A DNA stretch of 64,000 nucleotides, taken from the sequence record MT129652.1; one strand, written 5' to 3'. Shown piece after piece: positions 1 to 64,000 of this stretch (position 1 is the first letter of the stretch; each line of letters opens with the position of its first letter). Made by a program: the position numbers and the translations under genes. The notes under the pieces were generated by a model, which was not told the origin of the DNA, searched no databases, and saw only the letters and a program-made list of their open reading frames with translations. The DNA is from Escherichia phage MN01.

Positions 1-5
1 CTTGT

Positions 6-224
6 TTGATACTGCAACGGATAATATTATTTATGAGCAATTTTTTAACCGGGCAGCATTTACTGGCTGTCCCTGAAATTAAACGGTATGTGTTAGTTAA
101 TACCTTTTCGAAAGATGAACACCTTGTCACTGAACGTGACTTGCAAAACGCTTTCGGTGAAGAATATGTTAAAATAATCGCGAACAGACACAATGCCTGG
201 TTCGCATATGAATACTTTGATTAA
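6..224 (+). CDS. hypothetical protein (may be 5-prime truncated at window edge)
   Basis: 72-aa track ORF upstream of gene 45 cluster; no recognisable motif. Confidence 0.3.
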   Translation: MILQRIILFMSNFLTGQHLLAVPEIKRYVLVNTFSKDEHLVTERDLQNAFGEEYVKIIANRHNAWFAYEYFD

Positions 225-656
225 TTGATAATGAATAGAGAGAATATTATGAACAACGTAACTGCTAAAGATATCCAAGTTAAAACCATCCGCACTGACG
301 CTAACCCGCATAACCAAAACCGTGTGCGCAAATCCTGGGTTCTGGCCTGTGATGAAGCATCTGCTACCCGTCTGCAGTCTCTGCCGCAAGAAATTAAATT
401 CATGCTGTACGGTGTGATTGATACTGATGTATCTGATAAGTGGATTGAACTGATGCGTAATCACTACAACGATTCACTGGCTGCTGGTGCTAAACTGGTT
501 ATCGACCGTGACGGTTCCGAACGTCTTGAAGATGATTATTGCGTTAACTCTGACGACCATCTGGTGCAAGCTGGTTCTATTATTGCTGCACAACTTCCAG
601 AGTATATTGAATCTCTTCCGGAAGCTATCCGCAAACAAATGGCAGTTGTTGCTTAA
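225..656 (+). CDS. hypothetical protein (rpbA/45.x position)
   Basis: 143-aa ORF, alternative start at 249; sits where T4 has rpbA/45.1/45.2 upstream of gene 45. Confidence 0.5.
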   Translation: MIMNRENIMNNVTAKDIQVKTIRTDANPHNQNRVRKSWVLACDEASATRLQSLPQEIKFMLYGVIDTDVSDKWIELMRNHYNDSLAAGAKLVIDRDGSERLEDDYCVNSDDHLVQAGSIIAAQLPEYIESLPEAIRKQMAVVA

Positions 657-686
657 TTAATTTTGATTTGAATAAAAGGTAATTAA

Positions 687-1382
687 ATGAAATTCTCTAA
701 AGACACTATCGCAGTTCTGAAAAACTTCACTTCCATTTACTCTGGCATTATGCTTAAGCCAGGTAATACCATCCTGACTCGTTCCGTAACTGGAGCGTCA
801 TATGGCGAATCTGAAATCAATGATACAATTGACTTTGAAGCTGCGATTTATGACCTGAACGGCTTCTTAAGTATCCTGGGCCTGGTAACTGACCAAGCTG
901 AAGTATCTCTGGCTGAAGACGCATCAAACATCATTATCAAAGACCAACGTTCAACGATTCACTGGCCTGCAGCAGACCCGAGCACTATCGTGTTCCCTGC
1001 TAAGAAGATTCCTTTCCCGGTAGCTAAGGTTATCTTCGACCTGAAAGGTAGTGACCTGCAGCAGCTTCTGCGCGTGGCTGGTGGTTTGTCTCTGGATACT
1101 TTTGCAATCACCAACAAAGACGGTAAGATTGTTATCCATGGTTATAATCAGCTCGAAGATAAAGAGTTGGCGCGTCCATTGTATTCCCTGGTGTGTGGCG
1201 ACTACGAAGGCGATGCAGCGTTTAAATTTATCATTAACAAACTGAACATGAAAATGATTCCGGCTGATTACCGTGTTATGCTTTGGGCGAAAGATGATAA
1301 ATTTGCTACGAAGTTTGAAGGCACACAAGCAAGCTATGTGATTGCAATGGAACAAGGCTCTAGCCACGAATTCCAAGATTAA
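687..1382 (+). CDS. 45: DNA polymerase sliding clamp gp45
   Basis: 231 aa; close match to recalled T4 gp45 (LKNF..I.SGIMLK, AADPST, FEGxxAxYV); synteny 45-44-62. Confidence 0.92.
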   Translation: MKFSKDTIAVLKNFTSIYSGIMLKPGNTILTRSVTGASYGESEINDTIDFEAAIYDLNGFLSILGLVTDQAEVSLAEDASNIIIKDQRSTIHWPAADPSTIVFPAKKIPFPVAKVIFDLKGSDLQQLLRVAGGLSLDTFAITNKDGKIVIHGYNQLEDKELARPLYSLVCGDYEGDAAFKFIINKLNMKMIPADYRVMLWAKDDKFATKFEGTQASYVIAMEQGSSHEFQD

Positions 1383-1385
1383 TAA

Positions 1386-1403
1386 ATGGGGCTTCGGCCC
1401 CAT
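1386..1403 (+). other. intercistronic CUUCGG hairpin (no U-tract) between genes 45 and 44
   Basis: ATGGGGC-ttcg-GCCCCAT; tetraloop stability hairpin typical of T4 mRNAs. Confidence 0.5.
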
Positions 1404-1438
1404 GGAGTACAAAGTAGAAACTAATATGAGGAAAATAT

Positions 1439-2398
1439 ATGTTAACGGTTAATGACAAAGAATTCATGTGGGAACAAAAATACCGCCCAGGTACATTATC
1501 AGAGTGTATTCTTCCTGCTCATGATAAAGAAACATTAGAGGCGATTGTTAAAAAAGGTTTGATTCCTAACTTGATTCTGGTCAGTAGTTCCCCTGGTACT
1601 GGTAAGACAACAGTTGCGAAAGCTATGTGCGCGGATACAAATTCTGATATGCTGTTTGTTAACGGCTCCGATTGCCGAATTGACTTTGTGCGTAATGAAT
1701 TGACTCGCTTTGCATCGTCCAAATCAATCGAAGGACGCCGCAAGGTAATCGTTATCGATGAGTTTGACCGTGCAGGTCTGGCTGAATCACAACGACACCT
1801 TCGCAGCTTTATGGAAGCTTATTCAAGCAACTGTTCAATCATTATGACCGCGAACAATATCGATGGCATCATCACTCCGTTGCAGTCTCGTTGTCGCGTA
1901 ATTAAGTTTGGTGAAGCAACTCCGGCTGACCAGACTACTATGATGAAAGAGATGATTCATCGCGCAGTCGCGGTATGTAAAAATGAAGGCGTTGAAATCG
2001 AAGACCTGAAAGTTGTTGCTGCTCTGGTTAAGCATAACTTCCCGGACCTGCGTAAGACAATTAACGAACTTGACCGTTACTCTGCAAAGGGTGTTATCGA
2101 TTCCGGTATTCTGAGTATCGTGACAAACAATCGCACGCCAATTGATGATGTGATTGATGCCCTTAAGGACCGCAACTTTAAAGTTCTCCGTGGTCTGGCT
2201 CCTAAGCATGCAAATGATTATTCAAACTTCATTGCAAAGCTGGCTGATGAAATGTACGGCAAACTGACTGGTGCAAGCATTATCCGTATGTATGAGATTG
2301 TGGGTGAGAATAATCAGTACCATGGCATTGCAGCCAATACCGAAGTTCACTTGACTTATCTGTTTGCTCAACTGGCTGGGGAAATGAAATGGCTGTAA
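1439..2398 (+). CDS. 44: clamp loader large subunit gp44 (AAA+ ATPase)
   Basis: 319 aa, same length as T4 gp44; Walker A SPGTGKTT, DEFD Walker B. Confidence 0.92.
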   Translation: MLTVNDKEFMWEQKYRPGTLSECILPAHDKETLEAIVKKGLIPNLILVSSSPGTGKTTVAKAMCADTNSDMLFVNGSDCRIDFVRNELTRFASSKSIEGRRKVIVIDEFDRAGLAESQRHLRSFMEAYSSNCSIIMTANNIDGIITPLQSRCRVIKFGEATPADQTTMMKEMIHRAVAVCKNEGVEIEDLKVVAALVKHNFPDLRKTINELDRYSAKGVIDSGILSIVTNNRTPIDDVIDALKDRNFKVLRGLAPKHANDYSNFIAKLADEMYGKLTGASIIRMYEIVGENNQYHGIAANTEVHLTYLFAQLAGEMKWL

Positions 2399-2967
2399 GT
2401 CTCTTTGATGATGACGTTCAATTAAACGAACATGAGGTTGCGTGGAAATCACGCGACTTTAACAAAATTCAGGAATTGTCCGATTCATACAAAGAGAAAG
2501 CAGAAAATGAATTGTTCGCGATTCTTAATGACATAACCGTTAGCAAAAAACCACGGAACCTGATTCAATCGGAAAACTACAATAAATTCTGGTTGGAAAA
2601 CGCATTGAGTCAACATGTCGATTGCATTATGCAGGTGAATGTGATGAACTTAATCGGTTCCGGGTTAACAGACCAACAGCATTATAATTATTTGCTGCAT
2701 GCAGTTCCACAAGGCAAGCGTTATGGCAAATGGGCAAAGGCTGAGCCGGATGTGGTCAACGTCCAGCTTGTGTTAAAGCTTTTAATGAAATATTATACAA
2801 TTAATGCAGATGATGCTTTGATGTATATGGAAACATTGAAAGTCAAAGGTAGTCTTAAAGATGTTTTGAAAAAGACAAAAGGTCTGGTAACGGATGAATT
2901 CTTAAAGACCGTTACCAGTAATGTGAAAGAACAAAAAGAAATTAAAAAACAAATATTGGAATGGTAA
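2389..2967 (+). CDS. 62: clamp loader small subunit gp62
   Basis: 192 aa, overlaps 3-prime end of gene 44 as in T4; synteny. Confidence 0.8.
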   Translation: MAVSLFDDDVQLNEHEVAWKSRDFNKIQELSDSYKEKAENELFAILNDITVSKKPRNLIQSENYNKFWLENALSQHVDCIMQVNVMNLIGSGLTDQQHYNYLLHAVPQGKRYGKWAKAEPDVVNVQLVLKLLMKYYTINADDALMYMETLKVKGSLKDVLKKTKGLVTDEFLKTVTSNVKEQKEIKKQILEW

Positions 2968-2968
2968 A

Positions 2969-3337
2969 ATGATTGAAATTACATTAAAGCAACCTGAAGA
3001 CTTCCTGAAAGTTAAAGAAACTCTGACCCGTATGGGCATCGCAAATAATAAAGACCGTGTACTGTACCAGAGCTGCCACATCCTCCAGAAGCAAGGTCGT
3101 TACTATATTGTTCACTTCAAAGAAATGCTGCGTATGGATGGTCGTCAGGTGGATATTGATGGCGAAGACTATCAGCGCCGTGATTCCATCGCTCAACTGC
3201 TCGAAGACTGGGGCTTAATCGCTATCAAAGAAGAAGAGCATAATGAATTGTTCGCAGTAACAAACAACTTCCGTGTTATCTCCTTTAAACAAAAAGACGA
3301 CTGGAAGCTCGTAGCCAAATATACAATTGGTAATTAA
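2969..3337 (+). CDS. regA: translational repressor RegA
   Basis: 122 aa, near-identical to recalled T4 RegA (MIEITLK.PEDFLKVKETLTRMGIANNKD). Confidence 0.92.
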   Translation: MIEITLKQPEDFLKVKETLTRMGIANNKDRVLYQSCHILQKQGRYYIVHFKEMLRMDGRQVDIDGEDYQRRDSIAQLLEDWGLIAIKEEEHNELFAVTNNFRVISFKQKDDWKLVAKYTIGN

Positions 3338-3345
3338 TTTAAAGC

Positions 3346-3369
3346 AAAGGGACTTCGGTCCCTTTTGTA
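3346..3369 (+). terminator. rho-independent terminator/hairpin after regA (UUCG tetraloop)
   Basis: AAAGGGAC-ttcg-GTCCCTTT then TTTT; next to TATAAT upstream of gene 43. Confidence 0.55.
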
Positions 3370-3427
3370 GTATAATAGCGTCAAGTCATAAAACAAAAGT
3401 CAATCACTCGACTATAAAGGAAACCAA

Positions 3428-6142
3428 ATGCAAGAATTTTATTTAACTATCGAACAAATCGGTGACAATCTGCTCGAACGATATATTGACAAGAACGGTC
3501 ATGAACGTGTTCGTGAAATCCCTTATGCTCCATGCTTGTTTATGCACGCCCGCGAAGACCAGGCTGCAAAGTATACAGACATCTATAATAAAGGTTGTGT
3601 GAAAAAAGAATTCGATTCCATGCGTGATGCATCCCAGTGGATGAAGCGAATGAATGAAATGGGTCTCGAAGCTATGGGTATGGATGACTTTAAACTCGCA
3701 TACTTGTCCGACCGTTACCCGCACGAAATCAAATACGATTCAAGTAAAATCCGTGTGGCTAACTTCGATATCGAGGTGACATCTCCTGATGGGTTCCCTG
3801 AGCCGTCTGAAGCACGTCACCCTATTGATGCCCTGACACACTATGATTCGGTAGACGATAAATTCTATGTCTTTGACCTTTTGAGCTCACCATACGCCAC
3901 TGTGGAGCAATGGTCTATCGATATTGCTGCCAAGCTGCAAGAAGATGGCGGCGATGAAGTCCCTGAAGAAATCCTGGAAAAAATTGTTTATATGGCTTTC
4001 GATTCAGAAGAAGAAATGCTCCAGCAGTATTTGGTATTCTGGAACGAGAAAACTCCGGTTATGTTAACTGGTTGGAACATCGAGAAGTTTGATATTCCAT
4101 ATATCTACAACCGCCTTAAAAATGTATTTGGTGAAGCTACGGCAAAACGTCTGAGTCCACATCGTCGTACAAAAGTTAAGGTCATTAACAACGGTTTCGG
4201 TGAAGAACAAGAAATCATTCAGATTCTGGGTATCTCTGTTCTGGATTATCTGGACCTGTATAAAAAGTTCAGCTTCACAAACCAACCGTCTTATTCGTTG
4301 GATTATGTTGCGGAATCTGAACTGGGTGTTGGTAAACTCCCGTATGATGGTCCGATTTCTAAACTGCGTGAATCAAATCACCAGCGGTATATTTCTTATA
4401 ACATCATTGACGTTTATCGTGTTGTGCAGATTGACCGTAAGCGGCAGTTTATTAACCTGAGTCAGTCAATGGGTTATTACGCAAAAATGCAGATTCAGTC
4501 TGTATTCAGCCCAATCAAAACTTGGGATGCGATTATCTTTAACAGCCTGAAGACTCAAAACAAAGTCATTCCGGAAACCAAATCGCATGTTCGTCAATCG
4601 TTCCCTGGTGCATTTGTTAAGGAACCGATTCCGAACGCATACAAATATGTAATGAGCTGTGACTTAACATCTCTGTATCCGAGCATCATCCGACAGATTA
4701 ACATCAGTCCAGAAACGATTGCCGGGTCATTTACACCAGCGCCGATGTATGAATACATTGCAGGAACTGCTGACCGCCCATCTGATACATTTAGTTGTGC
4801 TCCAAACGGTATGATGTATTTTAAAGATGTTGCGGGTATTATTCCGACAGAAGTCACCAAGGTGTTTAATCAGCGTAAAGAGCACAAAGGTTATATGCTT
4901 GCGGCTCAACGTAATGGTGAACTGATTAAGGAAGCCCTGCGTAATCCAGGAACTGGTACAACCGAGCCTGAAGTTGATTATCGTTATGACTTCGATGACA
5001 ATATGAAAACAACCTTGCACGGTCTGAATCAAACAGTTCTGAATGGTATGTTGTACAAAGCGCAGATGGAAGAAGTTGCAGGCATGACCGCACAGATTAA
5101 CCGTAAACTGCTTATCAACAGTTGTTATGGCGCTCTGGGTAATATCTGGTTCCGTTACTTTGACCTGCGAAATGCAACCGCGATTACATCTTTCGGACAA
5201 CTTGCATTGCAGTGGATTGAGCGTAAAGTTAACGAATATTTTGATAGTGTTTGCGGTACAAGTGGTGAAACATATGTATTCTATGGTGATACTGACTCCA
5301 TTTATATCCAGTGCGATAACCTGATTAAAAAGGTTGGTGGTGAATCTAAATTCCGCGATACAAACCACCTGGTTGACTTCATGGACAAGTTTGCGAAAGA
5401 CCGTTTGGAACCGGCAATCGATAAAGCTTTCCGTGAGCTGGCTGAATACATGAACAACAAACAGCACCTTATGTTTATGGACCGTGAAGCGATTGCATGT
5501 CCTCCGCTTGGTTCTAAAGGTGTTGGTGGATTCTGGACAGCGAAGAAGCGTTATGCTCTGAACGTGTACGATATGGAAGGCACACGATATGCTGTTCCGA
5601 AACTGAAAATCATGGGTCTGGAAACTCAAAAGTCGAGCACACCAAAAGCATGTCAGAAAGCTCTGAAAGAATGTATCCGCCGTATGTTGCAAGAAGGTGA
5701 AGAATCTCTGCAGACATACTTCAAGGAATTCAATAAGGAATTTAATGAGCTTAACTACATGACCATTGCAGGTGTATCATCGGTTAACAACATCCAGAAA
5801 TATAATGAAGGTGGTTTCCCTGGATTTAAGTGTCCGGCTCATATCAAAGGCGTGCTCGCTTACATGCGTGCAACCAAAGGGTTGAAGACTGTTCCACAAA
5901 TCATGGAAGGGGAAAAGGTGTATGTGCTTCCTCTTAAAGTTGGTAACCCGTTTGGCGAAACCGTGATTGCATGGCCATCAGGGATTGAACTCCCGATTGA
6001 AATTCGTGACCAAGTCTTGCAATGGATGGACTACAACACACTGTTCCAGAAGACTTTTGTTAAGCCATTGACAGGGTTCTCTGAAGCAGCTAAGGTTGAT
6101 TACGAGAAAAAAGCATCTCTTTTTGATATGTTTGACTTTTAA
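3428..6142 (+). CDS. 43: DNA polymerase gp43 (family B, 3-prime to 5-prime exonuclease)
   Basis: 904 aa; exo motif FDIE, pol motifs SLYPSII and YGDTDS; synteny. Confidence 0.95.
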   Translation: MQEFYLTIEQIGDNLLERYIDKNGHERVREIPYAPCLFMHAREDQAAKYTDIYNKGCVKKEFDSMRDASQWMKRMNEMGLEAMGMDDFKLAYLSDRYPHEIKYDSSKIRVANFDIEVTSPDGFPEPSEARHPIDALTHYDSVDDKFYVFDLLSSPYATVEQWSIDIAAKLQEDGGDEVPEEILEKIVYMAFDSEEEMLQQYLVFWNEKTPVMLTGWNIEKFDIPYIYNRLKNVFGEATAKRLSPHRRTKVKVINNGFGEEQEIIQILGISVLDYLDLYKKFSFTNQPSYSLDYVAESELGVGKLPYDGPISKLRESNHQRYISYNIIDVYRVVQIDRKRQFINLSQSMGYYAKMQIQSVFSPIKTWDAIIFNSLKTQNKVIPETKSHVRQSFPGAFVKEPIPNAYKYVMSCDLTSLYPSIIRQINISPETIAGSFTPAPMYEYIAGTADRPSDTFSCAPNGMMYFKDVAGIIPTEVTKVFNQRKEHKGYMLAAQRNGELIKEALRNPGTGTTEPEVDYRYDFDDNMKTTLHGLNQTVLNGMLYKAQMEEVAGMTAQINRKLLINSCYGALGNIWFRYFDLRNATAITSFGQLALQWIERKVNEYFDSVCGTSGETYVFYGDTDSIYIQCDNLIKKVGGESKFRDTNHLVDFMDKFAKDRLEPAIDKAFRELAEYMNNKQHLMFMDREAIACPPLGSKGVGGFWTAKKRYALNVYDMEGTRYAVPKLKIMGLETQKSSTPKACQKALKECIRRMLQEGEESLQTYFKEFNKEFNELNYMTIAGVSSVNNIQKYNEGGFPGFKCPAHIKGVLAYMRATKGLKTVPQIMEGEKVYVLPLKVGNPFGETVIAWPSGIELPIEIRDQVLQWMDYNTLFQKTFVKPLTGFSEAAKVDYEKKASLFDMFDF

Positions 6143-6143
6143 G

Positions 6144-6174
6144 TGTTTACAACGGCAAAGGACTGCCGTATGAT
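6144..6174 (+). promoter_or_regulatory. early sigma70-type promoter upstream of imm
   Basis: GTTTACA -35, about 18 bp, TATGAT -10; hairpin in spacer. Confidence 0.4.
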
Positions 6175-6211
6175 TACTCCATCAACTGATGATTAAATTA
6201 AGGATATTAAA

Positions 6212-6454
6212 ATGGAAACATTAATTGCAGGTACTGTTGTTCTTGGCGCTGGTTCTTTCTTCCTGGCTGCACTGGCATATTTTCTGCCGTGGATTATCGC
6301 ACTACTGCGAGGAACCAAAAGTAATTGCGGAATCTTCTTTGTTAACCTCCTGTTAGGTTGGACAATGGTCGGATGGTTTATTGCATTTATCTGGGCACTC
6401 GTTGCTGAGCGTAAATCAAACGCACAAGTAATTATCATCAAGGAAACCAAATGA
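6212..6454 (+). CDS. imm: superinfection immunity protein (Imm-like membrane protein)
   Basis: 80 aa, two TM helices, NLLLGWTxxGWxxAFIWAL motif; T4 imm position after gene 43. Confidence 0.65.
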   Translation: METLIAGTVVLGAGSFFLAALAYFLPWIIALLRGTKSNCGIFFVNLLLGWTMVGWFIAFIWALVAERKSNAQVIIIKETK

Positions 6455-6594
6455 AGATAATTACAATTATTGTACTGACTGCATTTTTTAGTATGTCAAT
6501 CTATTGGGCAATAATGACTCCGCATATGATTCCAACTTTAATTTTGGGTTGGGTATTTTTGGGACTCCAAGCTCGCTATGAATGTTTTAATTGA
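6451..6594 (+). CDS. small hydrophobic protein (47 aa)
   Basis: ATGA overlap with imm stop; hydrophobic; not in ORF track (below 60 aa). Confidence 0.3.
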   Translation: MKIITIIVLTAFFSMSIYWAIMTPHMIPTLILGWVFLGLQARYECFN

Positions 6595-6604
6595 GGAAAA
6601 TACA

Positions 6605-7108
6605 ATGAAAAAGTTAGCTATCGCAGCTGTTATGCTGCTATCTGGTTGTGCTTACCAGGGTGATGTTGTTAATGCCAACGAGATTGGTAAAGCGCGAATT
6701 GCTGCAGACCGTCAGGTGCATAATGGTTCCTTTGATTTCAAAGGTGGTACTGGACTTATCTACAAACGCGACAACAATCAATGTGGAAATAACTGCGCGA
6801 AATATGCTCAACGTGAAGTTGAATATCAGCGTGAACAAGCCGCGAAGCATGATGAAGTAATCGCTAAATTGGAAGCAGAAACCAAGCGACAAAATGACCT
6901 GGATACTGTTAACCAGATTTCACAGGTCTGCATGTCATATATCAATATGCAGATAAACATCATGCGTGCAGAAGCTTATCAGGCAGCGGAGACGGGTTCT
7001 CCAAAAGCCAATGAGTATCGCGATATGTATCAGCGTTCTGCTCAAAACCGTCTGAGCTATATTAATAAATGTGTAGCTAAAGAGAAAGCACGCCAAGGTA
7101 TTAACTGA
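6605..7108 (+). CDS. putative lipoprotein
   Basis: Signal peptide MKKLAIAAVMLLSGC with lipobox; SD GAGGAA upstream; track ORF 6578 trimmed to this start. Confidence 0.5.
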   Translation: MKKLAIAAVMLLSGCAYQGDVVNANEIGKARIAADRQVHNGSFDFKGGTGLIYKRDNNQCGNNCAKYAQREVEYQREQAAKHDEVIAKLEAETKRQNDLDTVNQISQVCMSYINMQINIMRAEAYQAAETGSPKANEYRDMYQRSAQNRLSYINKCVAKEKARQGIN

Positions 7109-7215
7109 TGCTATTATTACTTCTGATTGTTGGAACAGTAATTGGTTTGCTGCTATTAGAAAAGCGTAATAAGCATTTGGCTGAAGAAAACTGGAAACGT
7201 GGAAACGTTTACTAA
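7108..7215 (+). CDS. small membrane peptide (35 aa)
   Basis: Start overlaps preceding stop; single hydrophobic helix; speculative. Confidence 0.25.
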   Translation: MLLLLLIVGTVIGLLLLEKRNKHLAEENWKRGNVY

Positions 7216-7242
7216 ATTACTCTGAACTGCGAGAAAAATATT

Positions 7243-7371
7243 ATGATTGGTACGCTATTGATTAGTCTGTGGCTGTTGTCTGCATTTGGTATTGGTTTTA
7301 TGTACTGGTGGGACAAACGTCAGACCCGGAAGATTGTTGAACGTGCAATTAATCGTGGATTCAATCGTTAA
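7243..7371 (+). CDS. small membrane peptide (42 aa)
   Basis: Hydrophobic N-terminus then basic tail; speculative. Confidence 0.3.
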   Translation: MIGTLLISLWLLSAFGIGFMYWWDKRQTRKIVERAINRGFNR

Positions 7372-7397
7372 TTGCTCTAAAAATACAGTGATATAAT
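7372..7397 (+). promoter_or_regulatory. MotA-box middle promoter upstream of uvsX
   Basis: TTGCTCTAA, about 14 bp, TATAAT; T4 uvsX has a middle promoter. Confidence 0.4.
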
Positions 7398-7450
7398 TAT
7401 CCTATCTTAAACCTGTGAGAAAAATATAATGGTGCCTATGGAAAAAATGA

Positions 7451-8629
7451 ATGTCTATTGCAGATTTGAAATCCCGTTTGATTAAAGCTTCTACATCTAA
7501 AATGACTGCGACTCTTACCAAGTCCAAGTTTTTTAATGATAAAGATGTAGTTCGTACAAAAATCCCGATGCTGAACATTGCAATCAGCGGTGCACTAGAT
7601 GGTGGTATGCAGTCAGGTTTGACTATTTTTGCTGGTCCGTCAAAACACTTTAAATCCAATATGGGTTTAACGATGGTCTCTGCATATATGAACAAATACC
7701 CCGATGCAATCTGTTTGTTCTATGATTCAGAATTTGGTATCACAGAAGCATATCTTCGTGCAATGAAAGTAGACCCGGAACGTGTTATCCATACACCAAT
7801 CCAGTCGGTTGAACAATTGAAAGTTGATATGGTTAACCAGCTTGAAGCAATTGAGCGTGGTGAAAAAGTCATTATCTTTATTGACTCAATCGGTAACATG
7901 GCGTCGAAAAAAGAAACAGAAGATGCGATGAACGAAAAAGTCGTTGGCGATATGACTCGTGCTAAATCCCTGAAATCTCTGTTCCGTATTGTTACCCCAT
8001 ATTTTAGTATCAAGGATATTCCTTGTGTCGCGGTTAACCATACAATCGAGACGATTGAGATGTACAGCAAAACCGTTATGACCGGTGGTACAGGTGTTAT
8101 GTATTCTGCGGACACAGTATTCATTATCGGCAAACGCCAGATTAAAGAAACTGGTAAAGAACTTGAAGGTTTCCAATTTGTTCTGAACGCCGAAAAATCT
8201 CGTATGGTCAAAGAGAAAAGTAAATTCTTCATTGATGTAAAATTCGATGGTGGTATTGACCCGTATTCTGGTCTGCTTGATATGGCAATGGAAATCGGAT
8301 TTGTGGTGAAACCGAAAGTTGGTTGGTATAACCGTGAATATCTTGATGTTGAGACCGGTGAAATGGTCCGCGAAGAAAAATCATGGCGTGCAAAAGATAC
8401 TAACTGCACCGAATTCTGGGGTCCGTTGTTCAAGCACGAACCTTTCCGCGATGCAATCAAACGCCATTACCAACTGGGTGCAATCGATAGCAATGCTGTT
8501 GTTGATGCCGAAGTTGATGCGCTTATTGCCTCCAAGGTTGAAAAATACTCTGCTCCTGAAGGTAAGACAAAACCGTCTGCTGCAGATATCGAAAACGATT
8601 TAGATATGATGGAAGACCTTGATGAATGA
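7451..8629 (+). CDS. uvsX: recombinase UvsX (RecA-like)
   Basis: 392 aa; close match to recalled T4 UvsX (LKSRLIKASTSK, GPSKxFKSN Walker A). Confidence 0.93.
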   Translation: MSIADLKSRLIKASTSKMTATLTKSKFFNDKDVVRTKIPMLNIAISGALDGGMQSGLTIFAGPSKHFKSNMGLTMVSAYMNKYPDAICLFYDSEFGITEAYLRAMKVDPERVIHTPIQSVEQLKVDMVNQLEAIERGEKVIIFIDSIGNMASKKETEDAMNEKVVGDMTRAKSLKSLFRIVTPYFSIKDIPCVAVNHTIETIEMYSKTVMTGGTGVMYSADTVFIIGKRQIKETGKELEGFQFVLNAEKSRMVKEKSKFFIDVKFDGGIDPYSGLLDMAMEIGFVVKPKVGWYNREYLDVETGEMVREEKSWRAKDTNCTEFWGPLFKHEPFRDAIKRHYQLGAIDSNAVVDAEVDALIASKVEKYSAPEGKTKPSAADIENDLDMMEDLDE

Positions 8630-8963
8630 TATCGATTTATCTGATTTAGATAATTTCGAGAAAGATGCGGAGGGAGCTAAGGCTCCTTCTGTACCTTACT
8701 ACGAAAAAAGTTTGGAGATTATCCGGCAATCCATGGGAACTGTACGACAGGAAATTCTGTTATCACTCCCTGATGGGTCCAGTCACATCGTGTACGTAAC
8801 CGGAATTAAAATTGAACCATCTGGAAAAGTTTCAGTTGATTTCGGCACCCCTTCTGAAGACCGCAAAGCGGAGCTTGCAGTGCATGTAGAAAAGTGTGTT
8901 ACAATGCAAATACAAGATGAAATTGATAAGATTAAAATGAAAAAGAGGTGGTGGAAGTGGTAG
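8619..8963 (+). CDS. hypothetical protein at gene 40 position
   Basis: 114 aa between uvsX and 41 as T4 gene 40; no sequence recall to confirm. Confidence 0.5.
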   Translation: MMNDIDLSDLDNFEKDAEGAKAPSVPYYEKSLEIIRQSMGTVRQEILLSLPDGSSHIVYVTGIKIEPSGKVSVDFGTPSEDRKAELAVHVEKCVTMQIQDEIDKIKMKKRWWKW

Positions 8964-10387
8964 AAACTATTTTATCCCAGCTACTCTTTAACAAGGAATA
9001 TTTTGTTAAAGTCTGGCCATATCTGAATAACACATATTTTGAAAAGGGTCCAGCGAAGACCCTTTTCAATACGATTAACGAACACGTAAAAGAATATCAA
9101 GCGGTACCAACTAAGACTGCACTTGATATCGCGCTCGACAGCTCTGACCTTTCTGAAGTCGAATATGAAGGCACAAAGAAACTCTTAGGAGTCCTGGCCG
9201 ATACTCCAGAAGACCAGGAATGGTTGGTTAAAGAAACCGAGAAGTATGTACAGAAGTCTGCGATGTTCAATGCCACATCCAGGATTATCGAAATTCAGAG
9301 CAATGCCGAACTTCCGAAAGATAAACGTGATAAACGAATCCCGGATATTGGTGCTATCCCTGATATCATGCGGGATGCATTATCTATCTGTTTTGACTCT
9401 GCCCTGGGCCATGACTGGTTAAACGATTACGAAGCTCGATTCCAGACTTATCTGAACAAATCGAAAAAGGTTCCGTTTCGCATTAACATCCTGAATAAAA
9501 TCACGAAGGGTGGAGTTGAGTATGGTACAGAGAACGTTTTACTGGCCGGGACAAACGTCGGGAAATCTCTAGGACTTTGTTCATTAGCCGCTGACTATCT
9601 TCAGACTGGTCATAATGTGCTTTATATAAGCATGGAAATGGCTGAAGAAGTATGTGCCAAACGTATTGATGCCAACTTGCTGGATGTGTCTCTGGATGAT
9701 ATTGATGAAGGTCATATATCATGGGCGGAATATAAAGCTAAGATGGAAAAATGGCGTGCTTCCGGGACTCTTGGGACTCTGAAGATAAAACAATATCCAA
9801 CTGGTGGTGCTCATGCGGATACCTTCCGCGCATTGCTGAATGAATACAAACTGAAGCAGGGGTTTGTACCGGATGTGATTATTGTTGACTACCTGGCAAT
9901 CTGCGCAAGCTCAAGACTGAAAACGTTTACCGAAAATAGTTACGGTCTGATTAAGATGGTTGCAGAAGAACTTCGTGGTCTGGCAGTCGAGAAAAATGTG
10001 GTTCTATGGACCGCGGCGCAGACAACCAGGGGCGCGAACGTTGCAGCTGAGATTGATATGGCTGATATCGCAGAATCCTTTGGTATTGCTCACACGGCTG
10101 ACTTTATGTTGGGTGTTGTTGAGACCGAAGAATTCGCTCAAATGGGGCTGCAGTTAATCAAACAGCTTAAGTCTCGTTATGGCGATAAGAACTACTATAA
10201 TAAATTCAAGATGGGCGTTAAGAAAGGCAATCAGCGCTGGTATGAGGTTGATGATGATTCGGCTCCTAAACAAGGCCCTACGGTTAAAGAAGCCACCGGT
10301 GAGATGAATCGCCAGGCTGAAATGAATAGACAAACCAGGGTCAACAGGAGCGACCTGGACGACCTCGCTGCTCAAATGAAATTTTAA
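8957..10387 (+). CDS. 41: replicative DNA helicase gp41 (DnaB-like)
   Basis: Matches recalled T4 gp41 from MVExILS; Walker A GTNVGKS; GTG start chosen at 8957, track start 8948. Confidence 0.92.
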   Translation: MVETILSQLLFNKEYFVKVWPYLNNTYFEKGPAKTLFNTINEHVKEYQAVPTKTALDIALDSSDLSEVEYEGTKKLLGVLADTPEDQEWLVKETEKYVQKSAMFNATSRIIEIQSNAELPKDKRDKRIPDIGAIPDIMRDALSICFDSALGHDWLNDYEARFQTYLNKSKKVPFRINILNKITKGGVEYGTENVLLAGTNVGKSLGLCSLAADYLQTGHNVLYISMEMAEEVCAKRIDANLLDVSLDDIDEGHISWAEYKAKMEKWRASGTLGTLKIKQYPTGGAHADTFRALLNEYKLKQGFVPDVIIVDYLAICASSRLKTFTENSYGLIKMVAEELRGLAVEKNVVLWTAAQTTRGANVAAEIDMADIAESFGIAHTADFMLGVVETEEFAQMGLQLIKQLKSRYGDKNYYNKFKMGVKKGNQRWYEVDDDSAPKQGPTVKEATGEMNRQAEMNRQTRVNRSDLDDLAAQMKF

Positions 10388-10400
10388 AATATTTTTAAAA

Positions 10401-10435
10401 AAGGGGTGTACAAGCCCCTTGTCTTAGGACATAAT
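10401..10435 (+). promoter_or_regulatory. PeSL-like early promoter cassette (hairpin + promoter)
   Basis: AAGGGG-tgtaca-GCCCC hairpin with TGTACA as -35, 17-bp spacer, CATAAT -10; conserved leader CCGTACTGAGTTAC. Confidence 0.55.
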
Positions 10436-10485
10436 GATTCCGTACTGAGTTACACAATAAACCAACTGTTAAAAAGGAAAACCAT

Positions 10486-10788
10486 ATGTTTAATCAAACC
10501 GATATGAACCGTTACTATTTTGGTCAGTTCGCTCGCCGTGATGAAAACTGTGCTGCTCTTATCGCATCAGGCATTCAAACTGGTAAATTAATAAAGCTCA
10601 AAAGCGATGTTCAACCTTCATCTGTTCGCAGCTCTCTTCGTGAGTATCTGCTTGCAGGCGGTGAAGTATATGTTATCGCTGAACCTTTTGTTAACGTGTG
10701 TGATGATTACACAATTAGTGTGACTGTTATGCACCCAACTACTGGGAAAATTCGTTGTCTGACTATGCACAACTATGAGTTGGCGTAA
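10486..10788 (+). CDS. hypothetical protein
   Basis: 100 aa; preceded by promoter cassette, followed by terminator. Confidence 0.55.
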   Translation: MFNQTDMNRYYFGQFARRDENCAALIASGIQTGKLIKLKSDVQPSSVRSSLREYLLAGGEVYVIAEPFVNVCDDYTISVTVMHPTTGKIRCLTMHNYELA

Positions 10789-10794
10789 GTGAAC

Positions 10795-10817
10795 AAAGGG
10801 GCTTACAGCCCCTTTTT
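10795..10817 (+). terminator. rho-independent terminator
   Basis: AAAGGGGC-ttaca-GCCCCTTTTT; loop doubles as -35 of next promoter. Confidence 0.65.
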
Positions 10818-10830
10818 CTTATGTTATAAT
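10802..10830 (+). promoter_or_regulatory. early promoter cassette
   Basis: CTTACA -35 inside terminator loop, 17 bp, TATAAT; leader CTATCAACTACTGGAG. Confidence 0.55.
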
Positions 10831-10856
10831 GACTCTATCAACTACTGGAGAATAAA

Positions 10857-11174
10857 ATGAAAACCATTGATTGCAAGGCAGAATACAAAGTTTATTATCA
10901 TGGGTCAAGCTCTAATGCTGGAATCCAAAATATGCTTTGTCCTCCTGATGCAACTGGTGTTCTGTCAGAAGTTGGACGTAAGAAAAATTTAGGGCGTGTG
11001 TTTTTTACTGAAGATATTGGTTTGGCGCGTATCTATGCAGGAAGAGCAGCTCGCTCATATGGAGGAGAACCCCGTCTTTATCGTGTGATTGCACCGGTTG
11101 ACGTGGTTTGTTTAAATGATACTAAAGGCGCAACAGTTTATCACGCTGCCTGGGCCTTTTGTGAGGAAATCTAA
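10857..11174 (+). CDS. hypothetical protein
   Basis: 105 aa; SD GGAG; first of three translationally coupled ORFs. Confidence 0.55.
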   Translation: MKTIDCKAEYKVYYHGSSSNAGIQNMLCPPDATGVLSEVGRKKNLGRVFFTEDIGLARIYAGRAARSYGGEPRLYRVIAPVDVVCLNDTKGATVYHAAWAFCEEI

Positions 11175-11378
11175 ATGTATAAATTAGAGAACGTAGTGTT
11201 TATTGGTTGGTTTGAAAATGGTAATATGTTTACCAAAGAAACCGCCCTGGATGTCAGTGACAAAAATATGATTGAATGGGTTACAGTGCAGTATGCAGAA
11301 GTGAATAATGCGCTGGTTAAAGCCTTTGTTAATGACAATAAAGTTTTTGAATATGATGCCCGCATTGAGGAAATTTAA
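11175..11378 (+). CDS. hypothetical protein
   Basis: 67 aa; TAAATG coupling to neighbours. Confidence 0.45.
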   Translation: MYKLENVVFIGWFENGNMFTKETALDVSDKNMIEWVTVQYAEVNNALVKAFVNDNKVFEYDARIEEI

Positions 11379-11618
11379 ATGAATATCGCATTAATGAAAC
11401 CTACCCCTAGTTCTTTTTGGAATAAATCTTTTGGTAAGCATAATATGTTTATCCAACGCACCGTAAGCAGCTGGGAACTAGTTCTTTCAGTCGGCCACAA
11501 TGATTATGAACAAGAATACGTAGAGTTCTTCGATTTTCCTGTGAAACCTACCAAGCGTCAGATTCGTCAGACAAAACGCAAATTCCGCAAAATTTATCTG
11601 GAAGATGCATTAAAATAG
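11379..11618 (+). CDS. hypothetical protein
   Basis: 79 aa; basic C-terminus. Confidence 0.45.
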   Translation: MNIALMKPTPSSFWNKSFGKHNMFIQRTVSSWELVLSVGHNDYEQEYVEFFDFPVKPTKRQIRQTKRKFRKIYLEDALK

Positions 11619-11652
11619 TGTACAACAAAGGGATAATGCTGTATATTATCCC
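11619..11652 (+). promoter_or_regulatory. early promoter cassette with inverted repeat over -10
   Basis: TGTACA, 17 bp, TATATT; GGGATAAT...ATTATCCC 8-bp inverted repeat; leader CTATCAACTACTGAGGAG. Confidence 0.45.
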
Positions 11653-11675
11653 TATCAACTACTGAGGAGATTGAA

Positions 11676-11969
11676 ATGAAAAAGTTATTAATCGCGGCAA
11701 TTCTTACCGTAGCATCATGTGGTACAGCTCCAGTTACTGCTGGACTTGATAAAGACCTTTGTGAGTGGTCTATGACTGCCGACCAGACTGATGTTGAACA
11801 TCAGATTTATGCTGATATCATGAACATAACTAAACGTGACCGCCCTGATATGGTTAAAGAAGTATCTGACCAATTGACTTCTGGTGACGTTATGCAGTAT
11901 AACTATGTTCTGTATTGCGATGCTTCATTTGACAATAGCAAAATTGTTCAATGGGTTACAGGTGAATAA
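11676..11969 (+). CDS. secreted/lipoprotein, possible Spackle (Sp)-like periplasmic protein
   Basis: 97 aa, signal peptide MKKLLIAAILTVASC; same size and 41-61 location as T4 sp; identity not verified. Confidence 0.5.
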   Translation: MKKLLIAAILTVASCGTAPVTAGLDKDLCEWSMTADQTDVEHQIYADIMNITKRDRPDMVKEVSDQLTSGDVMQYNYVLYCDASFDNSKIVQWVTGE

Positions 11970-11970
11970 A

Positions 11971-12408
11971 ATGATTAACAGAAATTTAGTTATCAAAAAA
12001 CTTCGCTGTAAAAATCCAAATGCACAGGCATACCGGGTGTTTTGGAGCGATGAAATTCAATACCTGGGTTATTTTCTTGTTGATAGTGATGACAGAATTA
12101 CGTTTGCTCATAAGCTTCTTAACAAAGAATTAAACCATTGGCAAGAACTTATTGCAGTCAAGTCTAAATTATTTTCGCGCAATACAATGCACCAATTGGT
12201 TTATTTTTTCGCTGATGGTATTCCTGACAAGGTTGAATTTGATGGGTTTGAATTTAAAGACATCAACCCTGACAATGAATTGAATGACAGTATTGTTAAT
12301 ATGGGTATCCCAGGTAAGTACATTAAAAACAGTCTTTTGAAACTTCTGGAAACCCCTGTATATTCAGTAGACGACCAAATTTTTAATGCCTTTATGAAGC
12401 GAGATTAA
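11971..12408 (+). CDS. hypothetical protein
   Basis: 145 aa from internal ATG; C-terminus DDQIFNAFMKRD shared with next ORF. Confidence 0.5.
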   Translation: MINRNLVIKKLRCKNPNAQAYRVFWSDEIQYLGYFLVDSDDRITFAHKLLNKELNHWQELIAVKSKLFSRNTMHQLVYFFADGIPDKVEFDGFEFKDINPDNELNDSIVNMGIPGKYIKNSLLKLLETPVYSVDDQIFNAFMKRD

Positions 12409-12412
12409 TATG
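12370..12412. repeat. 43-bp gene-junction repeat, copy 1
   Basis: GACGACCAAATTTTTAATGCCTTTATGAAGCGAGATTAATATG; includes stop and next start. Confidence 0.7.
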
Positions 12413-12778
12413 TATATTCAAAGCGATTTATCTTATCTGAATTTTGAATTAGTTAAAAATAATGATGGTAATGCTCATTATGAATTCCGTGAACCCAGGT
12501 TTAATCAGGCGATTGGTTATATCATCGTTAAAGATGATGTTATCATAAAGGCTCGCTCATTTATGGTAATGAATGGGCCTTATGAAGATACTCGTGGCTA
12601 TCCATTTGATAAAAAGAATGTACGCGATTGTGCAGCATGGATAACCGGAAACCCTGAAATTGGGGTCATGTTATCTACTGAAGCAAATGACATTCTGGAT
12701 GCTGGCTGGGTTAAAGCTCAAGAACCGCCTACTGATATTGATGACCAGATTTTTAATGCTTTCATGAAGCGAGGTTAA
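12410..12778 (+). CDS. hypothetical protein
   Basis: 122 aa; C-terminus DDQIFNAFMKRG shared with previous ORF. Confidence 0.5.
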   Translation: MYIQSDLSYLNFELVKNNDGNAHYEFREPRFNQAIGYIIVKDDVIIKARSFMVMNGPYEDTRGYPFDKKNVRDCAAWITGNPEIGVMLSTEANDILDAGWVKAQEPPTDIDDQIFNAFMKRG

Positions 12779-12782
12779 TATG
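12740..12782. repeat. 43-bp gene-junction repeat, copy 2
   Basis: GATGACCAGATTTTTAATGCTTTCATGAAGCGAGGTTAATATG; 5 mismatches to copy 1. Confidence 0.7.
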
Positions 12783-12971
12783 ACTGCAATGTGTACGGGC
12801 TCTAAGATTTCGGTCTTCCAGATTTTTGAAGAATATGAAATCGTGTCGCAAGACCAAGAAGCAATCCATGTTATTGCTGATGATGGGGTTACCTGGATTA
12901 TTCCGTTGTATCATGAAGACACTTATGAAGTGACTGATGCAAATGGTGATAAAGCTATCTTCGTTGTATAA
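12780..12971 (+). CDS. hypothetical protein
   Basis: 63 aa, acidic. Confidence 0.45.
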   Translation: MTAMCTGSKISVFQIFEEYEIVSQDQEAIHVIADDGVTWIIPLYHEDTYEVTDANGDKAIFVV

Positions 12972-12974
12972 ATA
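12967..12974 (+). promoter_or_regulatory. TATAAATA late-promoter-like motif
   Basis: Overlaps stop of 12780..12971, 17 bp upstream of small ORF 12991. Confidence 0.3.
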
Positions 12975-12990
12975 GCGGAAAGGGGGTGTT

Positions 12991-13158
12991 ATGAAAACAT
13001 TCAAAGATTTTATCAACGAAGATATGGTTGCCGGTGATGCAGGCGGAAACCCAACTAATATCGCAACAGGTACCACTTCCGGGGCAGTTGTCAATAAAGG
13101 CCCTGAACAAATCCCATCAAAAAAGCGTAAGAACAAAGACGATAAACCTACAGTATAA
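12991..13158 (+). CDS. small hypothetical protein (55 aa)
   Basis: SD AGGGGG upstream; Gly/Thr-rich with basic tail; not in ORF track. Confidence 0.35.
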   Translation: MKTFKDFINEDMVAGDAGGNPTNIATGTTSGAVVNKGPEQIPSKKRKNKDDKPTV

Positions 13159-13190
13159 TGGTCCTTCGGGGCCATTGAAATGAGGAAACT

Positions 13191-14219
13191 ATGTCATATA
13201 TTGATAAAGAATTTGCAGTCAGAGCTTTATCGTATCAACCACGTTATAGAGAAGTCACCGGGAGCACATTTAAGGCAAACTGTCGTTGCAAGGTTTGCGG
13301 TGACTCTCAGAAAGATTCACACAAGGCCCGATTCTGGGCGTATACCAATCCGGCTGACGGTGCGGTTTACGTGAAATGTTTTAACTGTGACTACTCCACG
13401 CATATAAGCAAATACATAAAAGAGTTTGAGCCTGATTTACATCGGGAATATATGGTTGAGAAGTATAAGGAGAATGCCTTTGGCAGACAACGTAATGAAG
13501 TTGCAGAAACTCCGAAAGAACCAGAAAAAACTCCGGTTATTGAGCAACTTGCTTTTTGCGAAAGAATCGATACTTTACCAGAAGCGCATCCGATAGTTAA
13601 GTATGTAAAAAGTCGGTGTATTCCGAGCAATGTTTGGAACCGGTTATGGTTTACAAACAAATGGCCTGCATTAGTTAACTCCGTTAATCCTGGGACGTAT
13701 AAGAATGAAACGAATGAACCACGCTTGGTTATTCCTATCTTCAACGGCAAAAAAGAAATCGAATCTTTCCAAGGACGAGCTCTTCGCAAAGATGCACCAC
13801 AAAAATATATCACAATCAAAGCCCACCCAGAAGCTTCCAAAGTCTATGGTGTAGACAAGATTGACGAACGCAAGCGCGTGTGGGTAATGGAAGGTCCGAT
13901 TGATAGTTTGTTTATCCCTAACAGCATTGCGATAACCGGTGGAACATTAGCATTGGAAGCCGTTCCTTATGCAGAAACCCGAGTATGGGTAATGGACAAC
14001 GAGCCAAGACATCCTGATACGATTAAACGTATGAAGAAACTTGTTGAAGCCGGTGAAGCCGTTATGTTCTGGGACAATGCACCATGGCATACGAAAGACA
14101 TAAATGAGATGGTTAAATCAGAGGGTGCAACCCCTGAACAAATCGAATCATATATGGCCGATAACGTTACTCAAGGGCTGCTGGCGAGAATGCGACTTTC
14201 GAAGTACGCAAAAGTTTAG
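13191..14219 (+). CDS. 61: DNA primase gp61
   Basis: 342 aa as T4 gp61; N-terminal zinc ribbon CKVCGDS...CFNCDYS; synteny with 41. Confidence 0.9.
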   Translation: MSYIDKEFAVRALSYQPRYREVTGSTFKANCRCKVCGDSQKDSHKARFWAYTNPADGAVYVKCFNCDYSTHISKYIKEFEPDLHREYMVEKYKENAFGRQRNEVAETPKEPEKTPVIEQLAFCERIDTLPEAHPIVKYVKSRCIPSNVWNRLWFTNKWPALVNSVNPGTYKNETNEPRLVIPIFNGKKEIESFQGRALRKDAPQKYITIKAHPEASKVYGVDKIDERKRVWVMEGPIDSLFIPNSIAITGGTLALEAVPYAETRVWVMDNEPRHPDTIKRMKKLVEAGEAVMFWDNAPWHTKDINEMVKSEGATPEQIESYMADNVTQGLLARMRLSKYAKV

Positions 14220-14416
14220 GAAGGGATTCCGGTAAAGTAACCGATGATGGAATGGATATGTTCCATTGTGACCTGGGGTAAGTGTACCCCTTGTGATGCA
14301 GCGATAGGCACAACCAGTAAGTTCCACAGAAAAACATCAAGAGCTAAAAAGCCCATGATTAGTTTTTTGTCTTTCTTACTGGTTAATTTCCAAATCTGAT
14401 AGAATAATGTTCCCAT
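14216..14416 (-). CDS. small membrane protein
   Basis: Minus strand, 66 aa, shares LxWNxxVxPxA motif with upstream partner; converges on gene 61 stop. Confidence 0.45.
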   Translation of the reverse strand: MGTLFYQIWKLTSKKDKKLIMGFLALDVFLWNLLVVPIAASQGVHLPQVTMEHIHSIIGYFTGIPS

Positions 14417-14424
14417 AGTTCCAC

Positions 14425-14622
14425 CTATACAAGGCCGATTAATGCCAGTGAAACATCTACAACCGATTCGAGCGCGACGACTGGTAATATAATACCATAT
14501 GTCAATGCAACAGGAGCAACAATGAAGTTCCAGAGTAGAACTGAACAGAGCACCGAAAGGACCAGAATCGTTCGCTTACGACTGCCTTTGATGGCTTGAA
14601 TTAGACTAGATAGTTTTAGCAT
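14425..14622 (-). CDS. small membrane protein
   Basis: Minus strand; strong SD AAGGAGG 4 nt before ATG at 14622; hydrophobic; paralog of next ORF. Confidence 0.45.
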   Translation of the reverse strand: MLKLSSLIQAIKGSRKRTILVLSVLCSVLLWNFIVAPVALTYGIILPVVALESVVDVSLALIGLV

Positions 14623-14643
14623 ATATCCTCCTTTCTTGTATTT

Positions 14644-14668
14644 ATGCTTCAAACCAATACGATATAAT
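14644..14668 (+). promoter_or_regulatory. MotA-box middle promoter upstream of gene 56
   Basis: ATGCTTCA, 13 bp, TATAAT; in divergent region with minus-strand membrane genes. Confidence 0.45.
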
Positions 14669-14706
14669 TAACATACAAATAACATGAATTGATAAGGAAA
14701 AATATA

Positions 14707-15225
14707 ATGGCTCATTTTAACGAGTGTTCTCAACTGATTGCGGGTGTTGATAAAGCTGAAGAAGCTTATGACAATGCAATTATCGAAGGTACTGACCCGC
14801 TGCAGATTATGCTTGATATGCAGAAATCTTTGCAGGTCCGGTTGGCTACTGAAAAACCAGAATATAACTCACATCCAGATGAATTGGCTACTGCAGGTGA
14901 TGTTGTTACCTGGCTCCGCAACCAGAAAGATTATATTGATGATGAATTCCGCGAACTGATTACTGCATTAGGTGGCATGTCCAATGGCGAGAAAGCTGCC
15001 TCGGCCGTATGGAAACCATGGAAAGCACAACATGGTGAAATGCAGCAAACCCTGATTAACGATTTGTCTCCTGAAGACCAGCTCGAAATTAAATTCGAAA
15101 TGATTGATATCCTGCACTTTGTTCTGAACATGTTCCATGGTCTTGGTCTATCTGCAGAAGAAATCTTTAAACTGTATTACCTGAAAAACGCTGAGAACTT
15201 TGCTCGTCAGGACCGAGGTTATTAA
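14707..15225 (+). CDS. 56: dCTP pyrophosphatase gp56 (MazG-like)
   Basis: Matches recalled T4 gp56 (MAHFNEC, EFRELI, EIKFE, KNAENFARQD); MazG acidic motifs; adjacent to 61. Confidence 0.75.
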   Translation: MAHFNECSQLIAGVDKAEEAYDNAIIEGTDPLQIMLDMQKSLQVRLATEKPEYNSHPDELATAGDVVTWLRNQKDYIDDEFRELITALGGMSNGEKAASAVWKPWKAQHGEMQQTLINDLSPEDQLEIKFEMIDILHFVLNMFHGLGLSAEEIFKLYYLKNAENFARQDRGY

Positions 15226-15506
15226 TGGCTCGTTTAAATAAACGTCAGCTTAAGAAAGCTCGTAAGAAGCATATTAATGATATAATTGAAAACGCTAATG
15301 TTGAAATCTTTGTAGAACTTTTAGCCAATCAACTAAAAAATTTATCTAAACAAGAAATTGCTATGAATACTGAAAATGCTAAAAATGTAATCGAAACTCA
15401 TAATGTTTTTGCCCAAGCTACTGCTGAATACATTGCTAATCCTACTGCTGAAAATCTAGCTAAAATGACCGAAGCCAATAAAGCAGTCCAAGCCGCCAAA
15501 TTGTAA
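15225..15506 (+). CDS. hypothetical protein
   Basis: 93 aa, helical, basic N-terminus. Confidence 0.45.
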   Translation: MARLNKRQLKKARKKHINDIIENANVEIFVELLANQLKNLSKQEIAMNTENAKNVIETHNVFAQATAEYIANPTAENLAKMTEANKAVQAAKL

Positions 15507-15508
15507 GT

Positions 15509-15516
15509 TATAAATA
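15509..15516 (+). promoter_or_regulatory. late promoter (TATAAATA) for soc
   Basis: Exact TATAAATA about 30 bp upstream of soc ATG. Confidence 0.5.
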
Positions 15517-15547
15517 CACCTGTAATTAAACATCAAAGGAGATAATT

Positions 15548-15781
15548 ATGGGTGGTTTCGTTAATATCAAAACCTTTACGCATGCAGCTGGTGAAGGTAA
15601 AGAAGTTAAAGGTACTGAGGTTTCAGTTCCATTTGAAATCTATTCTGATGCGCATCGTATTGCTAATGCTCATTATCAGACTTTCCCTTCGGCCGTTGCA
15701 GCCTATTCTACTGTAGTGACTGATGCTGCTGACTGGAAGACCAAGAATGAGGCAATGTTTACGCCGACCGATATTGTTTAA
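15548..15781 (+). CDS. soc: small outer capsid protein Soc
   Basis: 77 aa; VNIKTF and AHYQTFPS..AAYSTV match recalled T4 Soc; TATAAATA late promoter upstream. Confidence 0.75.
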   Translation: MGGFVNIKTFTHAAGEGKEVKGTEVSVPFEIYSDAHRIANAHYQTFPSAVAAYSTVVTDAADWKTKNEAMFTPTDIV

Positions 15782-15786
15782 TTATA

Positions 15787-15810
15787 GGGACTCTTCGGAG
15801 TCCCTTTTTG
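15787..15810 (+). terminator. rho-independent terminator after soc
   Basis: GGGACTC-ttcg-GAGTCCC then TTTTT. Confidence 0.7.
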
Positions 15811-15832
15811 CTTTTAATAGAAGCGGTATAAT
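15808..15832 (+). promoter_or_regulatory. MotA-box middle promoter
   Basis: TTTGCTTTTA, 13 bp, TATAAT directly after soc terminator. Confidence 0.45.
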
Positions 15833-15857
15833 TATTTCAATTACAGAGGAGAATACT

Positions 15858-16055
15858 ATGTTAAACCGTTGGATTAAACCAAATAAAGCTTTAGATGAAA
15901 TTATTGCTCATGATGTCCATTTTAAGTATGGATTGGGTGTGTTTGATGAGGTTATCGTACATTCATTCATGATGCATGACGATGACTCTTTAGAATTCAA
16001 TATTGAAATCCGATGTGATGATGGTAAAGTTGAATTTAAACGAGGTTTCCTATGA
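15858..16055 (+). CDS. hypothetical protein
   Basis: 65 aa from SD-preceded ATG; track ORF 15723 trimmed. Confidence 0.45.
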   Translation: MLNRWIKPNKALDEIIAHDVHFKYGLGVFDEVIVHSFMMHDDDSLEFNIEIRCDDGKVEFKRGFL

Positions 16056-16393
16056 TTAGTTGGCTCAAGAATTTATTCAAGACTAAACCTGGTGAGGGTG
16101 TGGTTCCAGTTAACGTGCCAGATGTTAAGCTAAGAGAATATGTTTACATGGGCGACGGCATGATGGAAGAAGTGGTCAAATCGAAATCAAAAGACCTATA
16201 TTCTACAATGTCAGAAGAAGACTTACAAAAACGTTTAACTCGACTGCAAGAACAAAGAGCTCAAGCGCAAAGCAGTATCGATACTACTTCGATTGTGGTC
16301 ACCGCTGCTGCAGTCAGTTCGTGGACCGGTGATTCGTCTTATTCCTCCTATGATTCGGGAAGCTGTGATTCGTCTTCCAGCTCGTGTGATTAA
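16052..16393 (+). CDS. hypothetical protein with Ser-rich C-terminus
   Basis: 113 aa; C-terminal SSYSSYDSGSCDSSSSSCD low complexity. Confidence 0.5.
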   Translation: MISWLKNLFKTKPGEGVVPVNVPDVKLREYVYMGDGMMEEVVKSKSKDLYSTMSEEDLQKRLTRLQEQRAQAQSSIDTTSIVVTAAAVSSWTGDSSYSSYDSGSCDSSSSSCD

Positions 16394-16588
16394 ATGAGAA
16401 TTACAAGTTGGCTTAAAGATTGGTTGGTTACTCCAGGGATTGATGATTCCTGGGTGGCCAGAGCCGAGGAAGAAATGCAGCGCGAAGCCGAAGAATGGGC
16501 CGTTAACGGGCTTAAAGCCATGCAGGAAAAGAAGACCGAACGAGCAGCGCTTAAACTGATGCGTGATATCTACGGAGATAAATCATGA
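16394..16588 (+). CDS. hypothetical protein
   Basis: 64 aa; coupled to neighbours. Confidence 0.4.
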
Positions 16589-16734
16589 CACAAGAAGACG
16601 CTGAACGCCGGGCAAAAGAAGCGCTGGATTTGCTTTTGAAAATTGGCAGTAAAATGATGGAAGAAAACGAAAAGTACATCAAGGAAAATAAAGTTCCTGA
16701 TGGTCCATTAGTTGGTAAGAGGAAATCATTATGA
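16585..16734 (+). CDS. small hypothetical protein (49 aa)
   Basis: ATGA overlaps at both ends; not in ORF track. Confidence 0.3.
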
Positions 16735-17219
16735 AAGTATATGAATTAGAATTCTATGTCCGTGATTCCGCTGGACAGACACGACCTTACGATGCTACCG
16801 CATGCCTTATCATGGTTTACAATGGCATGGATTCGGTCACTGCATTGGAAACAAAATTAATGAACCTGACGATGCCAGAAAACGTTATGCTGAAAGTATT
16901 TCATAGAAAAAACGTTAATGTGGCCGAAGGGTGCCCGTTTACTGTTTCCGAAGCTCTGCACATCAAAGGCTATCGTTATCCGGACCATTATGCAGAAGGA
17001 ACCGCGGATATTTTCTATAAAGATACTGATAAAAATTCCAATGAACGTCTTCAGGGTCGCACTTATCTGATTTCTGCACCTGAAGACCTTACTGAAGTCG
17101 AACGTCAGATTTGGAAACACTTTGATATCGGCTTGCGCTTTACTTTAACAGAAGAAGCTCTGCGCGATACTAAAATGCGTGCTCGTATGTATGGTTACGG
17201 TCCTATCGGTGGTTACTAA
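16731..17219 (+). CDS. hypothetical protein (possible mrh-position gene)
   Basis: 162 aa; lies between soc and the mod genes where T4 has mrh (161 aa); no sequence confirmation. Confidence 0.5.
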
Positions 17220-17398
17220 TGGATTTATTTGAACTTTTTGAAGAGCCTAAAGCTCCTACGGAAGCCCGTGTTGACCTAGTTGACGAACTTGATGCGATTA
17301 TACAGAAGCACGGTTTTAGCCTCCCAATGGAAGTTCTACGCGACCTGGCCTCATATTATGACGACCCACCTCCATGGGCACCATGGGTGAAACAATGA
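17219..17398 (+). CDS. small hypothetical protein (59 aa)
   Basis: Acidic; overlapping start/stop with neighbours; not in ORF track. Confidence 0.3.
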   Translation: MDLFELFEEPKAPTEARVDLVDELDAIIQKHGFSLPMEVLRDLASYYDDPPPWAPWVKQ

Positions 17399-17649
17399 AC
17401 TGGTTAACAAATATTCCCACATCGGCGCTGGATATCGACCGTAAACATGCTCATAAGGAAATCGAGCAACAAAAAATTAATCGGTTACAAAGGCTTAAGA
17501 CTGAATCCGAGACAATTAAAGCCGAACGACCGACAGAATCGAAAAGTTCTTACTCATCATATCAATCTCCTAACTCATCATATCAATCTCCTATTGGCAT
17601 GGCCGTAGACATTGCAGTCTTTGGCGTTCCACTTGGAGTGTTTAAGTAG
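17395..17649 (+). CDS. hypothetical protein with SSYQSP repeat
   Basis: 84 aa from internal ATG; tandem 21-bp repeat encodes SSYQSPN-SSYQSP. Confidence 0.45.
   Translation: MNWLTNIPTSALDIDRKHAHKEIEQQKINRLQRLKTESETIKAERPTESKSSYSSYQSPNSSYQSPIGMAVDIAVFGVPLGVFK
17552..17592. repeat. tandem 21-bp direct repeat (coding, SSYQSP)
   Basis: ACTCATCATATCAATCTCCT twice, separated by one base. Confidence 0.7.
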
Positions 17650-17705
17650 TTTACTTACTCCCCTCCTAATGACATAATGGTCTTTCTTACAACAGAGAGA
17701 CCATT

Positions 17706-18266
17706 ATGAACATCATCAAATCTGATACCGAACCCAACCAGTTAAAATTTAGTGAAATGGAGATAGCTTCATTATTTGAATGCCGCACATCAAAGGTTGA
17801 TAAGACCTTGCATTCAAATGTCAACTCAATCATCAAGTCAAGGTTGTCTATACCCGATACAGTCTTGTGGCGCGGAGTAACCCAGCAAGAGATTGATTTG
17901 TTAGATGAAGCAAAAGAATCAATGCAACCTTTTGAATTTGGACGGGTAACCTCCTTTACAGAAGACTATGGTATTGCCAGGGATTTTGCTGCAATGGAAT
18001 ATGTGACTAGGACTATCGTCAGATTGAATCAGACCAAAGCTTTTTGTTACCATGATGCGATGCGCAAAATCGCGCTTGACGTTCCACTGGAATTCTTCAA
18101 TACAGCTTCTGGTTCCGCCCGGGCAGCTACATTAAGGCGCGAAGAATACATGGACATGATTGATTCTGAGCTTGAATGGTTTGTTCCAGTTGACCAGAAA
18201 TTCGTGGTAGTTGACGCTGGATTTGTTGGTGATTATTATGTTCTTGACTGTGTACAAGAGCAATAA
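17706..18266 (+). CDS. ADP-ribosyltransferase (ModA/ModB family)
   Basis: 186 aa; R (LWRG), S-T-S-like (TSFTED) and ExE (SELEW) ART motifs; mod position next to dda. Confidence 0.7.
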   Translation: MNIIKSDTEPNQLKFSEMEIASLFECRTSKVDKTLHSNVNSIIKSRLSIPDTVLWRGVTQQEIDLLDEAKESMQPFEFGRVTSFTEDYGIARDFAAMEYVTRTIVRLNQTKAFCYHDAMRKIALDVPLEFFNTASGSARAATLRREEYMDMIDSELEWFVPVDQKFVVVDAGFVGDYYVLDCVQEQ

Positions 18267-18279
18267 GACACGTTAAGAT
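18251..18279 (+). promoter_or_regulatory. early promoter cassette
   Basis: TGTACA, 17 bp, TAAGAT; leader CTATCAACTACTGATGAGGA. Confidence 0.45.
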
Positions 18280-18310
18280 GTTCCTATCAACTACTGATGA
18301 GGATAATAAA

Positions 18311-18925
18311 ATGCTGTACACTGATGACGTTTTGAATGGAATTATTGACACTGCCGCTTCTAGCGAGTCTTTTCGTGACCAATGTCAAGCTGAGATTGAT
18401 GCTCTTTATACAGATAATGAGCAATCAGTACTCTGGCAGTGTATGGAAAATAAACCCGACCTGATTCAAGAAGACTTGTCCAGGATTATCCGCAACAATC
18501 TGAATACTGCACCGCCGGCAGCATTGTTCCGTGGTATATCAAAGAAAACCATGGAATACCTGGAAGATTTAAGATATGTTGGTGCAATAATTGAGTTCAA
18601 CCGTGTGATGAGTTTTTCCAGAGACTGGCAGGTTGCAAGAAATTTTGCATCATACAGTTTCTATGGCACAAGGAACATTTTCTGTATAAACAATGCACCA
18701 TATGCGTATAACTATCAGGAAGCAATCTTCAAAATGATTTGCGGTGCTCCTCCCGAAGAGTTCAATGGTGCATATCCAGAAGCAACCAGGAAGTCAAACC
18801 TACACCTGGTTAATGATGAGGATGAGTTTATGTTTCCCGCTGGGACTACGCTTCGCGTAGACTTGATTGAAACTCACCCATTGAATAACCTTTATACTGT
18901 TTGGCATTTGACTGTTTTGAACTAA
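18311..18925 (+). CDS. ADP-ribosyltransferase (ModA/ModB family)
   Basis: 204 aa from SD-preceded ATG; ALFRG, SFSRD, EDEFMFP motifs; paralog of previous gene. Confidence 0.7.
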   Translation: MLYTDDVLNGIIDTAASSESFRDQCQAEIDALYTDNEQSVLWQCMENKPDLIQEDLSRIIRNNLNTAPPAALFRGISKKTMEYLEDLRYVGAIIEFNRVMSFSRDWQVARNFASYSFYGTRNIFCINNAPYAYNYQEAIFKMICGAPPEEFNGAYPEATRKSNLHLVNDEDEFMFPAGTTLRVDLIETHPLNNLYTVWHLTVLN

Positions 18926-18985
18926 CCAAAGACCTTAGAACCATTATACGCAGTAAAAATAAAAGCGTTAAAGGTGAAAAAGTAG

Positions 18986-19013
18986 TGTACATGAAAGATG
19001 AACAGTGTATAAT
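18986..19013 (+). promoter_or_regulatory. early promoter cassette
   Basis: AGTAGTGTACA, about 16 bp, TATAAT; leader CATACTGAGTTACCAAA. Confidence 0.5.
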
Positions 19014-19060
19014 AATTTCATACTGAGTTACCAAATCGTCCGTAAGATGAGAAAAATAAC

Positions 19061-19804
19061 ATGAATATGTCAAAAGAAGAGTTTGAATTAAAAGTTTACA
19101 AACGTCGCGAGCATACCAAAACGTCTGCAAAACGTCGTAACAAGGATTTCAATCTGTCTAGTAAGTATATTGCTAATCTTTTGAAACAAGAATTCTGTGC
19201 GTATTCTGGTGAACGTTTTGATGAAAATTCAACTCAAGATAAAGTTTCCTTTGAACGCTTTAACAATGATATAGGTTATATTGAAGGCAATGTTATCCCT
19301 GTCAAAACTAAGTACAACGGTTTACGTGCTGATTTATCTCTTGATGAACTTAAACGTGCACAGACTCGTTTGGCGGTGCGTATTAATGGCGGTTCTAAGA
19401 TGCCCAATAGTTTTAAAGTAACTCCTGATGGCTATTATAAAATTCGCAAAATTGTTAAAAATATTAAAGATACTGAACGTGGAATCAAGAAGCGTCAAAA
19501 ACATTTAAAAGAGCTTTATAAAAGTGGCGCTAAAGATACCACCCCTTCTGTGATTGCAGTCAAGGCTCGTATACATGGACAAATGGCTTCCATTGGAACT
19601 AGTCAACGTGGACTGAAAATGGTTATGGGTGGTCCTGACTGGCGTCTGAAAATGAAATCATCTGACGCTGAAACGCGTTACGATATGTATGATAAAATTA
19701 TTCAAGGTCTGGAGCGTTTAGATAAGTTGTCATTCATTGACCGTCTTAAACTGAAACGTGGCCTGCCTTTGAACGCGTCAATTTTTAAACTGATTAGAGG
19801 TTAA
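19061..19804 (+). CDS. hypothetical protein (srd position)
   Basis: 247 aa, basic; where T4 has srd (about 250 aa); possible degenerate HNH-like Cys motif; identity unverified. Confidence 0.5.
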   Translation: MNMSKEEFELKVYKRREHTKTSAKRRNKDFNLSSKYIANLLKQEFCAYSGERFDENSTQDKVSFERFNNDIGYIEGNVIPVKTKYNGLRADLSLDELKRAQTRLAVRINGGSKMPNSFKVTPDGYYKIRKIVKNIKDTERGIKKRQKHLKELYKSGAKDTTPSVIAVKARIHGQMASIGTSQRGLKMVMGGPDWRLKMKSSDAETRYDMYDKIIQGLERLDKLSFIDRLKLKRGLPLNASIFKLIRG

Positions 19805-19808
19805 TGTG

Positions 19809-20105
19809 ATGTACTACGCATATGTGCTGGTCCACAAAGATAAAGATGGTTTTGAACACCCATTGGAGTATAATGGAAAGGTTACCTTATACACCACAAA
19901 AGCGGGCGCAGAATATGAACTTGCCAACTATTCATATACTACAAACCGATATTTAAGTATGGGACGTATTGAAACCAGTTACATTCCCAGGAAGTGGTGG
20001 TTTGATAAACGGGAAACAAAAACAGTTTTTCCTACTGAAGAACACGCACGAGAATTGAAACAGGTTTTATATACTTTATATGTTAAGCGAGTAAAATTGG
20101 CATGA
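19809..20105 (+). CDS. hypothetical protein
   Basis: 98 aa; ends 4 nt into dda. Confidence 0.45.
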   Translation: MYYAYVLVHKDKDGFEHPLEYNGKVTLYTTKAGAEYELANYSYTTNRYLSMGRIETSYIPRKWWFDKRETKTVFPTEEHARELKQVLYTLYVKRVKLA

Positions 20106-21430
20106 TTAAATTTGAAGACTTGAACACAGGACAAAAAGAAGCTTTTGATTATATCACTGAAGCTATTCAGCGACGTTCAGGGGAATGTATCACTCTGAAT
20201 GGTCCAGCTGGCACAGGTAAGACCACTCTGACAAAATTTGTCATTGACCACTTAGTGCGTAATGGAGTTATGGGAATTGTGCTCGCTGCACCAACTCACC
20301 AGGCGAAAAAAGTTTTATCTAAATTGTCTGGTCAAACAGCGAATACAATCCATAGTATCTTGAAGATTAACCCGACCACATATGAAGACCAAAACGTTTT
20401 TGAACAGCGCGAAATGCCTGACATGTCAAAATGTAATGTTCTGGTTTGCGATGAAGCAAGTATGTATGACGGGTCTCTGTTTAAGATTATTCTTAACTCT
20501 GTTCCTGAATGGTGTACTATTCTTGGGATTGGTGATATGCACCAGCTGCAGCCGGTTGACCCAGGAAGTACACAACAAAAGATAAGTCCATTCTTTACGC
20601 ATCCTAAGTTCAAACAGATTCATTTGACTGAGGTCATGCGAAGCAATGCTCCTATCATTGAAGTGGCGACAGAAATTCGCAATGGTGGTTGGTTCCGCGA
20701 CTGTATGTATGAAGGTCATGGCGTGCAAGGTTTCACCTCACAAACTGCTTTAAAGGATTTCATGGTAAACTATTTCAGTATTGTAAAAGATGCTGATATG
20801 TTGATGGAAAACAGGATGTATGCATACACGAATAAATCAGTTGAAAAACTGAACAATATTATTCGTCGCAAGCTATATGAAACGGATAAAGCATTTTTAC
20901 CGTATGAAGTCCTGGTTATGCAAGAGCCGCACATGAAAGAGCTGGAATTTGAAGGTAAGAAATTCAGCGAAACCATTTTTAATAATGGTCAGTTGGTTCG
21001 CATCAAGGATTGCAAATACACTTCCACCATTCTCCGTTGTAAAGGCGAATCGCACCAGTTAGTGATTAATTACTGGGACCTGGAAGTTGAGTCAATTGAT
21101 GAAGATGAAGAATATCAGGTTGACCGCATTAAAGTTTTACCAGAAGACCAGCAACCAAAATTCCAGGCATATCTGGCGAAAGTTGCTGACACATACAAAC
21201 AGATGAAAGCCGCTGGTAAACGTCCAGAGTGGAAAGACTTCTGGAAAGCGCGCAGGACCTTTTTGAAAGTTCGTGCTCTTCCGGTCAGTACAATCCACAA
21301 GGCCCAGGGCGTTTCAGTGGACAAAGCATTCATCTATACTCCATGCATCCATATGGCCGAAGCTTCATTAGCGAGCCAGTTGGCTTATGTTGGAATCACA
21401 CGAGCGAGGTACGACGCATATTATGTATAA
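20102..21430 (+). CDS. dda: DNA helicase Dda (SF1B)
   Basis: 442 aa (T4 Dda 439); Walker A GPAGTGKTT, DEASM Walker B. Confidence 0.9.
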   Translation: MIKFEDLNTGQKEAFDYITEAIQRRSGECITLNGPAGTGKTTLTKFVIDHLVRNGVMGIVLAAPTHQAKKVLSKLSGQTANTIHSILKINPTTYEDQNVFEQREMPDMSKCNVLVCDEASMYDGSLFKIILNSVPEWCTILGIGDMHQLQPVDPGSTQQKISPFFTHPKFKQIHLTEVMRSNAPIIEVATEIRNGGWFRDCMYEGHGVQGFTSQTALKDFMVNYFSIVKDADMLMENRMYAYTNKSVEKLNNIIRRKLYETDKAFLPYEVLVMQEPHMKELEFEGKKFSETIFNNGQLVRIKDCKYTSTILRCKGESHQLVINYWDLEVESIDEDEEYQVDRIKVLPEDQQPKFQAYLAKVADTYKQMKAAGKRPEWKDFWKARRTFLKVRALPVSTIHKAQGVSVDKAFIYTPCIHMAEASLASQLAYVGITRARYDAYYV

Positions 21431-21668
21431 AGTACATAAAGAAGATTTAGATAATCTTATCTATGGTATTCAGGACGCGGTTGAATTTTTCGAAGATAAT
21501 CCGACTATCGTCGTGCAGGGTAATTACGTTTTGCTGGAACTGAATCTTATTCGGAAACGTATGGCCGCGATTGAATATTTTAACAATGAAGAGCCAGGGA
21601 TTTTTATCTCCGACTATGTTGCTGGTGAAATTCAGAAATTAAAAGAGATGTGCGATGGTTGCTGGTGA
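21423..21668 (+). CDS. hypothetical protein
   Basis: 81 aa from ATG overlapping dda stop; 3-prime end lies in a 40-bp tandem duplication. Confidence 0.45.
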   Translation: MYKVHKEDLDNLIYGIQDAVEFFEDNPTIVVQGNYVLLELNLIRKRMAAIEYFNNEEPGIFISDYVAGEIQKLKEMCDGCW

Positions 21669-21700
21669 AATTCAAAAATTAAAAGAGATGTGCGATGATT
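21621..21700. repeat. tandem duplication, 2 x 40 bp, at the dexA 5-prime junction
   Basis: GCTGGTGAAATTCAGAAATTAAAAGAGATGTGCGATGGTT followed by a copy with 2 mismatches; second copy carries the dexA start. Confidence 0.8.
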
Positions 21701-22378
21701 GATGCTATTATTGACTTTGAAACTCTGGGAAACGGCTCGAAGGGAGCCGTTATTGACCTGGCTCTGATTACATTCGAATCTGACCCTGCTATTGTGGAAT
21801 CATTCGAAACCCTGGTTAATCGCGGCAAACGTATTAAGTTCAGTCTCGAATACCAAAAAGGTAAGCGGTTGTTCGACACAACAACCATGGGTTGGTGGAA
21901 AAAGCAATCAGCGGAAGCCCGTGTTAACTTGGCTCCTTCTGCACAAGATGTTGATACTCTGACCGGTATCCAACAAGCAATTGATTATCTGAATGGTAAT
22001 GGAATTAACAAATACGAAAGCCTTATGTGGTGTCGTGGAATGTCTTTTGACTTCCCGTTGTTTGTTGACCTTATCCGCGACCTGCAACGCAATGAGGGGA
22101 TTCCTGAGCGCGAATTGAATACCTATGACCTGGAGCCGGTTGTATTCTGGAACCAGCGAGATATCAGGACAGCCATCGAAGCCCTATCACTCGTCCGTAA
22201 GATGTGTGAAACTCCATTACCGAAGGGGACTTTAGATGGATTTGTGGCGCATGATTCGGTGCATGACTGCGCGAAAGATATTTTGATGTTGAAGTATGCC
22301 CAGCGCTATGCTCTTGGTTTAGATGAAGTTCCTTCCGAAGAAGATGCAGACCCATTATCTTTACCGAAAAAACGATAA
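21695..22378 (+). CDS. dexA: exonuclease A DexA (DnaQ-like)
   Basis: 227 aa as T4 DexA; Exo I motif IIDFETLG. Confidence 0.88.
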   Translation: MIDAIIDFETLGNGSKGAVIDLALITFESDPAIVESFETLVNRGKRIKFSLEYQKGKRLFDTTTMGWWKKQSAEARVNLAPSAQDVDTLTGIQQAIDYLNGNGINKYESLMWCRGMSFDFPLFVDLIRDLQRNEGIPERELNTYDLEPVVFWNQRDIRTAIEALSLVRKMCETPLPKGTLDGFVAHDSVHDCAKDILMLKYAQRYALGLDEVPSEEDADPLSLPKKR

Positions 22379-22385
22379 AAAGTAG

Positions 22386-22414
22386 TGTACAAGGCCAATG
22401 GAAAGAGACATAAT
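22386..22414 (+). promoter_or_regulatory. early promoter cassette
   Basis: AAAAGTAGTGTACA, 17 bp, CATAAT; leader CATCAACTACTGATGAGGA. Confidence 0.55.
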
Positions 22415-22445
22415 TATCTCATCAACTACTGATGAGGATAACAAA

Positions 22446-22703
22446 ATGATTACTTCTTTTGAAATTGGCCAACAATATGAAATGTCTGCTCTTCAAGCTG
22501 CTGAAGCAGGTCTGACTAAAGCGTTTGAATGTGCATTTACAAATATTCGTGGTAAAATCTTTACTGTCAATAAAATTGCGGTATATGATAAAGAAACAGA
22601 CATGAACAAAGGCATCTACTTGAACGTGTCAAACGCAAAAGGTCGTCGTGAAATTATGGTTGTACAACCTAACCAACTGGCGATGTTCAATAAGGTTGCA
22701 TAA
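22446..22703 (+). CDS. hypothetical protein
   Basis: 85 aa from SD-preceded ATG; track ORF 22398 reads through the conserved leader. Confidence 0.5.
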   Translation: MITSFEIGQQYEMSALQAAEAGLTKAFECAFTNIRGKIFTVNKIAVYDKETDMNKGIYLNVSNAKGRREIMVVQPNQLAMFNKVA

Positions 22704-23458
22704 TGAAACCAGAATTTATTGACTTTGATGTTGTAAGCATGTATGTTCGCCCAATTAAACCATTAAAACTTGAGAAACAAAATATGACTATTGAAATTAA
22801 CAAAACTTATCAACTGATTGAACCTATTATTCAAAACGCAGCTATGGTTTCTGGGTATAATACTCTGACTGATGCTTTAGGCGAAGGTGAATTTATTGTT
22901 GAAACTTTTGTAAAAAGTAACTGGTTTGATAAAGCATATATTCTACATGCACGTCGCCTTGATACAAATGAAGTAGAAAAAATTACGGTTTATGAAGCTG
23001 AGATTGAACTCTTCAAAGAAGTTGAAGAAACTCCTATCAAAGTTGGTAAAACCTATCAGCTTATTGAAGATGCTAGTCAGTTTGGAAAGACCGTTGCAAT
23101 GCATGCTGGTTGGCGCGTACTGAAAGGTATTTTTGGATTTGCTCCATTTACCGTTAAAACAGTTAAGTACCACAATCACCAAAGCATCTTTGAATTTACT
23201 GCGGTCAATGAATCAGGTGACAATCTTGAAGCTATCCTTTATCCGCGTGAATCTGTACTGCTGGAAGAAGTTAGCGAACTGGGTGACCCTATTGACTTGC
23301 TGTGTAAACCAGTTCAAATCAAACGCCCATTTAACAGTTCCATTTGTGGTTGGGTAACAGACCAGTGGATTGAAGAGGGTGTTGAACTCCTGAACGTTGT
23401 TCATGCTGGTGAATTTACTGTTGTACCACGTTCCATGGTTGTTGAAATTTTTAATTAA
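22703..23458 (+). CDS. hypothetical protein (paralog family A)
   Basis: 251 aa; C-terminal TDQWIEEGVELLNVVHAGEFTVVP shared with 23538..24098. Confidence 0.55.
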   Translation: MKPEFIDFDVVSMYVRPIKPLKLEKQNMTIEINKTYQLIEPIIQNAAMVSGYNTLTDALGEGEFIVETFVKSNWFDKAYILHARRLDTNEVEKITVYEAEIELFKEVEETPIKVGKTYQLIEDASQFGKTVAMHAGWRVLKGIFGFAPFTVKTVKYHNHQSIFEFTAVNESGDNLEAILYPRESVLLEEVSELGDPIDLLCKPVQIKRPFNSSICGWVTDQWIEEGVELLNVVHAGEFTVVPRSMVVEIFN

Positions 23459-23466
23459 ATTTAAAG

Positions 23467-23500
23467 TGTACAAACTCTTGGGGTCGGAGTATAATGACCC
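23467..23500 (+). promoter_or_regulatory. early promoter cassette with inverted repeat bracketing -10
   Basis: TGTACA, 17 bp, TATAAT; TGGGGTC...GACCCCA flanks the -10. Confidence 0.55.
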
Positions 23501-23537
23501 CACTGGAGAATAAACTTATTAACCAAGAGAGAAAATT

Positions 23538-24098
23538 ATGAAAGTTGAAGCTGGCGAAATCGTTCGCGTATCCAAAAAATCTCGTTCAAGAGCTGCTGGA
23601 CGTTTTGTTGAGGTTGTCAGTATTCGTGCTGATATTTTTGTTGACCATCCTGATAATGAAGTAAAGGTGCGTATCATTCCCAAAAATGGTCAGACTGAAA
23701 CTCAATTCGCTTATGTACGTGCTAAATTCCTGGAATCAACTGCTATCACTGCCACCAACCTCCCTGTGGTTGAAGAAGTTGAATCCCATGATGGATATGT
23801 GTGCGAAAGCAATGATATTCGTGGCGTAATTGCTCAAGACGTTGAAACCATTGACCAGTCTCATGTTGGGGTTGATTTTAAATGGAAATTGGGCAAAGGT
23901 GTCTTTTTTGTTTCACCTAAACCGTTTGAATATGTTGACGAACCTTTTGGTACTTATGAAACCACTAGCATGTCTGGTTACATCACAGACCAGTGGGTTG
24001 AAGAAGGCGTTAAGCTCTATAACATCGTGTTCCTTGGAACCTTTAAGGTGGTTCCTGAAAGCTTTATCGTTGAGTATGCTGATATTCATCGTGCCTAA
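23538..24098 (+). CDS. hypothetical protein (paralog family A)
   Basis: 186 aa; C-terminal TDQWVEEGVKLYNIVFLGTFKVVP; own promoter cassette. Confidence 0.55.
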   Translation: MKVEAGEIVRVSKKSRSRAAGRFVEVVSIRADIFVDHPDNEVKVRIIPKNGQTETQFAYVRAKFLESTAITATNLPVVEEVESHDGYVCESNDIRGVIAQDVETIDQSHVGVDFKWKLGKGVFFVSPKPFEYVDEPFGTYETTSMSGYITDQWVEEGVKLYNIVFLGTFKVVPESFIVEYADIHRA

Positions 24099-24146
24099 AT
24101 TATAAAAATGATAGGGTAATTTTGCCCTATCAATGAGGAGAATATT

Positions 24147-24371
24147 ATGTTTAATGAAGATTGTGTAACCACTTCCCTGACCGCTGAAGAGTTTTGGGAT
24201 ACTGCTGAAAGTGATAAAGTGATTGTGAAGAAAAACATCAATGAATTTCTTTGCACCACTGATATCATTTATGTGTATGCAGACAAAGACGCAGAACTAC
24301 CTAGCTATGCACTGTTCCGCGAAGAATCAGAAAATGGTACAGATTTTTGGAAGGAGATTTATAATGTCTAA
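24147..24371 (+). CDS. hypothetical protein
   Basis: 74 aa; SD GAGGAG. Confidence 0.45.
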   Translation: MFNEDCVTTSLTAEEFWDTAESDKVIVKKNINEFLCTTDIIYVYADKDAELPSYALFREESENGTDFWKEIYNV

Positions 24372-24735
24372 ATTTGAAACTGATAAGTGGTATTATTTTA
24401 AAGATAATGTTGCTGAAAGCAGATTCCGTTTGTTATGCTCTGATAATGATAATATAGCCAATGCTATAATCAATGGCGAGGGATTTAGACCAGTCAGAAT
24501 TGAAGATGGTGATGTGTATAAAATGGAATTATCAACTGGTGAATTTGTGAGCCTATTCATAAAGGAAGATGAATTCCGTTTCTTTGAAGAAGAAAAAGAT
24601 GACGATACTGAAGATGAATGCGAAGACGCAGCTCCATCTGAGCCAAGCGAATTCCCTTTGACTAAAATCACCATCTCTAATAACTCCGAAGCCTGGACCG
24701 TTTACCAGATGTTGAAAGCACACTTTAAGGAATAA
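24364..24735 (+). CDS. hypothetical acidic protein
   Basis: 123 aa from internal ATG; acidic C-terminal stretch. Confidence 0.5.
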   Translation: MSKFETDKWYYFKDNVAESRFRLLCSDNDNIANAIINGEGFRPVRIEDGDVYKMELSTGEFVSLFIKEDEFRFFEEEKDDDTEDECEDAAPSEPSEFPLTKITISNNSEAWTVYQMLKAHFKE

Positions 24736-24736
24736 C

Positions 24737-24913
24737 ATGCCACTTTATGATTACAAATGTCAATCTGATGACTGCGCGAAAGAATACGAAAAAATCAAGA
24801 AAATCTCTGAAAGAGATAATGATGTTTGTCCTGATTGCCATCGGCTGGCTGTTCGGTTAGTCTCGGCTCCTAAACATGTTAATGGCGGTTTTTACGACCT
24901 GCTGACTAAGTGA
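24737..24913 (+). CDS. zinc-ribbon protein (FmdB-like CxxC...CxxC)
   Basis: 58 aa, MPLYDYKCQSDDC ... CPDCHRL; not in ORF track (below 60 aa). Confidence 0.45.
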   Translation: MPLYDYKCQSDDCAKEYEKIKKISERDNDVCPDCHRLAVRLVSAPKHVNGGFYDLLTK

Positions 24914-24919
24914 GAAATT

Positions 24920-25180
24920 ATGAAATACATTAATCGTTCTATTGCCGCGCTGGTGCTGGCGGTTTCATTGGCTGGTTGTACTGATGCAGATAACGCCATT
25001 CGTGTATTAGATGCAAACGGCTATGAGCAAATCCAAATCACCGGTTATAACTGGTTGGGTTGCTCTGAAGATGATTTTCAGCATACTGGTTTTACAGCCG
25101 TAGGCCCAACTGGTAAGAAAGTTAAAGGAACTGTTTGTTCTGGTTTGCTGTTTAAGAATTCAACCATCCGATTTGAATGA
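24920..25180 (+). CDS. putative lipoprotein
   Basis: 86 aa; signal peptide with lipobox LAGC. Confidence 0.5.
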   Translation: MKYINRSIAALVLAVSLAGCTDADNAIRVLDANGYEQIQITGYNWLGCSEDDFQHTGFTAVGPTGKKVKGTVCSGLLFKNSTIRFE

Positions 25181-25187
25181 GGCTATT

Positions 25188-25592
25188 ATGTTTAAAATTG
25201 GAAAGAGTTATTGCATTAAAGATTTAGATGGCTTCCTTAAACATGTCGGTATGCCCGGTAGCATTTTGAACCAACAAGGAACCTCTATTATTGATTTGGT
25301 TACTACCAAAGAGTTTTCAGTCACTAAGATGGAAGCAAATGTTGTTACGGAATTTAGTACTATCGATGGAACTGGATTTTCTTTCCATAGTCGTAATGGA
25401 ACCGGTCTTATTTTTGGTGATGAATTTAAATATTTTGAAGAAACCCCGATAAAGGAATGTGATTCTGAAATAACCGAACAGGAATCAAAAGAGGATATCG
25501 TTGTTACCGGTGGCGATGTTATTATTACGGTTAAAACTGAAGTCGGACGCCTACAAGCTATTAAAATGTTAGAGCAGCTTCGATTCAAATAA
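25188..25592 (+). CDS. hypothetical protein
   Basis: 134 aa (alt. start 25173); followed by CUUCGG terminator. Confidence 0.5.
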   Translation: MFKIGKSYCIKDLDGFLKHVGMPGSILNQQGTSIIDLVTTKEFSVTKMEANVVTEFSTIDGTGFSFHSRNGTGLIFGDEFKYFEETPIKECDSEITEQESKEDIVVTGGDVIITVKTEVGRLQAIKMLEQLRFK

Positions 25593-25611
25593 AAGGCCTT
25601 CGGGCCTTTTT
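25591..25611 (+). terminator. rho-independent terminator
   Basis: AAAAGGCC-ttcg-GGCCTTTTT. Confidence 0.7.
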
Positions 25612-25635
25612 GCTTTAAAATATGTGACTTATAAT
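25610..25635 (+). promoter_or_regulatory. MotA-box middle promoter upstream of gene 39
   Basis: TTTGCTTTAA, 14 bp, TATAAT. Confidence 0.45.
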
Positions 25636-25657
25636 ACCTCCATACACAAGAGGAAAG

Positions 25658-27490
25658 ATGATGATTAATAATGAAATTAAAGTACTCTCGGACGTTGAGC
25701 ATATCAAAAAACGTTCCGGGATGTATATTGGTTCCAGTTCAAATGAAGCGCATGAGCGATTCTTGTTTGGTGAATATAAGTCCGTAAGCTATGTTCCTGG
25801 TATTGTAAAACTGATTGATGAAATTATCGATAACTCTGTTGATGAAGCAATTCGCACCAGTTTTAAATTTGCCAATAAAATTGATGTCCAAATTAAAGAT
25901 AATCAGATTTCGGTTTCCGATAATGGCCGTGGTATTCCACAGGCAATGGTTACAGACCAAAACGGTGAACAAATCCCTGGCCCTGTTGCAGCATGGACTA
26001 TTCCAAAAGCTGGTGGTAACTTCGGCGATGATGCTGAACGTAAAACTGGCGGGATGAACGGCGTCGGGTCTTCTCTGACCAATATTTTCTCTGTATTGTT
26101 TACCGGGATTACCGCTGATGGTGCAAATGAAATCACCGTTAACTGCTCCAATGGTATGGAAAACAAATGTTGGTCGACTAAGAAATCAAAAGGTAAAGGT
26201 ACGACTGTTATATTTATTCCAGACTTTAGTCACTTTGAAGAAAATAGTCTGTCCCAGATTTATCTGGATATTACATTGGACCGTCTGCAGACTCTTGCGG
26301 TTGTTTATCCGGATATTCAGTTTACCTTTAATGGTAAAAAGGTTGATGGTAATTTCAAAAAGTTTGCCAAGCAATTCGGAACCGAAGTTGTTATCCAGGA
26401 AACTGATACAGTATCGATGGCCTTTACGACTAGTCCGGATGGTTTCCGTCAGTTGACTTATGTCAACAACATTCATACAAAGAATGGTGGGCACCACGTT
26501 GAATGTGTTATGGATGATATCTGTGAACATCTTCAACCAGCCATTAAACGCAAATATAAAGGCATTGAGGTGACCAAGGCACGAGTTAAAGAATGTCTCA
26601 CCATGCTTATGTTCATCCGCGATATGAGCAACATGCGATTTGATTCCCAGACTAAGGAGCGATTGACTTCTCCGGCTGGTGAAATTCGAAATCACATTAA
26701 GATTGATGCCAAGAAAATCGCGCAAGCTATTCTGAAAAATGAACCGCTGATTATGCCGATTGTTGAAGCTGCATTAGCCCGTAAATTGGCAGCAGAGAAA
26801 GCAGCAGAGACAAAGGCGAATAAGAAAGCTTCGAAGGCCAAGGTGCAGAAACATATCAAGGCAAACGAATGGGGTAATGATAAACTGGAAACGACTCTGT
26901 TCCTGACCGAAGGTGATTCCGCAACCGGTCCATTTATCAAGGTTCGCGACCGTGAATTGCAAGGTGCTTATCCGTTACGCGGTAAGTTCAAAAACACATG
27001 GGGTCTGAAAGCTGTTGACGTTATGAAGAACGCCGAAGCCTTTGATGTGTGTGCGATTACTGGTTTAACGATTGGACAACCGGCCGAGAATATGAATTAC
27101 CGAAACATTGCTATCATGACAGATGCGGATGTGGATGGTGTCGGTAGTATCTATCCATCGTTATTGGCGTTTTTCAGTAACTGGCCAGAGTTGTTCCATG
27201 AAGGACGAATTCGCTTTGTGAAAACTCCTGTTATTATTGCGCAGCTCAAAGATAAACAAGAATGGTTCTATTCTCTTCCTGACTATGAAGAAGCTAAGGA
27301 TAAACTTCCGAAGCACACCATCCGATATATCAAGGGGCTTGGTTCTCTGGAAGATGCCGAGTACAAACGCGTATTGCTCGAACCGGTATTCGAAGTTGTT
27401 GAATTACCTGACAACTGGAAAGAACTGTTCGAAATGCTCTTCGGTAAAGATTCCCAGCAGCGTAAAGATTGGATGAATGCGACACTATAA
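25658..27490 (+). CDS. 39: DNA topoisomerase II large subunit gp39 (GyrB-like; gene 39 and 60 in one reading frame)
   Basis: 610 aa; GHKL ATPase and TOPRIM (EGDSA) motifs; single uninterrupted ORF. Confidence 0.9.
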   Translation: MMINNEIKVLSDVEHIKKRSGMYIGSSSNEAHERFLFGEYKSVSYVPGIVKLIDEIIDNSVDEAIRTSFKFANKIDVQIKDNQISVSDNGRGIPQAMVTDQNGEQIPGPVAAWTIPKAGGNFGDDAERKTGGMNGVGSSLTNIFSVLFTGITADGANEITVNCSNGMENKCWSTKKSKGKGTTVIFIPDFSHFEENSLSQIYLDITLDRLQTLAVVYPDIQFTFNGKKVDGNFKKFAKQFGTEVVIQETDTVSMAFTTSPDGFRQLTYVNNIHTKNGGHHVECVMDDICEHLQPAIKRKYKGIEVTKARVKECLTMLMFIRDMSNMRFDSQTKERLTSPAGEIRNHIKIDAKKIAQAILKNEPLIMPIVEAALARKLAAEKAAETKANKKASKAKVQKHIKANEWGNDKLETTLFLTEGDSATGPFIKVRDRELQGAYPLRGKFKNTWGLKAVDVMKNAEAFDVCAITGLTIGQPAENMNYRNIAIMTDADVDGVGSIYPSLLAFFSNWPELFHEGRIRFVKTPVIIAQLKDKQEWFYSLPDYEEAKDKLPKHTIRYIKGLGSLEDAEYKRVLLEPVFEVVELPDNWKELFEMLFGKDSQQRKDWMNATL

Positions 27491-27493
27491 ATA
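27486..27493 (+). promoter_or_regulatory. TATAAATA late-promoter-like motif
   Basis: Overlaps gene 39 stop; followed by a palindrome and small ORF 27533. Confidence 0.3.
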
Positions 27494-27496
27494 GAT

Positions 27497-27516
27497 ACGG
27501 GAGAATATTCTCCCGT
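27497..27516. repeat. 20-bp perfect palindrome
   Basis: ACGGGAGAATATTCTCCCGT just after gene 39 stop, before small ORF 27533. Confidence 0.6.
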
Positions 27517-27532
27517 CTTATAGGAGAAGTCC

Positions 27533-27685
27533 ATGAAAAAGTGGTGGGTTACGTTGTCAAATGGCGAATACGGTTATCTGTGGGCCGATACTAAACCTCT
27601 GTTTGCATCCTTTGTCACCATTATGTGCGAGACTTGGGATGGCGAATACTATACCGCATATGGGCAAGTCTATAAAGTTGAGTAG
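27533..27685 (+). CDS. small hypothetical protein (50 aa)
   Basis: SD AGGAGAA upstream; Trp/Tyr-rich; followed by terminator; not in ORF track. Confidence 0.35.
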   Translation: MKKWWVTLSNGEYGYLWADTKPLFASFVTIMCETWDGEYYTAYGQVYKVE

Positions 27686-27687
27686 CC

Positions 27688-27714
27688 AAAAGGACCTTCG
27701 GGTCCTTTTTTATT
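27688..27714 (+). terminator. rho-independent terminator
   Basis: AAAAGGACC-ttcg-GGTCCTTTTTT. Confidence 0.7.
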
Positions 27715-27715
27715 A

Positions 27716-27744
27716 TGTACAAGCCACAAAAATTACGTTAAGAT
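27716..27744 (+). promoter_or_regulatory. early promoter cassette
   Basis: TGTACA right after terminator, 17 bp, TAAGAT. Confidence 0.45.
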
Positions 27745-27761
27745 ATCCTTGAGGTGAACAT

Positions 27762-28061
27762 ATGATTATGTCTGACGGAAGTTTAGTTAATCTGCAGAAT
27801 GTTGCACGTTGTATTATGGAAGCTGGTCTGAGGAAGGTACAGGAGCTCCCAGATAGCGACAGGAAGCGAAGTTACTTGTTGGCTGTAAGAGCATCAGCCA
27901 TGAGCATTAAGGCTGGCCAGAAGGTTCCTGAGGAGCGAATTGAAGCACTCCTTGCATTGATATACCATGGCCAAGAACATAAAGCTACCATGCGTAGTAT
28001 GAGAAAAATATTGCAGGAGATTGGAAATGACAAACTTCAAAGTGAATATGGAACTGTTTGA
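27762..28061 (+). CDS. hypothetical protein
   Basis: 99 aa; SD GAGGTG; promoter cassette upstream. Confidence 0.5.
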   Translation: MIMSDGSLVNLQNVARCIMEAGLRKVQELPDSDRKRSYLLAVRASAMSIKAGQKVPEERIEALLALIYHGQEHKATMRSMRKILQEIGNDKLQSEYGTV

Positions 28062-28230
28062 TAAGGCTATCCATAAAGAATACCGTGTTATCCAACGATT
28101 TTTTGATATAAGAGAAGCTGAAGAGTTTAAAGAACGCTTCAAAGAAATCCGTATTAAAATAGCTTCAGACACCGCAACAAAGGATGAACTTCTTGAAGTT
28201 GCAGAATTAATCAAACGTAACATAAAGTGA
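28027..28230 (+). CDS. hypothetical protein (rIIA.1 position)
   Basis: 67 aa, alternate frame overlapping previous ORF end; uncertain. Confidence 0.3.
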   Translation: MTNFKVNMELFDKAIHKEYRVIQRFFDIREAEEFKERFKEIRIKIASDTATKDELLEVAELIKRNIK

Positions 28231-28237
28231 GAAAAAC

Positions 28238-30472
28238 ATGATTTTAGAAACTGAAAAGGAAACAATCCTTGGTAATGGTGCCAAGGCATCAGCATTCACA
28301 ATCCAGGCATCTCCAAAGGTGTTTAAGATTCTGACCAGCGACCTTTACACAAATAAGGTGCGTGCAGTTGTTCGTGAGCTGATTACCAATATGATTGATG
28401 CTCATATGCTCAATGGCTGTCAGGATAAATTCATTGTCCAAGCTCCTGGTGAACTGGACCCACGTTTTGTGTGTCGTGACTTTGGTCCGGGTATGAGTGA
28501 TTTCCAGATTCGTGGTGATGAAAATACTCCAGGTCTGTATAACAGTTTCTTTGCATCATCCAAGGCTGAATCCAATGATTTTATTGGTGGCTTTGGTCTG
28601 GGTTCTAAATCTCCGTTCAGTTATACAGAGACGTTTAGCCTGATTTCGTATCATGATGGCCAAGTTAATGGTTATGTCGCTTATATGGATGGCGATGGTC
28701 CACAGATTAAGCCGACCTTTAGCGAACCAATGAAACCCGGTGACCGTACGGGGATTGAAGTTGTTGTCCCGGTTGATAGTAATGATTTTGGTAAGTTCCG
28801 CCACGAGATTTCATATATCATGCGCCCATTTGCTGGACTGGCTGAAGTACAAGGCGTAGGCGAAATTAATTACTTCCCGGAATTTGATGATTATTATGCT
28901 CCAGAGCGTATTGATTATAGCAGCCCAGAACGTTATGGTCTTTATGCAATTTACGGTGGAATTGTTTATCCAATTGCCGACGGTTATACAAAGAAAACCT
29001 GGATGACCGCCAAAAATGATGTTGTCTTTATTAAGTTCCCGATGGGTTCGTTGGATATTGCACCTTCTCGCGAAGCATTATCACTGGATAAACGTACGGT
29101 CGCAAATATCGTTGAACGTATTGAATCCCTTGATAAGAAAGTCATGGAAGATGATTGTAAGAAATGGCAGGAATCAGAATGTATCCGCCACACGTATCGC
29201 GAATTACAGAGTCTGAGTTATGAAGCTCGTAATTTTCTGAAAGCTCGTAATGCTGAAACGAAATTTACGAAATCGCAATTGACCTTTAACCAGATGTATG
29301 AAATGTTCGAGCTGGACAAAGACCTTATTAATGCCGGGGTTGTCTATGATATCTATAGCACTACCCGTCTGAAACGTCTGCGTAACTCAAGCTCGAACAC
29401 GAATACTGCAAGCCTGACGAGCATGTTTGGTATTCAGAATAATACCTTGAACATTGTTATTGACGATGCTAAAGGGCGAATTGCGATGATTCGGGGCATC
29501 AGTTCAATGCTGTATGACACCAGCGCGAAAGCCAAAAAGCTCAAAGCATCTGGTAAAGTCCCGACTGTACAAGGTAGTAGTCTATTGTTCGTTGACCCAA
29601 CCAGCGAAATTCAAACACGTCTGATGGTTCAACTTCAAGAACGATTTAAAGGCGATACAGTTAATATCTATCGTACGTCTGAACTGACCGCCCTTGTAAA
29701 AGACTGGATTCCGGTTGCTGACCCGAAAGCGCGCGTTAAGTCAAAGACTCCATCATTGATTCGTTGGACTAAAACTAATGGCAAATGGCAGTCTGTTGAA
29801 GAATTTACATGTGCAGCTGATGCAGAGGAAATCGATGGTTATGCTGTATTCATTAACCGCAGTAGCATTTCCCCGTTGAATCAAGAATATGGCACCACGA
29901 CCTTCGGGACCCAGACATTGTGTAAACTGGCAAACCTGTTGGAAATCAATGAATTCTGTGTTATTCGTCCACAGCTTCAGAAAAAGGTTACCAAGCTGGC
30001 GCAGTGTGATTGTTTGATTGAAGCTGCAGTCAATCGTTATGTGGAATTGATTGATTCAGTTGATGCGGACCAGTACATTGCCGCTTCAAGCCGTTCGCGT
30101 TATTATATTCCTATCCTGTCTGAATATGCGGAACTGAATTTTATGTTCAAGTATTTTTATGCAAAAGATGTTCAGAAAGATGTGAATACTGACTATGCCG
30201 AACTAATGCAGTTCAATAAGTTCTTTGCTTATAACGCATATAACAGTGGAACGGTTGATAAGACCATGCAGGAAACTCTGGTCCTTTGTAATAAGATTTA
30301 TGACGACCTGACCAAAAACGCTTCGGTAACAAGTGATAAAATGGTTTTTGAATTTGAAAAGAATCACCCGATTGTTTCACACTTTTTATATAACCGTAAC
30401 GCCATGTCAACTGAACAAGTACAGAACGTTGCTCAAATCATGAAGGCCGTGGAAGCGGCCAATAAGGAATAA
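28238..30472 (+). CDS. rIIA: rIIA protein (GHKL-ATPase-like, membrane-associated)
   Basis: 744 aa; N-terminus matches recalled T4 rIIA (TEKETILGNG, VRELITNMIDAH). Confidence 0.9.
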   Translation: MILETEKETILGNGAKASAFTIQASPKVFKILTSDLYTNKVRAVVRELITNMIDAHMLNGCQDKFIVQAPGELDPRFVCRDFGPGMSDFQIRGDENTPGLYNSFFASSKAESNDFIGGFGLGSKSPFSYTETFSLISYHDGQVNGYVAYMDGDGPQIKPTFSEPMKPGDRTGIEVVVPVDSNDFGKFRHEISYIMRPFAGLAEVQGVGEINYFPEFDDYYAPERIDYSSPERYGLYAIYGGIVYPIADGYTKKTWMTAKNDVVFIKFPMGSLDIAPSREALSLDKRTVANIVERIESLDKKVMEDDCKKWQESECIRHTYRELQSLSYEARNFLKARNAETKFTKSQLTFNQMYEMFELDKDLINAGVVYDIYSTTRLKRLRNSSSNTNTASLTSMFGIQNNTLNIVIDDAKGRIAMIRGISSMLYDTSAKAKKLKASGKVPTVQGSSLLFVDPTSEIQTRLMVQLQERFKGDTVNIYRTSELTALVKDWIPVADPKARVKSKTPSLIRWTKTNGKWQSVEEFTCAADAEEIDGYAVFINRSSISPLNQEYGTTTFGTQTLCKLANLLEINEFCVIRPQLQKKVTKLAQCDCLIEAAVNRYVELIDSVDADQYIAASSRSRYYIPILSEYAELNFMFKYFYAKDVQKDVNTDYAELMQFNKFFAYNAYNSGTVDKTMQETLVLCNKIYDDLTKNASVTSDKMVFEFEKNHPIVSHFLYNRNAMSTEQVQNVAQIMKAVEAANKE

Positions 30473-30473
30473 T

Positions 30474-31451
30474 ATGTTTAATATCAAATGTATGTCTAAA
30501 GCCGAACAAGCTGATGTGGTCCAGATGTATTCAACGGGCAATTATACCCAGCCTGAATTGGCAGAATATTTTGCTGTGTCCGTTGACACCATTCGCCGCG
30601 TTTTGAAAAATGATAAAGAATCAAAATTAGCTAGAACCATTTCCGCATCACTGAAAGCAGCTGTTGGTGTGGCGATTAATGCTCCGGTGACAGTAACGGT
30701 TGAAGTCCCGGTTGCTGATACAATCGGCGGTAGCCGCCCGGAAATCGTATGGAACGCATCAAGCAAATTCGTTTCCATCACCGAAGGCCGCACGGTCTGG
30801 AACGCAACAAAAGACCATAAACACTTTGATGATATTATTCAGGCATTGATTGAATTCCGGTATGAAGATGCTATCGAGTTTATCTCTATCAAAGCTGCAG
30901 TGCAAAAATATGTGAAAGGTGATGTGCGTATTGAAGGTGGTAGCCTGTTCTATCAGGGAATTGAACTGCGCTCTGGTTTGGTTACTCGTATCATCGATTC
31001 AATGCAAAATGGCGAAGACTTTGAATTCTATCTGCCATTCCTTGAAAATCTCCTTGAGAACCCGAGTGAGAAAGCTGTACAGCGTTTGTTTGACTTCTTG
31101 GTTGCTAACGATATCGAAATCACCGAAGATGGCCATTTCATCGCCTGGAAAATGGTTCGTTCAACCTACAAAGATTGCCACTCAAATACATTCGACAACA
31201 GCCCTGGTCAATATGTTAAAATGCCGCGCTCTCGTGTGAATGACAATGACGAACAGACCTGTTCAACTGGGCTGCACGTTTGTTCTAAAGGTTATATCGG
31301 AAGTGGCTTTGGTCATGGTGATGGGCGCATCGTATCCTGTAAAGTTCACCCGCGCGATGTTGTAAGCATCCCGGTGGATTATTCCGATAGTAAGATGAGG
31401 GTTTGCGGTTACCTGGTTCTTGAAGATGTGACCGAACGTTTCAATGATTAA
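30474..31451 (+). CDS. rIIB: rIIB protein
   Basis: 325 aa; long blocks match recalled T4 rIIB (GDVRIEGGSLFYQ, FEFYxPFLENLLENPS, VHPRDVVSIP). Confidence 0.88.
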   Translation: MFNIKCMSKAEQADVVQMYSTGNYTQPELAEYFAVSVDTIRRVLKNDKESKLARTISASLKAAVGVAINAPVTVTVEVPVADTIGGSRPEIVWNASSKFVSITEGRTVWNATKDHKHFDDIIQALIEFRYEDAIEFISIKAAVQKYVKGDVRIEGGSLFYQGIELRSGLVTRIIDSMQNGEDFEFYLPFLENLLENPSEKAVQRLFDFLVANDIEITEDGHFIAWKMVRSTYKDCHSNTFDNSPGQYVKMPRSRVNDNDEQTCSTGLHVCSKGYIGSGFGHGDGRIVSCKVHPRDVVSIPVDYSDSKMRVCGYLVLEDVTERFND

Positions 31452-31935
31452 ACAAACAATTGCTAAAGATGGCTCGGCTCGTGGTATTGTCCACGGGCTA
31501 GGTCACACGCCTGAATACATTGTATGGATTGGCATGAAAGCTCGGTGTTGCAATCCAACACATATTAGTTATTCTCGATATGGCGGTCGGGGTATCACTG
31601 TTTGCGATGAATGGCTGCATGATTTTGAAAGATTTTATACAGATATGGGGCCACGACCCACTGACAAACATCAACTTGACCGAACAGATAACGATAAAGG
31701 GTACTCTCCCGATAACTGCAGATGGGTTAGTCCAGGCGAGAATGCTTTAAATAAGCGCCCGTATAATAACAACAAGTCTGGATTTAAAGGAGTCTCGTTT
31801 GATAAACGAGCTTTGAATAAACCATGGCGAGCCACTATTATGCGAAATAAAAAACAAATTCAAGTCGGAGCTTTTGCAACTCCAGAAGAAGCAAATGAAG
31901 CTCGATTAAAATATATGGAAGAACACAATGTCTAA
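31444..31935 (+). CDS. HNH-like/AP2-domain endonuclease (free-standing homing-endonuclease-like gene)
   Basis: 163 aa; YGGRGI.VC..W, LDRxDNDKGYxPDNCRW (HNH_3-like), C-terminal AP2-like SGFKGVSF..WRA; overlaps rIIB stop. Confidence 0.6.
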   Translation: MIKQTIAKDGSARGIVHGLGHTPEYIVWIGMKARCCNPTHISYSRYGGRGITVCDEWLHDFERFYTDMGPRPTDKHQLDRTDNDKGYSPDNCRWVSPGENALNKRPYNNNKSGFKGVSFDKRALNKPWRATIMRNKKQIQVGAFATPEEANEARLKYMEEHNV

Positions 31936-32137
31936 AGAAATGTTAGGTTTCCAAGCACGTGTAGTTGAAGAATATGACCAGCTGGTTTTGAAAATCAATG
32001 CTCTTGAAGAGTTTATCAAGGGTGGAGTTTTTGAAACTCTTGATATCCGTCAACAAGGTCTTTTGATTGCCCAACTGGATGCGATGGGCGCATATGCTCA
32101 TGTACTGGCAATCCGTATCTCTTATTTTGGTGAATAA
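31928..32137 (+). CDS. hypothetical protein
   Basis: 69 aa, helical. Confidence 0.45.
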   Translation: MSKEMLGFQARVVEEYDQLVLKINALEEFIKGGVFETLDIRQQGLLIAQLDAMGAYAHVLAIRISYFGE

Positions 32138-32140
32138 ATT

Positions 32141-32410
32141 ATGATTAAGCATTTCAATGTGTCAGACCGTGACATCAAAGTTTCAAATCTCCGGGGTCAC
32201 CATTATGCAGGAATAGTTTACTGTGGTAAGCTCATCAAGCATGAAGGTGATGTTCACTATGGCTGGTTGGAATGTGATGAAGTAGTTGTTGGGGAATTCC
32301 CTGACCCGGATTCTGATACATTTGATGCTAATGACCGTTTGTACTATGGCGAGCTTCATATCCGGGGAATCGTCGGTATCGATGAGGTAAAAGATGATTC
32401 AGAAGAGTAA
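32141..32410 (+). CDS. hypothetical protein
   Basis: 89 aa, acidic C-terminus. Confidence 0.45.
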   Translation: MIKHFNVSDRDIKVSNLRGHHYAGIVYCGKLIKHEGDVHYGWLECDEVVVGEFPDPDSDTFDANDRLYYGELHIRGIVGIDEVKDDSEE

Positions 32411-32987
32411 AACATGGGAGCATCTGAAAAAGATGCCCTCCTTTCTTTATACAAAAGAAGACTTAACCCCTGAATCTCTACAAAAGATTGTAGACACAGC
32501 CAGGTATTCATTGCGTAAAGACCCAGGTCAAGACCGTGAGCAAGTCATGCAAAGATGTATGGTGGCTACAATGGCCGAACAAGCTATTGCTAAATGGACC
32601 TCCGGCTTTTTATGTGGCGGCGATGAAGATTACGATAATCCTTATTCCTTTGCATTTGATGTAGTTTCGAAGGAAGGAGTAAGAATCGAAGTCAAGACCC
32701 ATCAGTCTGGTTCCAAATGGATATCCGTGCATACTGGCCACCAGGGTGATTATCCACATGGTTACGGGATTAATCTTGGTCCTTTTATGCAGCACAAGCT
32801 TGCCGACCTTATGATTATGCTCGATGTAAAAGAGACTCTCAAAGGTTATAGATTTAAACCAAAATTCCTTGCTGGACCTGGTGCTTTCGTTCCTGAGTCT
32901 GGTCTTGTGCAGAAGTCACAAGGGGATGGCTGGTACCTCCGTTCTTGTTCAGAAGAAAAATTTCCCTATCACCGGTTTACAAGCTGA
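32394..32987 (+). CDS. hypothetical protein with PD-(D/E)xK-like motif (possible nuclease)
   Basis: 197 aa; AFDVV...RIEVKT resembles D...(D/E)xK core; near where T4 has denB; unverified. Confidence 0.5.
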   Translation: MIQKSKTWEHLKKMPSFLYTKEDLTPESLQKIVDTARYSLRKDPGQDREQVMQRCMVATMAEQAIAKWTSGFLCGGDEDYDNPYSFAFDVVSKEGVRIEVKTHQSGSKWISVHTGHQGDYPHGYGINLGPFMQHKLADLMIMLDVKETLKGYRFKPKFLAGPGAFVPESGLVQKSQGDGWYLRSCSEEKFPYHRFTS

Positions 32988-33004
32988 ACCAACCATGTAA
33001 TAAT
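32976..33004 (+). promoter_or_regulatory. early promoter (GTTTACA type)
   Basis: GTTTACA, 17 bp, AATAAT with TG two bases upstream. Confidence 0.45.
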
Positions 33005-33032
33005 GTCCTCACACCAACAAATGAGGACATTA
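33001..33032 (+). promoter_or_regulatory. perfect 11-bp stem hairpin sequestering the SD of ORF 33035
   Basis: TAATGTCCTCA-(10 nt loop)-TGAGGACATTA; GAGGA SD lies in the 3-prime arm, ATG 3 nt downstream. Confidence 0.6.
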
Positions 33033-33034
33033 TC

Positions 33035-33310
33035 ATGGAACAAGTTACTACTCAAAACATCAAACAAATTCTTATTCAAGCACTCAAAAACAACAACATC
33101 AATTTTCCAACCCATGAAATTTTTGATGTGGTATTCAACGAAGTCCAGGGTCAAGTTGCATATTATGACGTTATCATTTATCTTTCAGAATTTGAAGTCT
33201 ACCACCTGACTGAAATCGCTTTCTATCTCTATCGTGGGACTGCAGATTTTACCGGGGTCGTGAATGCAGTTGGTGCATATAAAGAAGTTAAAGAACAAAT
33301 GCACAATTAA
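33035..33310 (+). CDS. hypothetical protein
   Basis: 91 aa from ATG just after a perfect 11-bp hairpin covering the SD. Confidence 0.5.
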   Translation: MEQVTTQNIKQILIQALKNNNINFPTHEIFDVVFNEVQGQVAYYDVIIYLSEFEVYHLTEIAFYLYRGTADFTGVVNAVGAYKEVKEQMHN

Positions 33311-33321
33311 TTAAAAAGTAG

Positions 33322-33350
33322 TGTACATCAGTATGGAGTCTATGTATAAT
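33322..33350 (+). promoter_or_regulatory. early promoter cassette
   Basis: AAAAGTAGTGTACA, 17 bp, TATAAT; leader CCATACTGAGTTACCAAA. Confidence 0.55.
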
Positions 33351-33386
33351 GATTCCATACTGAGTTACCAAATACTGGAGAATAAA

Positions 33387-33542
33387 ATGAAACCTGCTCA
33401 ATATGCAATGACTTTATACCTTGAAGTTAATGGCGATATTACTGAATTTTTTAAATTAATGCAACAGCGCGGAAAAAGTTTTGCAGTTACTGAGCGTCAA
33501 TTTTACGCGTGTCGCAAAAATACATACAATCGTTATGCATGA
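33387..33542 (+). CDS. small hypothetical protein (51 aa)
   Basis: SD GGAG; promoter cassette upstream; track ORF 33321 trimmed. Confidence 0.4.
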   Translation: MKPAQYAMTLYLEVNGDITEFFKLMQQRGKSFAVTERQFYACRKNTYNRYA

Positions 33543-33552
33543 GGAAAATAAA

Positions 33553-33813
33553 ATGGATATCAAATTATATTACGCTAAACACAAAGTTACAGGTAAAGTT
33601 GTTGCTGCTATGTACGATGCATCAGGTGAAGATGTTACTACGGAATTATCCCTTTCTAATTGTAGATTTCTTCGTCCTTTGCTAGCGTCAAAAAAAGATT
33701 TACAAAAACTTATCGACGGTAAATTAGATAATGTCGATGGTATAGATATTCATTATGAACTCCGCCATGCACTGACTGATGGGTTTATGGAAATAAAAGA
33801 GATAGTATTATGA
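33553..33813 (+). CDS. hypothetical protein
   Basis: 86 aa from SD-preceded ATG. Confidence 0.5.
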   Translation: MDIKLYYAKHKVTGKVVAAMYDASGEDVTTELSLSNCRFLRPLLASKKDLQKLIDGKLDNVDGIDIHYELRHALTDGFMEIKEIVL

Positions 33814-33904
33814 GTAGCAAAACTTGGTGCCTTATCTGGATATTGTGTATCCCAGTAATTTGCGTTTGTTTTAGTTTATTATTAATGAAACTTGCATAAA
33901 AGAG

Positions 33905-33955
33905 TATACATCTCCAGTGGTTGTAGTATAATGAACCTATCAACTACTGGAGATG
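33905..33955 (+). promoter_or_regulatory. early promoter cassette with 10-bp inverted repeat
   Basis: TATACA, about 16 bp, TATAAT; CATCTCCAGT...ACTGGAGATG brackets -10 and leader. Confidence 0.4.
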
Positions 33956-33958
33956 ATT

Positions 33959-34075
33959 ATGAAAAAGTTACTTAAAGCCATTTGGAACATGTTTGTACTG
34001 TTTGTTGTCCTGAGCATTTTCCCAATTGTTTTTATGATTGACCATGTACGTGTTTACTTTAACTATTTCTTTTGA
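33959..34075 (+). CDS. small membrane peptide (38 aa)
   Basis: SD GGAG; hydrophobic; promoter cassette upstream; not in ORF track. Confidence 0.3.
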   Translation: MKKLLKAIWNMFVLFVVLSIFPIVFMIDHVRVYFNYFF

Positions 34076-34085
34076 GGATAATATT

Positions 34086-34232
34086 ATGATAGTTATGAAA
34101 AAGTTTAAAGAATATCATTGCTATGAATGTGGCAAAAAGATTGATTCTATTCATTCATTAAGCGTCTTTTCTTTTGATAATTTAAACTATGCACACATTT
34201 GGTGCCTTCGTGGAATGACTAAATTTAACTGA
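34086..34232 (+). CDS. small Cys/His protein (48 aa)
   Basis: CYECGKK ... HIWC pattern suggests a small zinc finger; SD GAGGA. Confidence 0.35.
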   Translation: MIVMKKFKEYHCYECGKKIDSIHSLSVFSFDNLNYAHIWCLRGMTKFN

Positions 34233-34242
34233 GGATAATATT

Positions 34243-34449
34243 ATGAATTACAATTCACAATTTCAGAAATCCAATCGTCGCTTTGACTTTATGTTCAAGT
34301 TTATCATGGCGATGATTATCCTGATTTTCATTGGTGCCATTGCAATGATTGGTTTCCAGCTCTGGATTGCTGCTGAAGTGTTCACACAAATCCAGGATAA
34401 TGGTTTGAAGTCTGTTGTTGATGTAATTTGGAATGGAGCTAAGCAATGA
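34243..34449 (+). CDS. small membrane protein
   Basis: 68 aa with long hydrophobic helix; SD GAGGA. Confidence 0.45.
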   Translation: MNYNSQFQKSNRRFDFMFKFIMAMIILIFIGAIAMIGFQLWIAAEVFTQIQDNGLKSVVDVIWNGAKQ

Positions 34450-34691
34450 AACTTTTTAAAGACATTGCAGTTGGTGAAAAATTTGTCCTGGGTAATGGTC
34501 AACAACTGATTCGCATTTCGCCTTTGATGGATAACAGCGAGCGCCCTGTGCGCACTGAAAACTGTTTGGATTATCCTTTTTATCAGAAGCGTTTTGCAAT
34601 TGAAAATAATACTGAGTGCTTCACAGTTGATGAACTGATGGAATCATCAGAAGAAGTTGACTTGTGGGATGGCGCAGTTGATGTAGAATAG
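34446..34691 (+). CDS. hypothetical protein
   Basis: 81 aa; ATGA coupling. Confidence 0.45.
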   Translation: MKLFKDIAVGEKFVLGNGQQLIRISPLMDNSERPVRTENCLDYPFYQKRFAIENNTECFTVDELMESSEEVDLWDGAVDVE

Positions 34692-34720
34692 TGTACAAAC
34701 TTTTGGGAGCAGAGTATAAT
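34692..34720 (+). promoter_or_regulatory. early promoter cassette
   Basis: TAGTGTACA, 17 bp, TATAAT; TGGGA...TCCCA inverted repeat. Confidence 0.55.
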
Positions 34721-34759
34721 GTTCCCAGTGGATAATAAAATTTAGCTGAGGAAATCATT

Positions 34760-35104
34760 ATGTCTAAAGTATTTTTTGGTAATCGCAACATTATGTTCTT
34801 TAAACAGATTAGCGTATCAGAAGCATTTGATTTAAGTTATTCAGGCGGTACAAAAGCTGTTAACCTTAAAAATTTGATGTCTGCAGAATTTGCATTCTAT
34901 CAGGACCCTGAAACTGGTTTCTACAAATTTATTAAGTTCCGCATGACTATGGACCGCGATTATCGTGATGTTTATTATACAAGTTATGAAAGTGTTATCA
35001 ATGCAATTCGTGAAGCTTATGGATTGGATTCGTTGTCGCTTGACCGCCTGTATAATGCAAGCCTTTACACCAGTGGATTTATTTTAGAACAGCTTCAAAA
35101 ATAG
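34760..35104 (+). CDS. hypothetical protein
   Basis: 114 aa; promoter cassette upstream. Confidence 0.5.
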   Translation: MSKVFFGNRNIMFFKQISVSEAFDLSYSGGTKAVNLKNLMSAEFAFYQDPETGFYKFIKFRMTMDRDYRDVYYTSYESVINAIREAYGLDSLSLDRLYNASLYTSGFILEQLQK

Positions 35105-35138
35105 TGTACAAACTCTTGGGGTCTGAGTATAATGACCC
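35105..35138 (+). promoter_or_regulatory. early promoter cassette
   Basis: TAGTGTACA, 17 bp, TATAAT; TGGGGTC...GACCCCA nearly identical to the 23467 cassette. Confidence 0.55.
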
Positions 35139-35177
35139 CACTGGAGCACAAAACTTTAACTTACTGAGGAAATTAAT

Positions 35178-35627
35178 ATGAATACTTACATGACCCGTCG
35201 TGACGTACTGAATGCTGGCGCTACTACTGTTGCTTATATCCATAATGGTAATTATGTTGCAGGTCGCCCGACTAAAGAAGCTATCACTCAACCAGGTTTT
35301 TATTTCGTGGTTAAAGGTGAAGGTGAATCACGTATTGTTGCCGCACGTTTTTATGTTGGTAACCAACGTTCACAACAAGGGTTTGACACTGTATTAAGTC
35401 ACATCCGCAAACAGCGTTCGCAACTGTCTCGCACAATGGCGAACAATGGGGTTATCTATGAAGTCCTGTTTGTCCCAGTTTCTAAAATGAAACCTCTGAC
35501 AACTGGTTATGGTAAAGGTCAAATTGCGATGGCGTTCACTCGCTCACATAGTTCTGATTGCCAGACCCTTTCAGAAATGAATCGCATGCTTGCTGATAAC
35601 TTTAAATTCATTCTGCAGAGTTATTAA
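35178..35627 (+). CDS. ndd: nucleoid disruption protein Ndd-like
   Basis: 149 aa (T4 Ndd 151); [29 protein letters not shown] resemble recalled T4 Ndd; between rIIB and 52. Confidence 0.55.
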
Positions 35628-35716
35628 TATGAGTAATTTCCATAATGAACACGTGATGCAATGGCATCGTCATAATCTGAAATTAACTGGCGTCTTTGGA
35701 CGCCCTTGAGGAAAAT

Positions 35717-35869
35717 ATGAAATTTGTTCATGGCGTAGCTTTTTTCTGTTGGTCATTTTTATTTGTTGGAACATTAATAACTGGAGAAACTTCAGTATTT
35801 CTGCAGTCAACAGCTCAAGGTGTATTAGCGACTTTAACACTATTTAAATTATTGGATAAAAATGATTAA
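35717..35869 (+). CDS. small membrane protein (50 aa), possible Ac-like
   Basis: Hydrophobic; T4 has the 51-aa membrane protein ac beside gene 52; not in ORF track. Confidence 0.35.
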   Translation: MKFVHGVAFFCWSFLFVGTLITGETSVFLQSTAQGVLATLTLFKLLDKND

Positions 35870-36002
35870 GAAAATCCTGGGCTACTCGTTAGCCCTTGCT
35901 GCCTTATTGGTGGCACTGTATTATGGAGTTGTGTTTGCATTAGTGCAGGTTGTGCTTTTTATTTCTGATGCTATAATGGCAGTACATTCGTTAATCTGGT
36001 AA
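35862..36002 (+). CDS. small membrane protein (46 aa)
   Basis: Hydrophobic; overlaps previous ORF end; just upstream of gene 52. Confidence 0.3.
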   Translation: MIKKILGYSLALAALLVALYYGVVFALVQVVLFISDAIMAVHSLIW

Positions 36003-36010
36003 GGTGATAT

Positions 36011-37390
36011 ATGTCTGACGTTTTAAGTATGATGTCCAAACAGTTCAGTGATTCTATGGGGACCCTTAACCCACGCAGTTTAAAAGACATTATTGATGTG
36101 GAAGCATTGTCATATGCTATCTACACTGTGGAAGGTCGTGCCATCCCAAACATGATTGATGGTTTTAAACCAGTTCACAGATTTGTTATGGCGAGAGCAT
36201 TAGACCTGGCTCGCGGTGATAAGAATAAATTCCATAAGGTTGCATCCATCGCAGGGGGCGTAGCTGATTATGGTTATCACCATGGCGAAGCATCAGCGGA
36301 AGAAGCAACTTCTGGTCTGGTCGCAACATATAAAAATGAATATCCTATGTTTGATGGGCAAGGTAACTTTGGTTCCAGAATGGTTCCAGAAGCATCATCA
36401 GCTCGTTATGTATTCGCAAGGGTTTCAAAGAACTTTTACAACCTGTTTAAGGATACAGAATATGCTCCGGTCCATCCTGATGAAGAACATAAGCCTCCTG
36501 CTTTTTATCTTCCTGTTATTCCTACTGTATTACTTAACGCCACTTCTGGGATTGCTGTTGGCTTTGCTACTGATATCCTTCCTCATTCGTTCCAGGACGT
36601 CAAGGAAGCTGTTAAAGCTATCGTGGAAGGTCGTGAGCCGGTTGCTCCGAAAGTAAAATATCCAGAATTCCGTGGTAAAGTTGTTGAGCTGGAAGAGCCC
36701 GGTAAGTATGAACTTCATGGCACGTACAAAATGACCTCCAGGACTCAAATGGAAATTACTGAAATCCCAGTTCAATGGAACCTGGAAAAGTATACAAGTA
36801 AAATCCTGGACCCGCTGGAAGAGAAAGGTTTTATCACCTGGAAAGATAACTGCGGCGAGCATGGTTTTGGGTTTAAGATTAAATTCCGCAAAGAATACAA
36901 GTTGGATGGCACTGAAGAAGAGAATCATGAGAAAATCATGAAAGACTTTGGTCTGATTGAGAAGCTCTCCCAGAACTTAACTGTGCTTAACCACAAAGGC
37001 AAATTGGCTGAATATACCAACACGCTTGACCTGATTCGCGATTTCGTTGATGTCCGTAAGACTTATGTTCAAGTGCGAATTGACAGTAAGATTAAAGAAA
37101 CTGAAGCGGCATTTAAACTGGCCCGGGCAAAAGTCTTCTTTATTAAAGAAGTGATTGATGGTAAGGTTGTTATCCAGGGGAAACCTCGTAAGAAGTTGAT
37201 TGAGGAGCTCCAGGCGAGTGAAATATATGGCGATTATGCAGAGAAGTTAGTGGCGATGAACATCTACCATATGACCTCTGATGAAGCTAAGAAGCTTGCG
37301 GATGAAGCTAAGGCTAAGAAAGCTGAGCATGAGTACTGGAAGACAACTGACGTTAAAACTGAATACCTTAATGATTTGGAGGCTCTATGA
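36011..37390 (+). CDS. 52: DNA topoisomerase II medium subunit gp52 (GyrA-like)
   Basis: 459 aa (T4 gp52 about 440); GyrA-like N-terminus IPNMIDGFKPVHR; synteny. Confidence 0.9.
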   Translation: MSDVLSMMSKQFSDSMGTLNPRSLKDIIDVEALSYAIYTVEGRAIPNMIDGFKPVHRFVMARALDLARGDKNKFHKVASIAGGVADYGYHHGEASAEEATSGLVATYKNEYPMFDGQGNFGSRMVPEASSARYVFARVSKNFYNLFKDTEYAPVHPDEEHKPPAFYLPVIPTVLLNATSGIAVGFATDILPHSFQDVKEAVKAIVEGREPVAPKVKYPEFRGKVVELEEPGKYELHGTYKMTSRTQMEITEIPVQWNLEKYTSKILDPLEEKGFITWKDNCGEHGFGFKIKFRKEYKLDGTEEENHEKIMKDFGLIEKLSQNLTVLNHKGKLAEYTNTLDLIRDFVDVRKTYVQVRIDSKIKETEAAFKLARAKVFFIKEVIDGKVVIQGKPRKKLIEELQASEIYGDYAEKLVAMNIYHMTSDEAKKLADEAKAKKAEHEYWKTTDVKTEYLNDLEAL

Positions 37391-37485
37391 GTTTTGGAGT
37401 TGAGTTTGCATTGCTTTGTATTTTCGCGGCAATCGCAGGTGTGATTGTTGGTATGTTTATTGGTAATAAGATAGATAAAGACTAG
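37387..37485 (+). CDS. small membrane peptide (32 aa)
   Basis: Overlaps gene 52 stop; hydrophobic; followed by terminator. Confidence 0.3.
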   Translation: MSFGVEFALLCIFAAIAGVIVGMFIGNKIDKD

Positions 37486-37507
37486 GACCCTTCGGGGTCC
37501 TTTTTTA
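37484..37507 (+). terminator. rho-independent terminator after gene 52 region
   Basis: AGGACCC-ttcg-GGGTCCT then TTTTTT. Confidence 0.7.
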
Positions 37508-37531
37508 TTTTAAAATATTTTAAAAAAGTAG

Positions 37532-37560
37532 TGTACATGACCCTTGACCTGATGCATAAT
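37532..37560 (+). promoter_or_regulatory. early promoter cassette
   Basis: AAAAGTAGTGTACA, 17 bp, CATAAT; leader CCATACTGAGTTACACAA. Confidence 0.55.
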
Positions 37561-37609
37561 GATTCCATACTGAGTTACACAATGAATCACAAAAACTTTG
37601 GAGAATAAA

Positions 37610-37825
37610 ATGTTTACTGCACAACAGAATGAAGGTCAAGAATACATTAACGCTAAATTCAAATCCAATAAAGAAGCTTGCTATTACTACTTTGACATGT
37701 TCAAACTGGCGAATTCTAAAGAAGAACGTAAACAAGCGATTGATGTTATTGTTTCCACTTCCCATATGAAACGTACTGTGGTACAATCATATGCATCAAA
37801 TTACATGAAATCTATTAAGGGATAA
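37610..37825 (+). CDS. hypothetical protein
   Basis: 71 aa from SD-preceded ATG; promoter cassette upstream. Confidence 0.5.
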   Translation: MFTAQQNEGQEYINAKFKSNKEACYYYFDMFKLANSKEERKQAIDVIVSTSHMKRTVVQSYASNYMKSIKG

Positions 37826-37827
37826 TT

Positions 37828-38436
37828 ATGAACAAGCTAAATTATATCGTTAAATGCTCCCAGAACGCTCTACATGAGACTGATGTTAATGCTCTGGTGT
37901 TTGTATACAAAAACAACTTCGTGAGTCCAGAGGTTGTTTTAGGCCAGCAGAACACGTCAATTGATAGCGTACAGACATTGTTGAATAACAACTATGTTGA
38001 AGCTTCTGGTGATGGTTTGATGATTACAGAAAAAGGTGTTGACCTTATTCTGGATGCAGCAGAACTGTGGGCGAATGAAAATAATCCTGACCTTCTGGAA
38101 GTGAAGAAGACAAGAACAAAACGCGGTGTGACTGATGAAATGGAAGCGACTGCAGAATATATCAAAGAGCAATTGTTGTCTATTGGTATTGACTTTAAGA
38201 GCATTTCAGAAGACCGCAGCAATCTGATTGTGAAGTTCAAACGTGTCAAGACACTAAAACAGATTGATGTGCGTCGTGATGGTCAGATTCGTGTGCATGC
38301 GTATAATACTGAACAAAAGATAGTAAAACAGTTTACAGACGTGGGATTTAGCGTTAAAGTAGGTGGATTGAATACCTACATTGACAATCATATGTCAACT
38401 GAAAACATTCAACATGTTATTAACATCTTAAAGTGA
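37828..38436 (+). CDS. motA: middle transcription activator MotA
   Basis: 202 aa (T4 MotA 211); EKSGDGL..IT and KQFTDIG-like segments match recalled T4 MotA. Confidence 0.75.
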   Translation: MNKLNYIVKCSQNALHETDVNALVFVYKNNFVSPEVVLGQQNTSIDSVQTLLNNNYVEASGDGLMITEKGVDLILDAAELWANENNPDLLEVKKTRTKRGVTDEMEATAEYIKEQLLSIGIDFKSISEDRSNLIVKFKRVKTLKQIDVRRDGQIRVHAYNTEQKIVKQFTDVGFSVKVGGLNTYIDNHMSTENIQHVINILK

Positions 38437-38446
38437 GGAAATTATT

Positions 38447-38623
38447 ATGAACATCTATCTGATTAAGTACTTAAAAGATGGTAAAGAACGTGATTACCAA
38501 ATCCCCGCAAAAAATGAATATGATGCGTGCGTTCGCCTTGGTCAGATTCATGGCGATGACCGTGAATATCGCGATGATGTTGAAATTGAAATCCAATCTG
38601 TAACTTTGAAAGTGAGAGGCTAA
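38447..38623 (+). CDS. small hypothetical protein (58 aa)
   Basis: SD GAGGAA; not in ORF track. Confidence 0.35.
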   Translation: MNIYLIKYLKDGKERDYQIPAKNEYDACVRLGQIHGDDREYRDDVEIEIQSVTLKVRG

Positions 38624-38625
38624 TT

Positions 38626-38958
38626 ATGAATAAGCTGAATATTGTTAATGAATTGCGTGCTTGCGTAGAACCTACTCAAGAGGGTTGGGATGTTTGGTAT
38701 CATGGCGCTTACCTTGGAACTATTGTCAAGGTCAAAGCTGGTCAGTATCTTATTCATCGTCAGGATGATGCAGTAGCTCCGTTTGGTGCACGCAAGAACT
38801 TCATGGCGGCGATTGGTGCCTTTGTCCCAGCAGCATATGAAGTATATAAAGCTGACTACAAAGAATACCAGGAATCACAACCAGTTATTCGCTCAATTGG
38901 TGTTAATAAAGCTCAACAGAAAAGTCTGTGGCAACGTGTTAAAGGTTGGTTCAAATGA
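38626..38958 (+). CDS. hypothetical protein
   Basis: 110 aa; SD GAGAGG. Confidence 0.5.
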
Positions 38959-39443
38959 ATCCATTAAAAGGTAAAGAATTATCCTTTAAAGACCGTATGG
39001 CTTTATTAGATAAAGCTCTTTCTCGTGAAACTCCTGAAAGTCTCGCTGCTAAATTACAGGCATATGGTGATTACGCTGAATATACAGAAGAGGATGTTTT
39101 AGAAGAAGTCCCGGAAATCTGTTGGCAGATTGCTCATTGGAATAACAATGAAAAATATCAGCGACGGATTGTATGCGCAGCCAACCGCTTTAAGTTAAAA
39201 GATGGTGGGACTCTGGTTATTCCTGGTGCCAGACATTATTCAAAAGATATGGCAGAAGTGCTTGACCAGGTAAGTGATAAACTTGTGTCAGACCATGTTT
39301 GTGGTGACGACCAAGGGTTCATTGACCAATACAGCAATTACTGGACCCGTGAAGAAGCGATGATTATTGCGACTTATGCAAATCAGGTGCGTATTGAACG
39401 TGGTGGTAGTGAAAAAGAACTTTATTCAGAGGACCTTTATTAA
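38946..39443 (+). CDS. hypothetical protein
   Basis: 165 aa; conserved-looking blocks ([24 protein letters not shown]); function unknown. Confidence 0.5.
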
Positions 39444-39721
39444 TGAACCTTAAACAACTCCAGATTGATGCAATCGAAAACCATATCAATCATATCAAAC
39501 GTCTGAACACCATGATGGAAGACAATTGGGGAACTTATGTTAACCAGCCGGCTTGGGATGCTTTAGACCATGAATATATAAAGGATATTAGTGATAACAC
39601 GTATAGAGTTAGAGAAGGTCTGAAACCCTTCCTGCGTGATATGTATATTGCAACTAATAAAGAAATTATCAGTTCTCTTGAATATCAATTAAGGAAATTG
39701 CATGAACAACCTGGTAGCTAA
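39443..39721 (+). CDS. hypothetical protein (arn position)
   Basis: 92 aa, same length as T4 Arn and in the motA-asiA interval, but not markedly acidic; unverified. Confidence 0.45.
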   Translation: MNLKQLQIDAIENHINHIKRLNTMMEDNWGTYVNQPAWDALDHEYIKDISDNTYRVREGLKPFLRDMYIATNKEIISSLEYQLRKLHEQPGS

Positions 39722-39810
39722 GCACGATTTCAATAAGGCGTCTGTCCATAAGGATAAGAAGAAAACTGAAATGCAGTCCAAACGTAAGCAGAAGCACAAG
39801 GGGAATCATT

Positions 39811-39975
39811 ATGAGTCATAACTTAGAGAACACCATTACTGGCCAGCGTACACGCGAACAGTCTTGCTTTGAGGAATTCCTTGGAGCAGATTTTAAGTTC
39901 CAGGAACCAGTTGAACAGATGTATCAGGAATATGTTGTACAGATGGAAAATCATGTGTACAACCCAGAGGAATAA
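39811..39975 (+). CDS. small hypothetical protein (54 aa)
   Basis: SD AAGGGG; acidic; not in ORF track. Confidence 0.3.
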   Translation: MSHNLENTITGQRTREQSCFEEFLGADFKFQEPVEQMYQEYVVQMENHVYNPEE

Positions 39976-40033
39976 TAGTATAATATCCTTACTGAATAAT
40001 TGAATGTCTTATTGAATACTTGAGTAAATTAAA

Positions 40034-40309
40034 ATGACTAAATTTGAAATCGTTTCTGAAATTGTTACTGTAACTTCAATTTTGATTAAAACCGACCGGG
40101 AAGATATTACGATGAAGCGTGATGTATTTATCGCGTTTTTGAATGAGTTGGGATTGAGAAATGAGAATGGGAATGAGTTAAACAATGTATCGTTTAACAA
40201 GTTGTTTAAAAGTTTATCTGAAGATGAAATTGAACAAATTATTGAACAATTTAACGAAGGATTCGAAGATATACACCGTTATCTTATGATGTATACCTCC
40301 GGATTCTAA
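40034..40309 (+). CDS. asiA: anti-sigma70 factor AsiA
   Basis: 91 aa; IxTVxSILIK and FNEGFEDxxRYLxMYT match recalled T4 AsiA. Confidence 0.85.
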   Translation: MTKFEIVSEIVTVTSILIKTDREDITMKRDVFIAFLNELGLRNENGNELNNVSFNKLFKSLSEDEIEQIIEQFNEGFEDIHRYLMMYTSGF

Positions 40310-40959
40310 CGTGTACGCCCAAGCGTACGACCTGCTTGTCCACACATAGCAGAAAGCCTATCAAAACCAAGGTTAGGTTTTTGCTTATACCAGTACAGTG
40401 AGACTGTGCCTGCATAAACGTTTTCCAAATTAAAGAACGGGCAGCTGAACATATATGCGAAGCTGCTTTTTTTCTTTGTTGGTAAGAATACAGATTCCGT
40501 ACTGGATTCAAAATAATTACCATTAACCCCCGCCAAATATTCCGCCGAAGTTTTATCTATTGGAAACCCACCTAAATTTTTTTCGTCGACTGTATCAGGC
40601 AATATCCCCTCGTATCCCACCATATCCACAAAGTAGTTAAGGTTAGTTGGTCTAAAAGAATATATTGCTGTAAAGTCTGCCCCACTTGACGAGTGGACTA
40701 TCTGGATTTGCTCGATAGCTGCAATTTTAAATCTGTTATCCTGGTCTTGCCTTATCATTTCAGTGTATGAGGCATATGAAGCATCCCTGTACGCATCTAA
40801 AAGTGCATCACCTTTATACCAGATTACCGCCATTAAAAATAATAGAACAATAACTAGTACCCGGGAAAAAACAACTTTCCCGGTCGCATTATCTTTAAAA
40901 ATTCTATCAAGAAGTCCAAAAAGTAGGTCGGGTATTGATATTCCTACTTTTGGTTCCAT
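40306..40959 (-). CDS. t: holin T
   Basis: 217 aa (T4 T 218); LLFGxLDRxFKDNATGKV and FVDxxxYEGxLP match recalled T4 holin; TATAAATA upstream. Confidence 0.9.
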   Translation of the reverse strand: MEPKVGISIPDLLFGLLDRIFKDNATGKVVFSRVLVIVLLFLMAVIWYKGDALLDAYRDASYASYTEMIRQDQDNRFKIAAIEQIQIVHSSSGADFTAIYSFRPTNLNYFVDMVGYEGILPDTVDEKNLGGFPIDKTSAEYLAGVNGNYFESSTESVFLPTKKKSSFAYMFSCPFFNLENVYAGTVSLYWYKQKPNLGFDRLSAMCGQAGRTLGRTR

Positions 40960-40977
40960 ACTTTTCTCCTTTAAAGA

Positions 40978-40985
40978 TATTTATA
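40978..40985 (-). promoter_or_regulatory. late promoter (TATAAATA) for holin gene t
   Basis: Minus-strand TATAAATA about 20 bp upstream of t start; SD AGGAG follows. Confidence 0.5.
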
Positions 40986-40996
40986 GCGCTTATGTA

Positions 40997-41779
40997 CTAT
41001 AGCCAGGAGCCGTAGATAGTGCCTGTAGCGCCCCATGAAGGAGAACTTCCGAATACAGCTCGTCCAGCTCCGCCTTGTGAGCCGTATGTAACGCTTCGTC
41101 CGTAAGCACCGCCACCAGCCCCGCCCGCATCGCCACCATTACCACCACCCCACTGTCCGCCAAAGCTACCACCGCCACCTGGGCCTGTATAACTAGCGTT
41201 GCCACCTGGGTTTACGGCACCATTAGTACCACCTAATCCATATGGTCTACCGCCACCGCCACCGGCAGTACCAGCTTCAAGCCAAGAGTTATTTGAAGCG
41301 CATCCGGCACCACCGCCACCACCTGAAGCTATAACGCCATAGTTCCAGATACGGAGTCTGCCTCCAATGTCGTTTTGAATTACATCACCGCCATTTGTAC
41401 CTGCTATCCAAACACGGGTCCCACCATTACCACCGCGTCCCCACATATGAACCCCACCATGAATATTCAAAGTAACATATTCATTAGGAGTATCACCGTA
41501 CATAAAGAACAATGGAACATCTTTAGTATAAGATACTAAATCACCTGTGATATTAAACACAATAGGGGCAGCACCGGCTTCAAAACAACGGTCTCTAAAC
41601 CATTGCCCGTTAAAGTTATGGTCGGCTCCAAGCGTGTGAATTACTTCAACAGATCGACCTATCATATTACTCATCCAAAATGGAACACCCATTCTTAATC
41701 TTACGGCTGCTCCTGCCATCCAAGGGTCTCCAGTTTGTACCCTTGCAGACCATCCTACCCACGGTCCTTCAACTGCCAT
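40997..41779 (-). CDS. 38: tail fibre adhesin gp38 (T2-type, glycine-rich motifs)
   Basis: About 260 aa from ATG at 41779 with SD GGAGG (track start 41791 is TTG); poly-Gly motifs between variable segments. Confidence 0.8.
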
Positions 41780-41791
41780 ATAAACCTCCAA

Positions 41792-41805
41792 GGGGCCGAA
41801 GCCCC
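41792..41805 (-). other. intercistronic CUUCGG hairpin between genes 37 and 38
   Basis: Minus strand GGGGC-ttcg-GCCCC immediately 5-prime of gp38 SD GGAGG. Confidence 0.5.
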
Positions 41806-41810
41806 TCTTA

Positions 41811-44800
41811 TTATTTTAACAATGATTTAACTAAAGATTTAAGTTCTTCAATCTCTGATTTCAATTCTGCTATTTCAGCAGTATGCTCATTGATTGCAGC
41901 TGTATTTAAACCAATTACACCGTTATAGTTCAAACGAAGTAAAGCTTCACCATCAGGGTCACCTTCAACCAATTCAGGTAAAATAGCTTGAACTTCTTGG
42001 GCAATTAAACCAGCATTAGGTTCCCATTTCTGATTACCTTCCTCATCTAGGCCTCGCTTCTGCATATAAGTGTAACCGTTAATTTTAGAAAGCTTCTGAG
42101 AAGCATTTTCAAATTTAACAAGGTCCTTTTTAACACGAATATCAGAGCGGACATAAACATCTCGAACATATGTAGAATAGGCATCACTTTGTTGGACTAA
42201 ATGACCGAAAGAAATAATAGCTCGTCCTGTTTCGGTCCACAAAGCACCGGTGGTATCCCAAAGACCTTCATGGATATGGTAAGAGCTAGACCATGAAGCA
42301 ATATGAACACCATTGGCAACCATATTGATTCGGCCGTCACCACCATGAACTAATCCGGTATCATTATCACCAATAACAAGACACGGGCCTGTCCATACAG
42401 GGTCACCACCACCAGCTGATAATCTTGCTCCAGTTTGAACCATGTTAGGAACATACAAAACTCCGTTATGATGGAATTCATATATAGCTTGTGGGTCGGA
42501 ACCGTTTTCCTGGTTACCTACACGAATAATACCTTGCGCCCAGTTATTAGTAATGCGTCGCATACCAAAATCAACACCTGATATGAATCCTTCACCAGTA
42601 ATACCTGATTTTCCTTTGATAATAGGATAATAACTATCATTACCAACATTACCAAAATCCACAAATACCGGTGCTTCTTGCTTCCATTGATTACCAAAAC
42701 CACCACCTTGGTGAGCCGTCCAGACAGAGCCATTAATAAAAAGCCGGTCCCTATTAAAATTAAAAGTGGCTGAACCTTGTGGGTTTAAAGCAATATCACC
42801 ACCTGCATTAATATTAACACCCGAATTAGTTTGAAAACTATAAAATGATATAGCATTATCAGCACCACCGTTACCTACATACCAGTTATCAATACCAGCT
42901 TTTTGTCCTTTCAAATAACCAGATTCGGTTGCAGCACTGTTAATAACAATAGCATCCGAGTTTACATTCAGAGTTAAACGGCCGGTCATTGTATCGCCGC
43001 CTTTACCAACACGAGTATTCACCGCCGCGTCAAGGTTAGTAGCACCGCTATACTTGTTCCAAATAGAACCTGCAATATTACCATCAGTATTCATGAAAGC
43101 TGTACCGGCATATAAGCGGTTCTGAGCCATGAAGTTACCTTCTTTGGTAAAGCGCCAATATTTTAATCCTGTAGCATCACCATCACCAAGCAAATCACCT
43201 TGAGCAACAATTCGGTATTCGCTCGTAGCTCGGTCCATACCTTGAGTAACGGTTATATTCGAATCGATATTTTTCTGCTTAGTAATAGGATAAAATGCTT
43301 GAGTTGCAGCATCGAGCGTTTGATACACCAGAGCTTTAGTCGTGTTCTGGTTGGCATAAGATGCACCGTTACTATTAGGGAATTCCAATGCACCATTACC
43401 CCTAAAATAAACCTGGTCTGCTTCTAAGTTAGGGATTTTAACACGACCAGTGTCTAACATAATACTTAATGGGCGTAATGGGCCTAATCCGCCACTTTCG
43501 CCGGCATTAACATTGGTCGGGATAATATGCAGCTGGTCTTCCGAATTTCGAAAAATAACACCGTACTTGTCGTTCCAAATACGAAGTCCACTAGCAGCGC
43601 GAACTTTAATTTCATTGGAAACATACAGATTGCGTTTTAAGGATGTATCTTGATTGACAGTCAATCCTTCAATTACATTCATGGTACCATTTAAATAGGA
43701 TTCGACTTTACCTGCTGTAGTTCGTTGAATATAATGCATCCAGCCGGTAGCATCAGATGTTTCCATTACGTTTTTACGGTCGCCATCGACACTAGTAAAG
43801 GTATTACCCCAAACGCTGATAGTCATATTATCAACTGAACTACTTCCTGTTGTATTTCCTTTAAAAAGCACTGTCGAAGCAGTACTGAGACCATCAATAT
43901 TAACCGAACCACCACGGACTTCAACGTTACCAGGAGTAACCAACAACCCACCATCGGTGTTAACGTTTGTTACACCTTTGCCACGAAAATAATGGTGATA
44001 TTTGCCGCTTTGGTGATAACCTAAAAGAGTTTGACCGTCGCCGAAGCCGTTTTTATCATTAGTAGTATTAACAATAACTAATGGATAGTTTTGAGTTGTA
44101 GGAAGAATTAAATCAGAACCGTTGGTTGAATAACCCGCAACTAACTGTTTAAGGCTTGTAACTTCAGTTGGAGTTGTAAGTAAAGTATAAGCTCCATTAT
44201 TAACTGTATGGAACTGGCCATCTTGCTTCCATTTCAAACCTGTGTTATTGTCGCCAAGTGCGATAGCAGACGGACCTAATGTTGAGTATCCTGAGCTATC
44301 CCCAGGTAGGCCAACGGAAAGAGAATTTGATGTTTTGACATCGCCATCTGCATTAAATGACCAAAGATACTTAGCTGTTCCGGCTGTAGAAATAGAATGC
44401 CATGAAATACCATTTACATTATTAAGTTCACGATACCTAATTCCATCGACAGCGTGTCTACTTATTCTAAGATAGTTAATAGCTGTTGCGCTTGAACTTG
44501 CAGGATTATTATTTGCTAATGAAGATATATCATAATCAAGAGCTGATTTATTACCAGTATCAACGGTATTAGTATAAATTACTGGAGATTTCACCGATGT
44601 TCCGCTGGAAATAGACGGAGCATAAAATAAACCGTCACCGTTGAATGCAAAAATATTAGATGTTGAATTAGTATAATCCTGGACACGAACGTTCAAGATT
44701 TGCTTGGTAGTTCCTGGGCGTGATTGTGAATAAATTATGCCTCTTTCACGTGCATCAGCCAAATCCTGGAATCGAACGTGGGTGGTTCCTGTACCCCGTA

Positions 44801-45137
44801 CAAGAACTTCACCGTTATCTGTCATTAGGCGAGATTTTGCTGTGATATCACCATTTGCTGTTACACTTCCGGATGTCGCATAACTACCTGTTTGGGTAAA
44901 AGTACCATTCAGGGCATAATCACCGGTCTGATTGTAATTTCCTTTATGAATAACATTACCATCGATATTACCACCTTTAGCAAAGCCAAGGTCGATAATA
45001 GCTCCAGTGTCGTCTTTAGTAAAAAGTAAGCGGTCTTTCAGGTTGATAGCCAGTTCACCTTCAGCAAGAACTGTTGGCGCCGGACGAACGCCGGCAACCT
45101 TACTTCTTTTAAATTGTATTTGTTTTAAAGTAGCCAT
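41811..45137 (-). CDS. 37: long tail fibre distal subunit gp37 with C-terminal intramolecular chaperone-like domain
   Basis: 1108 aa; N-terminus [13 protein letters not shown] matches T4 gp37; C-terminal about 120 aa resembles self-cleaving chaperone domains. Confidence 0.88.
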
Positions 45138-45145
45138 AATGCCTC

Positions 45146-45793
45146 TTAATAATATCCAAAATCTTGTACGGAGTCTTTAAGAACGATTTGGTCAAAACGA
45201 GGCACATGGGCCGGGTCTGATGCTGGGTTCCTAGAGAAGAAATTAGGTGCTGACAAGTTACCTGTCATTGTTTGCAATGTACTATTATTTAGTTCCACTT
45301 GTTGTTGGTTGGTTACATTACCAAGACCGACTTGAGCTTTTGATGGAGTGTTCCCTGGAGAAAATACACGACCTGTTTCATCATAAATGTGACGAGCTAA
45401 CGTATCACCCATAACAGTAAGACGTTTTGCTCCTGTCGTAGTGTCAGGGTCAAAAATAACAAATGGTGTTCCTGTTTCAGTCTCAAATCCAAACGGTCCT
45501 TTAATACGGAAAGATGCTGTAAATGGTGCTCCACCTGTTCTCGCTCCCAACTTAATCCCGTAACCATTTGAATCGTTAAATGTCAGGCCTTGTTCGAAAT
45601 ACACATTTGCTTTATAATTACCACCCAGAGCTTTAGAAACAAAATCGTTATCGACTGCTTGTGGCTTGTTATATTCGGAATAAATTTTATAAGTTTTGAA
45701 ATATAAGTCATTGCTGACTGGTGTTAATGGGAAATTACCCTGGTGCCAGAGGACCGAACCTCCGGCTGTTGAGCCTAGTTTTAAATCTGCCAT
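45146..45793 (-). CDS. 36: long tail fibre hinge/distal connector gp36
   Basis: 215 aa (T4 gp36 221), between 35 and 37; TATAAATA upstream. Confidence 0.7.
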   Translation of the reverse strand: MADLKLGSTAGGSVLWHQGNFPLTPVSNDLYFKTYKIYSEYNKPQAVDNDFVSKALGGNYKANVYFEQGLTFNDSNGYGIKLGARTGGAPFTASFRIKGPFGFETETGTPFVIFDPDTTTGAKRLTVMGDTLARHIYDETGRVFSPGNTPSKAQVGLGNVTNQQQVELNNSTLQTMTGNLSAPNFFSRNPASDPAHVPRFDQIVLKDSVQDFGYY

Positions 45794-45828
45794 TTATAAG
45801 TCCTCTTCAACCGGCATATGATATTTTG

Positions 45829-45836
45829 TATTTATA
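45829..45836 (-). promoter_or_regulatory. late promoter (TATAAATA) for gene 36-37-38 transcript
   Basis: Minus-strand TATAAATA between gene 35 terminator and gene 36 start. Confidence 0.5.
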
Positions 45837-45840
45837 ACGA

Positions 45841-45862
45841 AAAAAGGACTCCGAAGAGTCCT
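45841..45862 (-). terminator. rho-independent terminator after gene 35 (minus strand)
   Basis: On minus strand AGGACTC-ttcg-GAGTCCT followed by TTTTT; overlaps gene 35 stop. Confidence 0.6.
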
Positions 45863-46991
45863 ATTGTTTTTCTCGTAGTTCGGCTGCGTATATCTTGCCG
45901 GCTCTCGGAGCTTGTGCATCTGGGAATGTTACAATTGTATTACCTGTATTTGTTGCATCGTTTGCATATGACATCCTTATGCCGTTGACACCAAATTCAG
46001 CTGGTTTGAATGCCGAGTCGCCTCTGGTTATCTCACCAATAACAATATTACGTATTGACCCTGTTCCAGTAGCTACAGTTCTTGATGTTACTACCGTAAA
46101 GCCATCAGCTCCCGCTGGAATCTCGACATATCTTTCGAAACTCGCCCAAGCCCCGGCTGGAACGTTTGCTGCAATATCGATGTTTGTATTTGATATTGGA
46201 GCAGTGCTAGGGCTTTTAAAGAATCGAACCGAAGTCCTTACAGTTCCGGCGGCTTTCAGTTCTGCGTCAAATGACATCTGAAACTTCAAGTAAAGCACAT
46301 CCAAAGGTAAAAGGTTATAGGTATCCATAGGAGTCACCAGGTCCTCTGTGGGAAACCTTTTAATTGTGGTTGGTGTTCCATCACCTGTTGATGAATACGT
46401 GCTCTCGTCTTCCGTTATGCGCACAGGATAGCCTGTTGCCCCTATATCACTAAAGGTATCATAAACGACTTCAAGCGGAGTCGAAACATCCTCAACTAAC
46501 TTCCCGTCATTATACTTAACATGCTCCGAAACAATTACGTTCCTGCCGGTTATGTAAAAAGCCGAGTACGATGTATCAACTTTATCAATCAACCATTTCT
46601 CTGGGAATGCTCTTGAACCACATTTACGGAACCAGTCAATTAATGTCTGTGATGCATTTAGTTTCCCAGAAGAAATAAAAGCAATCAATCTTCCAGCTGG
46701 TACAGATTCCACAAAGGTGATTAATGCCTGACTGATTACATCGTGTGAGCTAGTTAATGAATAGTTTTTTGTGTTAACAATTTTATTCGTAGTTGTATCA
46801 ATTTCTAATAGAGTCAAACCATTACCAAAAGTAGTTGGTCCGATTCGTTCATCCTGGAATTTGATATACGATTTCACCGTGGAAAGAGTACAGCTCCCTG
46901 CTATACTCATTTTAAATTTAACGGCATTATTTTCTGATATAACTGGCGTTTGGACATATCCTTGTCCAAACTCTGCCATAAATTTTTCCAT
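45861..46991 (-). CDS. 35: long tail fibre hinge gp35
   Basis: 376 aa (T4 gp35 372), between 34 and 36. Confidence 0.7.
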   Translation of the reverse strand: MEKFMAEFGQGYVQTPVISENNAVKFKMSIAGSCTLSTVKSYIKFQDERIGPTTFGNGLTLLEIDTTTNKIVNTKNYSLTSSHDVISQALITFVESVPAGRLIAFISSGKLNASQTLIDWFRKCGSRAFPEKWLIDKVDTSYSAFYITGRNVIVSEHVKYNDGKLVEDVSTPLEVVYDTFSDIGATGYPVRITEDESTYSSTGDGTPTTIKRFPTEDLVTPMDTYNLLPLDVLYLKFQMSFDAELKAAGTVRTSVRFFKSPSTAPISNTNIDIAANVPAGAWASFERYVEIPAGADGFTVVTSRTVATGTGSIRNIVIGEITRGDSAFKPAEFGVNGIRMSYANDATNTGNTIVTFPDAQAPRAGKIYAAELREKQ

Positions 46992-46999
46992 ATTACCTC

Positions 47000-49900
47000 T
47001 TATTCAATCCATTCAAACTTAACGGATTTAGTGGTCGGGTCTGGGATGATACGTACGTTACCGATACGTAACCAATCGAGAATGGTTAAGTTCCCCATCG
47101 TTGTGTTGTCAGCCGGTAATGCACCAACATCCTCTGCAGACGGAGGGTTATCCGCGGTGTAAACCATTGCGAAAGTCGTCCATGCGGATTTATTTTTCTG
47201 CCATGTACGAGTATAACGAATAGTACCACCGTTCAATCCAGTTGGATAGCAAACCCAATCTTGATAACATGAATCCAGCGTATTACCAAACTGAGTCAAT
47301 GTACCAGGATATTTAATTTGTTTGTCACGAACTGAATAGTCAAACCATGTTCCGCGTAGTTTCTGTCCAGAGCTACCTAATACTTCATCACCAAGTGTAC
47401 CATCATCATTACGATAACGAATAGCAGGCGAGGCGAAAGTTCCGTTTTCAGTTAACCAACCAGAAGCATTCCAAACTTCATCAGTTACCCCAGCAGGTTT
47501 AGTTTGAACCGTATCAATGTTTACTTGACGTTTTAACTTCATTGTCCAATAACCAGGGAACTGGCTATAAGTCGCTTCATCATTGATATCGACAGACCAG
47601 AAGCCAACAGTATCAGCAGTCGGAGCTTGTGCAATAAGACTCGGTTTCGTACCAAATACACGGACCGGAGCATTCACACGGAGTACACCAGACATTGTAT
47701 CACCAGCCTGGTTAACAAAGTTTCTATCAACAATTTCTACTGCGTTTTTCTCGGTCAGAACTTTAAATGCACCGCCACCATTTGCTATGATATTGCCAGC
47801 ATCAAGAGTTTTGAGCACTAAATTCTGTGAGTTATCACCCAGAGACAAAGTTGCGCCAGAAGCTTCACCTGTTGTGGTTGCAATAGTACGACCATTTAGA
47901 ACGTAATTATTTTTGGCTTGAACATCGTTTCCGGCGCTGAGGTTGTTCAATACAGCAACATTACCCGAGGCGGTGTTTAATGTCAATACGTTAGTCGTAT
48001 CGCCGATAGTCATTGTCGTTCCAGTGGAAGGAGCAGTGATTTTCCACTTGTTAGTTCCGTTAACAACATTCACAGTCCCGAACGTCGAAGTGCCAGCCGT
48101 TACATCAGTAAACACTGCAGTGCTCGTCGATACAACCGGAGCAGAGATATTTGTCTGTTTAGTGAGAGTTAATGCACCTTCAACAGTCTGGGCAATATCA
48201 CGACGAATAAATTGGGTCGAATCGAGACTATCAAGTTTTTCAGCATTAACAGCCATCGCATTTATCGGTAAGAAGTTTTGCAATACGCGGTTTAATTCGT
48301 AAGGCGAAACTGCATATCCAGATTTTGCATAGCTAACCAGTTTACTTGGGTCCGGAGTATACACACCATTTGCATATGTAAATCCTGCACCTGTCGTTGT
48401 AGTTGCGGCCGAAGTAGCTGCACCAGAAGATAAACGAACAAATCCTCGCAGTGTTTCAGATGATTCCCAGGTGGTTTCCGTTTGTGCAATATATTTCAGC
48501 GCAGACGGACTAATGGCCAAGACTTTTGATGTACCAGCGGTTGCTTCGGCGTTTGTCGCAATGCGAACAATACCTTCGGCATTTTCAGTAGCTTTTTTCG
48601 ACATCAATTTAAGCGGGGTAACGATTGTTTTATCGTCAGTGCCGGTATTGACTTCGCCCTGAGTTGCTAATCTTGCTGTACCACGTTGAGTCTCATTTGC
48701 TTCAAGAATATTCAGGCTATAATGGTCCCAGAGCGTCCCTGTTTCTACTAAACCACTTAATGCATTAACAGAAGTACGAGCAGTATTATTAAATCTATTT
48801 TTAATTTTTAATGGAGTTGAGATACGAGTATCATCAGTTCCAGTATCAAATTCTGATTGCGTAGCAATCTCGGCTATGCCGGATAATGTTTCTGATGCTT
48901 TACGGTCATTTAACGTTTTAGGAGTTACAGCTCTGGTATAATCAGTTCCTGCATTTGTTTCCGCCTGAGTAGCAATCTCGATTAAACCAATACGGGAATC
49001 AAGAGCAGTTTTGCGATGCAACATTTCTGGAGTAACGACTGCGTTTGCCCAGTCAGATTGAGAAGTACCGGCGATTACTTCACTTTCAACCGCAAGAATA
49101 ACCGCGCCTTGCTGAGTGTAAGTAGCTTTGTACTGGTCAAGAGCTTTCGGAGAAACAACCAGATTAACCGTATTTTTATTATAAACGTTTGTACCATTTA
49201 ATTCACGCGAAGCAGCAGGAGTTGCACCAGTCGTTGAAACGTAAGTTACAATGCCGGATAGCGATTCTGAACCCTGACGAGCTTGCAGTTTCTTTGGAGT
49301 TATAATTGTGGTATCATCTACACCTGCATCAGTTTCTTGCTGTGTGGCGAGTTCTGCGAGCCCACGTCTCGTTTCTGTTGCCGTACGTTCATTGAGTTTT
49401 TTCGGAGAAATAATTACATCATCAACAAATGCAAAATCACTGTTCTGATTTACTTGGGCAGTCGTTGCGATTCTGGCAATGCCTCGTTGGTTCTCTTTAG
49501 CAACACGGTTGGCTAAAGTCTGAGGGGTAATTGCGAGTTCTTTCTCTGGGTTATTTTCATGGTCAACGTTTGCCTGAGTCTGGTTTGCCAGAGCAATAAC
49601 ACCAAGACGTGCACGCGTGGAATCATTTAATGAGTCAACTCGTTCGACAGTCGGAACGTTCTGAGCGACAACCCAATAACTTTTTCCAGATACTTTATCT
49701 TCTGCATATGACAATTCAATAACCGGAGTATAACTGATATTACCGTTAAAGGTCAATGAATCAACCAACACCCAAGTTGTATCCGGTGGATACTCGGAAC
49801 GTTTAGGGAATTGCAGTAATTTAATGTCAGATGCAATCTTATCGCCAACAGCAGCTCTTATATTAACAGTCTGTGATTTACGGAGATAGTTCAGTGCAAT

Positions 49901-50956
49901 CTTAACGATGTCACCTTGTAAAACATCAGTTGGTAAATCGATATTAATCGTTGCCGGAGTTGAGTTATCTTCGCCAAATACAATGATGCTTTCGTTTGGT
50001 AAAAGTTTAACACTATCGCGAATAATACGCAGACGAGTTTTATTATCACCGTCCCAGACATGCCAGAGTTTTTCTGCAGCATTATAAACGAAGAAACCAT
50101 CACCTGTGGTACGGAATTCCATTTGATGCTGACCAGCTTTACCAAGACTGGAACTGGTGTCAAAGGTTTCAACCATCAGGTGGAACGTTGGCCCCATGCC
50201 ATCGATATCAACAGATTTGACAATATCACCCTGGTTTGCATACTTAGGAAGAATGAAAGTAATCGGTGCACCAGTTGTATAACGACGCATAATAAAGTCG
50301 CCAGCTTGTGCATGGAAACGTCCGGTCGACGGTTCTATTCTGATACCACGTTCTTCGTTACCTGCTTCCCAAAATTGCCATAAGCGGTTTGAAAAGATAA
50401 GCATGTTATAAGAGAACGGTTTGGTAATTAAAACTTCTGAATACTGATTACCAAAGCGAACAATCTTTTGGTTACCTGCCCCTGGTACGTTGCTTGACTG
50501 GATTTTAATTTCATTATAACCAACGTTCCCACCAATATCTTTAATAACGATGGTATCGCCGTCAACCGGGTTTGCAGGCAATGTAAATGTGGTAAAGCTT
50601 GCAGCTGAGTCGACTGCGATAAATTCCCCCGAGTTAAGCTGACGGGTTGGAGATGCAACAGTTTCCCATTTAGGGTCAGTACGAGTTGCCAACCAATACT
50701 GAGGCGTAAATGCTCCAGCAGGGGCCGGAATATCACGTTGAGCAACCCAAATACGGTTATCATTAATAACTGCAAAGTTCTTTTTGTATCCGCGTGTTGC
50801 ATCATATTGTTGAACTGTGTTTTCTTCTATAAAGAAACCTACGTTAACGCCGTCTGATAAAACTGAGTAATCAGCTTTTGCGACATTAATGACTTTCTCA
50901 CCAGCAGCATCGAGACCGGATGTTGCTCTGAATGCTGGTTTTAAAATATCGGCCAT
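47000..50956 (-). CDS. 34: long tail fibre proximal subunit gp34
   Basis: 1318 aa; N-terminus (GLDAxGxKxINVA, IxENTVQQYDxTRGY) matches recalled T4 gp34; internal repeats. Confidence 0.88.
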   Translation of the reverse strand: MADILKPAFRATSGLDAAGEKVINVAKADYSVLSDGVNVGFFIEENTVQQYDATRGYKKNFAVINDNRIWVAQRDIPAPAGAFTPQYWLATRTDPKWETVASPTRQLNSGEFIAVDSAASFTTFTLPANPVDGDTIVIKDIGGNVGYNEIKIQSSNVPGAGNQKIVRFGNQYSEVLITKPFSYNMLIFSNRLWQFWEAGNEERGIRIEPSTGRFHAQAGDFIMRRYTTGAPITFILPKYANQGDIVKSVDIDGMGPTFHLMVETFDTSSSLGKAGQHQMEFRTTGDGFFVYNAAEKLWHVWDGDNKTRLRIIRDSVKLLPNESIIVFGEDNSTPATINIDLPTDVLQGDIVKIALNYLRKSQTVNIRAAVGDKIASDIKLLQFPKRSEYPPDTTWVLVDSLTFNGNISYTPVIELSYAEDKVSGKSYWVVAQNVPTVERVDSLNDSTRARLGVIALANQTQANVDHENNPEKELAITPQTLANRVAKENQRGIARIATTAQVNQNSDFAFVDDVIISPKKLNERTATETRRGLAELATQQETDAGVDDTTIITPKKLQARQGSESLSGIVTYVSTTGATPAASRELNGTNVYNKNTVNLVVSPKALDQYKATYTQQGAVILAVESEVIAGTSQSDWANAVVTPEMLHRKTALDSRIGLIEIATQAETNAGTDYTRAVTPKTLNDRKASETLSGIAEIATQSEFDTGTDDTRISTPLKIKNRFNNTARTSVNALSGLVETGTLWDHYSLNILEANETQRGTARLATQGEVNTGTDDKTIVTPLKLMSKKATENAEGIVRIATNAEATAGTSKVLAISPSALKYIAQTETTWESSETLRGFVRLSSGAATSAATTTTGAGFTYANGVYTPDPSKLVSYAKSGYAVSPYELNRVLQNFLPINAMAVNAEKLDSLDSTQFIRRDIAQTVEGALTLTKQTNISAPVVSTSTAVFTDVTAGTSTFGTVNVVNGTNKWKITAPSTGTTMTIGDTTNVLTLNTASGNVAVLNNLSAGNDVQAKNNYVLNGRTIATTTGEASGATLSLGDNSQNLVLKTLDAGNIIANGGGAFKVLTEKNAVEIVDRNFVNQAGDTMSGVLRVNAPVRVFGTKPSLIAQAPTADTVGFWSVDINDEATYSQFPGYWTMKLKRQVNIDTVQTKPAGVTDEVWNASGWLTENGTFASPAIRYRNDDGTLGDEVLGSSGQKLRGTWFDYSVRDKQIKYPGTLTQFGNTLDSCYQDWVCYPTGLNGGTIRYTRTWQKNKSAWTTFAMVYTADNPPSAEDVGALPADNTTMGNLTILDWLRIGNVRIIPDPTTKSVKFEWIE

Positions 50957-50987
50957 GTGCTTTATCCTTATTGATTTGGTATATGTG

Positions 50988-50995
50988 TATTTATA
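50988..50995 (-). promoter_or_regulatory. late promoter (TATAAATA) for gene 34-35
   Basis: Minus-strand TATAAATA about 32 bp upstream of gene 34 ATG. Confidence 0.5.
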
Positions 50996-51024
50996 TTGCT
51001 TTAAAAATTTTATGCTAATATAAT
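50996..51024 (+). promoter_or_regulatory. sigma70/middle-type promoter for rnh
   Basis: TTGCTTTAA, 17 bp, TATAAT upstream of rnh; divergent from gene 34 late promoter. Confidence 0.4.
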
Positions 51025-51052
51025 CGAGTCAACTAATTGAACAGAGGTTCAT

Positions 51053-51997
51053 ATGAATTTAGATTTTTTACTCCCTGAAGAAGACCGTCAAAAAGATGGT
51101 TTTCAGTTACTCGATTTTAGTCAGCTCATCATGGCTGCCGCCTTCCAGGAATTCGGCAAAGACGCAGGCTTTCCGAAAGTAACAACTGCAATGACCAGAC
51201 ACCTGGTTCTGAACTCCATCCGAAAAAATATTGTGCAGTTCAAAAAGCTCGGTTATACGATTCCGATTATTTGTGTTGATAACTCGAAGAACGGTTATTG
51301 GCGCCGGACGAAATCTTATTATTATAAGAAAAACCGTGCGAAAGCTCGTGAAGAGTCTCAATTCGATTGGGAAGGTCTACATGCTGCCATGCACATCATC
51401 ATCGATGAAATGGAAAAATACATGCCTTACATCGTGATGAATATGGATAAAGTTGAGGCTGATGACCATATTGCAGTATTAACGAAGTTGCTCACTGGTC
51501 TAGGACATCCGGTTATGATTGTTTCTTCGGATGGTGACTTTACGCAGTTGCATAAATTCCCTGGGGTGAAACAATGGTCCCCGATGCAGAAAAAATATGT
51601 CAAAACTAAATCAGGCGATGCCCTTATGGATTGCGTGACAAAGGTTGTTAAAGGTGACAAAAAAGATAACGTGTCAAGCATCAAAGTTCGTGGCGATTTT
51701 TATTACACTCATGAAGAAGGTGAACGTACTCCGGCGACCCGTGCTGCTGAGCTTGAACAAATTGCGCTCAATTATTACGACCATGACGTTTTGAAAACGC
51801 TTTTAACAGAAGAGCAATATAATAGATTCTGTGAAAACCAATTACTGATTGATATGGACTTTATCCCAACGGAAATATCCGCTTCAATCTTAGAACGATA
51901 TAATAACTACGTTATCCCAGCCAAAAGTAAAGTTTATCCTTACTTTGTTAAGTCTGGTCTGTCTAAACTAACTGCAAATATTGCTGAATTTTATTAA
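51053..51997 (+). CDS. rnh: RNase H / 5-prime to 3-prime flap exonuclease
   Basis: 314 aa; GYWRR, YYKKNRxKAREES, SSDGDFTQLHK match recalled T4 RNase H. Confidence 0.9.
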   Translation: MNLDFLLPEEDRQKDGFQLLDFSQLIMAAAFQEFGKDAGFPKVTTAMTRHLVLNSIRKNIVQFKKLGYTIPIICVDNSKNGYWRRTKSYYYKKNRAKAREESQFDWEGLHAAMHIIIDEMEKYMPYIVMNMDKVEADDHIAVLTKLLTGLGHPVMIVSSDGDFTQLHKFPGVKQWSPMQKKYVKTKSGDALMDCVTKVVKGDKKDNVSSIKVRGDFYYTHEEGERTPATRAAELEQIALNYYDHDVLKTLLTEEQYNRFCENQLLIDMDFIPTEISASILERYNNYVIPAKSKVYPYFVKSGLSKLTANIAEFY

Positions 51998-52005
51998 GGT
52001 ATATT

Positions 52006-52275
52006 ATGAAAGAGAAAAAAGTGAAAGTTGAATTTTGTCCTGATACTCATGGCGCTGAACTGGCCAAGCTGATTAAAGCTGCTTCCGATACCAAATTAAA
52101 AATGGAAGCATATGCAGACGAAATTAAAGACCTTAAAGATAAGGCAAAAACTGAATTAGGCGTTGACGGTAAGATGTTCAATACACAGCTCGGGCTGTAT
52201 CATAAAGGCACTCGTGAACGTTTTGAAGATGAAAAAACCGAAGCTGTGGAGCTCTATGATGTCCTCTTTAGTTAA
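52006..52275 (+). CDS. dsbA: dsDNA-binding protein DsbA (late transcription enhancer)
   Basis: 89 aa as T4 DsbA; between rnh and 33. Confidence 0.55.
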   Translation: MKEKKVKVEFCPDTHGAELAKLIKAASDTKLKMEAYADEIKDLKDKAKTELGVDGKMFNTQLGLYHKGTRERFEDEKTEAVELYDVLFS

Positions 52276-52549
52276 TTTCGATACACAGAAAACTGAATCG
52301 CCTTCCGGGGCGATTAGTAAGCAGCAAAACGGGCTTGATATTGAAGCCATGGTTGAGTCAACTGAAATGTCTTATCTGGAAGCTGCGACTGCCTGGTTGG
52401 AAGAACGTGGAATTCCTGAAGGTAATTTTGCGCGATACATTCCCGCGGGAATTGTTGATAAGATTATGAATGAAGCATATGATGATAACCTGCTTCGCCC
52501 AAGTATGTCTCGTACACAGAAAACTAATACGCTGGACTTTTTGTTATGA
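52256..52549 (+). CDS. 33: late transcription co-activator gp33
   Basis: Between dsbA and 59; start after SD GGAG chosen (track ORF 52163 is longer); acidic C-terminus. Confidence 0.5.
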   Translation: MMSSLVNFDTQKTESPSGAISKQQNGLDIEAMVESTEMSYLEAATAWLEERGIPEGNFARYIPAGIVDKIMNEAYDDNLLRPSMSRTQKTNTLDFLL

Positions 52550-53214
52550 TTACGATTCGCATGCCTCCAAATAACAACCGATACATAAATGGTAAATCAG
52601 TATATCAACTGTACTTATCCATCAAACAGCATTTTTCGGGTCGTTATGATATTATCAAATATAACTGGACCATGCGAATCTCCGATAGTGCTTATCAAAA
52701 ACGTCGCGATAAGTATTTTTTCGAAAAGCTTAGCGATAAGTACACTCTCAAAGAATTAACATTAATATTCATGTCAAACCTGGTCGCGAACCAGGATGCA
52801 TGGATAGGTGATATAAGTGATGCTGATGCTCTGATATTTTATCGAGAATACATTGGCAGACTTAAAAGAATTAAACAAGTATACGAAGATGATATAAAGA
52901 ATATCTATTACTTCAGTAAGAAAGTCGAAGTCAAATCGCTTCAAGAGATTTTCGAGTATAATACTAAAGTAAACACAAGTTATATTTTCAAACTTCTCCA
53001 ATCGAATGTTATCTCATTTGAAACGTTTTGTTTGCTTGATTCATTTTTAGGTATTATAAATAAACATGATGAACAGACCAACGACTTGGTTTGGGAAAAG
53101 TATTCAACCAAACTAAATGCCTATAAGAAAATCTTAAATATCGATTCTCTTGAAGCTCGTAAATTGTTCATCGAGACCGTTAAAAACTGTCAAATAACGC
53201 TTCAAGCACTTTGA
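52546..53214 (+). CDS. 59: helicase loader gp59
   Basis: 222 aa; long identities to recalled T4 gp59 (DIIKYNW, LVANQDAWIGDISDADAL, YYFSKKVEV). Confidence 0.9.
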   Translation: MITIRMPPNNNRYINGKSVYQLYLSIKQHFSGRYDIIKYNWTMRISDSAYQKRRDKYFFEKLSDKYTLKELTLIFMSNLVANQDAWIGDISDADALIFYREYIGRLKRIKQVYEDDIKNIYYFSKKVEVKSLQEIFEYNTKVNTSYIFKLLQSNVISFETFCLLDSFLGIINKHDEQTNDLVWEKYSTKLNAYKKILNIDSLEARKLFIETVKNCQITLQAL

Positions 53215-53274
53215 AGTATAATTAATACGTAATCAAAACAACTGCTAAAAATCAAATAATCTAAGGAAAATCAT
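53215..53274 (+). promoter_or_regulatory. gene 32 AU-rich leader (putative autoregulatory translational operator)
   Basis: Long A/U-rich unstructured leader upstream of gene 32; T4 gp32 autoregulates via such a leader. Confidence 0.3.
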
Positions 53275-54186
53275 ATGTCTATGTTTAAACGTAAAAACCC
53301 TGCTGACCTGGCCGCTTCCCTTAACGCTCTGAAAGGCGGTTCTGGTTTCTCTTCTGACGATAAAAAAGAATGGAAACTGAAAGATACTGATGGCGTCGGC
53401 TCTGCGGTTATTCGTTTCCTGCCTTCCAAGAATGAAGAAAATCCATCTCCGTTCATCAAGCTCGTTAACCATGGCTTTAAAAATGCTGGTCAATGGTATA
53501 TTGAAAACTGTACTTCTACTCACGGCGATTATGAAAACTGCCCTGTGTGTGCGTACATGAATAAGAATGACCTGTACAACACAAACGAATCCGAATATCG
53601 TAAACTGAAGCGTAATACTTCTTACTGGGCTAACATCCTGGTCATTAAAGACCCTGCTGTTCCGTCTAACGAAGGTCAAGTATTCAAATATCGCTTCGGC
53701 AAGAAAATCATGGACAAAATTAACCAGATGGTTGAAGTCGATGTTGACATGGGCGAAACAGCTATTGATGTAACTTGTCCTTTTGAAGGTGCAAACTTTG
53801 TACTGAAATCTAAACTGGTTTCCGGTTATAAAAACTACGATGATTCCAAATTCATGAACCAGTCTGAAATCGCTGGTATCAATGATGAAGCATTCCAGAA
53901 AAAACTTTGGGACGAAATGTCTGACCTGAATGAATTGCTGGTGTTTAAATCCCTTGAAGAGAATCAGAAGAAATTCTCTAAAGTAATGGGTACAGCTGCT
54001 CTCGGTGGTGCTGCTTCTAAAGCCGCTGCACAAGCTGATAAACTGGGCGCTGACCTGGACGATTTCGATAAAGATATGGAAGACTTCACTTCCAGCAAAC
54101 CTGCTAAGTCTGAACGCACTGCGACTGCTCCAAGCACTCCAGAGCCTTCCGATGATGGTCTTGACGACCTGCTGGCTGGCCTTTAA
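53275..54186 (+). CDS. 32: ssDNA-binding protein gp32
   Basis: 303 aa; [17 protein letters not shown], acidic C-terminus DDLLxxL as in T4 gp32. Confidence 0.93.
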
Positions 54187-54191
54187 TATAA

Positions 54192-54215
54192 GGGGACCTT
54201 CGGGTCCCTTTTTTA
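54192..54215 (+). terminator. rho-independent terminator after gene 32
   Basis: GGGGACC-ttcg-GGTCCC then TTTTTT. Confidence 0.7.
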
Positions 54216-54229
54216 TTTTCAAAAAGTAG

Positions 54230-54258
54230 TGTACAAGTCCTTTGAGCTAAGGCATAAT
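54230..54258 (+). promoter_or_regulatory. early promoter cassette
   Basis: AAAAGTAGTGTACA, 17 bp, CATAAT; leader CCATCAACTACTGA. Confidence 0.55.
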
Positions 54259-54296
54259 GATTCCATCAACTACTGATAACAACTGAGGAAATAAAA

Positions 54297-54659
54297 ATGG
54301 AAATCGGCAAAAAATATGAGTTCAATCCACATCGTATTAAATCTTTCATTGATATTAGTTCATCGAATGCCAGTATGGTTGACATCATCCAAGAAAATGG
54401 CGGTTGGTTTGAAGTTAAATCAATATCAAGTGCAGACGGATATGATTATGTAACCGAAATCATTTGTGCTAATGGTGCAATCTATAATGATGATGGCATG
54501 GGTGATGATTATTTTGAACTTAGTGAAGAAGAGTTTTATTGCTTCCGCGAATACTCTAATTATGCAAAAACACCTTCAGGGGCGGTTTCTATTAATTGTG
54601 TTGTGGATGCTAATAACGTTGACCAAATCATTGAACTTTTGCAAAAAGCTTTCAAATAG
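54297..54659 (+). CDS. hypothetical protein (paralog family B)
   Basis: 120 aa; paralog of 55010..55372 (DDYFELSEEEF, C-terminal LLQKAFK). Confidence 0.55.
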   Translation: MEIGKKYEFNPHRIKSFIDISSSNASMVDIIQENGGWFEVKSISSADGYDYVTEIICANGAIYNDDGMGDDYFELSEEEFYCFREYSNYAKTPSGAVSINCVVDANNVDQIIELLQKAFK

Positions 54660-54662
54660 CAG

Positions 54663-54697
54663 TTTACAACGGGTCTATGGTTGAGATACTATAGACC
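54663..54697 (+). promoter_or_regulatory. early promoter cassette with inverted repeat
   Basis: GTTTACA -35; GGTCTAT...ATAGACC over -10 region; leader CTATCAACTACATGAGGAA. Confidence 0.4.
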
Positions 54698-54721
54698 TAT
54701 CAACTACATGAGGAAAATAAA

Positions 54722-54949
54722 ATGGCTAAGGTTAATATTGATATCGTTGATTTTGAATACACTTACGAAGTTATTCGTAATCGGTATCCTTCTTTGTGTA
54801 TGACTTACATTAAAGATACTGAAGTCTTTGGTATTCAAATTGAAGTCCAAGGTCCTCTTGAAGATATTACCCGCTTTATGCAAAATGAATATTGTGACGG
54901 TATGTATCCAGAAGACACTAAATTTTATATGAATTTGATTGAAGCTTAA
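54722..54949 (+). CDS. hypothetical protein
   Basis: 75 aa; promoter cassette upstream. Confidence 0.5.
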
Positions 54950-54950
54950 G

Positions 54951-54985
54951 TATACAAACAAACGGGAACATGATAATATGTTCCC
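54951..54985 (+). promoter_or_regulatory. early promoter cassette with -10 hexamer as hairpin loop
   Basis: TATACA -35; perfect GGGAACAT-gataat-ATGTTCCC inverted repeat. Confidence 0.45.
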
Positions 54986-55009
54986 TCAATTGAATATGAG
55001 GAAATTAAA

Positions 55010-55372
55010 ATGGAAACTGGTAAATTTTACGTATTAGACCCTGCTGCCAAAAAACAATTCATCGCTGGTAGTCCTGATGATAATTCGTGCATCGTCAAGT
55101 TGATGGAACAACACGGTAATTCCTTCAAAGTCCTGGATATGTGTTATATTGAAGGTGATTATTTTGTTGAAAAAGTTGAAATGAAAGATGGTACCATTCT
55201 GAATAGTATGGGTGATTCTGATGAGTACTTTGAACTTGGTGAATGGGAATTCCAACATTTCATGGAAGTTGATGGCGATGCACCTGTTGATACCCAAACC
55301 ATTCATGTGCAGGTAAATCACAAAAATGCGGCAGAAGTTGTTGCCTTGATTAAAGCAACTTTTGGAATTTAA
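55010..55372 (+). CDS. hypothetical protein (paralog family B)
   Basis: 120 aa; paralog of 54297..54659. Confidence 0.55.
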   Translation: METGKFYVLDPAAKKQFIAGSPDDNSCIVKLMEQHGNSFKVLDMCYIEGDYFVEKVEMKDGTILNSMGDSDEYFELGEWEFQHFMEVDGDAPVDTQTIHVQVNHKNAAEVVALIKATFGI

Positions 55373-55373
55373 C

Positions 55374-55628
55374 ATGACTAAAGATGATTTCCTGGATGCA
55401 GTGGAAAAAGCCAGTGAACAATTTGAAGTGATGGGTGTGCGTTTGCATAAAGACAGAAATTATGGTCTGGATGTTCAAACCTACTCATTATGGCTTGTGG
55501 GTGAGCACAGTCTTGCAACCAATCTTGTTATGGGTGTAGATACATATCCTTTATTAGTTAAGTTCAGAAGTATGGAAAAAGCCAACAAGGAAATGATTAA
55601 ACTTGGCAAATGGCTTGATAAAATTTAA
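55374..55628 (+). CDS. hypothetical protein
   Basis: 84 aa from ATG after previous stop. Confidence 0.45.
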   Translation: MTKDDFLDAVEKASEQFEVMGVRLHKDRNYGLDVQTYSLWLVGEHSLATNLVMGVDTYPLLVKFRSMEKANKEMIKLGKWLDKI

Positions 55629-55635
55629 AAAGTAG

Positions 55636-55664
55636 TGTACAACCAAATGGGGCTATGACATAAT
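55636..55664 (+). promoter_or_regulatory. early promoter cassette
   Basis: AAAAGTAGTGTACA, 17 bp, CATAAT; leader CCCATACTGAGTTAACAA. Confidence 0.55.
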
Positions 55665-55705
55665 GGTCCCATACTGAGTTAACAACTAAAACACTGGAGA
55701 ATAAA

Positions 55706-55945
55706 ATGAAATTACAACGTGAGAGCATCAAAGATTCAGAAGTTAAAGGCAAATGGTACTTCACAATCCAAGGTAACAATCCAGAAGCTCTGGAAAAAGC
55801 TGAACAAGCTTTGTGTGAAATGGGTTGGAAAGATGAGTGTGATGGTTGCCCTCTTTATGAAGATGGTAGCTCATCCGGTTTCTGGATTTACCACTCTGAC
55901 GTTGACCAATTTAAAGCTGACTGGAAAGTTGCCAAGAAAGCGTGA
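55706..55945 (+). CDS. hypothetical protein
   Basis: 79 aa; SD GGAG; promoter cassette upstream. Confidence 0.5.
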   Translation: MKLQRESIKDSEVKGKWYFTIQGNNPEALEKAEQALCEMGWKDECDGCPLYEDGSSSGFWIYHSDVDQFKADWKVAKKA

Positions 55946-55955
55946 GGAAAATATA

Positions 55956-57731
<1,776 letters not shown>

Positions 57732-57732
<1 letters not shown>

Positions 57733-57929
57733 TGAATATTCGTATAGTAAACAATAGATACGGCACCAATGAGGTGCTGTTTGAAAAAATGAATATAAGT
57801 CTCGATGAACTGCCTAAAGAGAAAACAACTATTTTTGTTCAGGGCAAAGAACTTTATGTTATGCGCGTGATTAAATCGTATGAATATGATGATTTCAATC
57901 GGTCTATCTGGTTTATTGTCGAGGTCTAA
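57732..57929 (+). CDS. hypothetical protein
   Basis: 65 aa; ATGA coupling to td. Confidence 0.4.
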
Positions 57930-57990
57930 TGAAAATTCAAATTGCTGGTATTTTGTTTTTGGTCGTAATGGTCGGGCTTAACTTCCTACT

Positions 57991-58290
57991 ATGAAAGCCT
58001 GTCGGGTTGTTAACAAATATCAATCCGACTTTGATGTGAATATTCAACGGGGTACCATGTGGGGAAATCCATATAAAGATGGTACCCGAGAAGAAAACAT
58101 AAAGAACTTTAAAGAATATTTCATAGCAAAGATTAAATCGGGTGAAATCAAAAGAGAACACCTTGAAACCCTTCGCGGAATGCGATTAGCGTGTACATGC
58201 AAACCGAAAGCATGTCATGGCGATGTTATCGCTCTGGTCGTTAACAAACTTTTCAAAGACACCTTTTCGCTCGAGGATTTGGGTGCATAA
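57991..58290 (+). CDS. hypothetical protein with CxC..P..CH.D motif
   Basis: 99 aa; WGNPY ... ACTCKPKACHGD resembles small conserved phage/bacterial proteins of unknown function. Confidence 0.45.
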   Translation: MKACRVVNKYQSDFDVNIQRGTMWGNPYKDGTREENIKNFKEYFIAKIKSGEIKREHLETLRGMRLACTCKPKACHGDVIALVVNKLFKDTFSLEDLGA

Positions 58291-58299
58291 ATACGATTC

Positions 58300-58323
58300 C
58301 GCTTCAGGGCACCGTGATATAAT
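58300..58323 (+). promoter_or_regulatory. possible MotA-box-like promoter
   Basis: CGCTTCA (one mismatch), 12 bp, TATAAT. Confidence 0.3.
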
Positions 58324-58349
58324 TATTTAAAATTTAATGAGAGGAAATT

Positions 58350-58595
58350 ATGAATTTACGATTTAAACGCCAGTCAGGTGAAGTCATTTTTGAAATGCCA
58401 CAATTTACCGAACAGGATTTACCTGCCCCAAATTCTTATATCACTATTGACGGAATCAAATTTCTGGCCAAACGACATGAACGTGTCTACTGTCATGATT
58501 CAGCCGGTGATGTCCAGTCATATTTTGACATCACTGTTCAGTCAGAAGAAGAATATAATGATGAAATGACTTCGGAACTACCAGAGACAATTTAA
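58350..58595 (+). CDS. hypothetical protein
   Basis: 81 aa; SD GAGAGG. Confidence 0.45.
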   Translation: MNLRFKRQSGEVIFEMPQFTEQDLPAPNSYITIDGIKFLAKRHERVYCHDSAGDVQSYFDITVQSEEEYNDEMTSELPETI

Positions 58596-58628
58596 GGTTC
58601 CCAACCCTTTTGAACTATAGAGGAAAAC

Positions 58629-60884
58629 ATGCAAGTACAAAAAAGTAGTGGTGTATCTCAAGATTTTGATGGCCAAAAAATTATTAAAGTTCTTTCCTGG
58701 TCATGTGAAGGAACTAATATCGACCCATACGAATTATACGAAACAATTAAACCACATCTGCGCGATGGTATGACTACTCGCGATATTCAGACGGTTATCA
58801 TCAAAGTATCTGCTGGGCTTATCTCGGTTGAAGAACCAGATTACCAATATGTTGCAGCGAAGGCTACGATGTTTGCTCTGCGTAAAGATGTTTATGGACA
58901 ATTTGAGCCACGTTCTTTTATTGACCAGATTTCTTATTGTGTTAATGAAGGTAAATATGACCCAGAGCTATTATCAAGCTACTCGGCTGAAGAGATTACT
59001 TACCTGGAATCTCGTATTAAGCACGAACGCGATTTTGACCTGACTTATGCAGGCGCGATGCAGCTTAAAGAGAAATACCTGGTTAAAGATAAAACCACTG
59101 GGAAAATCTATGAGACTCCGCAATTCGCTATCATGGCTATCGGCATGGCACTGCACCAGGATGAACCAACGGACCGCCTGAAGCATGTTTGCCGTTTTTA
59201 TGATGCAGTATCCACGCGACAGGTTTCGTTGCCCACACCTATCATGGCGGGCGCCAGAACACCTACCAGGCAGTTCAGTTCCTGTGTGGTTATCGAAGCT
59301 GCTGACTCCCTGAAGTCAATCAATAAGACTGCTAACTCAATCATCGAATATATCAGTAAGCGTGCAGGTATCGGCATCAACGTTGGCATGATTCGTGCCG
59401 AGGGTTCGAAAATCGGTATGGGCGAAGTCAAGCATACTGGTGTTATTCCGTTCTGGAAACATTTCCAAACGGCTGTTAAATCATGTTCACAAGGTGGAAT
59501 CCGTGGCGGCGCTGCTACTGCTTATTATCCTATTTGGCATTTGGAAGTTGAAAATTTACTCGTTCTGAAGAACAACAAGGGCGTTGAAGAAAACCGCATC
59601 AGACATATGGACTATGGTGTCCAGCTGAATAACCTGATGATGGAACGACTGGCTAAGAATGATTACATCACTCTGTTTAGTCCGCACGAAGCTGGCGGTG
59701 AATTGTATTATTCATATTTTGATAACCCGGATAAATTCCGCGAGTTATATGAAGCCTTAGAAAAAGACCCGACAGTTCGTAAGAAGCGCATCAAAGCAAA
59801 AGATGTATTTGAATTATTCATGACCGAACGTTCCGGGACAGCCAGGGTTTATCCACAGTTCGTTGATAACGTGAATGACTACACCCCGTTCATCCGTGAT
59901 AAGGCTCCAATTCGTCAATCAAACCTTTGCTGCGAAATTGCAATCCCGACCACTGATGTAAACAGCGAAGATGCTGAAATCGGATTGTGCACATTGTCTG
60001 CATTTGTTCTGGATAGTTTTGACTGGCAGGACCAAGATAAAATTAACGAGCTGGCCGAAGTACAAGTTCGTGCTCTTGATAACCTGTTGGACTACCAGGG
60101 GTATCCGGTTAAAGAAGCTCTGAAAGCCAAAAAACGGCGCAACCTGGGTGTTGGGGTTACTAACTATGCTGCATGGCTGGCAAGTAATTTCGCTTCATAC
60201 GCTGATGCAAATGATTTAACACACGAACTATTTGAGAGATTACAATATGGCCTTATCCGTGCATCAATCAAGCTCGCCAAAGAAAAAGGACCTTGCGAAT
60301 ATTATTCAGACACTCGTTGGGCTCGAGGCGAATTACCTATCGACTGGTACAATAAAAAGATTGACCAAATCGCAGCTCCAAACTACGTTTGCGACTGGGC
60401 GTTGCTGCGGGAAGACCTGGTTGCACACGGCATCCGTAATAGCACCTTATCTGCGCTCATGCCTTGCGAGTCGAGCAGCCAAGTTTCCAACTCTACAAAC
60501 GGTATCGAACCTCCGCGCGGTCCAGTAAGTATCAAGGAAAGTAAAGAAGGTTCCTTTAATCAGGTTGTTCCAAATATCGAGCACAATAAAGGATTGTATG
60601 ATTACGCATGGGTGCTGGCTAAGCAAGGCAACAAACCTTATCTGACTCAAGTCGCGATTATGTTGAAATGGATTTGTCAGTCAGCATCGGCAAATACGTA
60701 TTATGACCCGCAGAATTATCCGAAAGGAAAAGTTCCGATGTCAGTTATGCTTGACGACTTGATGTACTTCTGGTATTTTGGTGGTAAAAACCTTTATTAT
60801 CATAACACTAGAGATGGTTCCGGTACAGACGATTACGAAATCGAAGCTCCTAAAGCAGAAGACTGCTCCGCCTGTAAACTTTGA
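58629..60884 (+). CDS. nrdA: ribonucleotide reductase large subunit NrdA (class Ia)
   Basis: 751 aa; N-terminal ATP-cone, catalytic NLCCEI and C-terminal Cys pair; synteny. Confidence 0.93.
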   Translation: MQVQKSSGVSQDFDGQKIIKVLSWSCEGTNIDPYELYETIKPHLRDGMTTRDIQTVIIKVSAGLISVEEPDYQYVAAKATMFALRKDVYGQFEPRSFIDQISYCVNEGKYDPELLSSYSAEEITYLESRIKHERDFDLTYAGAMQLKEKYLVKDKTTGKIYETPQFAIMAIGMALHQDEPTDRLKHVCRFYDAVSTRQVSLPTPIMAGARTPTRQFSSCVVIEAADSLKSINKTANSIIEYISKRAGIGINVGMIRAEGSKIGMGEVKHTGVIPFWKHFQTAVKSCSQGGIRGGAATAYYPIWHLEVENLLVLKNNKGVEENRIRHMDYGVQLNNLMMERLAKNDYITLFSPHEAGGELYYSYFDNPDKFRELYEALEKDPTVRKKRIKAKDVFELFMTERSGTARVYPQFVDNVNDYTPFIRDKAPIRQSNLCCEIAIPTTDVNSEDAEIGLCTLSAFVLDSFDWQDQDKINELAEVQVRALDNLLDYQGYPVKEALKAKKRRNLGVGVTNYAAWLASNFASYADANDLTHELFERLQYGLIRASIKLAKEKGPCEYYSDTRWARGELPIDWYNKKIDQIAAPNYVCDWALLREDLVAHGIRNSTLSALMPCESSSQVSNSTNGIEPPRGPVSIKESKEGSFNQVVPNIEHNKGLYDYAWVLAKQGNKPYLTQVAIMLKWICQSASANTYYDPQNYPKGKVPMSVMLDDLMYFWYFGGKNLYYHNTRDGSGTDDYEIEAPKAEDCSACKL

Positions 60885-60922
60885 TATAATTATGCTCATG
60901 GATGAGCTATTGAGGAAATAAA

Positions 60923-62101
60923 ATGAGTACAGTTTTTAATACCACTCCGGTGGATGTTTTAGCCGAGCCAATGTTCTTCGGTTCAGGATTGGGAATTGCC
61001 CGTTATGATATCCAGCGTCATAAAGTTTTCGAAGAATTAACAGAAAAGCAATTATCATTCTTCTGGCGTCCAGAGGAAGTAAACCTGATGATGGACGGAG
61101 CCCAATTTAATAAGCTTCCTGAACATCAACAAAATATTTTTACCAACAACCTGAAGTACCAATCACTCCTGGATAGTATCCAGGGTCGTGCTCCAGCTGC
61201 AGCATTAGCCGCATTAGTTTCTGACCCAAGTCTTGATACATGGATTCAGACCTGGACATTCAGCGAGACAATTCACTCTCGTTCTTATACGCACATCATG
61301 CGAAATCTCTATACGGACCCGGCGAAGGTATTCGACGAAATCCTATTAGATGATGCAATCATGAAGCGAGCAGAATCCATTGGCCATTACTATGATGATG
61401 TTCTGAATAAAACTCGTCAATGGCAAAACCAGATTGCTTTTGTTGAACTGGCCAAAGAAACTCCCGAAGCGGACGAACGTTTGGAACGAGCTATCAAACA
61501 AGAAGCTATCGCCAAACGAGCATTGATGAAGTCTCTTTATCTCTGCCTGCATGTCATTAATGCCCTGGAAGCCATTCGTTTTTATGTATCTTTTGCCTGT
61601 ACTTTCAACTTCCATAAGAACATGGAAATCATGGAAGGCAATGCGAAGATAATGAAGTTCATCGCCCGTGATGAACAGCTCCACCTTAAGGGGACCCAAT
61701 ATATTCTTCGTCAGCTGCAGACTGGTGTTGACGGTGACGAATGGGTTAAAATCGCTCACGAATGTGAAGCAGAAGCCGCAGCCATTTTCATGGAAGTTAA
61801 TCGCCAGGAAAAAGAATGGGCCGTGCATCTGTTTAAAGATGGTGGACTCCCTGGGTTGAGCGTCGAGATTCTTAACCGGTTCATCGATTACCTTACGGTT
61901 TCTCGTATGAAGCAATGCGGCCTCCCGTGTGAAATCGTGTTAGAATCTACTAAGCACCCGATTCCATGGATTCGCGAATATCTTAACTCTGACAATGTGC
62001 AATCAGCACCACAAGAAGTTGAGTTGTCTGCTTACCTGGTAGCCCAGATTGACAATGACGTCGATGAGAACGTTCTTGCTGGTTTCCGTAAATATCTATA
62101 A
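60923..62101 (+). CDS. nrdB: ribonucleotide reductase small subunit NrdB (uninterrupted)
   Basis: 392 aa; di-iron ligand ExxH motifs; continuous ORF. Confidence 0.93.
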   Translation: MSTVFNTTPVDVLAEPMFFGSGLGIARYDIQRHKVFEELTEKQLSFFWRPEEVNLMMDGAQFNKLPEHQQNIFTNNLKYQSLLDSIQGRAPAAALAALVSDPSLDTWIQTWTFSETIHSRSYTHIMRNLYTDPAKVFDEILLDDAIMKRAESIGHYYDDVLNKTRQWQNQIAFVELAKETPEADERLERAIKQEAIAKRALMKSLYLCLHVINALEAIRFYVSFACTFNFHKNMEIMEGNAKIMKFIARDEQLHLKGTQYILRQLQTGVDGDEWVKIAHECEAEAAAIFMEVNRQEKEWAVHLFKDGGLPGLSVEILNRFIDYLTVSRMKQCGLPCEIVLESTKHPIPWIREYLNSDNVQSAPQEVELSAYLVAQIDNDVDENVLAGFRKYL

Positions 62102-62103
62102 GG

Positions 62104-62123
62104 AAAGGGCTTCGGCCCTTTTT
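62104..62123 (+). terminator. rho-independent terminator after nrdB
   Basis: AAAGGGC-ttcg-GCCCTTTTT. Confidence 0.65.
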
Positions 62124-62127
62124 GTCT

Positions 62128-62538
62128 ATGAAACAAATCGCTGACGAATACAGTTTTATAAAATACGCGGAGTTAGAGTTAGTCGATGGTAAAATCCCTA
62201 TCCTTACTCTCGCAAACAAGAAAAATGTTATCTATGCTATTTCAGTTGATGATGAACTAGTGTATATTGGTAAGACGAACAACCTTAAGAAGCGTATCAA
62301 CTATTACCGGACTGCAATTAACCGAATCGAACAGACGAGTGATTCAAACAAATCCCGGATGATACATGAAGCTTTACAAGAAGGCAAAAAGGTGGTATTC
62401 TATGCACGACAATGTTTCAATCTGTCAATGACCAATGAACTTGGTACGATGTCAGTCGAAACGATGTCTCTGGAAGAGCCGATGTTCATCAAGCTTTTTA
62501 ATCCCCCGTGGAATTACCAACATAAGGTGAAGAAATGA
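62128..62538 (+). CDS. denA: endonuclease II DenA (GIY-YIG-like)
   Basis: Matches recalled T4 DenA (EYSFIKY, VYIGKTxNLxKRINYYRTAINR, FYARQCFNLSMTNELGTM); start ATG 62128. Confidence 0.85.
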   Translation: MKQIADEYSFIKYAELELVDGKIPILTLANKKNVIYAISVDDELVYIGKTNNLKKRINYYRTAINRIEQTSDSNKSRMIHEALQEGKKVVFYARQCFNLSMTNELGTMSVETMSLEEPMFIKLFNPPWNYQHKVKK

Positions 62539-63671
62539 TTGAATTATATGATAACTTAATGAAGCTTTGCGCCGAATCTGATAAAGGTAAGTTTTTCTAT
62601 ACGGATTTTGTTTCTCCATTTGAAACTAAGTTCCGCATCTTTAGCTATAACTATGCTTCCTATAGTGATTGGCTCCTTGATGATGCGCTGGAGTGCCGTG
62701 GCATTATGTTTGAAATGGGTGACAATGGTCCAGTTCGCATTGCTGCTCGTCCTATGGAAAAATTCTTTAATCTGGGTGAGAATCCAATGACCATGGACCT
62801 TAACCTTGATGAGGTTGTCCTGGTTACTGCAAAAGCTGATGGTAGCTTGGTTTCTACTTATATGGACCAGACTAATATCGCCTTTAAATCTAAAGGGTCA
62901 ATCAAAAGTTCCCAAGCTGCTGAATCCTTGCAGGTGTTTAAACAAGAGCATCGCAGTGCATTCAGGGCTCGCGTAACTGAAATTACTGAAGCTGGTTATA
63001 CATGCAATATGGAATATGTTGCACCGACCAACCGCATTGTTTTGCCTTACCAGGAACGTGACCTGATTTTGCTGAACGTTCGTCATAATGAAACGGGTGA
63101 ATATATCCCCTATCAGGAACTGTTCAAAGATGCTGCACTCCGTCCTTTCCTGGTTGAAGCATATGACCCGGCAACCATTGAGAATGTTCGCGGTATGAAA
63201 GAGATTGAAGGCTTCGTCTATGAGATGGCTAACGGTCAGAAGTTCAAGATGAAAACAGAATGGTATTGTGCTCTGCATCATACTAAAGACTCCATTAATA
63301 ATAATGAGCGACTGTTTGAAGTTGTTGTTGCTGGCGGGGCAGATGATGTTATTGCCATGTTTACTGGCGATACTTATGCTCGTGAAAAAGTTACTGCCTT
63401 TACTGTAACGCATCTGGATTATCTGTCCAATACACTGGGATTGTTGCTTGATGCTCAGAAACAATTGGCAGGAAAAGACCGACGCGAGTTTGCGATTAAA
63501 GGTCAAGAGTTATGCAAACCATACCCGGGATTGTTCTCCGTATTAATGAACACCTATCAACGCCCACAGGAAACTGAACAAACGATTGCTCAAATCAATA
63601 AAGTTTTCCTTAAAAATCATAAACTTTACATTCCGTTGGACTACCAAGCGGAAGTAATCCTTCCTGAATAA
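62535..63671 (+). CDS. rnlA: RNA ligase 1 (gp63, tail-fibre attachment)
   Basis: 378 aa; RIFSYNYASYSDWLL, ECRGIMFEM and KxDG adenylation motif (AKADGSL) match recalled T4 Rnl1. Confidence 0.88.
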   Translation: MIELYDNLMKLCAESDKGKFFYTDFVSPFETKFRIFSYNYASYSDWLLDDALECRGIMFEMGDNGPVRIAARPMEKFFNLGENPMTMDLNLDEVVLVTAKADGSLVSTYMDQTNIAFKSKGSIKSSQAAESLQVFKQEHRSAFRARVTEITEAGYTCNMEYVAPTNRIVLPYQERDLILLNVRHNETGEYIPYQELFKDAALRPFLVEAYDPATIENVRGMKEIEGFVYEMANGQKFKMKTEWYCALHHTKDSINNNERLFEVVVAGGADDVIAMFTGDTYAREKVTAFTVTHLDYLSNTLGLLLDAQKQLAGKDRREFAIKGQELCKPYPGLFSVLMNTYQRPQETEQTIAQINKVFLKNHKLYIPLDYQAEVILPE

Positions 63672-63676
63672 TAAAA

Positions 63677-63700
63677 AAGGGGTGTACAAGCCCCTTCTTT
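63677..63700 (+). terminator. hairpin/weak terminator after rnlA, fused to promoter -35
   Basis: AAAAAGGGG-tgtacaa-GCCCCTTCTTT. Confidence 0.45.
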
Positions 63701-63711
63701 CTATACATAAT
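63683..63711 (+). promoter_or_regulatory. PeSL-like early promoter cassette
   Basis: Hairpin-embedded TGTACA, 17 bp, CATAAT; leader CCATCAACTACTGATGAGGA. Confidence 0.5.
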
Positions 63712-63742
63712 GGTTCCATCAACTACTGATGAGGACCAAAAC

Positions 63743-63976
63743 ATGTTAAACTTAATTACAAATGACAGAGTTACACAGGCATATGGTGACAGAAATGATG
63801 GAATCTATGTCTACAAGGGAGACCGCCGGATTGGTTTCATTACTGACCTGAAGGCCAAATTGTTAAAAGAATTGAAAGCTCAAACAAGTGATTCTGGGTT
63901 TAGAGCAAGAGCCAAAAAGAAAGATGAGCGCCTGGGTGCCAACTCTTTTGGTCCCCGGGGTTACAACCGCTACTAA
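63743..63976 (+). CDS. hypothetical protein
   Basis: 77 aa from SD-preceded ATG; track ORF 63710 reads through the leader. Confidence 0.45.
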   Translation: MLNLITNDRVTQAYGDRNDGIYVYKGDRRIGFITDLKAKLLKELKAQTSDSGFRARAKKKDERLGANSFGPRGYNRY

Positions 63977-64000
63977 TGAGGAAAATATTATGGATATGCA

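Follow-up and report, generated by a model that had tools for sequence, protein, structure and literature searches.

A stable hairpin over the translation start of a Gaprivervirus orphan gene and its nested candidate early promoter: a putative translational mask

Genomic context and downstream gene

The sequence analysed is a 64,000-nt stretch of Escherichia phage MN01 (sequence record MT129652.1), hereafter called the window. The phage is a T-even member of Gaprivervirus, and the sequence is 92-97% identical to RZ, VR7, SP18 and others. On the + strand the genes are arranged in the order rIIA, rIIB, an HNH endonuclease gene, two small ORFs, denB, ORF 33035, the small ORFs of the ndd region, ndd and topoisomerase gene 52, and the stretch from denB to ndd is a hyperplastic region. 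The element described here lies between the following two genes:

32394..32987, + strand: denB (endonuclease IV), phrog_1360 with E=3e-80, named denB in relatives; stop codon TGA at 32985-87
33035..33310, + strand: ORF 33035, the putatively regulated gene, coding for a 91-aa orphan protein (phrog_17571) and annotated as a CDS in relatives

From rIIB through the HNH gene and the two small ORFs to denB, the genes share a strand and follow one another directly or with overlaps, and no terminator-like site was found in the terminator scan between these upstream genes and the hairpin (before 32987), so that read-through RNA across the hairpin is expected. The denB stop codon is located 6 nt before the outer helix of the hairpin, in a frame that differs from that of ORF 33035.

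ORF 33035 is confined to Gaprivervirus phages. It was present in 34/34 close relatives, only the distant MX01 and T4 being without the gene; it is absent after denB in both T4 and Dhakavirus MX01, relative to which it is a genus-specific insertion. In phage fDHCT2, a 16-nt deletion frameshifts this ORF. Homologue searches yielded one cluster (word-indexed search), 34 records, all from Gaprivervirus (tblastn), three loci (IMG/VR scan) and three weak hits (HMMER over 1.8 billion representatives), and a metagenome pattern scan retrieved one contig, in which the hairpin was identical. The protein gave no significant match to Pfam (sub-threshold only) and no sequence matches to NCBIfam or PDB; its single-sequence AlphaFold model had a pLDDT of 66, and Foldseek returned nothing at E below 0.5. 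The label "MafI family immunity protein" that record PQ341120 gives to ORF 33035 was not reproducible.

Sequence and stability of the hairpin

The sequence from 32975 to 33038 is GTTTACAAGCTGAACCAACCATGTAATAATGTCCTCACACCAACAAATGAGGACATTATCATGG. It contains a perfect stem of 12 bp, formed by the 5' arm ATAATGTCCTCA (33000-33011) and the 3' arm TGAGGACATTAT (33022-33033) and closed by a loop of 10 nt. In RNA, the helix is extended beyond a 2-nt bulge (32998-99) by five further pairs, 32993-97 with 33034-38, and both the Shine-Dalgarno sequence GAGGA (33023-27) and the AUG (33035-37) of ORF 33035 are paired within it. The parts of the hairpin are as follows:

32993..32997, + strand: outer 5' arm CCAUG, pairing with CAUGG at 33034-38; CA changes to UG in relatives, with G·U pairing retained
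33000..33011, + strand: inner 5' arm AUAAUGUCCUCA, half of the perfect 12-bp stem
33012..33021, + strand: loop of 10 nt, CACCAACAAA, with 33012 and 33013 variable among relatives
33022..33033, + strand: inner 3' arm UGAGGACAUUAU, including the Shine-Dalgarno GAGGA (33023-27)
33034..33038, + strand: outer 3' arm CAUGG, including the start codon AUG (33035-37)

A preliminary description of this DNA had reported a perfect stem of 11 bp whose 3' arm contained the GAGGA Shine-Dalgarno and ended 3 nt before the ATG. The perfect inverted repeat is present and GAGGA does lie inside the 3' arm, but the stem measures 12 bp, the 5-pair extension hides the AUG as well, and an arm of 11 bp stops at 33032, with two bases left before the ATG. 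The hairpin itself is confirmed and had been slightly understated.

The 12-bp stem alone had a minimum free energy of -14.1 kcal/mol, which the extension lowered to -19.9 kcal/mol (z = -6.0 and -6.1, respectively), 0 of 200 shuffled sequences folded as stably, and the hairpin was retained in the minimum free energy fold of its 121-nt context. The 64-kb window contains two perfect stems of 12 bp or longer with a loop of 3-20 nt, against 0.1 expected from dinucleotide shuffles, and five of 10 bp or longer, against 1.6. The covariance models of Rfam 15 gave 0 matches at E <= 1 across 30000-37000.

Candidate promoter

The promoter scan identified TTTACA at 32976-81 (GTTTAC at 32975-80), a 17-nt spacer and AATAAT at 32999-33004, with TG before the -10 box and a score of 10/12. 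The elements of this candidate promoter are:

32975..32981, + strand: -35 element GTTTACA, of the T4 early-promoter type, within the last denB codons
32996..33004, + strand: extended -10, consisting of TG (32996-97), one base and AATAAT (32999-33004), with A at -11 and T at -7
33011, + strand: predicted +1 (A), placed 7 nt past the -10 box (+/-2 nt) by promoter geometry, on the last base of the 5' arm

The conserved features of T4 early promoters are GTTTAC at -36 to -31, A at -11 and T at -7 (PMC1524935). The -35 element corresponds to this early consensus, and neither a late motif (TATAAATA) nor a MotA motif accompanies it: a reading as a late promoter was rejected, as TAATAATG fits TATAAATA at only 5/8 positions, and so was a reading as a middle promoter, as the MotA-box position is occupied by AAGCTGAA, in which the core CTT is replaced by CTG. 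The last five bases of the -10 box are the beginning of the 5' arm, which bears out the earlier claim that a GTTTACA/AATAAT promoter ends within that arm (the box ends at 33004 and the arm starts at 33000). The candidate departs from typical promoters in that its -35 element lies in coding sequence, ATCAC stands at -40 to -44 with no A-rich UP element, and its -10 box begins with A, not T; on these grounds the promoter, recognised by its match to the consensus, may be weak. The number of GTTTAC-N18-NANNNT motifs was by itself not significant (6 matches against 2.8 expected).

Accessibility of the start site on long and short transcripts

The opening cost of a start site was calculated as the free energy required to make positions -14 to +5 single-stranded, with a context of -100 to +40 for read-through RNA. 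For ORF 33035 it was 21.5 kcal/mol on the read-through RNA versus 3.4 kcal/mol on transcripts starting at 33009, 33011 or 33013. This folding of alternative transcripts had been suggested in the preliminary description, which supposed that promoter-proximal transcripts may lack the full hairpin; the predicted +1 at about 33011, on the last base of the 5' arm by motif position, agrees with that supposition. With a ribosome on the denB stop codon, covering up to 32997-33002, the opening cost was still 15-18 kcal/mol. The fold of the short RNA was no more stable than that of shuffled sequence (z = -0.7). By the rule of de Smit and van Duin, translation would be expected to differ about tenfold for each 1.4 kcal/mol past a threshold.

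Among 110 crude gene starts in the window (median 5.3, sd 3.7), that of ORF 33035 ranked first in opening cost. As a positive control, the same metric was applied to T4, taking the 86 genes annotated in its first 50 kb (median 5.3), where the experimentally known masked genes 49 (16.8) and I-TevII (13.2) were in the top six and soc (9.5) was eighth. T4 motB.2, with an early promoter, and gene 55, with a middle promoter, were likewise high.

Substitutions among relatives

An alignment of 20 sequences was examined, comprising 18 phage genomes, one metagenomic contig and the window, with all relatives at least 93% identical. All 17 pairs were intact in 20/20 sequences. Four pairs were variable, by C>U at 32994 and 33010 and by A>G at 32995 and 33027, every change being one-sided and leaving a G·U pair; the loop varied at two of its 10 positions (33012 and 33013). 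Changes to G·U preserve the helix solely in the + strand RNA; the opposite strand, or a DNA cruciform, would acquire A·C. The probability that all four of four changes would be pair-preserving transitions (C>U and A>G only) by chance was estimated by ourselves at roughly 0.01-0.06.

No two-sided compensatory change was present in the ORF 33035 hairpin among the 20 sequences. A shuffle control of pair counts was uninformative because the variation is one-sided and the sequences are near-identical, and arm conservation is a confounded measure, since the arms also serve as the -10 box and the Shine-Dalgarno sequence. The substitution pattern thus lends modest support to pairing at the RNA level. 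Since ORF 33035 is without an orthologue outside the genus, cross-genus support can come only from sibling elements, and the covariation observed across genera backs the class to which these may belong, not the ORF 33035 hairpin itself.

Similar elements at mod and ndd.4

The ATG starts preceded by a Shine-Dalgarno sequence in the window were scanned for stems covering the start site. In three strong cases the start belongs to a real gene and is intergenic; all three are on the + strand, and a sigma-70-like promoter is nested in each. Besides the hairpin at ORF 33035, they are:

17673-17708, + strand: candidate mod mask, a 15-bp stem of CAUAAUGGUCUUUCU and AGAGAGACCAUUAUG, -19.7 kcal/mol, with TTTACT-N17-CATAAT, whose -10 box opens the 5' arm
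33909-33955, + strand: candidate mask of the ndd.4-like gene, -24.4 kcal/mol, with TATACA-N16-TATAAT, whose -10 box lies in the loop

Of the two Mod-type ADP-ribosyltransferase genes (phrog_832), the first, in the modB position, is the one with the candidate mask at 17673-17708. From the predicted transcript starts, the opening costs at the mod and ndd.4 starts fall from 19.7 and 16.5, respectively, to 1.5-3.5 kcal/mol.

Masks of 13.5-19.7 kcal/mol, with unrelated stem sequences, were found in the mod leaders of 7/8 T-even genera. The leaders of T4, RB69, JD18, Cronus, F48 and E33 have a GTTTAC-type promoter whose -10 region is the 5' arm covering the Shine-Dalgarno sequence and the AUG (13.5-18.7), and that of STML-198 is the only one of the 8 genera without a mask. 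T4 (15.5) and MX01 (13.1) also have the ndd.4 mask, and in MX01 a G-C pair is replaced by U-A in a compensatory change. Both in the three masks of the window and at the orthologous mod and ndd.4 genes in other genera, the 3' arm is always situated over the Shine-Dalgarno sequence and/or the AUG.

These data leave room for a conserved and so far undescribed class of T-even elements, start-masking hairpins with a nested early promoter, although its existence is regarded as somewhat doubtful. Such a class would include the first mod gene in at least seven genera, ndd.4, T4 motB.2 and orphans like ORF 33035.

Comparison with masking hairpins and PeSL cassettes

Hairpins that sequester the Shine-Dalgarno sequence or the AUG have been described in T4 e, soc, 49 and I-TevI/II/III and in Aeh1 mobE, where a promoter inside or next to the hairpin gives rise to escaping transcripts (PMC3014915, PMC2988022). 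The mechanism is experimentally established for T4 e, soc, 49 and I-TevI (PMC3014915); for the segB hairpin, with a calculated 20.2 kcal, start-site masking has been proposed (PMC2330249). The ORF 33035 element resembles the e/soc/49/I-TevI class in having a stable local helix that, on long read-through RNA, takes in the Shine-Dalgarno sequence and/or the AUG, in the position of a promoter whose own transcripts would miss the 5' arm (here by motif position), in its comparable stability (19.9, against the value for segB) and in the location of the gene downstream of other genes on the same strand. It differs in the promoter, which is of the sigma-70 early type, whereas the published nested promoters are late (TATAAATA) or middle, and in its predicted effect: known masks delay expression, while for ORF 33035 the opposite is predicted, namely expression in the first minutes and from its own promoter only. 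The genes regulated by such hairpins "are all late genes" according to a review (PMC2988022), and an early version is therefore without experimental precedent.

The locus also resembles the PeSL (promoter-early stem-loop) cassettes that fill the hyperplastic regions of T4-type phages (PMC2839356), and denB-ndd is a PeSL-rich hyperplastic region in T4/PST (PMC4122927). A stem-loop of RB49 matched the rrnB T1 terminator in reducing lacZ read-through, and recombination crossovers have been mapped within or beside the stem-loops (PMC2839356). PeSL stem-loops have been read as terminators or attenuators and as recombination sites (Arbiol 2010, Comeau 2014), with no mention of translation in these papers. 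As in these cassettes, an early sigma-70-like promoter and a stem-loop are followed by a Shine-Dalgarno sequence and an ATG, in a hyperplastic region and with an orphan gene downstream; as in one PeSL subclass, the stem-loop (by its 5' arm) overlaps the -10 box. The -35 element and the spacer fit the T4/PST PeSL consensus TTTACW-N17-TAYWAT, and the first base of the -10 box is A for T.

Several features set the element apart from PeSL cassettes. The PeSL stems lie at or upstream of the transcription start, while the 3' arm at ORF 33035 would lie at about +12 to +23 and is the ribosome-binding site. There is no repeated motif of ~100 bp, as blastn-short of 32960-33040 found no other copy in the window; by contrast, the true repeat at 35095-35180 has copies at 23465 (98%) and 34687 (89%). 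An AT-rich tract upstream of the -35 element is also missing, 32945-32974 being denB coding sequence with 63% A+T; of five other cassette flanks measured, three had 74-81% A+T and two 57-59%. Repeats of the PeSL type (TGTACA-N17-TATAAT) occur five times in the window, at 23467, 33322, 34692, 35105 and 39956, against 0.04 expected, and in the cassettes at 33322, 34692 and 35105 the stems only flank the -10 box, with start sites that are open (2.5-5.2 kcal/mol). Within a PeSL-like cassette, the ORF 33035 element represents a variant, with a candidate early promoter, of the known T-even masking device, and combines two known devices.

Alternative explanations

The stem-loop could serve mainly as a PeSL-type attenuator, or as a stabiliser of the 3' end of the denB message, with its overlap of the start site a by-product of a compact intergenic region. 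The abundance of PeSL cassettes in T4-type hyperplastic regions, the PeSL-type repeats in the window itself and the effect of the RB49 stem-loop on lacZ read-through (PMC2839356) speak for this explanation, and an attenuator role would be compatible with masking; it is nevertheless considered unlikely, since it does not explain why the 3' arm is always on the Shine-Dalgarno sequence or the AUG in the masking subset, the neighbouring PeSL stems leave their start sites open, the sequence of the element is not common to the other cassettes of the window, and no U-tract follows the stem (CAUGGAACAAG). A true intrinsic (rho-independent) terminator, with which the element shares a stable stem-loop just past a stop codon, was rejected: the 3' flank CAUGGAACAAG is without a U run, the site is missing from the terminator scan, the base of the stem is AU-rich, and the 3' arm holds the Shine-Dalgarno sequence of the next gene. 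An action of the inverted repeat as DNA, either as an operator for a dimeric protein over the promoter or as a cruciform or recombination hotspot for cassette shuffling, is judged quite improbable. A perfect 12-bp inverted repeat at -11 to +23 of a promoter is in a classic operator position, PeSL crossovers fall in or beside stem-loops (PMC2839356), and ORF 33035 is a genus-specific insertion versus Dhakavirus MX01 and T4. Against this, all four stem substitutions break the DNA palindrome, with A·C on the other strand, and keep G·U in the + strand RNA; the motif occurs only once in the window; and the stems of the sibling orthologues differ between genera, which is unlike the site of one conserved binding protein.

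Still less probable is a processing site, for RNase III or a similar RNase, that would separate the denB and ORF 33035 messages. The 17-bp interrupted helix is intergenic and would lie on a polycistronic early transcript, as such a site might, but it is below the usual length of RNase III substrates, which are typically ~20 bp, it has no Rfam match, and nothing in the data is specific to cleavage. A RegB site was discarded, as no GGAG is present and the Shine-Dalgarno sequence reads GAGGA. A chance palindrome without function might be suspected, given that AT-rich sequences of the -10 and spacer type (ATAAT / ATTAT) are easily self-complementary. With 0.1 such stems expected per window, z about -6, a position exactly on the start site that ranks 1/110, and retention in 20/20 relatives with wobble-only changes, a chance origin is for practical purposes excluded.

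Proposed function

The preferred reading is that the hairpin acts in cis as a translational mask combined with a nested early promoter, which is held to be moderately probable. Promoter-dependent translational masking had been put forward in the preliminary description, and it is supported in silico by the opening energies, the substitutions to G·U only, the recurrence of the arrangement and the analogy with T4. In the mechanism proposed, whose start point, read-through, translation block and timing are predicted steps, polymerase coming from the rIIB-denB operon, by early read-through or in middle-mode transcription, would copy both arms, and the nascent read-through RNA would fold into the 12+5-bp helix; with the Shine-Dalgarno sequence and the AUG of ORF 33035 shut inside it, 30S subunits could not bind. 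Host sigma-70 polymerase starting from GTTTACA-N17-AATAAT at about 33011 would begin past the 5' arm, and the promoter-proximal mRNA would have an open start site and be translated.

Early promoters are switched off 2-5 minutes post infection, and middle RNA is produced partly by extension of early transcripts (PMC2988021, PMC3014915). With the early promoters shut off, only the gene's own immediate-early transcripts would yield the ORF 33035 protein, in an amount determined by the gene's promoter, and the later polycistronic RNA would be silent for this gene. If the mask works in this way, the hairpin-plus-nested-promoter device would serve to cut off early proteins, not only to delay late ones, and the product of ORF 33035, likewise those of mod and ndd.4, would be needed only briefly or be intolerable later. 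It would also be an RNA-level contribution to the sharp drop in early protein synthesis, which is only partly explained by promoter shut-off and RegB (PMC3014915), and would add a translational role to the PeSL stem-loops, so far read only as terminators and recombination sites.

The practical value of the single locus is modest, the principle being already established in T4. More interesting as a lead are the early-promoter masks as a possible wider class, with conservation at the mod genes of several genera. If this class is real, the translation of host-takeover genes would be strictly tied to their own immediate-early promoters and silent on later read-through RNA, the reverse in time of the late switch known from e, soc and 49, and the masks would act as a translational insulator for shuffled gene cassettes.

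Predicted start-site masks in other leaders

Two further genes of the window have hairpins at their start sites:
17706-18266, first Mod-type ADP-ribosyltransferase gene (leader element at 17649-17708)
33905-33955, hairpin element of an ndd.4-like ORF (40 aa, membrane)

The start of the first Mod-type ADP-ribosyltransferase gene is covered by a 15-bp hairpin, which includes both the SD and the AUG, and the promoter motif of this leader is GTTTACT-N17-CATAAT, with the -10 box forming the beginning of the 5' arm. Masks of equivalent layout were predicted for the mod genes of T4 (modB), RB69, JD18, Cronus, F48 and E33, with unrelated stem sequences, whereas the mod leader of STML-198 lacked an equivalent mask.

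In the ndd.4-like ORF, CAUCUCCAGUGGUUG pairs with CAACUACUGGAGAUG (-24.4 kcal/mol); the loop holds the -10 box TATAAT, and the 3' arm the SD and AUG. This mask was kept in T4 and in the Dhakavirus MX01, with a compensatory change from G-C to U-A. A 27-nt leader (TAATGAACCTATCAACTACTGGAGATG-like) was common to two cassettes of the window, at 10825-10851 and 33927-33953 (93% identical), and its core, CTATCAACTA, was also found after early promoters in T4 (ndd.4 and ndd.6) and MX01. It is a conserved motif of early leaders.

Among the 86 annotated genes of T4 1-50000 used as control set, motB.2 (start 8161) and gene 55 (start 40157) were within the top three by opening cost, the free energy for making the start site single-stranded. 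The values were 15.2 kcal/mol and 16.9 kcal/mol, respectively, as high as that of the known masked gene 49. Nested promoter motifs were an early GTTTACT at motB.2 and a MotA-box middle promoter at gene 55.

PeSL-type cassettes

Promoter-early stem-loop (PeSL) elements were located as follows:
23467, 33322, 34692, 35105 and 39956, + strand, PeSL-type repeat cassettes
6145-6174, PeSL-like promoter and stem-loop, directly 3' of the DNA polymerase stop codon

The repeat is (A)GTGTACA-N17-TATAAT, with the -10 box flanked by short stems. Five matches were observed in the window, against an expectation of 0.04. Between 23465-23508 and 35103-35146, two of the copies, identity was 98%. The start sites downstream of these cassettes stay unstructured. 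The element at 6145-6174 is GTTTACA-N-TATGAT, with a small stem in the spacer (CGGCA aaggac TGCCG); judged from its sequence, it is PeSL-like, of the 'between the boxes' subclass.

Homologues of ORF 33035

In phage fDHCT2, the homologue of this orphan gene is frameshifted after codon 16 by a 16-nt deletion (L006, near 710), and no CDS is annotated there in the record; the hairpin is retained and carries a C>U change at the site equivalent to 33010. This frameshift may indicate that the homologue is dispensable or, alternatively, a sequencing error. The homologue in phage EAWsc9 (PQ341120.1) is labelled 'MafI family immunity protein'; Pfam, NCBIfam, a PDB sequence search and a low-confidence fold search gave no relation to MafI.

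Other features

31444-31935, HNH homing-endonuclease-like ORF (163 aa), overlapping the rIIB stop codon
9039-9069, second perfect 12-bp hairpin (UUGAAAAGGGUC, 7-nt loop, GACCCUUUUCAA)

The HNH ORF looks like a mobile insertion, because the close relative RZ has no HNH gene between rIIB and denB. The hairpin at 9039-9069 is intragenic: it lies in coding sequence, about 90 nt downstream of the start of the gene 41-like helicase.

Follow-up and report, generated by a model that had tools for sequence, protein, structure and literature searches.

The intergenic stretch upstream of motA in Escherichia phage MN01 (MT129652.1) holds a short element that resembles a promoter joined to a conserved leader and that recurs before unrelated genes, which raises the question of what these repeats are and whether their leaders and hairpins have functions of their own. 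In the window, that is, the whole stretch of 64,000 nt analysed, the element occupies 37517..37612 on the + strand. A UUCG terminator (37485..37506, +; GGACCC-UUCG-GGGTCC then T6, read directly) and an A/T tract precede the -35 GTGTACA (37531-37537), a 17-nt spacer and the -10 CATAAT (37555-37560). The predicted +1 is at 37567, leader A ATACTGAGTTAC covers 37567-37578, and a RegB-type Shine-Dalgarno sequence (SD), GGAGAATAAAA, lies at 37600-37610, with the ATG at 37610. It is followed by a 71-aa ORF and, after that, by motA (37828). Our results indicate that this element and its copies are very probably the early promoters of a T4-like phage, dependent on sigma-70 and built as cassettes of the promoter-early stem-loop (PeSL) type.

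The 4-kb stretch around the 37,520 site has 92-97% identity to genomes of Gaprivervirus, from Escherichia and Shigella phages, among them SP18, VR7/20/25/26 and the TH series. Judged by sequence, the MN01 window is that of a Gaprivervirus, an SP18/VR7-like relative of T4. In the SP18 annotation, rIIB-denB-ndd-52-motA-arn-asiA is followed by the tail-fibre genes, on the opposite strand, and these by rnh-33-59-32-frd-td-nrdA, so that the + strand of the window corresponds to the early-transcribed strand of a T4-type genome. A tRNA scan of the window found none, and an Rfam scan of the whole window at gathering thresholds gave no match, which places the leaders outside all known RNA families. The genes led by cassettes are those for imm, spackle, a ModA-like ADP-ribosylase, Srd, MotB, Ndd, AsiA and a host-transcription inhibitor, together with ORFans. 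The genes for imm, spackle, the ModA-like protein, Srd, MotB, Ndd, MotA and AsiA form the classical immediate-early set of T4.

Results

Census and anatomy of the cassettes

Cassettes were detected with a regular expression for the -35 and -10, with an nhmmer profile, and by reading each coordinate given in the preliminary description. The window contains 19, all of them (19/19) on the + strand and 0 on the - strand. At least 15 sites had been claimed before; all 15 were recovered by these means, and to them were added 6145, 33904 and 39955, from the regular expression or the profile, and 54662, from direct reading. The same profile run on the complete genome of TH15 found 33/33 cassettes on one strand. 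The string AAAAGTAGTGTACA, allowing ≤2 mismatches, has 10 matches in the window, all on the + strand, against 0.67 expected (0/100 shuffles). Cassettes fill gaps of about 70-110 bp between early genes, and 16/19 are within blocks of small ORFs (10.4-25 kb, 31-36 kb, 37.4-40.3 kb and 54-56 kb). A 93-bp query with leader A matched only 35 Gaprivervirus records, at 7-14 BLAST places per genome, and the T4 motA cassette is found at about 8 places per Tequatrovirus genome. A scan of IMG/VR for AGTGTACA-N17-YATAATG gave mostly single chance matches among the matches listed.

The usual order of parts is an A-tract, the -35 GTGTACA, a spacer of 16-18 nt, a (C/T)ATAAT-like -10, six bases, the leader, the SD and the ATG. 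The upstream AT-rich tracts, of the form AAAA(A)GTA/TAG, contain the stop codon of the upstream gene, and at 11618, 34691, 35104 and 54662 a TAG stop is directly 5' of the -35. The 6-nt discriminator is C-rich, the predicted start is A, and an SD with a start codon ends all 19/19 cassettes, the leaders being G-poor and 11-44 nt long. The uniform 17-bp spacer and (C/T)ATAAT first described hold for most sites; the exceptions are spacers of 16 nt at 18985 and 33904 and of 18 nt at 54662, and five divergent -10 hexamers, namely TAAGAT at 18250 and 27715, TATATT at 11618, TATGAT at 6145 and TACTAT at 54662. The poor hexamers at 27715 and 18250 are a weak point of the promoter reading.

Composite promoters of this kind are known from other T4-like phages. 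Arbiol et al. 2010 (PMC2839356) defined the PeSL as an AT-rich tract with the upstream stop codon, sigma-70-like -35 and -10 boxes, a stem-loop, an SD and an ATG, the stem-loop having five placements, of which those between the boxes or overlapping the -10 are commonest. Comeau et al. 2014 (PMC4122927) carried the concept to T4/PST and KVP40/nt-1. The MN01 cassettes resemble the PeSLs of RB49/phi1, PST/T4 and nt-1/KVP40 in their composite layout with a 17-nt spacer, in the placements of the stem-loop and in their G4/C4 stems; like those PeSLs, they occur in many copies that group among the small ORFs of plastic regions, where an ORF between two cassettes is present or absent among close relatives. 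They differ in the -35, which is GTGTACA in MN01, TTGACA in RB49 and TTTACW in T4/PST, and in leader A, which belongs to this genus only. That the repeats are early-promoter cassettes of the PeSL type, as had been suggested, agrees with their anatomy, with the orthologues of T4 early genes downstream and with the alignments to T4 sites.

Leader families and their T4 counterparts

Two conserved leader families had been proposed, and both exist. Leader A (CATACTGAGTTA) has 4 exact copies and 1 with a single mismatch, and leader B (ATCAACTACTG) has 7 exact copies, against 0.99 expected at ≤1 mismatch; one or the other is present in 14/19 cassettes (A in 5, B in 9, including the variants at 6145 and 54662). 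The division into two is nevertheless incomplete, since a third family, C (GACCCC-ACTGGAG / GTTCCC-AGTGGAT), occurs at 23466, 35104 and 34691, and the leaders at 27715 and 39955 are outside A, B and C. The three families have ACTG(A/G) in common.

In five T4-like phages, the T4-type early promoter consists of an A-tract at -44..-40, GTTTAC at -36..-31, a TAnnnT -10 and a C-rich -3..-1 (Nolan et al. 2006, PMC1524935). The MN01 cassettes share with it an A-rich, UP-like tract, the G at -36, the 17-nt spacer, the TAnnnT -10, the C-rich -3..-1 and the A start. In contrast, their -35 is a genus-specific GTGTACA where T4 has GTTTACA (T to G at -34, the sole systematic departure), their -10 is mostly TATAAT or CATAAT where T4 often has TACTAT, and there is no consistent TGn. 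The MN01 -35 TGTACA matches the sigma-70 TTGACA at 4/6 positions. T4-style copies, with GTTTACA..TACTAT or TATGAT, are found beside them in MN01 at 54662 and 6145.

A scan of 79 kb of T4 for GTTTAC-N17-TAnnAT found sites upstream of motA, motB, imm.1, sp and frd.2 that have leader B or C, and even the stem, in common with the window. Upstream of motA and imm.1 and in the ndd region, T4 carries TACTAT-acaa-CTATCAACTACTGATAC, in which the leader CTATCAACTACTGA stands 6 nt past the -10 as in MN01. The T4 sequence upstream of motB, GTTTACAAACTCTTGGGACCAGAGTATAATGGTCCCGTGGAG, is the counterpart of the window at 23466; ACTACTGAGGAGATT is common to T4 upstream of sp and to the window at 11618; and the -10 stem is found upstream of T4 motB and frd.2, with the same genes downstream. 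Because they stand at matching T4 positions, leaders B and C can be regarded as ancestral features of T-even early promoters, and leader B, being also 3' of T4 early promoters, is not special to MN01. Leader A is confined to Gaprivervirus. The T4 middle promoters have, in place of a -35, a MotA box, (a/t)(a/t)TGCTT(t/c)a, centred at -30 (PMC2988021). No cassette contains TGCTT, and the conserved element is GTGTACA at -36..-30, so that the cassettes are not middle promoters.

The leader starts exactly 6 nt past the -10 in 19/19 cassettes, and its distance to the ATG varies from 11 to 44 nt. The fixed and the variable distance indicate together that the leader is anchored to the transcription start and not to the ribosome site. 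Among orthologues in eight relatives, variable columns make up 2% of +1..+12, 3% of the -35, 4% of the -10, 10% of the spacer and 23% of the upstream sequence. Folded from the predicted +1, the leaders are unstructured (z up to +1.8; +1.5 for the 37531 cassette), and for three A leaders 95-100% of shuffles fold better. The first 12 transcribed bases are thus most likely part of the promoter, and would serve in start-site choice, in promoter escape and in giving an unstructured 5' end. The 3' part of the leader is best read, from its sequence, as a RegB-sensitive ribosome site. The idea that the leaders may carry a shared regulatory signal is plausible, in that they are conserved like the hexamers and many end in a RegB/S1 consensus. 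An 8-codon mini-ORF at 37583-37609 was considered as a leader peptide and rejected, its ATG being CTG in TH54 and TH57 and the ORF being absent from the other A leaders.

It could also be that +1..+12 (ATCAACTACTG, ATACTGAGTTAC or ACTGGAG) is a dedicated cis-signal, distinct from promoter function and read by a phage or host factor, either as the element on which the abrupt shut-off of early promoters would act or as a 5'-end mark for the decay or processing of early mRNA, both of these being candidate roles. We consider this quite improbable. Orthologues indeed keep the leader as well as they keep the -35 and -10, T4 and Gaprivervirus have it in common, and its position is fixed relative to the start site, not to the ribosome-binding site; moreover, the early shut-off of T4, which is independent of ModA and AsiA, is not understood (PMC2988021, PMC3014915). 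No structure is predicted for it, however, and Rfam was empty. We know of no factor that recognises the +1..+12 leader. In addition, three families and two unmatched cassettes share the same promoter core, which fits a loose constraint on composition or escape better than a specific binding site. Strong promoters of T5 and T7 are said, from work of Kammerer and colleagues in 1986, to have conserved initial transcribed regions as well, and these reportedly act in promoter clearance.

A full-text literature search for the leader strings returned only unrelated primer matches, and Hinton 2010 (PMC2988021), on the T4 early promoters, mentions just "additional regions of consensus". A start-anchored leader common to T4, and the covarying stems at the -10 described below, are less well documented than the PeSL class.

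Stem-loops and their placement

About 14 of the 19 cassettes carry a stem-loop; in some it precedes the promoter or covers the -35, in others it lies within the spacer or surrounds the -10. UUCG-loop terminators lie upstream of three cassettes, at 27688, 37485 and ~54190. Apart from the cassette before motA, these belong to a weak cassette at 27688..27764 (+; terminator 27688-27709, ATGTACA, 17 nt, TAAGAT, 11-nt leader, nhmmer E = 3e-4) and to the one at 54190..54299 (+), where CATAAT and leader B follow the terminator. G4/C4 hairpins with the -35 as loop are present in three more, at 10399, 10795 and 63675. In the cassette at 10392..10488 (+), the -35 is within the hairpin AAAAGGGG-TGTACAAG-CCCCTT, and CATAAT and leader A lead a 100-aa ORFan that is missing in TH40, TH57 and TH15; at 10787..10859 (+), the -35 is held by a terminator hairpin, AAAGGGGC-TTACA-GCCCCTTT with a T-run, and is followed by TATAAT, leader B and GGAGAATAAAA; and at 63668..63745 (+), the hairpin AAAAGGGG..CCCCTT again contains the -35, with CATAAT and leader B then ACTGATGAGG before a gene whose PHROGs annotation is inhibitor of host transcription. 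For these six sites, the earlier statement that several copies are fused to a GC hairpin or terminator is correct. A single cassette has its stem inside the spacer (CGGCA..TGCCG, z = -3.4): that at 6145..6214 (+), after gp43, with GTTTACA, 17 nt, TATGAT and the leader B variant ATCAACTGATGA before an imm-like gene, at a position that corresponds to the T4 early-promoter-like site 27080.

The preliminary description had not noted that in eight further cassettes, namely 11618, 23466, 33321, 33904, 34691, 35104, 54662 and 55635, a stem brackets or overlaps the -10; the folding z-scores of seven of these stems range from -2.6 to -5.8. At 11604..11678 (+), the positional orthologue of T4 site 20109, the stem AGGGATAATG/TATTATCCCT overlaps the -10 TATATT (z = -2.6) ahead of leader B and the spackle gene. 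The three family C cassettes follow one plan: at 23452..23540 (+), GGGGTC/GACCCC brackets TATAAT (z = -3.6) and the leader ACTGGAGAATAAA precedes a MotB-like gene, this site being orthologous to that upstream of motB in T4 (-35 at T4 7215); at 34677..34762 (+), the stem around TATAAT is GGGAGC/GTTCCC (z = -4.1), and the upstream TAG is just 5' of the -35; and at 35090..35180 (+), GGGGTC/GACCCC (z = -3.1) stands before ndd. Longer stems are found at 33307..33389 (+), where 12-13 bp of CAGTATGGAGTC/GATTCCATACTG surround the -10 (z = -5.5) of a cassette with leader A and GGAGAATAAAA, and at 33890..33961 (+), a leader B cassette with GTATACA and a 16-nt spacer, whose spacer-leader stem of about 16 bp takes in the SD GGAG (z = -5.8). 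The T4-style cassette at 54657..54724 (+; GTTTACA, 18 nt, TACTAT, leader CTATCAACTAC) has GGTCTAT/ATAGACC overlapping the -10, and that at 55621..55708 (+; CATAAT, leader A, GGAGAATAAAA) has ATGGGGCT/GGTCCCAT around it (z = -3.5).

Weaker stems inside the leader, downstream of the -10, occur in three cassettes, at 18250, 22385 and 63682. The first of these lies at 18236..18313 (+; GTGTACA, TAAGAT, leader B then ACTGATGAGG) before the gene of a ModA-like ADP-ribosylase, and the second at 22371..22448 (+), where CATAAT is followed by leader B with the hairpin CTCATC-aactact-GATGAG and an 85-aa ORF. No convincing stem was found at 18985 and 39955. The former cassette (18971..19063, +; 16-nt spacer, TATAAT, leader A, Srd-like gene) has only a weak one of 5 bp, and an orthologue of it shows a compensated stem, ATGAA/TTCAT versus ATGGAT/ATCCAT; the latter (39941..40036, +) has GTGTACA, TATAAT and the leader ACTGAATAATTG before asiA. 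A degraded half-cassette at 24108..24149 (+) retains a stem, GATAGGG/CCCTATC, then CTATCAATGAGGAG and an ATG, with no recognisable hexamers. Cassettes without a -10 stem mostly have an upstream terminator or a -35-loop hairpin, and there seems to be a rule of a single stem-loop per cassette. Most of the stems that bracket the -10 have no U-tract 3' of them, which makes classical intrinsic termination doubtful for that class.

Similarity between cassettes might reflect nothing other than the recent copying of a mobile promoter module, whether duplicated or spread by gene conversion, the leaders and stems being functionless. Paralogues do share long stretches that include the spacers, which are otherwise under no constraint as a rule, as seen between 23466 and 35104, which differ at 1/43 nt; 10406 and 37531 have in common a 35-nt stretch from the -10 into the leader, and the same 60-nt leader is found at two loci. 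The stems argue otherwise. Across 29 paralogous cassettes, pairing is stronger between a spacer and the leader of its own cassette than between a spacer and other leaders (-9.5 vs -6.25 kcal/mol; permutation p < 5e-5), and the pairing is bimodal, with a strong stem in about half of the 29. In family C, with the T4 motB copy included, 98.7% of cells are paired, a value equalled by 0/500 shuffles, and two pairs of the stem vary, as AU/GC/GU and CG/UA/GC/GU. Compensatory changes in the -10-bracketing stem thus extend out to T4, and further compensations are found among orthologues. Leader B, leader C and the motB stem are kept at orthologous sites in T4, which is of another genus, and among orthologues the leader is less variable than the spacer. 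For these reasons copying as the sole explanation is most implausible. The G-U pairs indicate that it is in the sense-strand RNA, as made by read-through from upstream, that the -10 stem is important.

Candidate RegB/S1 sites and ribosome binding

The strong consensus for cleavage by RegB/S1 is GG*AGRAYARAA (Durand et al., cited in PMC3014915). The window contains 4 matches to GGAGRAYARAA, against 0.29 expected, and all are in cassette leaders, which fold as unstructured. In these four leaders GGAGAATAAAA(TG) agrees with the consensus exactly, and regB is annotated in SP18 and hence present in the genus. The four GGAGAATAAAA leaders, each with an unpaired GGAG followed by RAYARAA, are therefore candidate RegB/S1 target sites by sequence. 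SDs of the GGAG type precede 6/18 cassette-led genes versus 6/79 others (p = 0.008); unlike the RegB/S1 targets, 13/19 MN01 cassettes have SDs of the GAGG type.

Given these sites, the -10 stems might act mainly on translation and on access of RegB, by hiding the GGAG or SD in read-through transcripts; we regard this as unlikely, and the same holds for its corollary, by analogy with T4 e, soc, 49 and I-TevI, that only promoter-proximal transcripts would be translated and cleaved. The entire leader of 33904, with its SD GGAG, is base-paired in the stem, and the outer stem of 23466 and 35104 sets CUCU against the GGAG at +4..+7. There are also precedents for both halves of the proposal, in that structure protects GGAG from RegB and that a hairpin with the promoter inside it sequesters the TIR of T4 gene e (PMC3014915). 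The MN01 stems resemble those of e, soc, 49 and I-TevI in that the promoter is within the hairpin, so that long transcripts fold and promoter-proximal ones do not. In the T4 genes, however, the promoters are late or middle and the ribosome-binding site is always sequestered, whereas in MN01 the promoters are of the early class, and a buried SD is clear at one site only. At 11618, 33321, 34691, 55635 and 54662 the SD is free, 12-30 nt past the stem, and the mechanism is accordingly not general. Sequestration of the SD as the general role of the -10 stems was thus rejected, as it holds at 33904 only.

Gene-content breakpoints

A role for the cassettes as recombination linkers had also been put forward, to be checked against gene-content breakpoints in relatives. 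The window was aligned with eight relatives, and indels or replacements of ≥40 bp were counted, tail-fibre genes being left out. Breakpoints fall at 8/17 cassette junctions and at 28/70 other gene junctions (odds ratio 1.3, p = 0.6), so that no excess is seen at cassettes; restricted to the plastic regions, the count is 8/16 against 22/47. This differs from the PeSLs of Arbiol et al., in which 10/14 differences were next to a PeSL (PMC2839356).

Individual events linked to cassettes do occur, at 10437/10795, 54299, 33389, 34681 and 55626. The ORF at 10486-10788 is, with its promoter, flanked by two G4/C4-hairpin promoters; TH40, TH57 and TH15 lack it, their junction lying within the AAAAGGGG stem, and at the same locus TH41 and TH44 have a different, T4-style module and TH54 yet another. 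The 54229 promoter runs at +1 into leader B in the window; in TH15 it is followed instead, from +1, by leader A and another gene. A leader A of 60 nt recurs at two loci, before genes that are unrelated. Other events include an indel breakpoint at the ATG of the 33307..33389 cassette, an indel by which TH40 differs at 34677..34762, a deletion junction of SP18 at 54724, the end of the 54657..54724 cassette, and a deletion of TH54 that ends at 55626, inside the 55621..55708 cassette. Most single-ORF indels are bounded by SD-ATG repeats of 13-17 bp, such as TGAGGATAATATTATGA. The linker idea is only partly supported, with clean cassette-to-cassette events for it and the lack of breakpoint enrichment and the SD-ATG repeats at most indels against it. 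By the refuting condition given in the preliminary description, the linker role is weak in this genus; the aligned sequences indicate that cassettes are able to mediate exchange but are not preferred sites.

Discussion

Cassettes of the PeSL type have already been described in T4-like phages, and the MN01 set, though real, is for the most part ordinary. For these cassettes the DNA sequence serves to predict where transcripts start, that they are early and that the stems act as terminators. If the repeats are early promoters, RNA that reads through from upstream would fold the stem-loop, and the folded stem may act, as proposed for the PeSLs, as a terminator or attenuator, in which case each module would be transcriptionally insulated. 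Transcripts from the cassette's own promoter would be without the 5' arm of the stem, leaving an open leader and efficient loading of ribosomes. Their first ~12 bases would contribute to start-site choice, promoter escape and an unstructured 5' end. Where GGAGAATAAAA serves as the SD, the leader would expose a consensus RegB/S1 cleavage site, of the kind at which, some minutes into a T4 infection, early mRNAs are cut and so inactivated. Translation control by the stem does not seem to be general, given that the SD is clearly buried only at 33904. Since cassettes have 40-90 bp of similarity, they may occasionally offer homology patches for the insertion, deletion or swap of ORFs, a use that in this genus would be no more frequent than at ordinary gene junctions.

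There is a slim chance that the start-anchored 12-nt leader is a specific cis-signal, a handle for shut-off or a 5'-end tag for decay, and not a generic initial transcribed region. If that were true, the leader variants A, B and C would set different kinetics for different sets of genes. Taken together, the early-promoter reading provides a map of promoters and transcription units for the early region of Gaprivervirus and extends the PeSL architecture to another T-even genus, and the idea of cassettes as recombination linkers is tempered by the SD-ATG repeats that join most ORF-sized indels. The start-anchored leader and the covarying -10 stems are cheap targets for mutagenesis, which may bear on the fate of early mRNA and on the unexplained early shut-off of these phages.

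Results and Discussion

The small single ORFs that are variably present among the relatives have as their edges direct repeats of 6-17 bp, placed at either the SD-ATG or a TAATG stop-start overlap. Repeat-bounded indels of this kind, each involving a small ORF, were found at window positions 33389/33543, 34089/34230, 38445/38622, 54724/54996 and 57741/57923. The most frequent type of junction is the translation-initiation region, and not the promoter. Larger insertions are also present in the relatives. SP18 and TH15 carry 620-680 bp in the gp59-gp32 gap (53184-53217), where the window has no insertion, and in the SP18 annotation this insertion is the homing endonuclease segG. TH15 has further insertions of 700-860 bp close to 680, 4933-5051 (within gp43) and 60893 of the window, which may be mobile endonuclease genes too.

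The genus-specific -35 core of all the cassettes, TGTACA, is a perfect palindrome, and the TAG located 5' of it often terminates the reading frame of the upstream gene, as at 11618, 34691, 35104 and 54662. The leader of the cassette at 37517-37612 contains a mini-ORF of 8 codons (37583-37609; ATGAATCACAAAAACTTTGGAGAATAA), whose 3' end lies in the SD of the main gene. This mini-ORF is probably not functional, given that its ATG is replaced by CTG in TH54 and TH57. At 24108-24149, a GATAGGG/CCCTATC stem is followed by CTATCAATGAGGAG and then by ATG, with the promoter hexamers absent. This element looks like a decayed half-cassette, and resembles the '1/2 PeSL' kind named by Comeau et al.

Variation was also observed inside genes. 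In all seven relatives covering the region, the inner 298 bp (19355-19654) of the Srd-like gene (19061-19804) give way to a divergent segment of 304 bp, a replacement that points to a mosaic srd allele. Compared with four relatives, the MotB-like ORF of the window has an extra 45-52 bp at 23786-23836, and a repeat of 11-18 bp flanks this insertion.

In T4, 42 and beta-gt are located between gene 43 and uvsX, whereas the window harbours only imm-like and small ORFs in the equivalent region (6145-8629). The junction 3' of gp41 (10388-10860) is a hot spot, with four distinct configurations across eight genomes, and TH54 is among the relatives that vary. In TH41 and TH44, this junction is occupied by a T4-style module, composed of a terminator, GGTTTACA..TACTAT and leader B, along with a different ORF; such a make-up suggests that the module was imported from a Tequatrovirus-like phage.

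Follow-up and report, generated by a model that had tools for sequence, protein, structure and literature searches.

The gp37-gp38 locus of Escherichia phage MN01: a very probable adhesin-capped long tail fibre of the T2/S16 type

The adhesin architecture built from the long tail fibre proteins gp37 and gp38 has been studied by genetics since the 1980s and in structure since 2018; T6 has Tsx as its receptor, T2 has FadL and OmpF, and S16 binds the OmpC of Salmonella. T4 has genes of the same names in the same genomic position as the locus described here; its gp38 is an unrelated chaperone and its gp37 bears its own receptor-binding tip. In T2 and T6, the adhesin system of the Henning laboratory, gp37 is cleaved and then capped by gp38 (PMC3157838). 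In S16 (PDB 6F45; Dunne et al. 2018) the cleavage site and autocleavage of gp37 have been described, with release of a 113-aa intramolecular chaperone (IMC) (PMC7917993), and gp38 docks by means of three tryptophan prongs (PMC6851490). In PP01, loops D and E of gp38 contact the OmpC of O157, with loop E being the specificity determinant (PMC12892980).

The DNA analysed here, which we refer to as the window, is a stretch of 64,000 nucleotides from Escherichia phage MN01 (MT129652.1), for which we computed family membership, domain boundaries, motifs, the fold of gp38, its variable segments and start codon, and the mosaic ancestry of the locus (Table 1). The order of genes, from the ORF map and Pfam, is g34-g35-g36-g37-g38-t, with g37 directly upstream of g38 and the holin gene t, recognised by a Pfam Phage_holin_T match, downstream. 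The original prediction had located the module exactly, the gp38 stop codon lying at 40997-40999 and the gp37 ATG starting from 45137, on the minus strand. We hold with high confidence that this locus is the receptor-recognising distal end of a long tail fibre of the T2/S16 type in a JS98-like T-even coliphage, in which gp37 would cleave itself and be capped by a gp38 whose loops set host range. The architecture is already known and the locus adds no new kind; the practical gain is the annotation of the two MN01 proteins, both of which are labelled 'hypothetical protein' in GenBank, and of mislabelled relatives. By sequence comparison, its nearest relatives are S16 and the JS98-like phages, T2 being more distant.

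Table 1. Features of the gp37-gp38 locus, in window coordinates
Feature	Position	Strand	Description	Basis
Predicted mature gp37	42147..45137	minus	aa 1-997, each chain about 107 kDa; shaft of the distal half-fibre, with a predicted trimeric beta-structure	ORF map, PHROG, Pfam
gp37 distal tip	42147..42383	minus	aa 919-997; predicted gp38 docking surface	alignment to S16 gp37 tip in 6F45_A
gp37 putative IMC/autoprotease domain	41814..42146	minus	aa 998-1108, 111 aa, 12.3 kDa	Pfam PF13884, 6F45_A homology
gp38 N-terminal attachment domain	41660..41779	minus	aa 1-40; W7/W20/W35	Gp38_N match
gp38 predicted beta-helix and polyglycine-II sandwich	41000..41647	minus	aa 45-260	Pfam GP38, AF2 model, Foldseek
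gp38 variable segment 1	41393..41419	minus	aa 121-129, TRVWIAGTN	entropy profile, 80 sequences
gp38 variable segment 2	41264..41305	minus	aa 159-172	entropy profile, 80 sequences
gp38 variable segment 3	41180..41227	minus	aa 185-200	entropy profile, 80 sequences
gp38 variable segment 4	41141..41170	minus	aa 204-213	entropy profile, 80 sequences
gp38 variable segment 5	41075..41107	minus	aa 225-235; counterpart of PP01 loop E	entropy profile, 80 sequences
Shine-Dalgarno of gene 38	41785..41789	minus	GGAGG, 5 nt upstream of ATG	read from sequence
Intercistronic RNA hairpin	41790..41807	minus	GAGGGGC-UUCG-GCCCCUU	between gp37 stop (TAATAA) and gp38 ribosome-binding site
T4-type late promoter motif	45829..45836	minus	TATAAATA	motif upstream of gene 36

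gp37 and its C-terminal domain

The gp37 gene occupies 41811-45137 on the minus strand in the ORF map and encodes a product of 1108 aa and 119 kDa before cleavage, compared with 749 aa in S16. The protein matches PHROG 1699 ('long tail fiber protein distal subunit') with an E value of 0 and contains the Pfam domains Gp34_trimer (aa 450-559) and gp37_trimer (aa 730-779), and the gene is about 93% identical in nucleotides to gp37 of vB_EcoM_RZ (RZ). At its extreme C-terminus lies a match to Peptidase_S74 (PF13884) that spans residues 998-1057 (E 2e-12; score 47.6 bits, cutoff 22) and places the first position of the profile on S998. The endosialidase and tailspike chaperones of this family (Schulz et al. 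2010) likewise sit C-terminally after a trimeric fibre and have an N-terminal serine followed by a lysine at +5. Homology to S74 members outside the T-even phages is distant: when the domain alone was compared with the PDB by sequence, it found S16 gp37 (6F45_A, 2e-32) and otherwise only the MYRF autoprocessing domain 7DC3 (E 0.03) and the tail-fibre chain 8JOV (E 0.1).

The boundary of the domain reads VYVR/SDIRVK, where the slash marks the boundary itself, so that a serine nucleophile (S998) stands at the boundary and a lysine (K1003) at +5. The pattern V-Y-x-R-S-D-x-R-x-K is invariant in seven phages (MN01, P8, RZ, JS98, LHE83, T2 and T6) and the cleavage motif is found in Bp7 too; the T2/T6 form, VYIR/SD.RLK, is the same motif, and S16 has S/SDRRIKK where the window has R/SDIRVKK. 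By analogy, the scissile bond of gp37 is predicted to be R997/S998, and the Ser-Lys pair to consist of S998 and K1003. The original prediction had likened the last 120 aa or so of gp37 to a self-cleaving chaperone domain, and this likeness is borne out by an S74 domain that is homologous to that of S16 and by the conserved motif, although the domain measures 111 aa and not about 120.

The domain could instead be a degenerate relic that stays uncleaved on the fibre, with gp38 attached differently or loosely, and the Pfam score, at 47.6 bits, is indeed moderate. We regard this as very improbable. The serine, the lysine at +5 and the VYxR stretch are invariant in all phages compared, despite a divergence of 23-59% between this region and those of JS98, LHE83, T2 and T6, and conservation extends to the docking tryptophans in gp38. 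The 2e-32 match is, moreover, to an S16 domain whose autocleavage is documented (PMC7917993).

In the mechanism that we propose for an active domain, g36, g37 and g38 would be co-transcribed late. The gp37 product would trimerise, and its C-terminal S74 domain, 111 aa long, would act as the nucleus from which the trimeric beta-structure folds. The domain would then cut itself off at R997/S998, S998 acting as nucleophile and K1003 as base, and cleavage would leave a flat trimeric gp37 tip ending in DVYVR.

The predicted tip belongs to a recognisable type. Residues 919-1108 of gp37 match S16 gp37 (6F45_A) at 1.7e-43 in a sequence search of the PDB, and the tip is 97% identical to that of RZ and 87% to that of P8, which are of the same type, whereas the JS98 tip is only 24% identical. 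An HxH motif at 954-956 falls inside a 12-aa stretch of the window tip that the S16 tip lacks.

gp38: family, fold and ancestry

The 260-aa, 26.3-kDa product of g38 belongs to the Pfam families GP38 (PF05268, 7e-80, 268.4 bits) and Gp38_N (PF21721, 3e-19, 69 bits), each with a cutoff of 25, and to PHROG 2056 ('tail fiber protein; host specificity', 4e-103). [quoted passage not shown] Of the solved structures, 9V85 is the closest to the window's specificity domain.

These matches bear directly on whether the locus is instead of the T4 type, with gp38 acting only as an assembly chaperone outside the virion while gp37 itself supplies the receptor-binding tip at its C-terminus. Public records could be read that way, as orthologues in JS98, JS10, RB69 and IME281 are labelled 'distal long tail fiber assembly catalyst'; this wording was carried over from T4 annotation, is wrong for these relatives and is no evidence of function. 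The window gp38 matches adhesin families and structures only, with no tail-fibre assembly chaperone family in Pfam or PHROG at E<=0.01; gp37 finds no T4 gp37 needle or tip in the PDB at E<=0.01, only S16 gp37; and the C-terminus of gp37 is formed by a domain of the self-cleaving S74 family, which T4 gp37 is not known to have. A T4-type arrangement is thus scarcely credible, and the original assignment to the T2/T6 architecture rather than that of T4 holds. In the Dhakavirus LHE83, anti-gp38 serum blocks adsorption (PMC10987938). Against the adhesin-capped fibre, the sequence itself holds no argument.

The N-terminal attachment domain contains three tryptophans, of which W7 is invariant and W20 and W35 are at least 90% conserved in an 80-sequence alignment. 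By analogy with S16, T2, T6 and PP01, gp37 would be cleaved, gp38 would be part of the virion at a 3:1 stoichiometry of gp37 to gp38, and binding would be mediated by loops: one gp38 monomer would dock on the gp37 tip through its helical N-terminal domain, inserting W7, W20 and W35 into three symmetry-related pockets, the Gly-rich motifs of its C-terminal half would fold into a polyglycine-II sandwich, and five variable loops at the far end would bind an outer-membrane receptor and so set host range.

In the AF2 model of gp38 (pLDDT 84.9) the predicted fold is a beta-helix with a polyglycine-II sandwich. Foldseek aligned this model to 9V85 with an E value of 8e-26, an rmsd of 1.4 A, a TM score of 0.93 normalised to the target and 64% identity over 218 columns, and to 6F45_D at 1.7e-20 with TM scores of 0.77-0.81, and returned no other match at E<1. 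The N-terminal 45 residues have pLDDT values of 39-66, which is expected because the docking domain was modelled without its partner. Residues 110-260 are 36% glycine, compared with 12% for residues 1-109, and include runs of GGGGG at 153-157 and 173-177 and of GGGG at 201-204; this Gly-rich half accounts for a local spike in GC content to 0.544, where the flanks stand at about 0.40. An entropy profile of the 80-sequence alignment, a comparison with homologues that the original prediction had suggested, shows that the Gly motifs are invariant and delimits five variable segments between them. The variability is densest at residues 122-127, 161-171, 186-192, 204-213 and 225-234. Its description of gp38 as an adhesin-type protein with poly-Gly motifs parting variable segments is therefore upheld by Pfam, the PDB, the model and the entropy profile together.

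S16 and the window share the two-gene gp37-gp38 architecture, and their gp38 proteins are 49% identical over the full length, with the same short N-terminal type (MAVxGPWVG, without a 2-aa insertion), the three tryptophans and the order of Gly motifs and loops in common, but all five loop sequences differ. T2 and T6 agree with the window in gene order and in how Gly motifs and variable segments are arranged; gp38 identity to the window is 60% for T6 and only 46% for T2, and here too the loops differ.

The closest comparisons indicate that the window gp38 was assembled from two sources. Its residues 1-48 are 100% identical to those of MN04 and 52% identical to the JS98-type cluster, whereas past residue 48 there are only 3 aa differences from JS98 gp38 (AAU29224). 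The window gp38 is a natural chimera in which two modules, both already known, are joined. Its specificity loops are JS98-type, its variable segments being 98% identical to those of the representative of the JS98 90% cluster (P8, PhAPEC2, TH40 and TH44), and a single lineage block, RZ/P8/MN04-like, takes in the tip and chaperone domain of gp37 together with the N-terminal docking domain of gp38. The chimera is another case in which a specificity domain can be transferred only if the docking domain beside it fits the gp37 tip, whether that docking domain moves along or is already in place. Across nine phages, the type of the gp37 tip co-varies with that of the gp38 N-terminus (Spearman 0.56), which fits the experimental finding that T2 gp37 is incompatible with the PP01 gp38 N-terminus (PMC12892980). 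The boundaries defined here (the predicted R997/S998 cleavage, docking by aa 1-40 and the five loops) may aid the host-range engineering of JS98-like therapeutic phages.

Receptor and host range

To place the loops, the five segments were compared with those of T6 (Tsx), M1 and AV119/FL08/wV7 (OmpA), Ac3/BF15, the MN04/UGJNEcP4 type, the PSD2001 type, LHE83 (OmpA), T2 and S16. Bp7, a member of the MN04/UGJNEcP4 loop type, has been reported to use LamB/OmpC, and the PSD2001 loop type resembles that of the OmpC binder PP01. Apart from the JS98 cluster and RZ, which is closely related, no type among 79 homologues is more than 42% identical to the window loops, and assignment of a receptor by loop similarity was rejected because no loop set exceeds this value. 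Nor is the OmpC specificity of PP01 transferable, since its loops D and E (NTGTGYYAGG and YANPGAGYSTPP) are not conserved in the window gp38, where the counterpart of loop D is SFGGQWGGG. A literature search for the receptors of JS98-like or Dhakavirus adhesins and of P8, MN01 and MN04 yielded only that of LHE83, which is OmpA and goes with another loop set, and none assigned by experiment to the JS98-type loops. Our best guess for the window gp38 is an outer-membrane beta-barrel protein. A more adventurous reading, which we consider improbable, is that JS98-type loops recognise a receptor other than those already known for gp38 adhesins (OmpA, OmpC, OmpF, Tsx, FadL and LamB), or else an epitope that is conserved in both E. 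coli and Yersinia enterocolitica and allows adsorption across genera. The points behind it are the low identity of the loops to other types and the 97.7% identical adhesin of P8, a phage isolated on Y. enterocolitica.

Host range might also be set jointly by the gp38 tip and the gp37 shaft, for example through lateral LPS contact or a second receptor, which would add to the adhesin-capped fibre model rather than replace it. The gp37 shaft is strongly mosaic, with blocks of P8-like, RZ-like and JS98-like ancestry alternating along it, and this suggests diversifying exchange beyond gp38, although neutral recombination between co-infecting relatives would give a mosaic shaft as well. Also in favour of a joint contribution are exchanges of gp37 between the JS98-like phages WG01 and QL01, which reportedly changed host range (Chen et al. 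2017, AEM), and the contrast between P8, from Y. enterocolitica, and the related MN04, which shares the gp38 N-terminus of the window and is recorded on enterotoxigenic E. coli. In the absence of its receptor, OmpA, LHE83 retains about 50% adsorption (PMC10987938). Against it, Pfam and PDB sequence searches detected no binding domain in the shaft. We consider a joint contribution unlikely overall and prefer gp38 loops as the determinants of host range.

Transcription and the start of gene 38

A T4-type late promoter motif, TATAAATA, precedes gene 36, and no further motif of this type was seen between g36, g37 and g38. From what is known of T4 late promoters, TATAAATA is probably the start of a g36-g37-g38 transcript. 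A scan for sigma-70 promoters found 18, against 16.6 expected in shuffled sequence, and hence no excess; such promoters are of no matter for late genes. Plus-strand ORFs within gp37 and gp38 were taken as spurious because the full-length family matches sit in minus-strand frames.

The original prediction had also noted an ambiguity between TTG and ATG starts for gp38, which is real in ORF calling but resolves to the ATG at 41779. Position 1 of the Gp38_N profile in Pfam falls on the methionine of this codon, and gp38 begins at the equivalent ATG in the records of P8, JS98, T2, LHE83 and Bp7. The TTG at 41791 was rejected as a start on these grounds and because it (41789-41791) lies within the stem of the intercistronic hairpin and overlaps the Shine-Dalgarno sequence, with which it shares its G. 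An Rfam scan of 40200-46000 gave no family match at E<=1; folded alone, the hairpin has a free energy of -13 kcal/mol. The hairpins of relatives were compared by folding each sequence separately, because the MAFFT alignment was out of structural register, and an equivalent hairpin with another stem sequence occupies the same position in P8, JS98, LHE83, T2 and T6.

The gp38 adhesin and the C-terminal domain of gp37

The gp37/gp38 observation is confirmed, and its interpretation as an adhesin together with a self-cleaving chaperone is supported. The limits given in the original prediction are exact, one falling on the stop of g38 and the other on the start of g37, and of its T2-type reading the adhesin/chaperone architecture stands, but the nearest relatives are of the JS98/S16 type and not T2. 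The system is the textbook one and its exact proteins are already public: an exact-sequence look-up returned both as GenBank QIN95617.1 and QIN95618.1 (Escherichia phage MN01), each labelled 'hypothetical protein'. The label 'distal long tail fiber assembly catalyst' persists on orthologues in JS98, JS10, RB69, IME281 and Bp7; this T4-derived label is wrong for an adhesin-type gp38.

The proposal that gp38 is an adhesin with glycine motifs between variable segments is borne out by family matches, structure and alignment. The protein matches Pfam GP38 (7e-80) and Gp38_N (3e-19) and the PHROGs entry 'tail fiber protein; host specificity' (4e-103). In sequence searches S16 gp38, from the gp37–gp38 tip structure 6F45, was matched along the whole gp38 length (5.5e-48); the other solved adhesin matched was 9V85 (3.7e-75), confirmed as the PP01 gp38 receptor-binding domain (PMC12892980). 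An AlphaFold2 model from an alignment of 80 homologues has a mean pLDDT of 84.9, and confidence drops only over the first 45 residues, the part normally seated on gp37. Overlaid on 9V85, the model gives 1.4 A and a target-normalised TM of 0.93; on 6F45_D the TM is 0.77–0.81, and a structure search of the PDB with the model returned only 9V85 and 6F45_D chains below E=1. Glycine makes up 36% of residues 110–260 as against 12% upstream of 110, and this Gly-rich C-terminal half causes the GC spike at 41000–41499. The proposed alignment check, run on the 80 homologues, delimited five variable segments of maximal entropy (122–127, 161–171, 186–192, 204–213 and 225–234) between invariant Gly runs, the alternation of Gly-rich motifs with hypervariable segments that is classical for such adhesins (PMC3157838); the five have their counterparts in the S16 structure, as its five distal loops (PMC6851490). 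In the same alignment W7 is invariant and W20 and W35 are at least 90% conserved, and the equivalent three Trp 'prongs' dock S16 gp38 onto the gp37 trimer (PMC6851490).

At the other end of the pair, Pfam Peptidase_S74 ('chaperone of endosialidase') matches gp37 residues 998–1057 from profile position 1 (2e-12; 47.6 bits, cutoff 22 bits), and the S16 gp37 construct of 6F45 is matched by residues 919–1108 (1.7e-43) and by the last 111 residues alone (2e-32), which also give a hit at E 0.03 to the autoprocessing domain of eukaryotic MYRF (7DC3). The predicted chaperone-like domain is therefore present, at 111 aa and not about 120. Its boundary falls between residue 997 and S998, followed by DIRVK1003 KD. 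The motif V-Y-x-R-S-D-x-R-x-K does not vary among the window, P8, RZ, JS98, LHE83, T2 and T6, and the R/SD.R.K boundary is also present in Bp7; over the whole C-terminal region the window is only 23–59% identical to JS98, LHE83, T2 and T6. Autocleavage of S16 gp37 at DLNVS/SDRRIKK frees a 113-aa chaperone, exposing the gp38 docking surface (PMC7917993), and according to Trojet et al. the gp37 C-terminus of T2 and T6 is cleaved proteolytically before gp38 caps the fibre (PMC3157838). By analogy we infer autocleavage of gp37 in MN01; the mature chain is predicted at 106.9 kDa and the domain set free at 12.3 kDa. An HxH motif (SYHIHEG, residues 954–956) is found in the gp37 tip, in a 12-aa stretch that RZ and P8 have but the S16 tip lacks. 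In T4, HxH motifs of the gp37 needle coordinate metal ions on its axis.

Gene order, start codon and expression signals

The pair lies in a T-even long-tail-fibre operon, in a window whose backbone is 95–97% identical to the JS98-like phages pEC-M719-6WT.2, ECML-359, vB_YenM_P8 and vB_EcoM_RZ.

Features of the long-tail-fibre region of MN01, all on the minus strand
Feature	Coordinates	Evidence or position
g34	47000-50956	ORF map
g35	45861-46991	ORF map
g36	45146-45793	ORF map
g37, 1108 aa	41811-45137	ORF map
g37 tip	42147-42383
HxH motif	42270-42278	in g37 tip
g38 as TTG ORF	40997-41791	ORF map
t (holin)	40306-40959	ORF map; Pfam Phage_holin_T (last gene)
Late-promoter motif	50988-50995	directly upstream of g34
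Late-promoter motif	45829-45836	upstream of g36
Late-promoter motif	40978-40985	directly upstream of t
UUCG-loop hairpin AGGACTC-TTCG-GAGTCCT with T-run	45845-45862	after g35 stop
GC-rich UUCG-tetraloop hairpin, -13 kcal/mol	41790-41807	between g37 stop and g38 Shine-Dalgarno

A TTG versus ATG ambiguity had been noted for the gp38 start; it is present in the ORF list and is resolved to the ATG at 41779. The sequence 3' of the g37 stop reads TAATAA GAGGGGC TTCG GCCCCTT GGAGG TTTAT ATG, in which both T's of the mechanical ORF's TTG (41791–41789) belong to the hairpin 3' arm and its G to the Shine-Dalgarno GGAGG, with the ATG 5 nt downstream of the latter. The Met at this ATG aligns with Gp38_N profile position 1, and the equivalent ATG is the annotated start in the P8, JS98, T2, LHE83 and Bp7 records; spacing, profile and homologues together therefore give a gp38 of 260 aa. 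In the T6 record AP018814 (13711–14508 of the T6 stretch compared) gp38 is annotated from the equivalent TTG, four codons 5' of the conserved ATG (MEKIMAVVG...), which is the same artefact.

The T4-type late-promoter motif TATAAATA occurs upstream of g34, g36 and t. Its count in the whole window, 7 against a shuffled expectation of 4.3, is not above it, and the positions alone are suggestive. A minus-strand scan found no such motif between g36, g37 and g38, which makes co-transcription of g38 with g36-g37 probable. Within 45829–45862, the g36 motif comes immediately after the hairpin and T-run that follow g35, which look like a terminator. The g37-g38 hairpin matched no Rfam family; P8, JS98, LHE83, T2 and T6 have an equivalent in the same place with other stem sequences, so its position and structure are conserved and its sequence is not. 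Possible roles are RNA stabilisation or an adjustment of g38 translation. C(UUCG)G hairpins are reportedly a long-known feature of T4 intercistronic regions (Tuerk et al. 1988).

Receptor and mosaic ancestry

The adhesins nearest to gp38 are those of P8 (97.7%), TH44 (96.9%), EAWsc9 (95%) and JS98 (89.7%), for which a literature search found no published receptor. Among dhakaviruses a receptor has been mapped for LHE83 alone, namely OmpA (PMC10987938), but its gp38 has a different loop set and 65% overall identity. OmpC specificity cannot be carried over from PP01, as loops D and E, which contact OmpC in PP01, are not conserved. For the JS98-type loop set an outer-membrane beta-barrel protein is, by analogy, the reasonable expectation.

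A sliding comparison across g36-t with P8, RZ, JS98 and LHE83 revealed that gp37 alternates among P8-like, RZ-like and JS98-like blocks, its shaft (150-nt windows) being in turn about 97–100% identical to P8, to RZ or, at a lower level, to JS98; the breakpoints lie near 44000, 43700, 43050 and 42450. In the holin gene, as in the 3' portion of g38, the window is nearly identical to JS98 and P8. The modules of gp38 differ in history. Residues 1–48 are 100% identical to MN04, 94% to the wV7/AV119 type and only 52% to the JS98-type cluster (JS98, P8, PhAPEC2, TH40 and TH44); in the variable segments identity is 98% to that cluster and at most 42% to every other loop type except RZ, a close relative (78%) whose deposited C-terminus is apparently frameshifted.

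The gp37 tip tracks the gp38 N-terminus rather than the loops (Spearman 0.56 over 9 phages, with pairs that are not independent). One tip type is common to the window, RZ and P8 (84–97% among themselves) and another to JS98, LHE83 and Bp7 (83–91%), with only 18–26% identity between the groups. In keeping with this, PP01 gp38 was found to function on T2 gp37 only once its N-terminal 113 residues are swapped for those of T2 (PMC12892980). It follows that gp37 tip, chaperone domain and gp38 N-terminus, the docking pair, pass on together, with separate exchange of the specificity domain, a modular shuffling already known for these genes.

Some public records were irregular. The deposited C-termini of gp38 in Bp7 (9159–9950 of the Bp7 stretch compared) and vB_EcoM_RZ turn unrelated after about residue 210–225, past the Gly-rich region, and look like frameshifts or join errors; the vB_EcoM_RZ gene spans the record origin. 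Outside the window, a 303-aa NCBI 'tail fiber domain-containing protein [Escherichia coli]' is a chimeric ORF, in which the N-terminal domain and beta-helix of a T6-like gp38, through to the first long Gly run, are followed in frame by a gp37-like tip with VYIR/SDRRLK and a complete S74 chaperone domain; either genuine recombination via Gly-coding repeats or an assembly artefact could account for it.

Follow-up and report, generated by a model that had tools for sequence, protein, structure and literature searches.

The window analysed here is a 64,000-nucleotide stretch of Escherichia phage MN01 (MT129652.1), a T4-like coliphage belonging to Gaprivervirus whose best matches (TH22, TH41, DK-13, SP18, RZ, PSD2001 and VR20) are 94-97% identical. 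Located downstream of gene 32, between a 75-aa ORF and an frd.2-like ORF, is a promoter cassette whose parts span 54951-55012 (+ strand), referred to here as the primary site, which reads GTATACAaacaaacGGGAACATgataatATGTTCCCtcaattgaatatGAGGAaattaaaATG. It consists of a -35 hexamer, a -10 element, a Shine-Dalgarno (SD) sequence and the ATG of the frd.2-like ORF, and its core contains an inverted repeat whose arms, GGGAACAT and ATGTTCCC, form 8 perfect base pairs around a 6-nt loop. The positions of these parts, and of the other hairpins discussed below, are collected in Table 1.

Table 1 Features of the primary site and other promoter-associated hairpins in the window.
Feature	Position	Strand	Remarks
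Upstream stop codon TAA	54947-54949	+	Ends 75-aa ORF (54722-54949)
-35 hexamer TATACA, primary cassette	54951-54956	+	Belongs to cassette-wide GT(G/T/A)TACA motif
5' arm GGGAACAT	54964-54971	+	Inside promoter spacer
Extended -10 TG (TGaTAATAT)	54971-54972	+	Precedes TAATAT
Loop GATAAT	54972-54977	+	Between the two arms of the primary repeat
Likely functional -10 TAATAT	54974-54979	+	17-bp spacer
3' arm ATGTTCCC	54978-54985	+	Over 3' half of -10 and discriminator
Shine-Dalgarno GAGGA	54998-55002	+	
ATG of downstream frd.2-like ORF	ATG 55010; ORF 55010-55372	+	SP18 annotation frd.2b
-10-bracketing hairpin AGGGATAAT-gctgtat-ATTATCCCT	11629-11653	+	9 bp
-10-bracketing hairpin TGGGGTC-ggagtataat-GACCCCA	23479-23502	+	
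-10-bracketing hairpin TCAGTATGGA(GTC)...(GAT)TCCATACTGA	33328-33363	+	10 perfect bp; 13 bp with one G·U
Long hairpin spanning -10	33909-33955	+	dG -25.5 sense versus -21.7 antisense
-10-bracketing hairpin TGGGAGCA-gagtataa-TGTTCCCA	34704-34727	+	8 bp with one G·U; -14.2 sense versus -7.3 antisense kcal/mol
-10-bracketing hairpin TGGGGTC-tgagtataat-GACCCCA	35117-35140	+	Upstream of ndd
-10-bracketing hairpin GGGTCTATGGT-tgagat-ACTATAGACCT	54671-54698	+	Perfect core GGTCTAT/ATAGACC (54672-54697), plus G·U
-10-bracketing hairpin ATGGGGCTAT-gacata-ATGGTCCCAT	55647-55672	+	10 bp including 2 G·U
Spacer-only hairpin ACGGCA-aaggac-TGCCGT (promoter at 6145)	6152-6169	+	Other subclass, same cassette family
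AAGGGG-tgtacaag-CCCCTT, -35 in loop (promoter at 10406)	10401-10420	+	Other subclass; followed by T-rich sequence
AAGGGG-tgtacaag-CCCCTT + CTTTCT, -35 in loop (promoter at 63682)	63677-63696	+	Other subclass, terminator-like
Classical UUCG terminator hairpin upstream of promoter at 37531	37484-37501	+	
Classical C(UUCG)G terminator and T-run just upstream of promoter at 54229	54190-54211	+	Other subclass

A sequence-only reading of the primary site had described a perfect 8-bp inverted repeat with the -10 element as its loop. The arms were exact, but the loop is probably not identical with the -10: the distance from TATACA to GATAAT is only 15 bp, whereas that from TATACA to TAATAT is 17 bp, the spacing typical of the cassettes. 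Because TAATAT is correctly spaced and carries an extended -10 TG, the working -10 probably extends from the loop into the 3' arm rather than lying strictly in the loop. Judged from the position of the -10 alone, the start site would fall at or just after the end of the 3' arm. The 3' arm ends upstream of the SD, such that neither the SD nor the AUG would be sequestered in read-through RNA. The stability of the repeat was almost equal on the two strands (-11.9 sense versus -11.6 antisense), also when DNA parameters were used (-7.0 and -6.9 kcal/mol, z about -4.2 and -4.4). Over 7 orthologous variants the arms were near-invariant while the flanks varied, with one outer G to T change in TH41 and RZ. 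This invariance is compatible with constraint, and the primary site alone gives no compensatory evidence; its orthologues were uninformative on covariation, and that signal was drawn from the wider cassette families.

The primary site is one of approximately 19 repeated intergenic early-promoter cassettes in the window. Each combines GT(G/T/A)TACA with a TATAAT-like -10 at a spacing of 16-18 bp (17 bp for 16 of the 19), and they are putative promoters by sequence match. The GTNTACAA motif occurred 23 times in the window, nearly always on the + strand, compared to 10.1 ± 3.1 times in shuffled sequence. At every cassette the order is the same: upstream stop codon, 17-bp spacer and -10, conserved 5' UTR block, and ATG. 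The stop codon is often a TAG that overlaps the -35 (TAGTGTACA), the tracts upstream of the promoters are A/T-rich (for example AAAAAGTAG), and the 5' UTR block reads ATCAACTACTGA(T)GAGGA or GATTCCATACTGAGTTAC...ACTGGAG. Cassettes also precede ndd, asiA and many small early ORFs, and they cluster at 33.3-35.1 kb (the ndd region) and 54.2-55.6 kb (the frd.2 region), surrounded by ORFs 40-150 aa long; the tail-fibre block (40.3-51 kb) contains no cassettes. The genes that flank the cassettes are all on the + strand, and read-through from upstream is therefore possible. Similar cassettes were present in the JS98-like genomes compared. Searches for related loci with the downstream proteins yielded 4-9 related genomes each, and the comparison was therefore made on 20-42 kb stretches of annotated Gaprivervirus records. 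A scan of viral contigs with AGTGTACA-N17-TATAAT returned 120 mostly unrelated contigs; its 14 specified bases were too unspecific, and the result was discarded.

Five further sites had been listed as bracketing the -10 (near 11630, 23480, 35118, 34702 and 54672), and all of them were present. Three additional hairpins of the same design were identified at 33328-33363, 33909-33955 and 55647-55672. Hairpins over the -10 occur in 9 of about 19 cassettes, with fold z-scores of -3.2 to -4.6. Those at 34704-34727 and 33909-33955 are more stable on the sense strand, and at 55647-55672 the sense strand folds (-14.6 kcal/mol, z -3.2) while the antisense strand is essentially unstructured (-6.3 kcal/mol, z +0.4). 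At 33909-33955 the 3' arm overlies the SD GGAG and the region around the start codon of the next ORF, both of which would be sequestered in read-through RNA only; the cassettes at 17673-17708 and 33000-33033 likewise place a 3' arm over the SD or AUG. Hairpins are not confined to the -10: a cassette has a single hairpin whose place differs, and all five stem-loop positions are represented in the window, from upstream of the promoter and over the -35, through the spacer and the -10, to downstream. A search of the whole window against Rfam families gave 0 hits at the gathering threshold.

The abundance of these repeats was assessed on perfect inverted repeats whose stems were 7 bp or longer, whose loops measured 3-16 nt and which had 3 or more G/C. 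The window contained 41 such repeats, compared to 23.7 ± 4.6 in dinucleotide shuffles, and one isolated 8-bp repeat in 64 kb is not significant. Their placement was far from random: promoter cores, which make up about 1.4% of the window, held 6 of the 41 repeats when 0.33 were expected (Poisson P = 1.4e-6). When spacer and discriminator were shuffled within each promoter, 7 of the 19 cassettes reached p < 0.05 (Fisher combined p = 1.6e-5). For a partner-swap control, 71 distinct cassettes were collected, both from the window and from 29 related loci, and the spacer of one was paired with the discriminator of another. The true pairings gave 20 strong stems; the swapped ones averaged 2.9, and none of 300 permutations exceeded 10.

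The sequence-only reading had proposed an analysis of compensatory changes in related phages, and in the wider cassette families the arms did co-vary. Among 14 distinct members of the 'aactcTGGG...' family, 99.1% of cells were standard pairs, compared to 42-54% when the 3' partner was slid, and 2 of 8 pairs carried compensatory double changes (A-U to or from G-C, and G-C/G·U to or from U-A), although the compared cassettes share descent and such counts are not fully independent. The observed covariation score was reached by 0 of 500 shuffles. A second family showed a paired indel, with GGTCTAT/ATAGACC in some members and GGCTAT/ATAGCC in others. Roughly half of the promoters that share the -35, the -10 and even the 3' 'arm' sequence have no 5' arm, and the hairpin is therefore facultative. 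The inverted repeats over promoter -10 boxes are real and under selection.

The hairpins over the -10 share with intrinsic terminators, including the C(UUCG)G type typical of T4, a GC-clamped stem directly after a stop codon. They differ in their larger loops (4-16 nt) and in the sequence that follows. No U-tract was found after the -10-bracketing hairpins on the sense strand, where the next 10 nt hold 1-4 U, whereas U-tracts are present at 54190-54211 and 63677-63696. On this basis a canonical intrinsic terminator was rejected for the -10-bracketing class. True UUCG terminators with a T-run do occur in the same cassette family, and their distribution is complementary to that of the hairpins over the -10. 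The promoters at 54229 and 37531, each with a classical UUCG terminator upstream, and those at 10406 and 63682, with the -35 in a terminator loop, have no -10 hairpin. Over 110 distinct cassettes the folding energies of the upstream or -35 hairpin and of the -10-bracketing hairpin were anticorrelated (Spearman -0.54), and the same held when the window was taken by itself (rho -0.62, p = 0.008; Fisher p = 0.015). Because the two kinds of hairpin are distributed in this complementary manner, the results suggest that the -10-bracketing hairpin does the job performed elsewhere by an ordinary terminator hairpin, namely ending, attenuating or 3'-protecting the upstream transcript.

The form in which the repeat acts was addressed through its imperfections. 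In stems with at least 6 Watson-Crick pairs, the internal mismatches read on the sense strand were 18 G·T/T·G, 1 C·A and 1 A·A. Counted as independent events by our own tally, wobbles stood at about 8 versus 1 (binomial p = 0.04). Each sense-strand G·T corresponds to an A·C on the opposite strand, and this asymmetry argues that selection acts on the single-stranded sense form. G·T is the least destabilising mismatch in single-stranded DNA as well, which leaves room for a DNA hairpin on the non-template strand. The sense hairpin was more stable than the antisense hairpin in 10 of 11 cases (Wilcoxon p = 0.005), a bias not expected of a duplex-DNA feature with equivalent strands or of a site bound by a protein dimer. 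Together, the strand bias and the wobbles point to an RNA hairpin in transcripts reading through from upstream rather than to a cruciform or protein site. The sequence-only reading had regarded the repeat as a DNA-level feature that lies upstream of the likely start. The placement was borne out, as the arms occupy spacer and discriminator, upstream of the predicted start, and would be absent from the promoter's own mRNA. The assignment to DNA was not, since wobbles and strand stability favour read-through RNA. That was the third of the three options offered, after cruciform potential and protein binding, and the G·T excess, the greater sense-strand stability, the differing arms and the complementarity with terminators all favour it.

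What had been overlooked was that this architecture is already described. Promoter-early stem-loop (PeSL) cassettes were reported in phages RB49 and phi1, where five subclasses were distinguished by the position of the stem-loop, including subclasses that overlap the -10 and stems that contain G-T pairs (Arbiol et al. 2010, PMC2839356). In that work one PeSL stem-loop placed before lacZ cut downstream expression to an extent comparable to the rrnB T1 terminator, and recombination between cassettes yielded mini-circles (PMC2839356). PeSLs were later extended to PST/T4 and nt-1/KVP40 (Comeau et al. 2014, PMC4122927); the PST/T4 stem-loops lie just upstream of the promoter (PMC4122927). JS98 is mentioned only in passing in the literature on such cassettes. 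In the phi1 sequence, our own check found a -10 enclosed by GGGGGTAT-taat-ATACCCCC, and spacers with GGGGATC...GATCCCC.

The cassettes of RB49/phi1 and of the MN01 window agree in their order of parts (intergenic stop codon, AT-rich tract, sigma-70-like -35 and -10, stem-loop, SD and ATG), in the five stem-loop positions, in arms rich in G on the 5' side and in C on the 3' side, with G-T pairs within the stems, and in clustering among small variable early ORFs (hyperplastic regions) with indel and rearrangement breakpoints at the cassettes. At the level of sequence, the sites described here thus have every feature of a PeSL cassette. The two sets also differ. RB49 and phi1 belong to Krischvirus and the arm sequences are not the same; the -35 consensus is GTGTACA in the Gaprivervirus cassettes and TTGACA in the others; and the subclass with the -10 in the loop dominates here, whereas the spacer subclass was commoner in the phi1 stretch scanned (4 of 6). 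The drop in expression and the mini-circles were reported for RB49/phi1 only, and the cassettes of the MN01 window are known from sequence.

Promoters embedded in hairpin-encoding DNA are also familiar from the T4 genes e, soc, 49 and I-TevI (review PMC3014915). As in T4, read-through transcripts of the MN01 cassettes would form the hairpin while transcripts from the embedded promoter would lack its 5' arm, and the cassettes at 17673-17708, 33000-33033 and 33909-33955 share with T4 a 3' arm over the SD or AUG. The embedded T4 promoters, however, are late (TATAAATA) or middle promoters, and there the hairpin serves to silence translation of early read-through RNA. In the -10-bracketing class the 3' arm would end before the start site and leaves the SD untouched, and translation would not be sequestered.

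The interpretation we favour, with a probability of roughly 70%, is that these sites are PeSL-type composite cassettes in which the hairpin serves the upstream transcript and acts in read-through RNA. Where intergenic room is lacking, the 3'-end hairpin of the upstream transcript may have been written into promoter positions that sigma-70 does not read. With the stop codon abutting the -35, the spacer and the discriminator are the only places where a hairpin fits; a 5' arm in the spacer and a 3' arm in the discriminator would leave the -10 in or beside the loop. The hairpin would fold in sense RNA made by polymerases arriving from upstream promoters, while transcripts from the cassette's own promoter, given the predicted start sites, would start at the 3' arm or beyond it and would not include the hairpin. 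Within read-through RNA the hairpin would most likely attenuate or terminate transcription or block 3' exonucleases, and either effect could insulate neighbouring early genes from each other.

An extension of this composite-cassette interpretation, which we regard as speculative and rather improbable, concerns how termination might proceed with no U-tract. A consensus -10 on the non-template strand causes sigma-70-dependent pausing. A polymerase reading through the cassette may accordingly pause at the -10 by way of sigma-70 while the hairpin leaves the RNA exit channel, the pause replacing the U-tract and the promoter itself thereby providing a U-less terminator. The geometry is compatible with such an arrangement, as the 3' arm ends 6-8 nt after the -10. 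If true, termination would occur exactly at the next initiation point and promoter occlusion would be avoided. It would also account for the absent U-tracts despite the finding that one phi1/RB49 PeSL stem-loop matched rrnB T1.

A structure formed in the DNA itself is unlikely. In such a case a cruciform driven by supercoiling, or a hairpin in the non-template strand, would hold the -10 single-stranded and tune open-complex formation or sensitivity to supercoiling. Both arms lie upstream of the predicted start with the loop overlapping the -10, the primary site folds about equally on its two strands with RNA and DNA parameters alike, and DNA hairpins tolerate G·T to some extent. A symmetric cruciform would not, however, be expected to show mismatches biased to one strand (18 G·T/T·G versus 1 C·A) or greater sense stability in 10 of 11 cases, and for several of the antisense partners there is hardly any folding, as at 55647-55672. 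The stems are short (7-10 bp), their energies as DNA are weak (-4.7 and -2.9 for 34697-34734), the repeat is absent from promoters with an identical -35 and -10, and promoter melting leaves the complementary distribution with upstream terminators unexplained. Systems in which a DNA hairpin is the functional form do exist, namely the early promoters of the phage N4 virion RNA polymerase and the single-strand promoters of the F plasmid Frpo type. There the hairpin is recognised by a dedicated polymerase, or the -35/-10 duplex forms within single-stranded DNA. The likeness, drawn from general background, lies in inverted repeats at promoters; the cassettes described here differ in being ordinary duplex sigma-70 promoters whose strand-biased wobbles point to RNA.

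The cassettes are also sites of rearrangement. SP18 lacks exactly positions 54725-54995 of the window, which comprise the 75-aa ORF and the primary cassette; this stretch is bounded by two cassettes, and the deletion junction lies in SD-ATG homology common to both. In TH57 and TH15 two flanking gene modules occur in swapped order, with breakpoints at the cassettes at 54229, 54950 and 55635, and the cassette L006:1444 is a chimera joined in the loop. The repeated cassettes, roughly 70-100 bp in length, may thus double as homology patches for deleting, inserting and permuting gene modules. It is quite unlikely that recombination is the main role of the hairpin, with the structure serving as a target for a structure-specific enzyme such as a junction-resolving nuclease during module excision or insertion and having no transcriptional role. 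The coincidence of breakpoints with cassettes and the junction in the loop of the chimera fit such a device, but the SP18 junction lies outside the hairpin, hairpin-less cassettes such as that at 54229 are also found at breakpoints, homologous recombination between 70-100 bp repeats would suffice, and the strand-biased wobbles point to a single-stranded sense molecule.

Termination of antisense (minus-strand) transcription entering the early region is very improbable and was rejected, even though, in a consensus scan, the primary site read on the minus strand resembles a terminator (GGGAACATATTATCATGTTCCC + GTTTGTTTGT) and minus-strand tails are somewhat richer in U (3-7 versus 1-4 per 10 nt on the plus strand). 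This T-richness is largely the conserved -35 motif read backwards (ACAAAC to GTTTGT), in 10 of 11 cases the hairpin is weaker on the minus strand, where some are nearly absent, and the wobble pairs are on the plus strand. A palindrome over the -10 occupies a classical repressor-operator position, and a dimeric phage or host protein bound there could in principle repress or activate early promoters; Arbiol et al. raised the speculation that a protein might recognise GGGG...CCCC. A role as operator is nevertheless highly improbable and was likewise rejected. Neither a shared recognition sequence nor a fixed half-site spacing was found across the sites, as the arms are unrelated between cassettes (GGGAACAT, AGGGATAAT, TGGGGTC, GGTCTAT and TCAGTATGGA) and the loops range from 4 to 16 nt. 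What the compensatory changes preserve is pairing rather than sequence, and mismatches biased to G·T are unexpected in a duplex site. Chance palindromes in AT-rich intergenic DNA have almost no remaining probability, for although about 24 perfect repeats of such size are expected in 64 kb, the co-localisation with promoter cores, the within-promoter shuffles, the partner-swap control and the compensatory changes all speak against them.

No systematic description of such cassettes in Gaprivervirus or JS98-like phages was found in the searchable literature, nor anything usable on transcript-end mapping in T4-like coliphages or on the promoters of VR7- and SP18-type phages. The cassettes of the MN01 window add three lines of comparative evidence to those in the original PeSL papers: compensatory changes in the arms, wobbles biased to the sense strand, and mutual exclusion with classical terminators. 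Together these lines indicate that the stem-loop is selected as a structure of sense-strand RNA. If the sites are indeed PeSL-type cassettes, then PeSLs also organise the early-gene regions of Gaprivervirus. For annotation and phage engineering, the cassettes would mark the boundaries of promoters and insulators, and likely recombination joints, among the early genes of these phages.

The window has at least eight UUCG-tetraloop hairpins with GC stems, the stable terminator hairpins classical for T4-type phages. A large part of the surplus of inverted repeats in the window is attributable to them. A T-run follows the hairpin in both of the cases checked (37484-37501 and 54190-54211). The hairpin of the primary cassette was flagged as terminator-like when read on the minus strand (54985-54964), where it is followed by GTTTGTTTGT. 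The T-richness at this site is mostly the -35 region in reverse reading. A further perfect 12-bp inverted repeat, TTGAAAAGGGTC-cagcgaa-GACCCTTTTCAA, lies within the mechanically listed ORF 8948-10387 (GTG start). Should translation of this ORF really begin further downstream, the repeat may be an intergenic terminator.

Inverted repeats and other features by location
Feature	Source	Position
GC-stem UUCG-tetraloop hairpins	window	1386-1403, 3346-3365, 15786-15805, 25591-25610, 27688-27709, 37484-37501, 54190-54211, 62104-62121
12-bp inverted repeat	window	9039-9069
Long-hairpin cassettes (three)	window	17673-17708; 33000-33033; 33909-33955
5' UTR blocks (examples)	window	11654-11672, 22420-22436, 54254-54275, 63716-63733; 33364-33395, 37575-37625, 55673-55705
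TTGGTACAGGT(T)-atgatattat-(A)ACCTGTACCAA hairpin	related Gaprivervirus genomes	L142:31570, L144:21429

The 75-aa ORF and the primary cassette (54725-54995) form a module that is either present or absent, and it is absent from phage SP18. In TH57 and TH15, the frd.2a plus 75-aa module and the frd.2b module are swapped in order. All breakpoints of these rearrangements, as seen by comparing the window with SP18, TH57 and TH15, fall in promoter cassettes. Between genes 59 and 32, a segG-like homing-endonuclease gene is located in DK-13, SP18 and RZ, and is lacking in the window (53215-53274) and PSD2001.

Two conserved 5' UTR blocks recur 3' of many -10 boxes in the window. One, ATCAACTACTGA(T)GAGGA, is itself capable of forming a CTCATCA-actac-TGATGAG hairpin; the other is GATTCCATACTGAGTTAC...ACTGGAG. 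In cassettes 23466 and 35104, which carry -10-bracketing hairpins, a non-SD GGAG lies 2 nt 3' of the hairpin (ACTGGAG), and could be a RegB-type endoribonuclease site. The strongest -10-bracketing hairpin found anywhere, with 11-12 perfect bp, belongs to a cassette that is absent from the window and was found in two related genomes.

In three cassettes, long hairpins hold the -10 or discriminator within the 5' arm and the downstream SD and/or start codon within the 3' arm, as exemplified by the arm pairs CATAATGGTCT...AGACCATTATG and ATAATGTCCTCA...TGAGGACATTAT. This is the design of T4 genes e, soc and 49, but the promoters in the window's three cassettes are early sigma-70 promoters, unlike those of the T4 genes. 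At these cassettes, the ribosome site would be sequestered in read-through RNA, yet free in promoter-initiated RNA.
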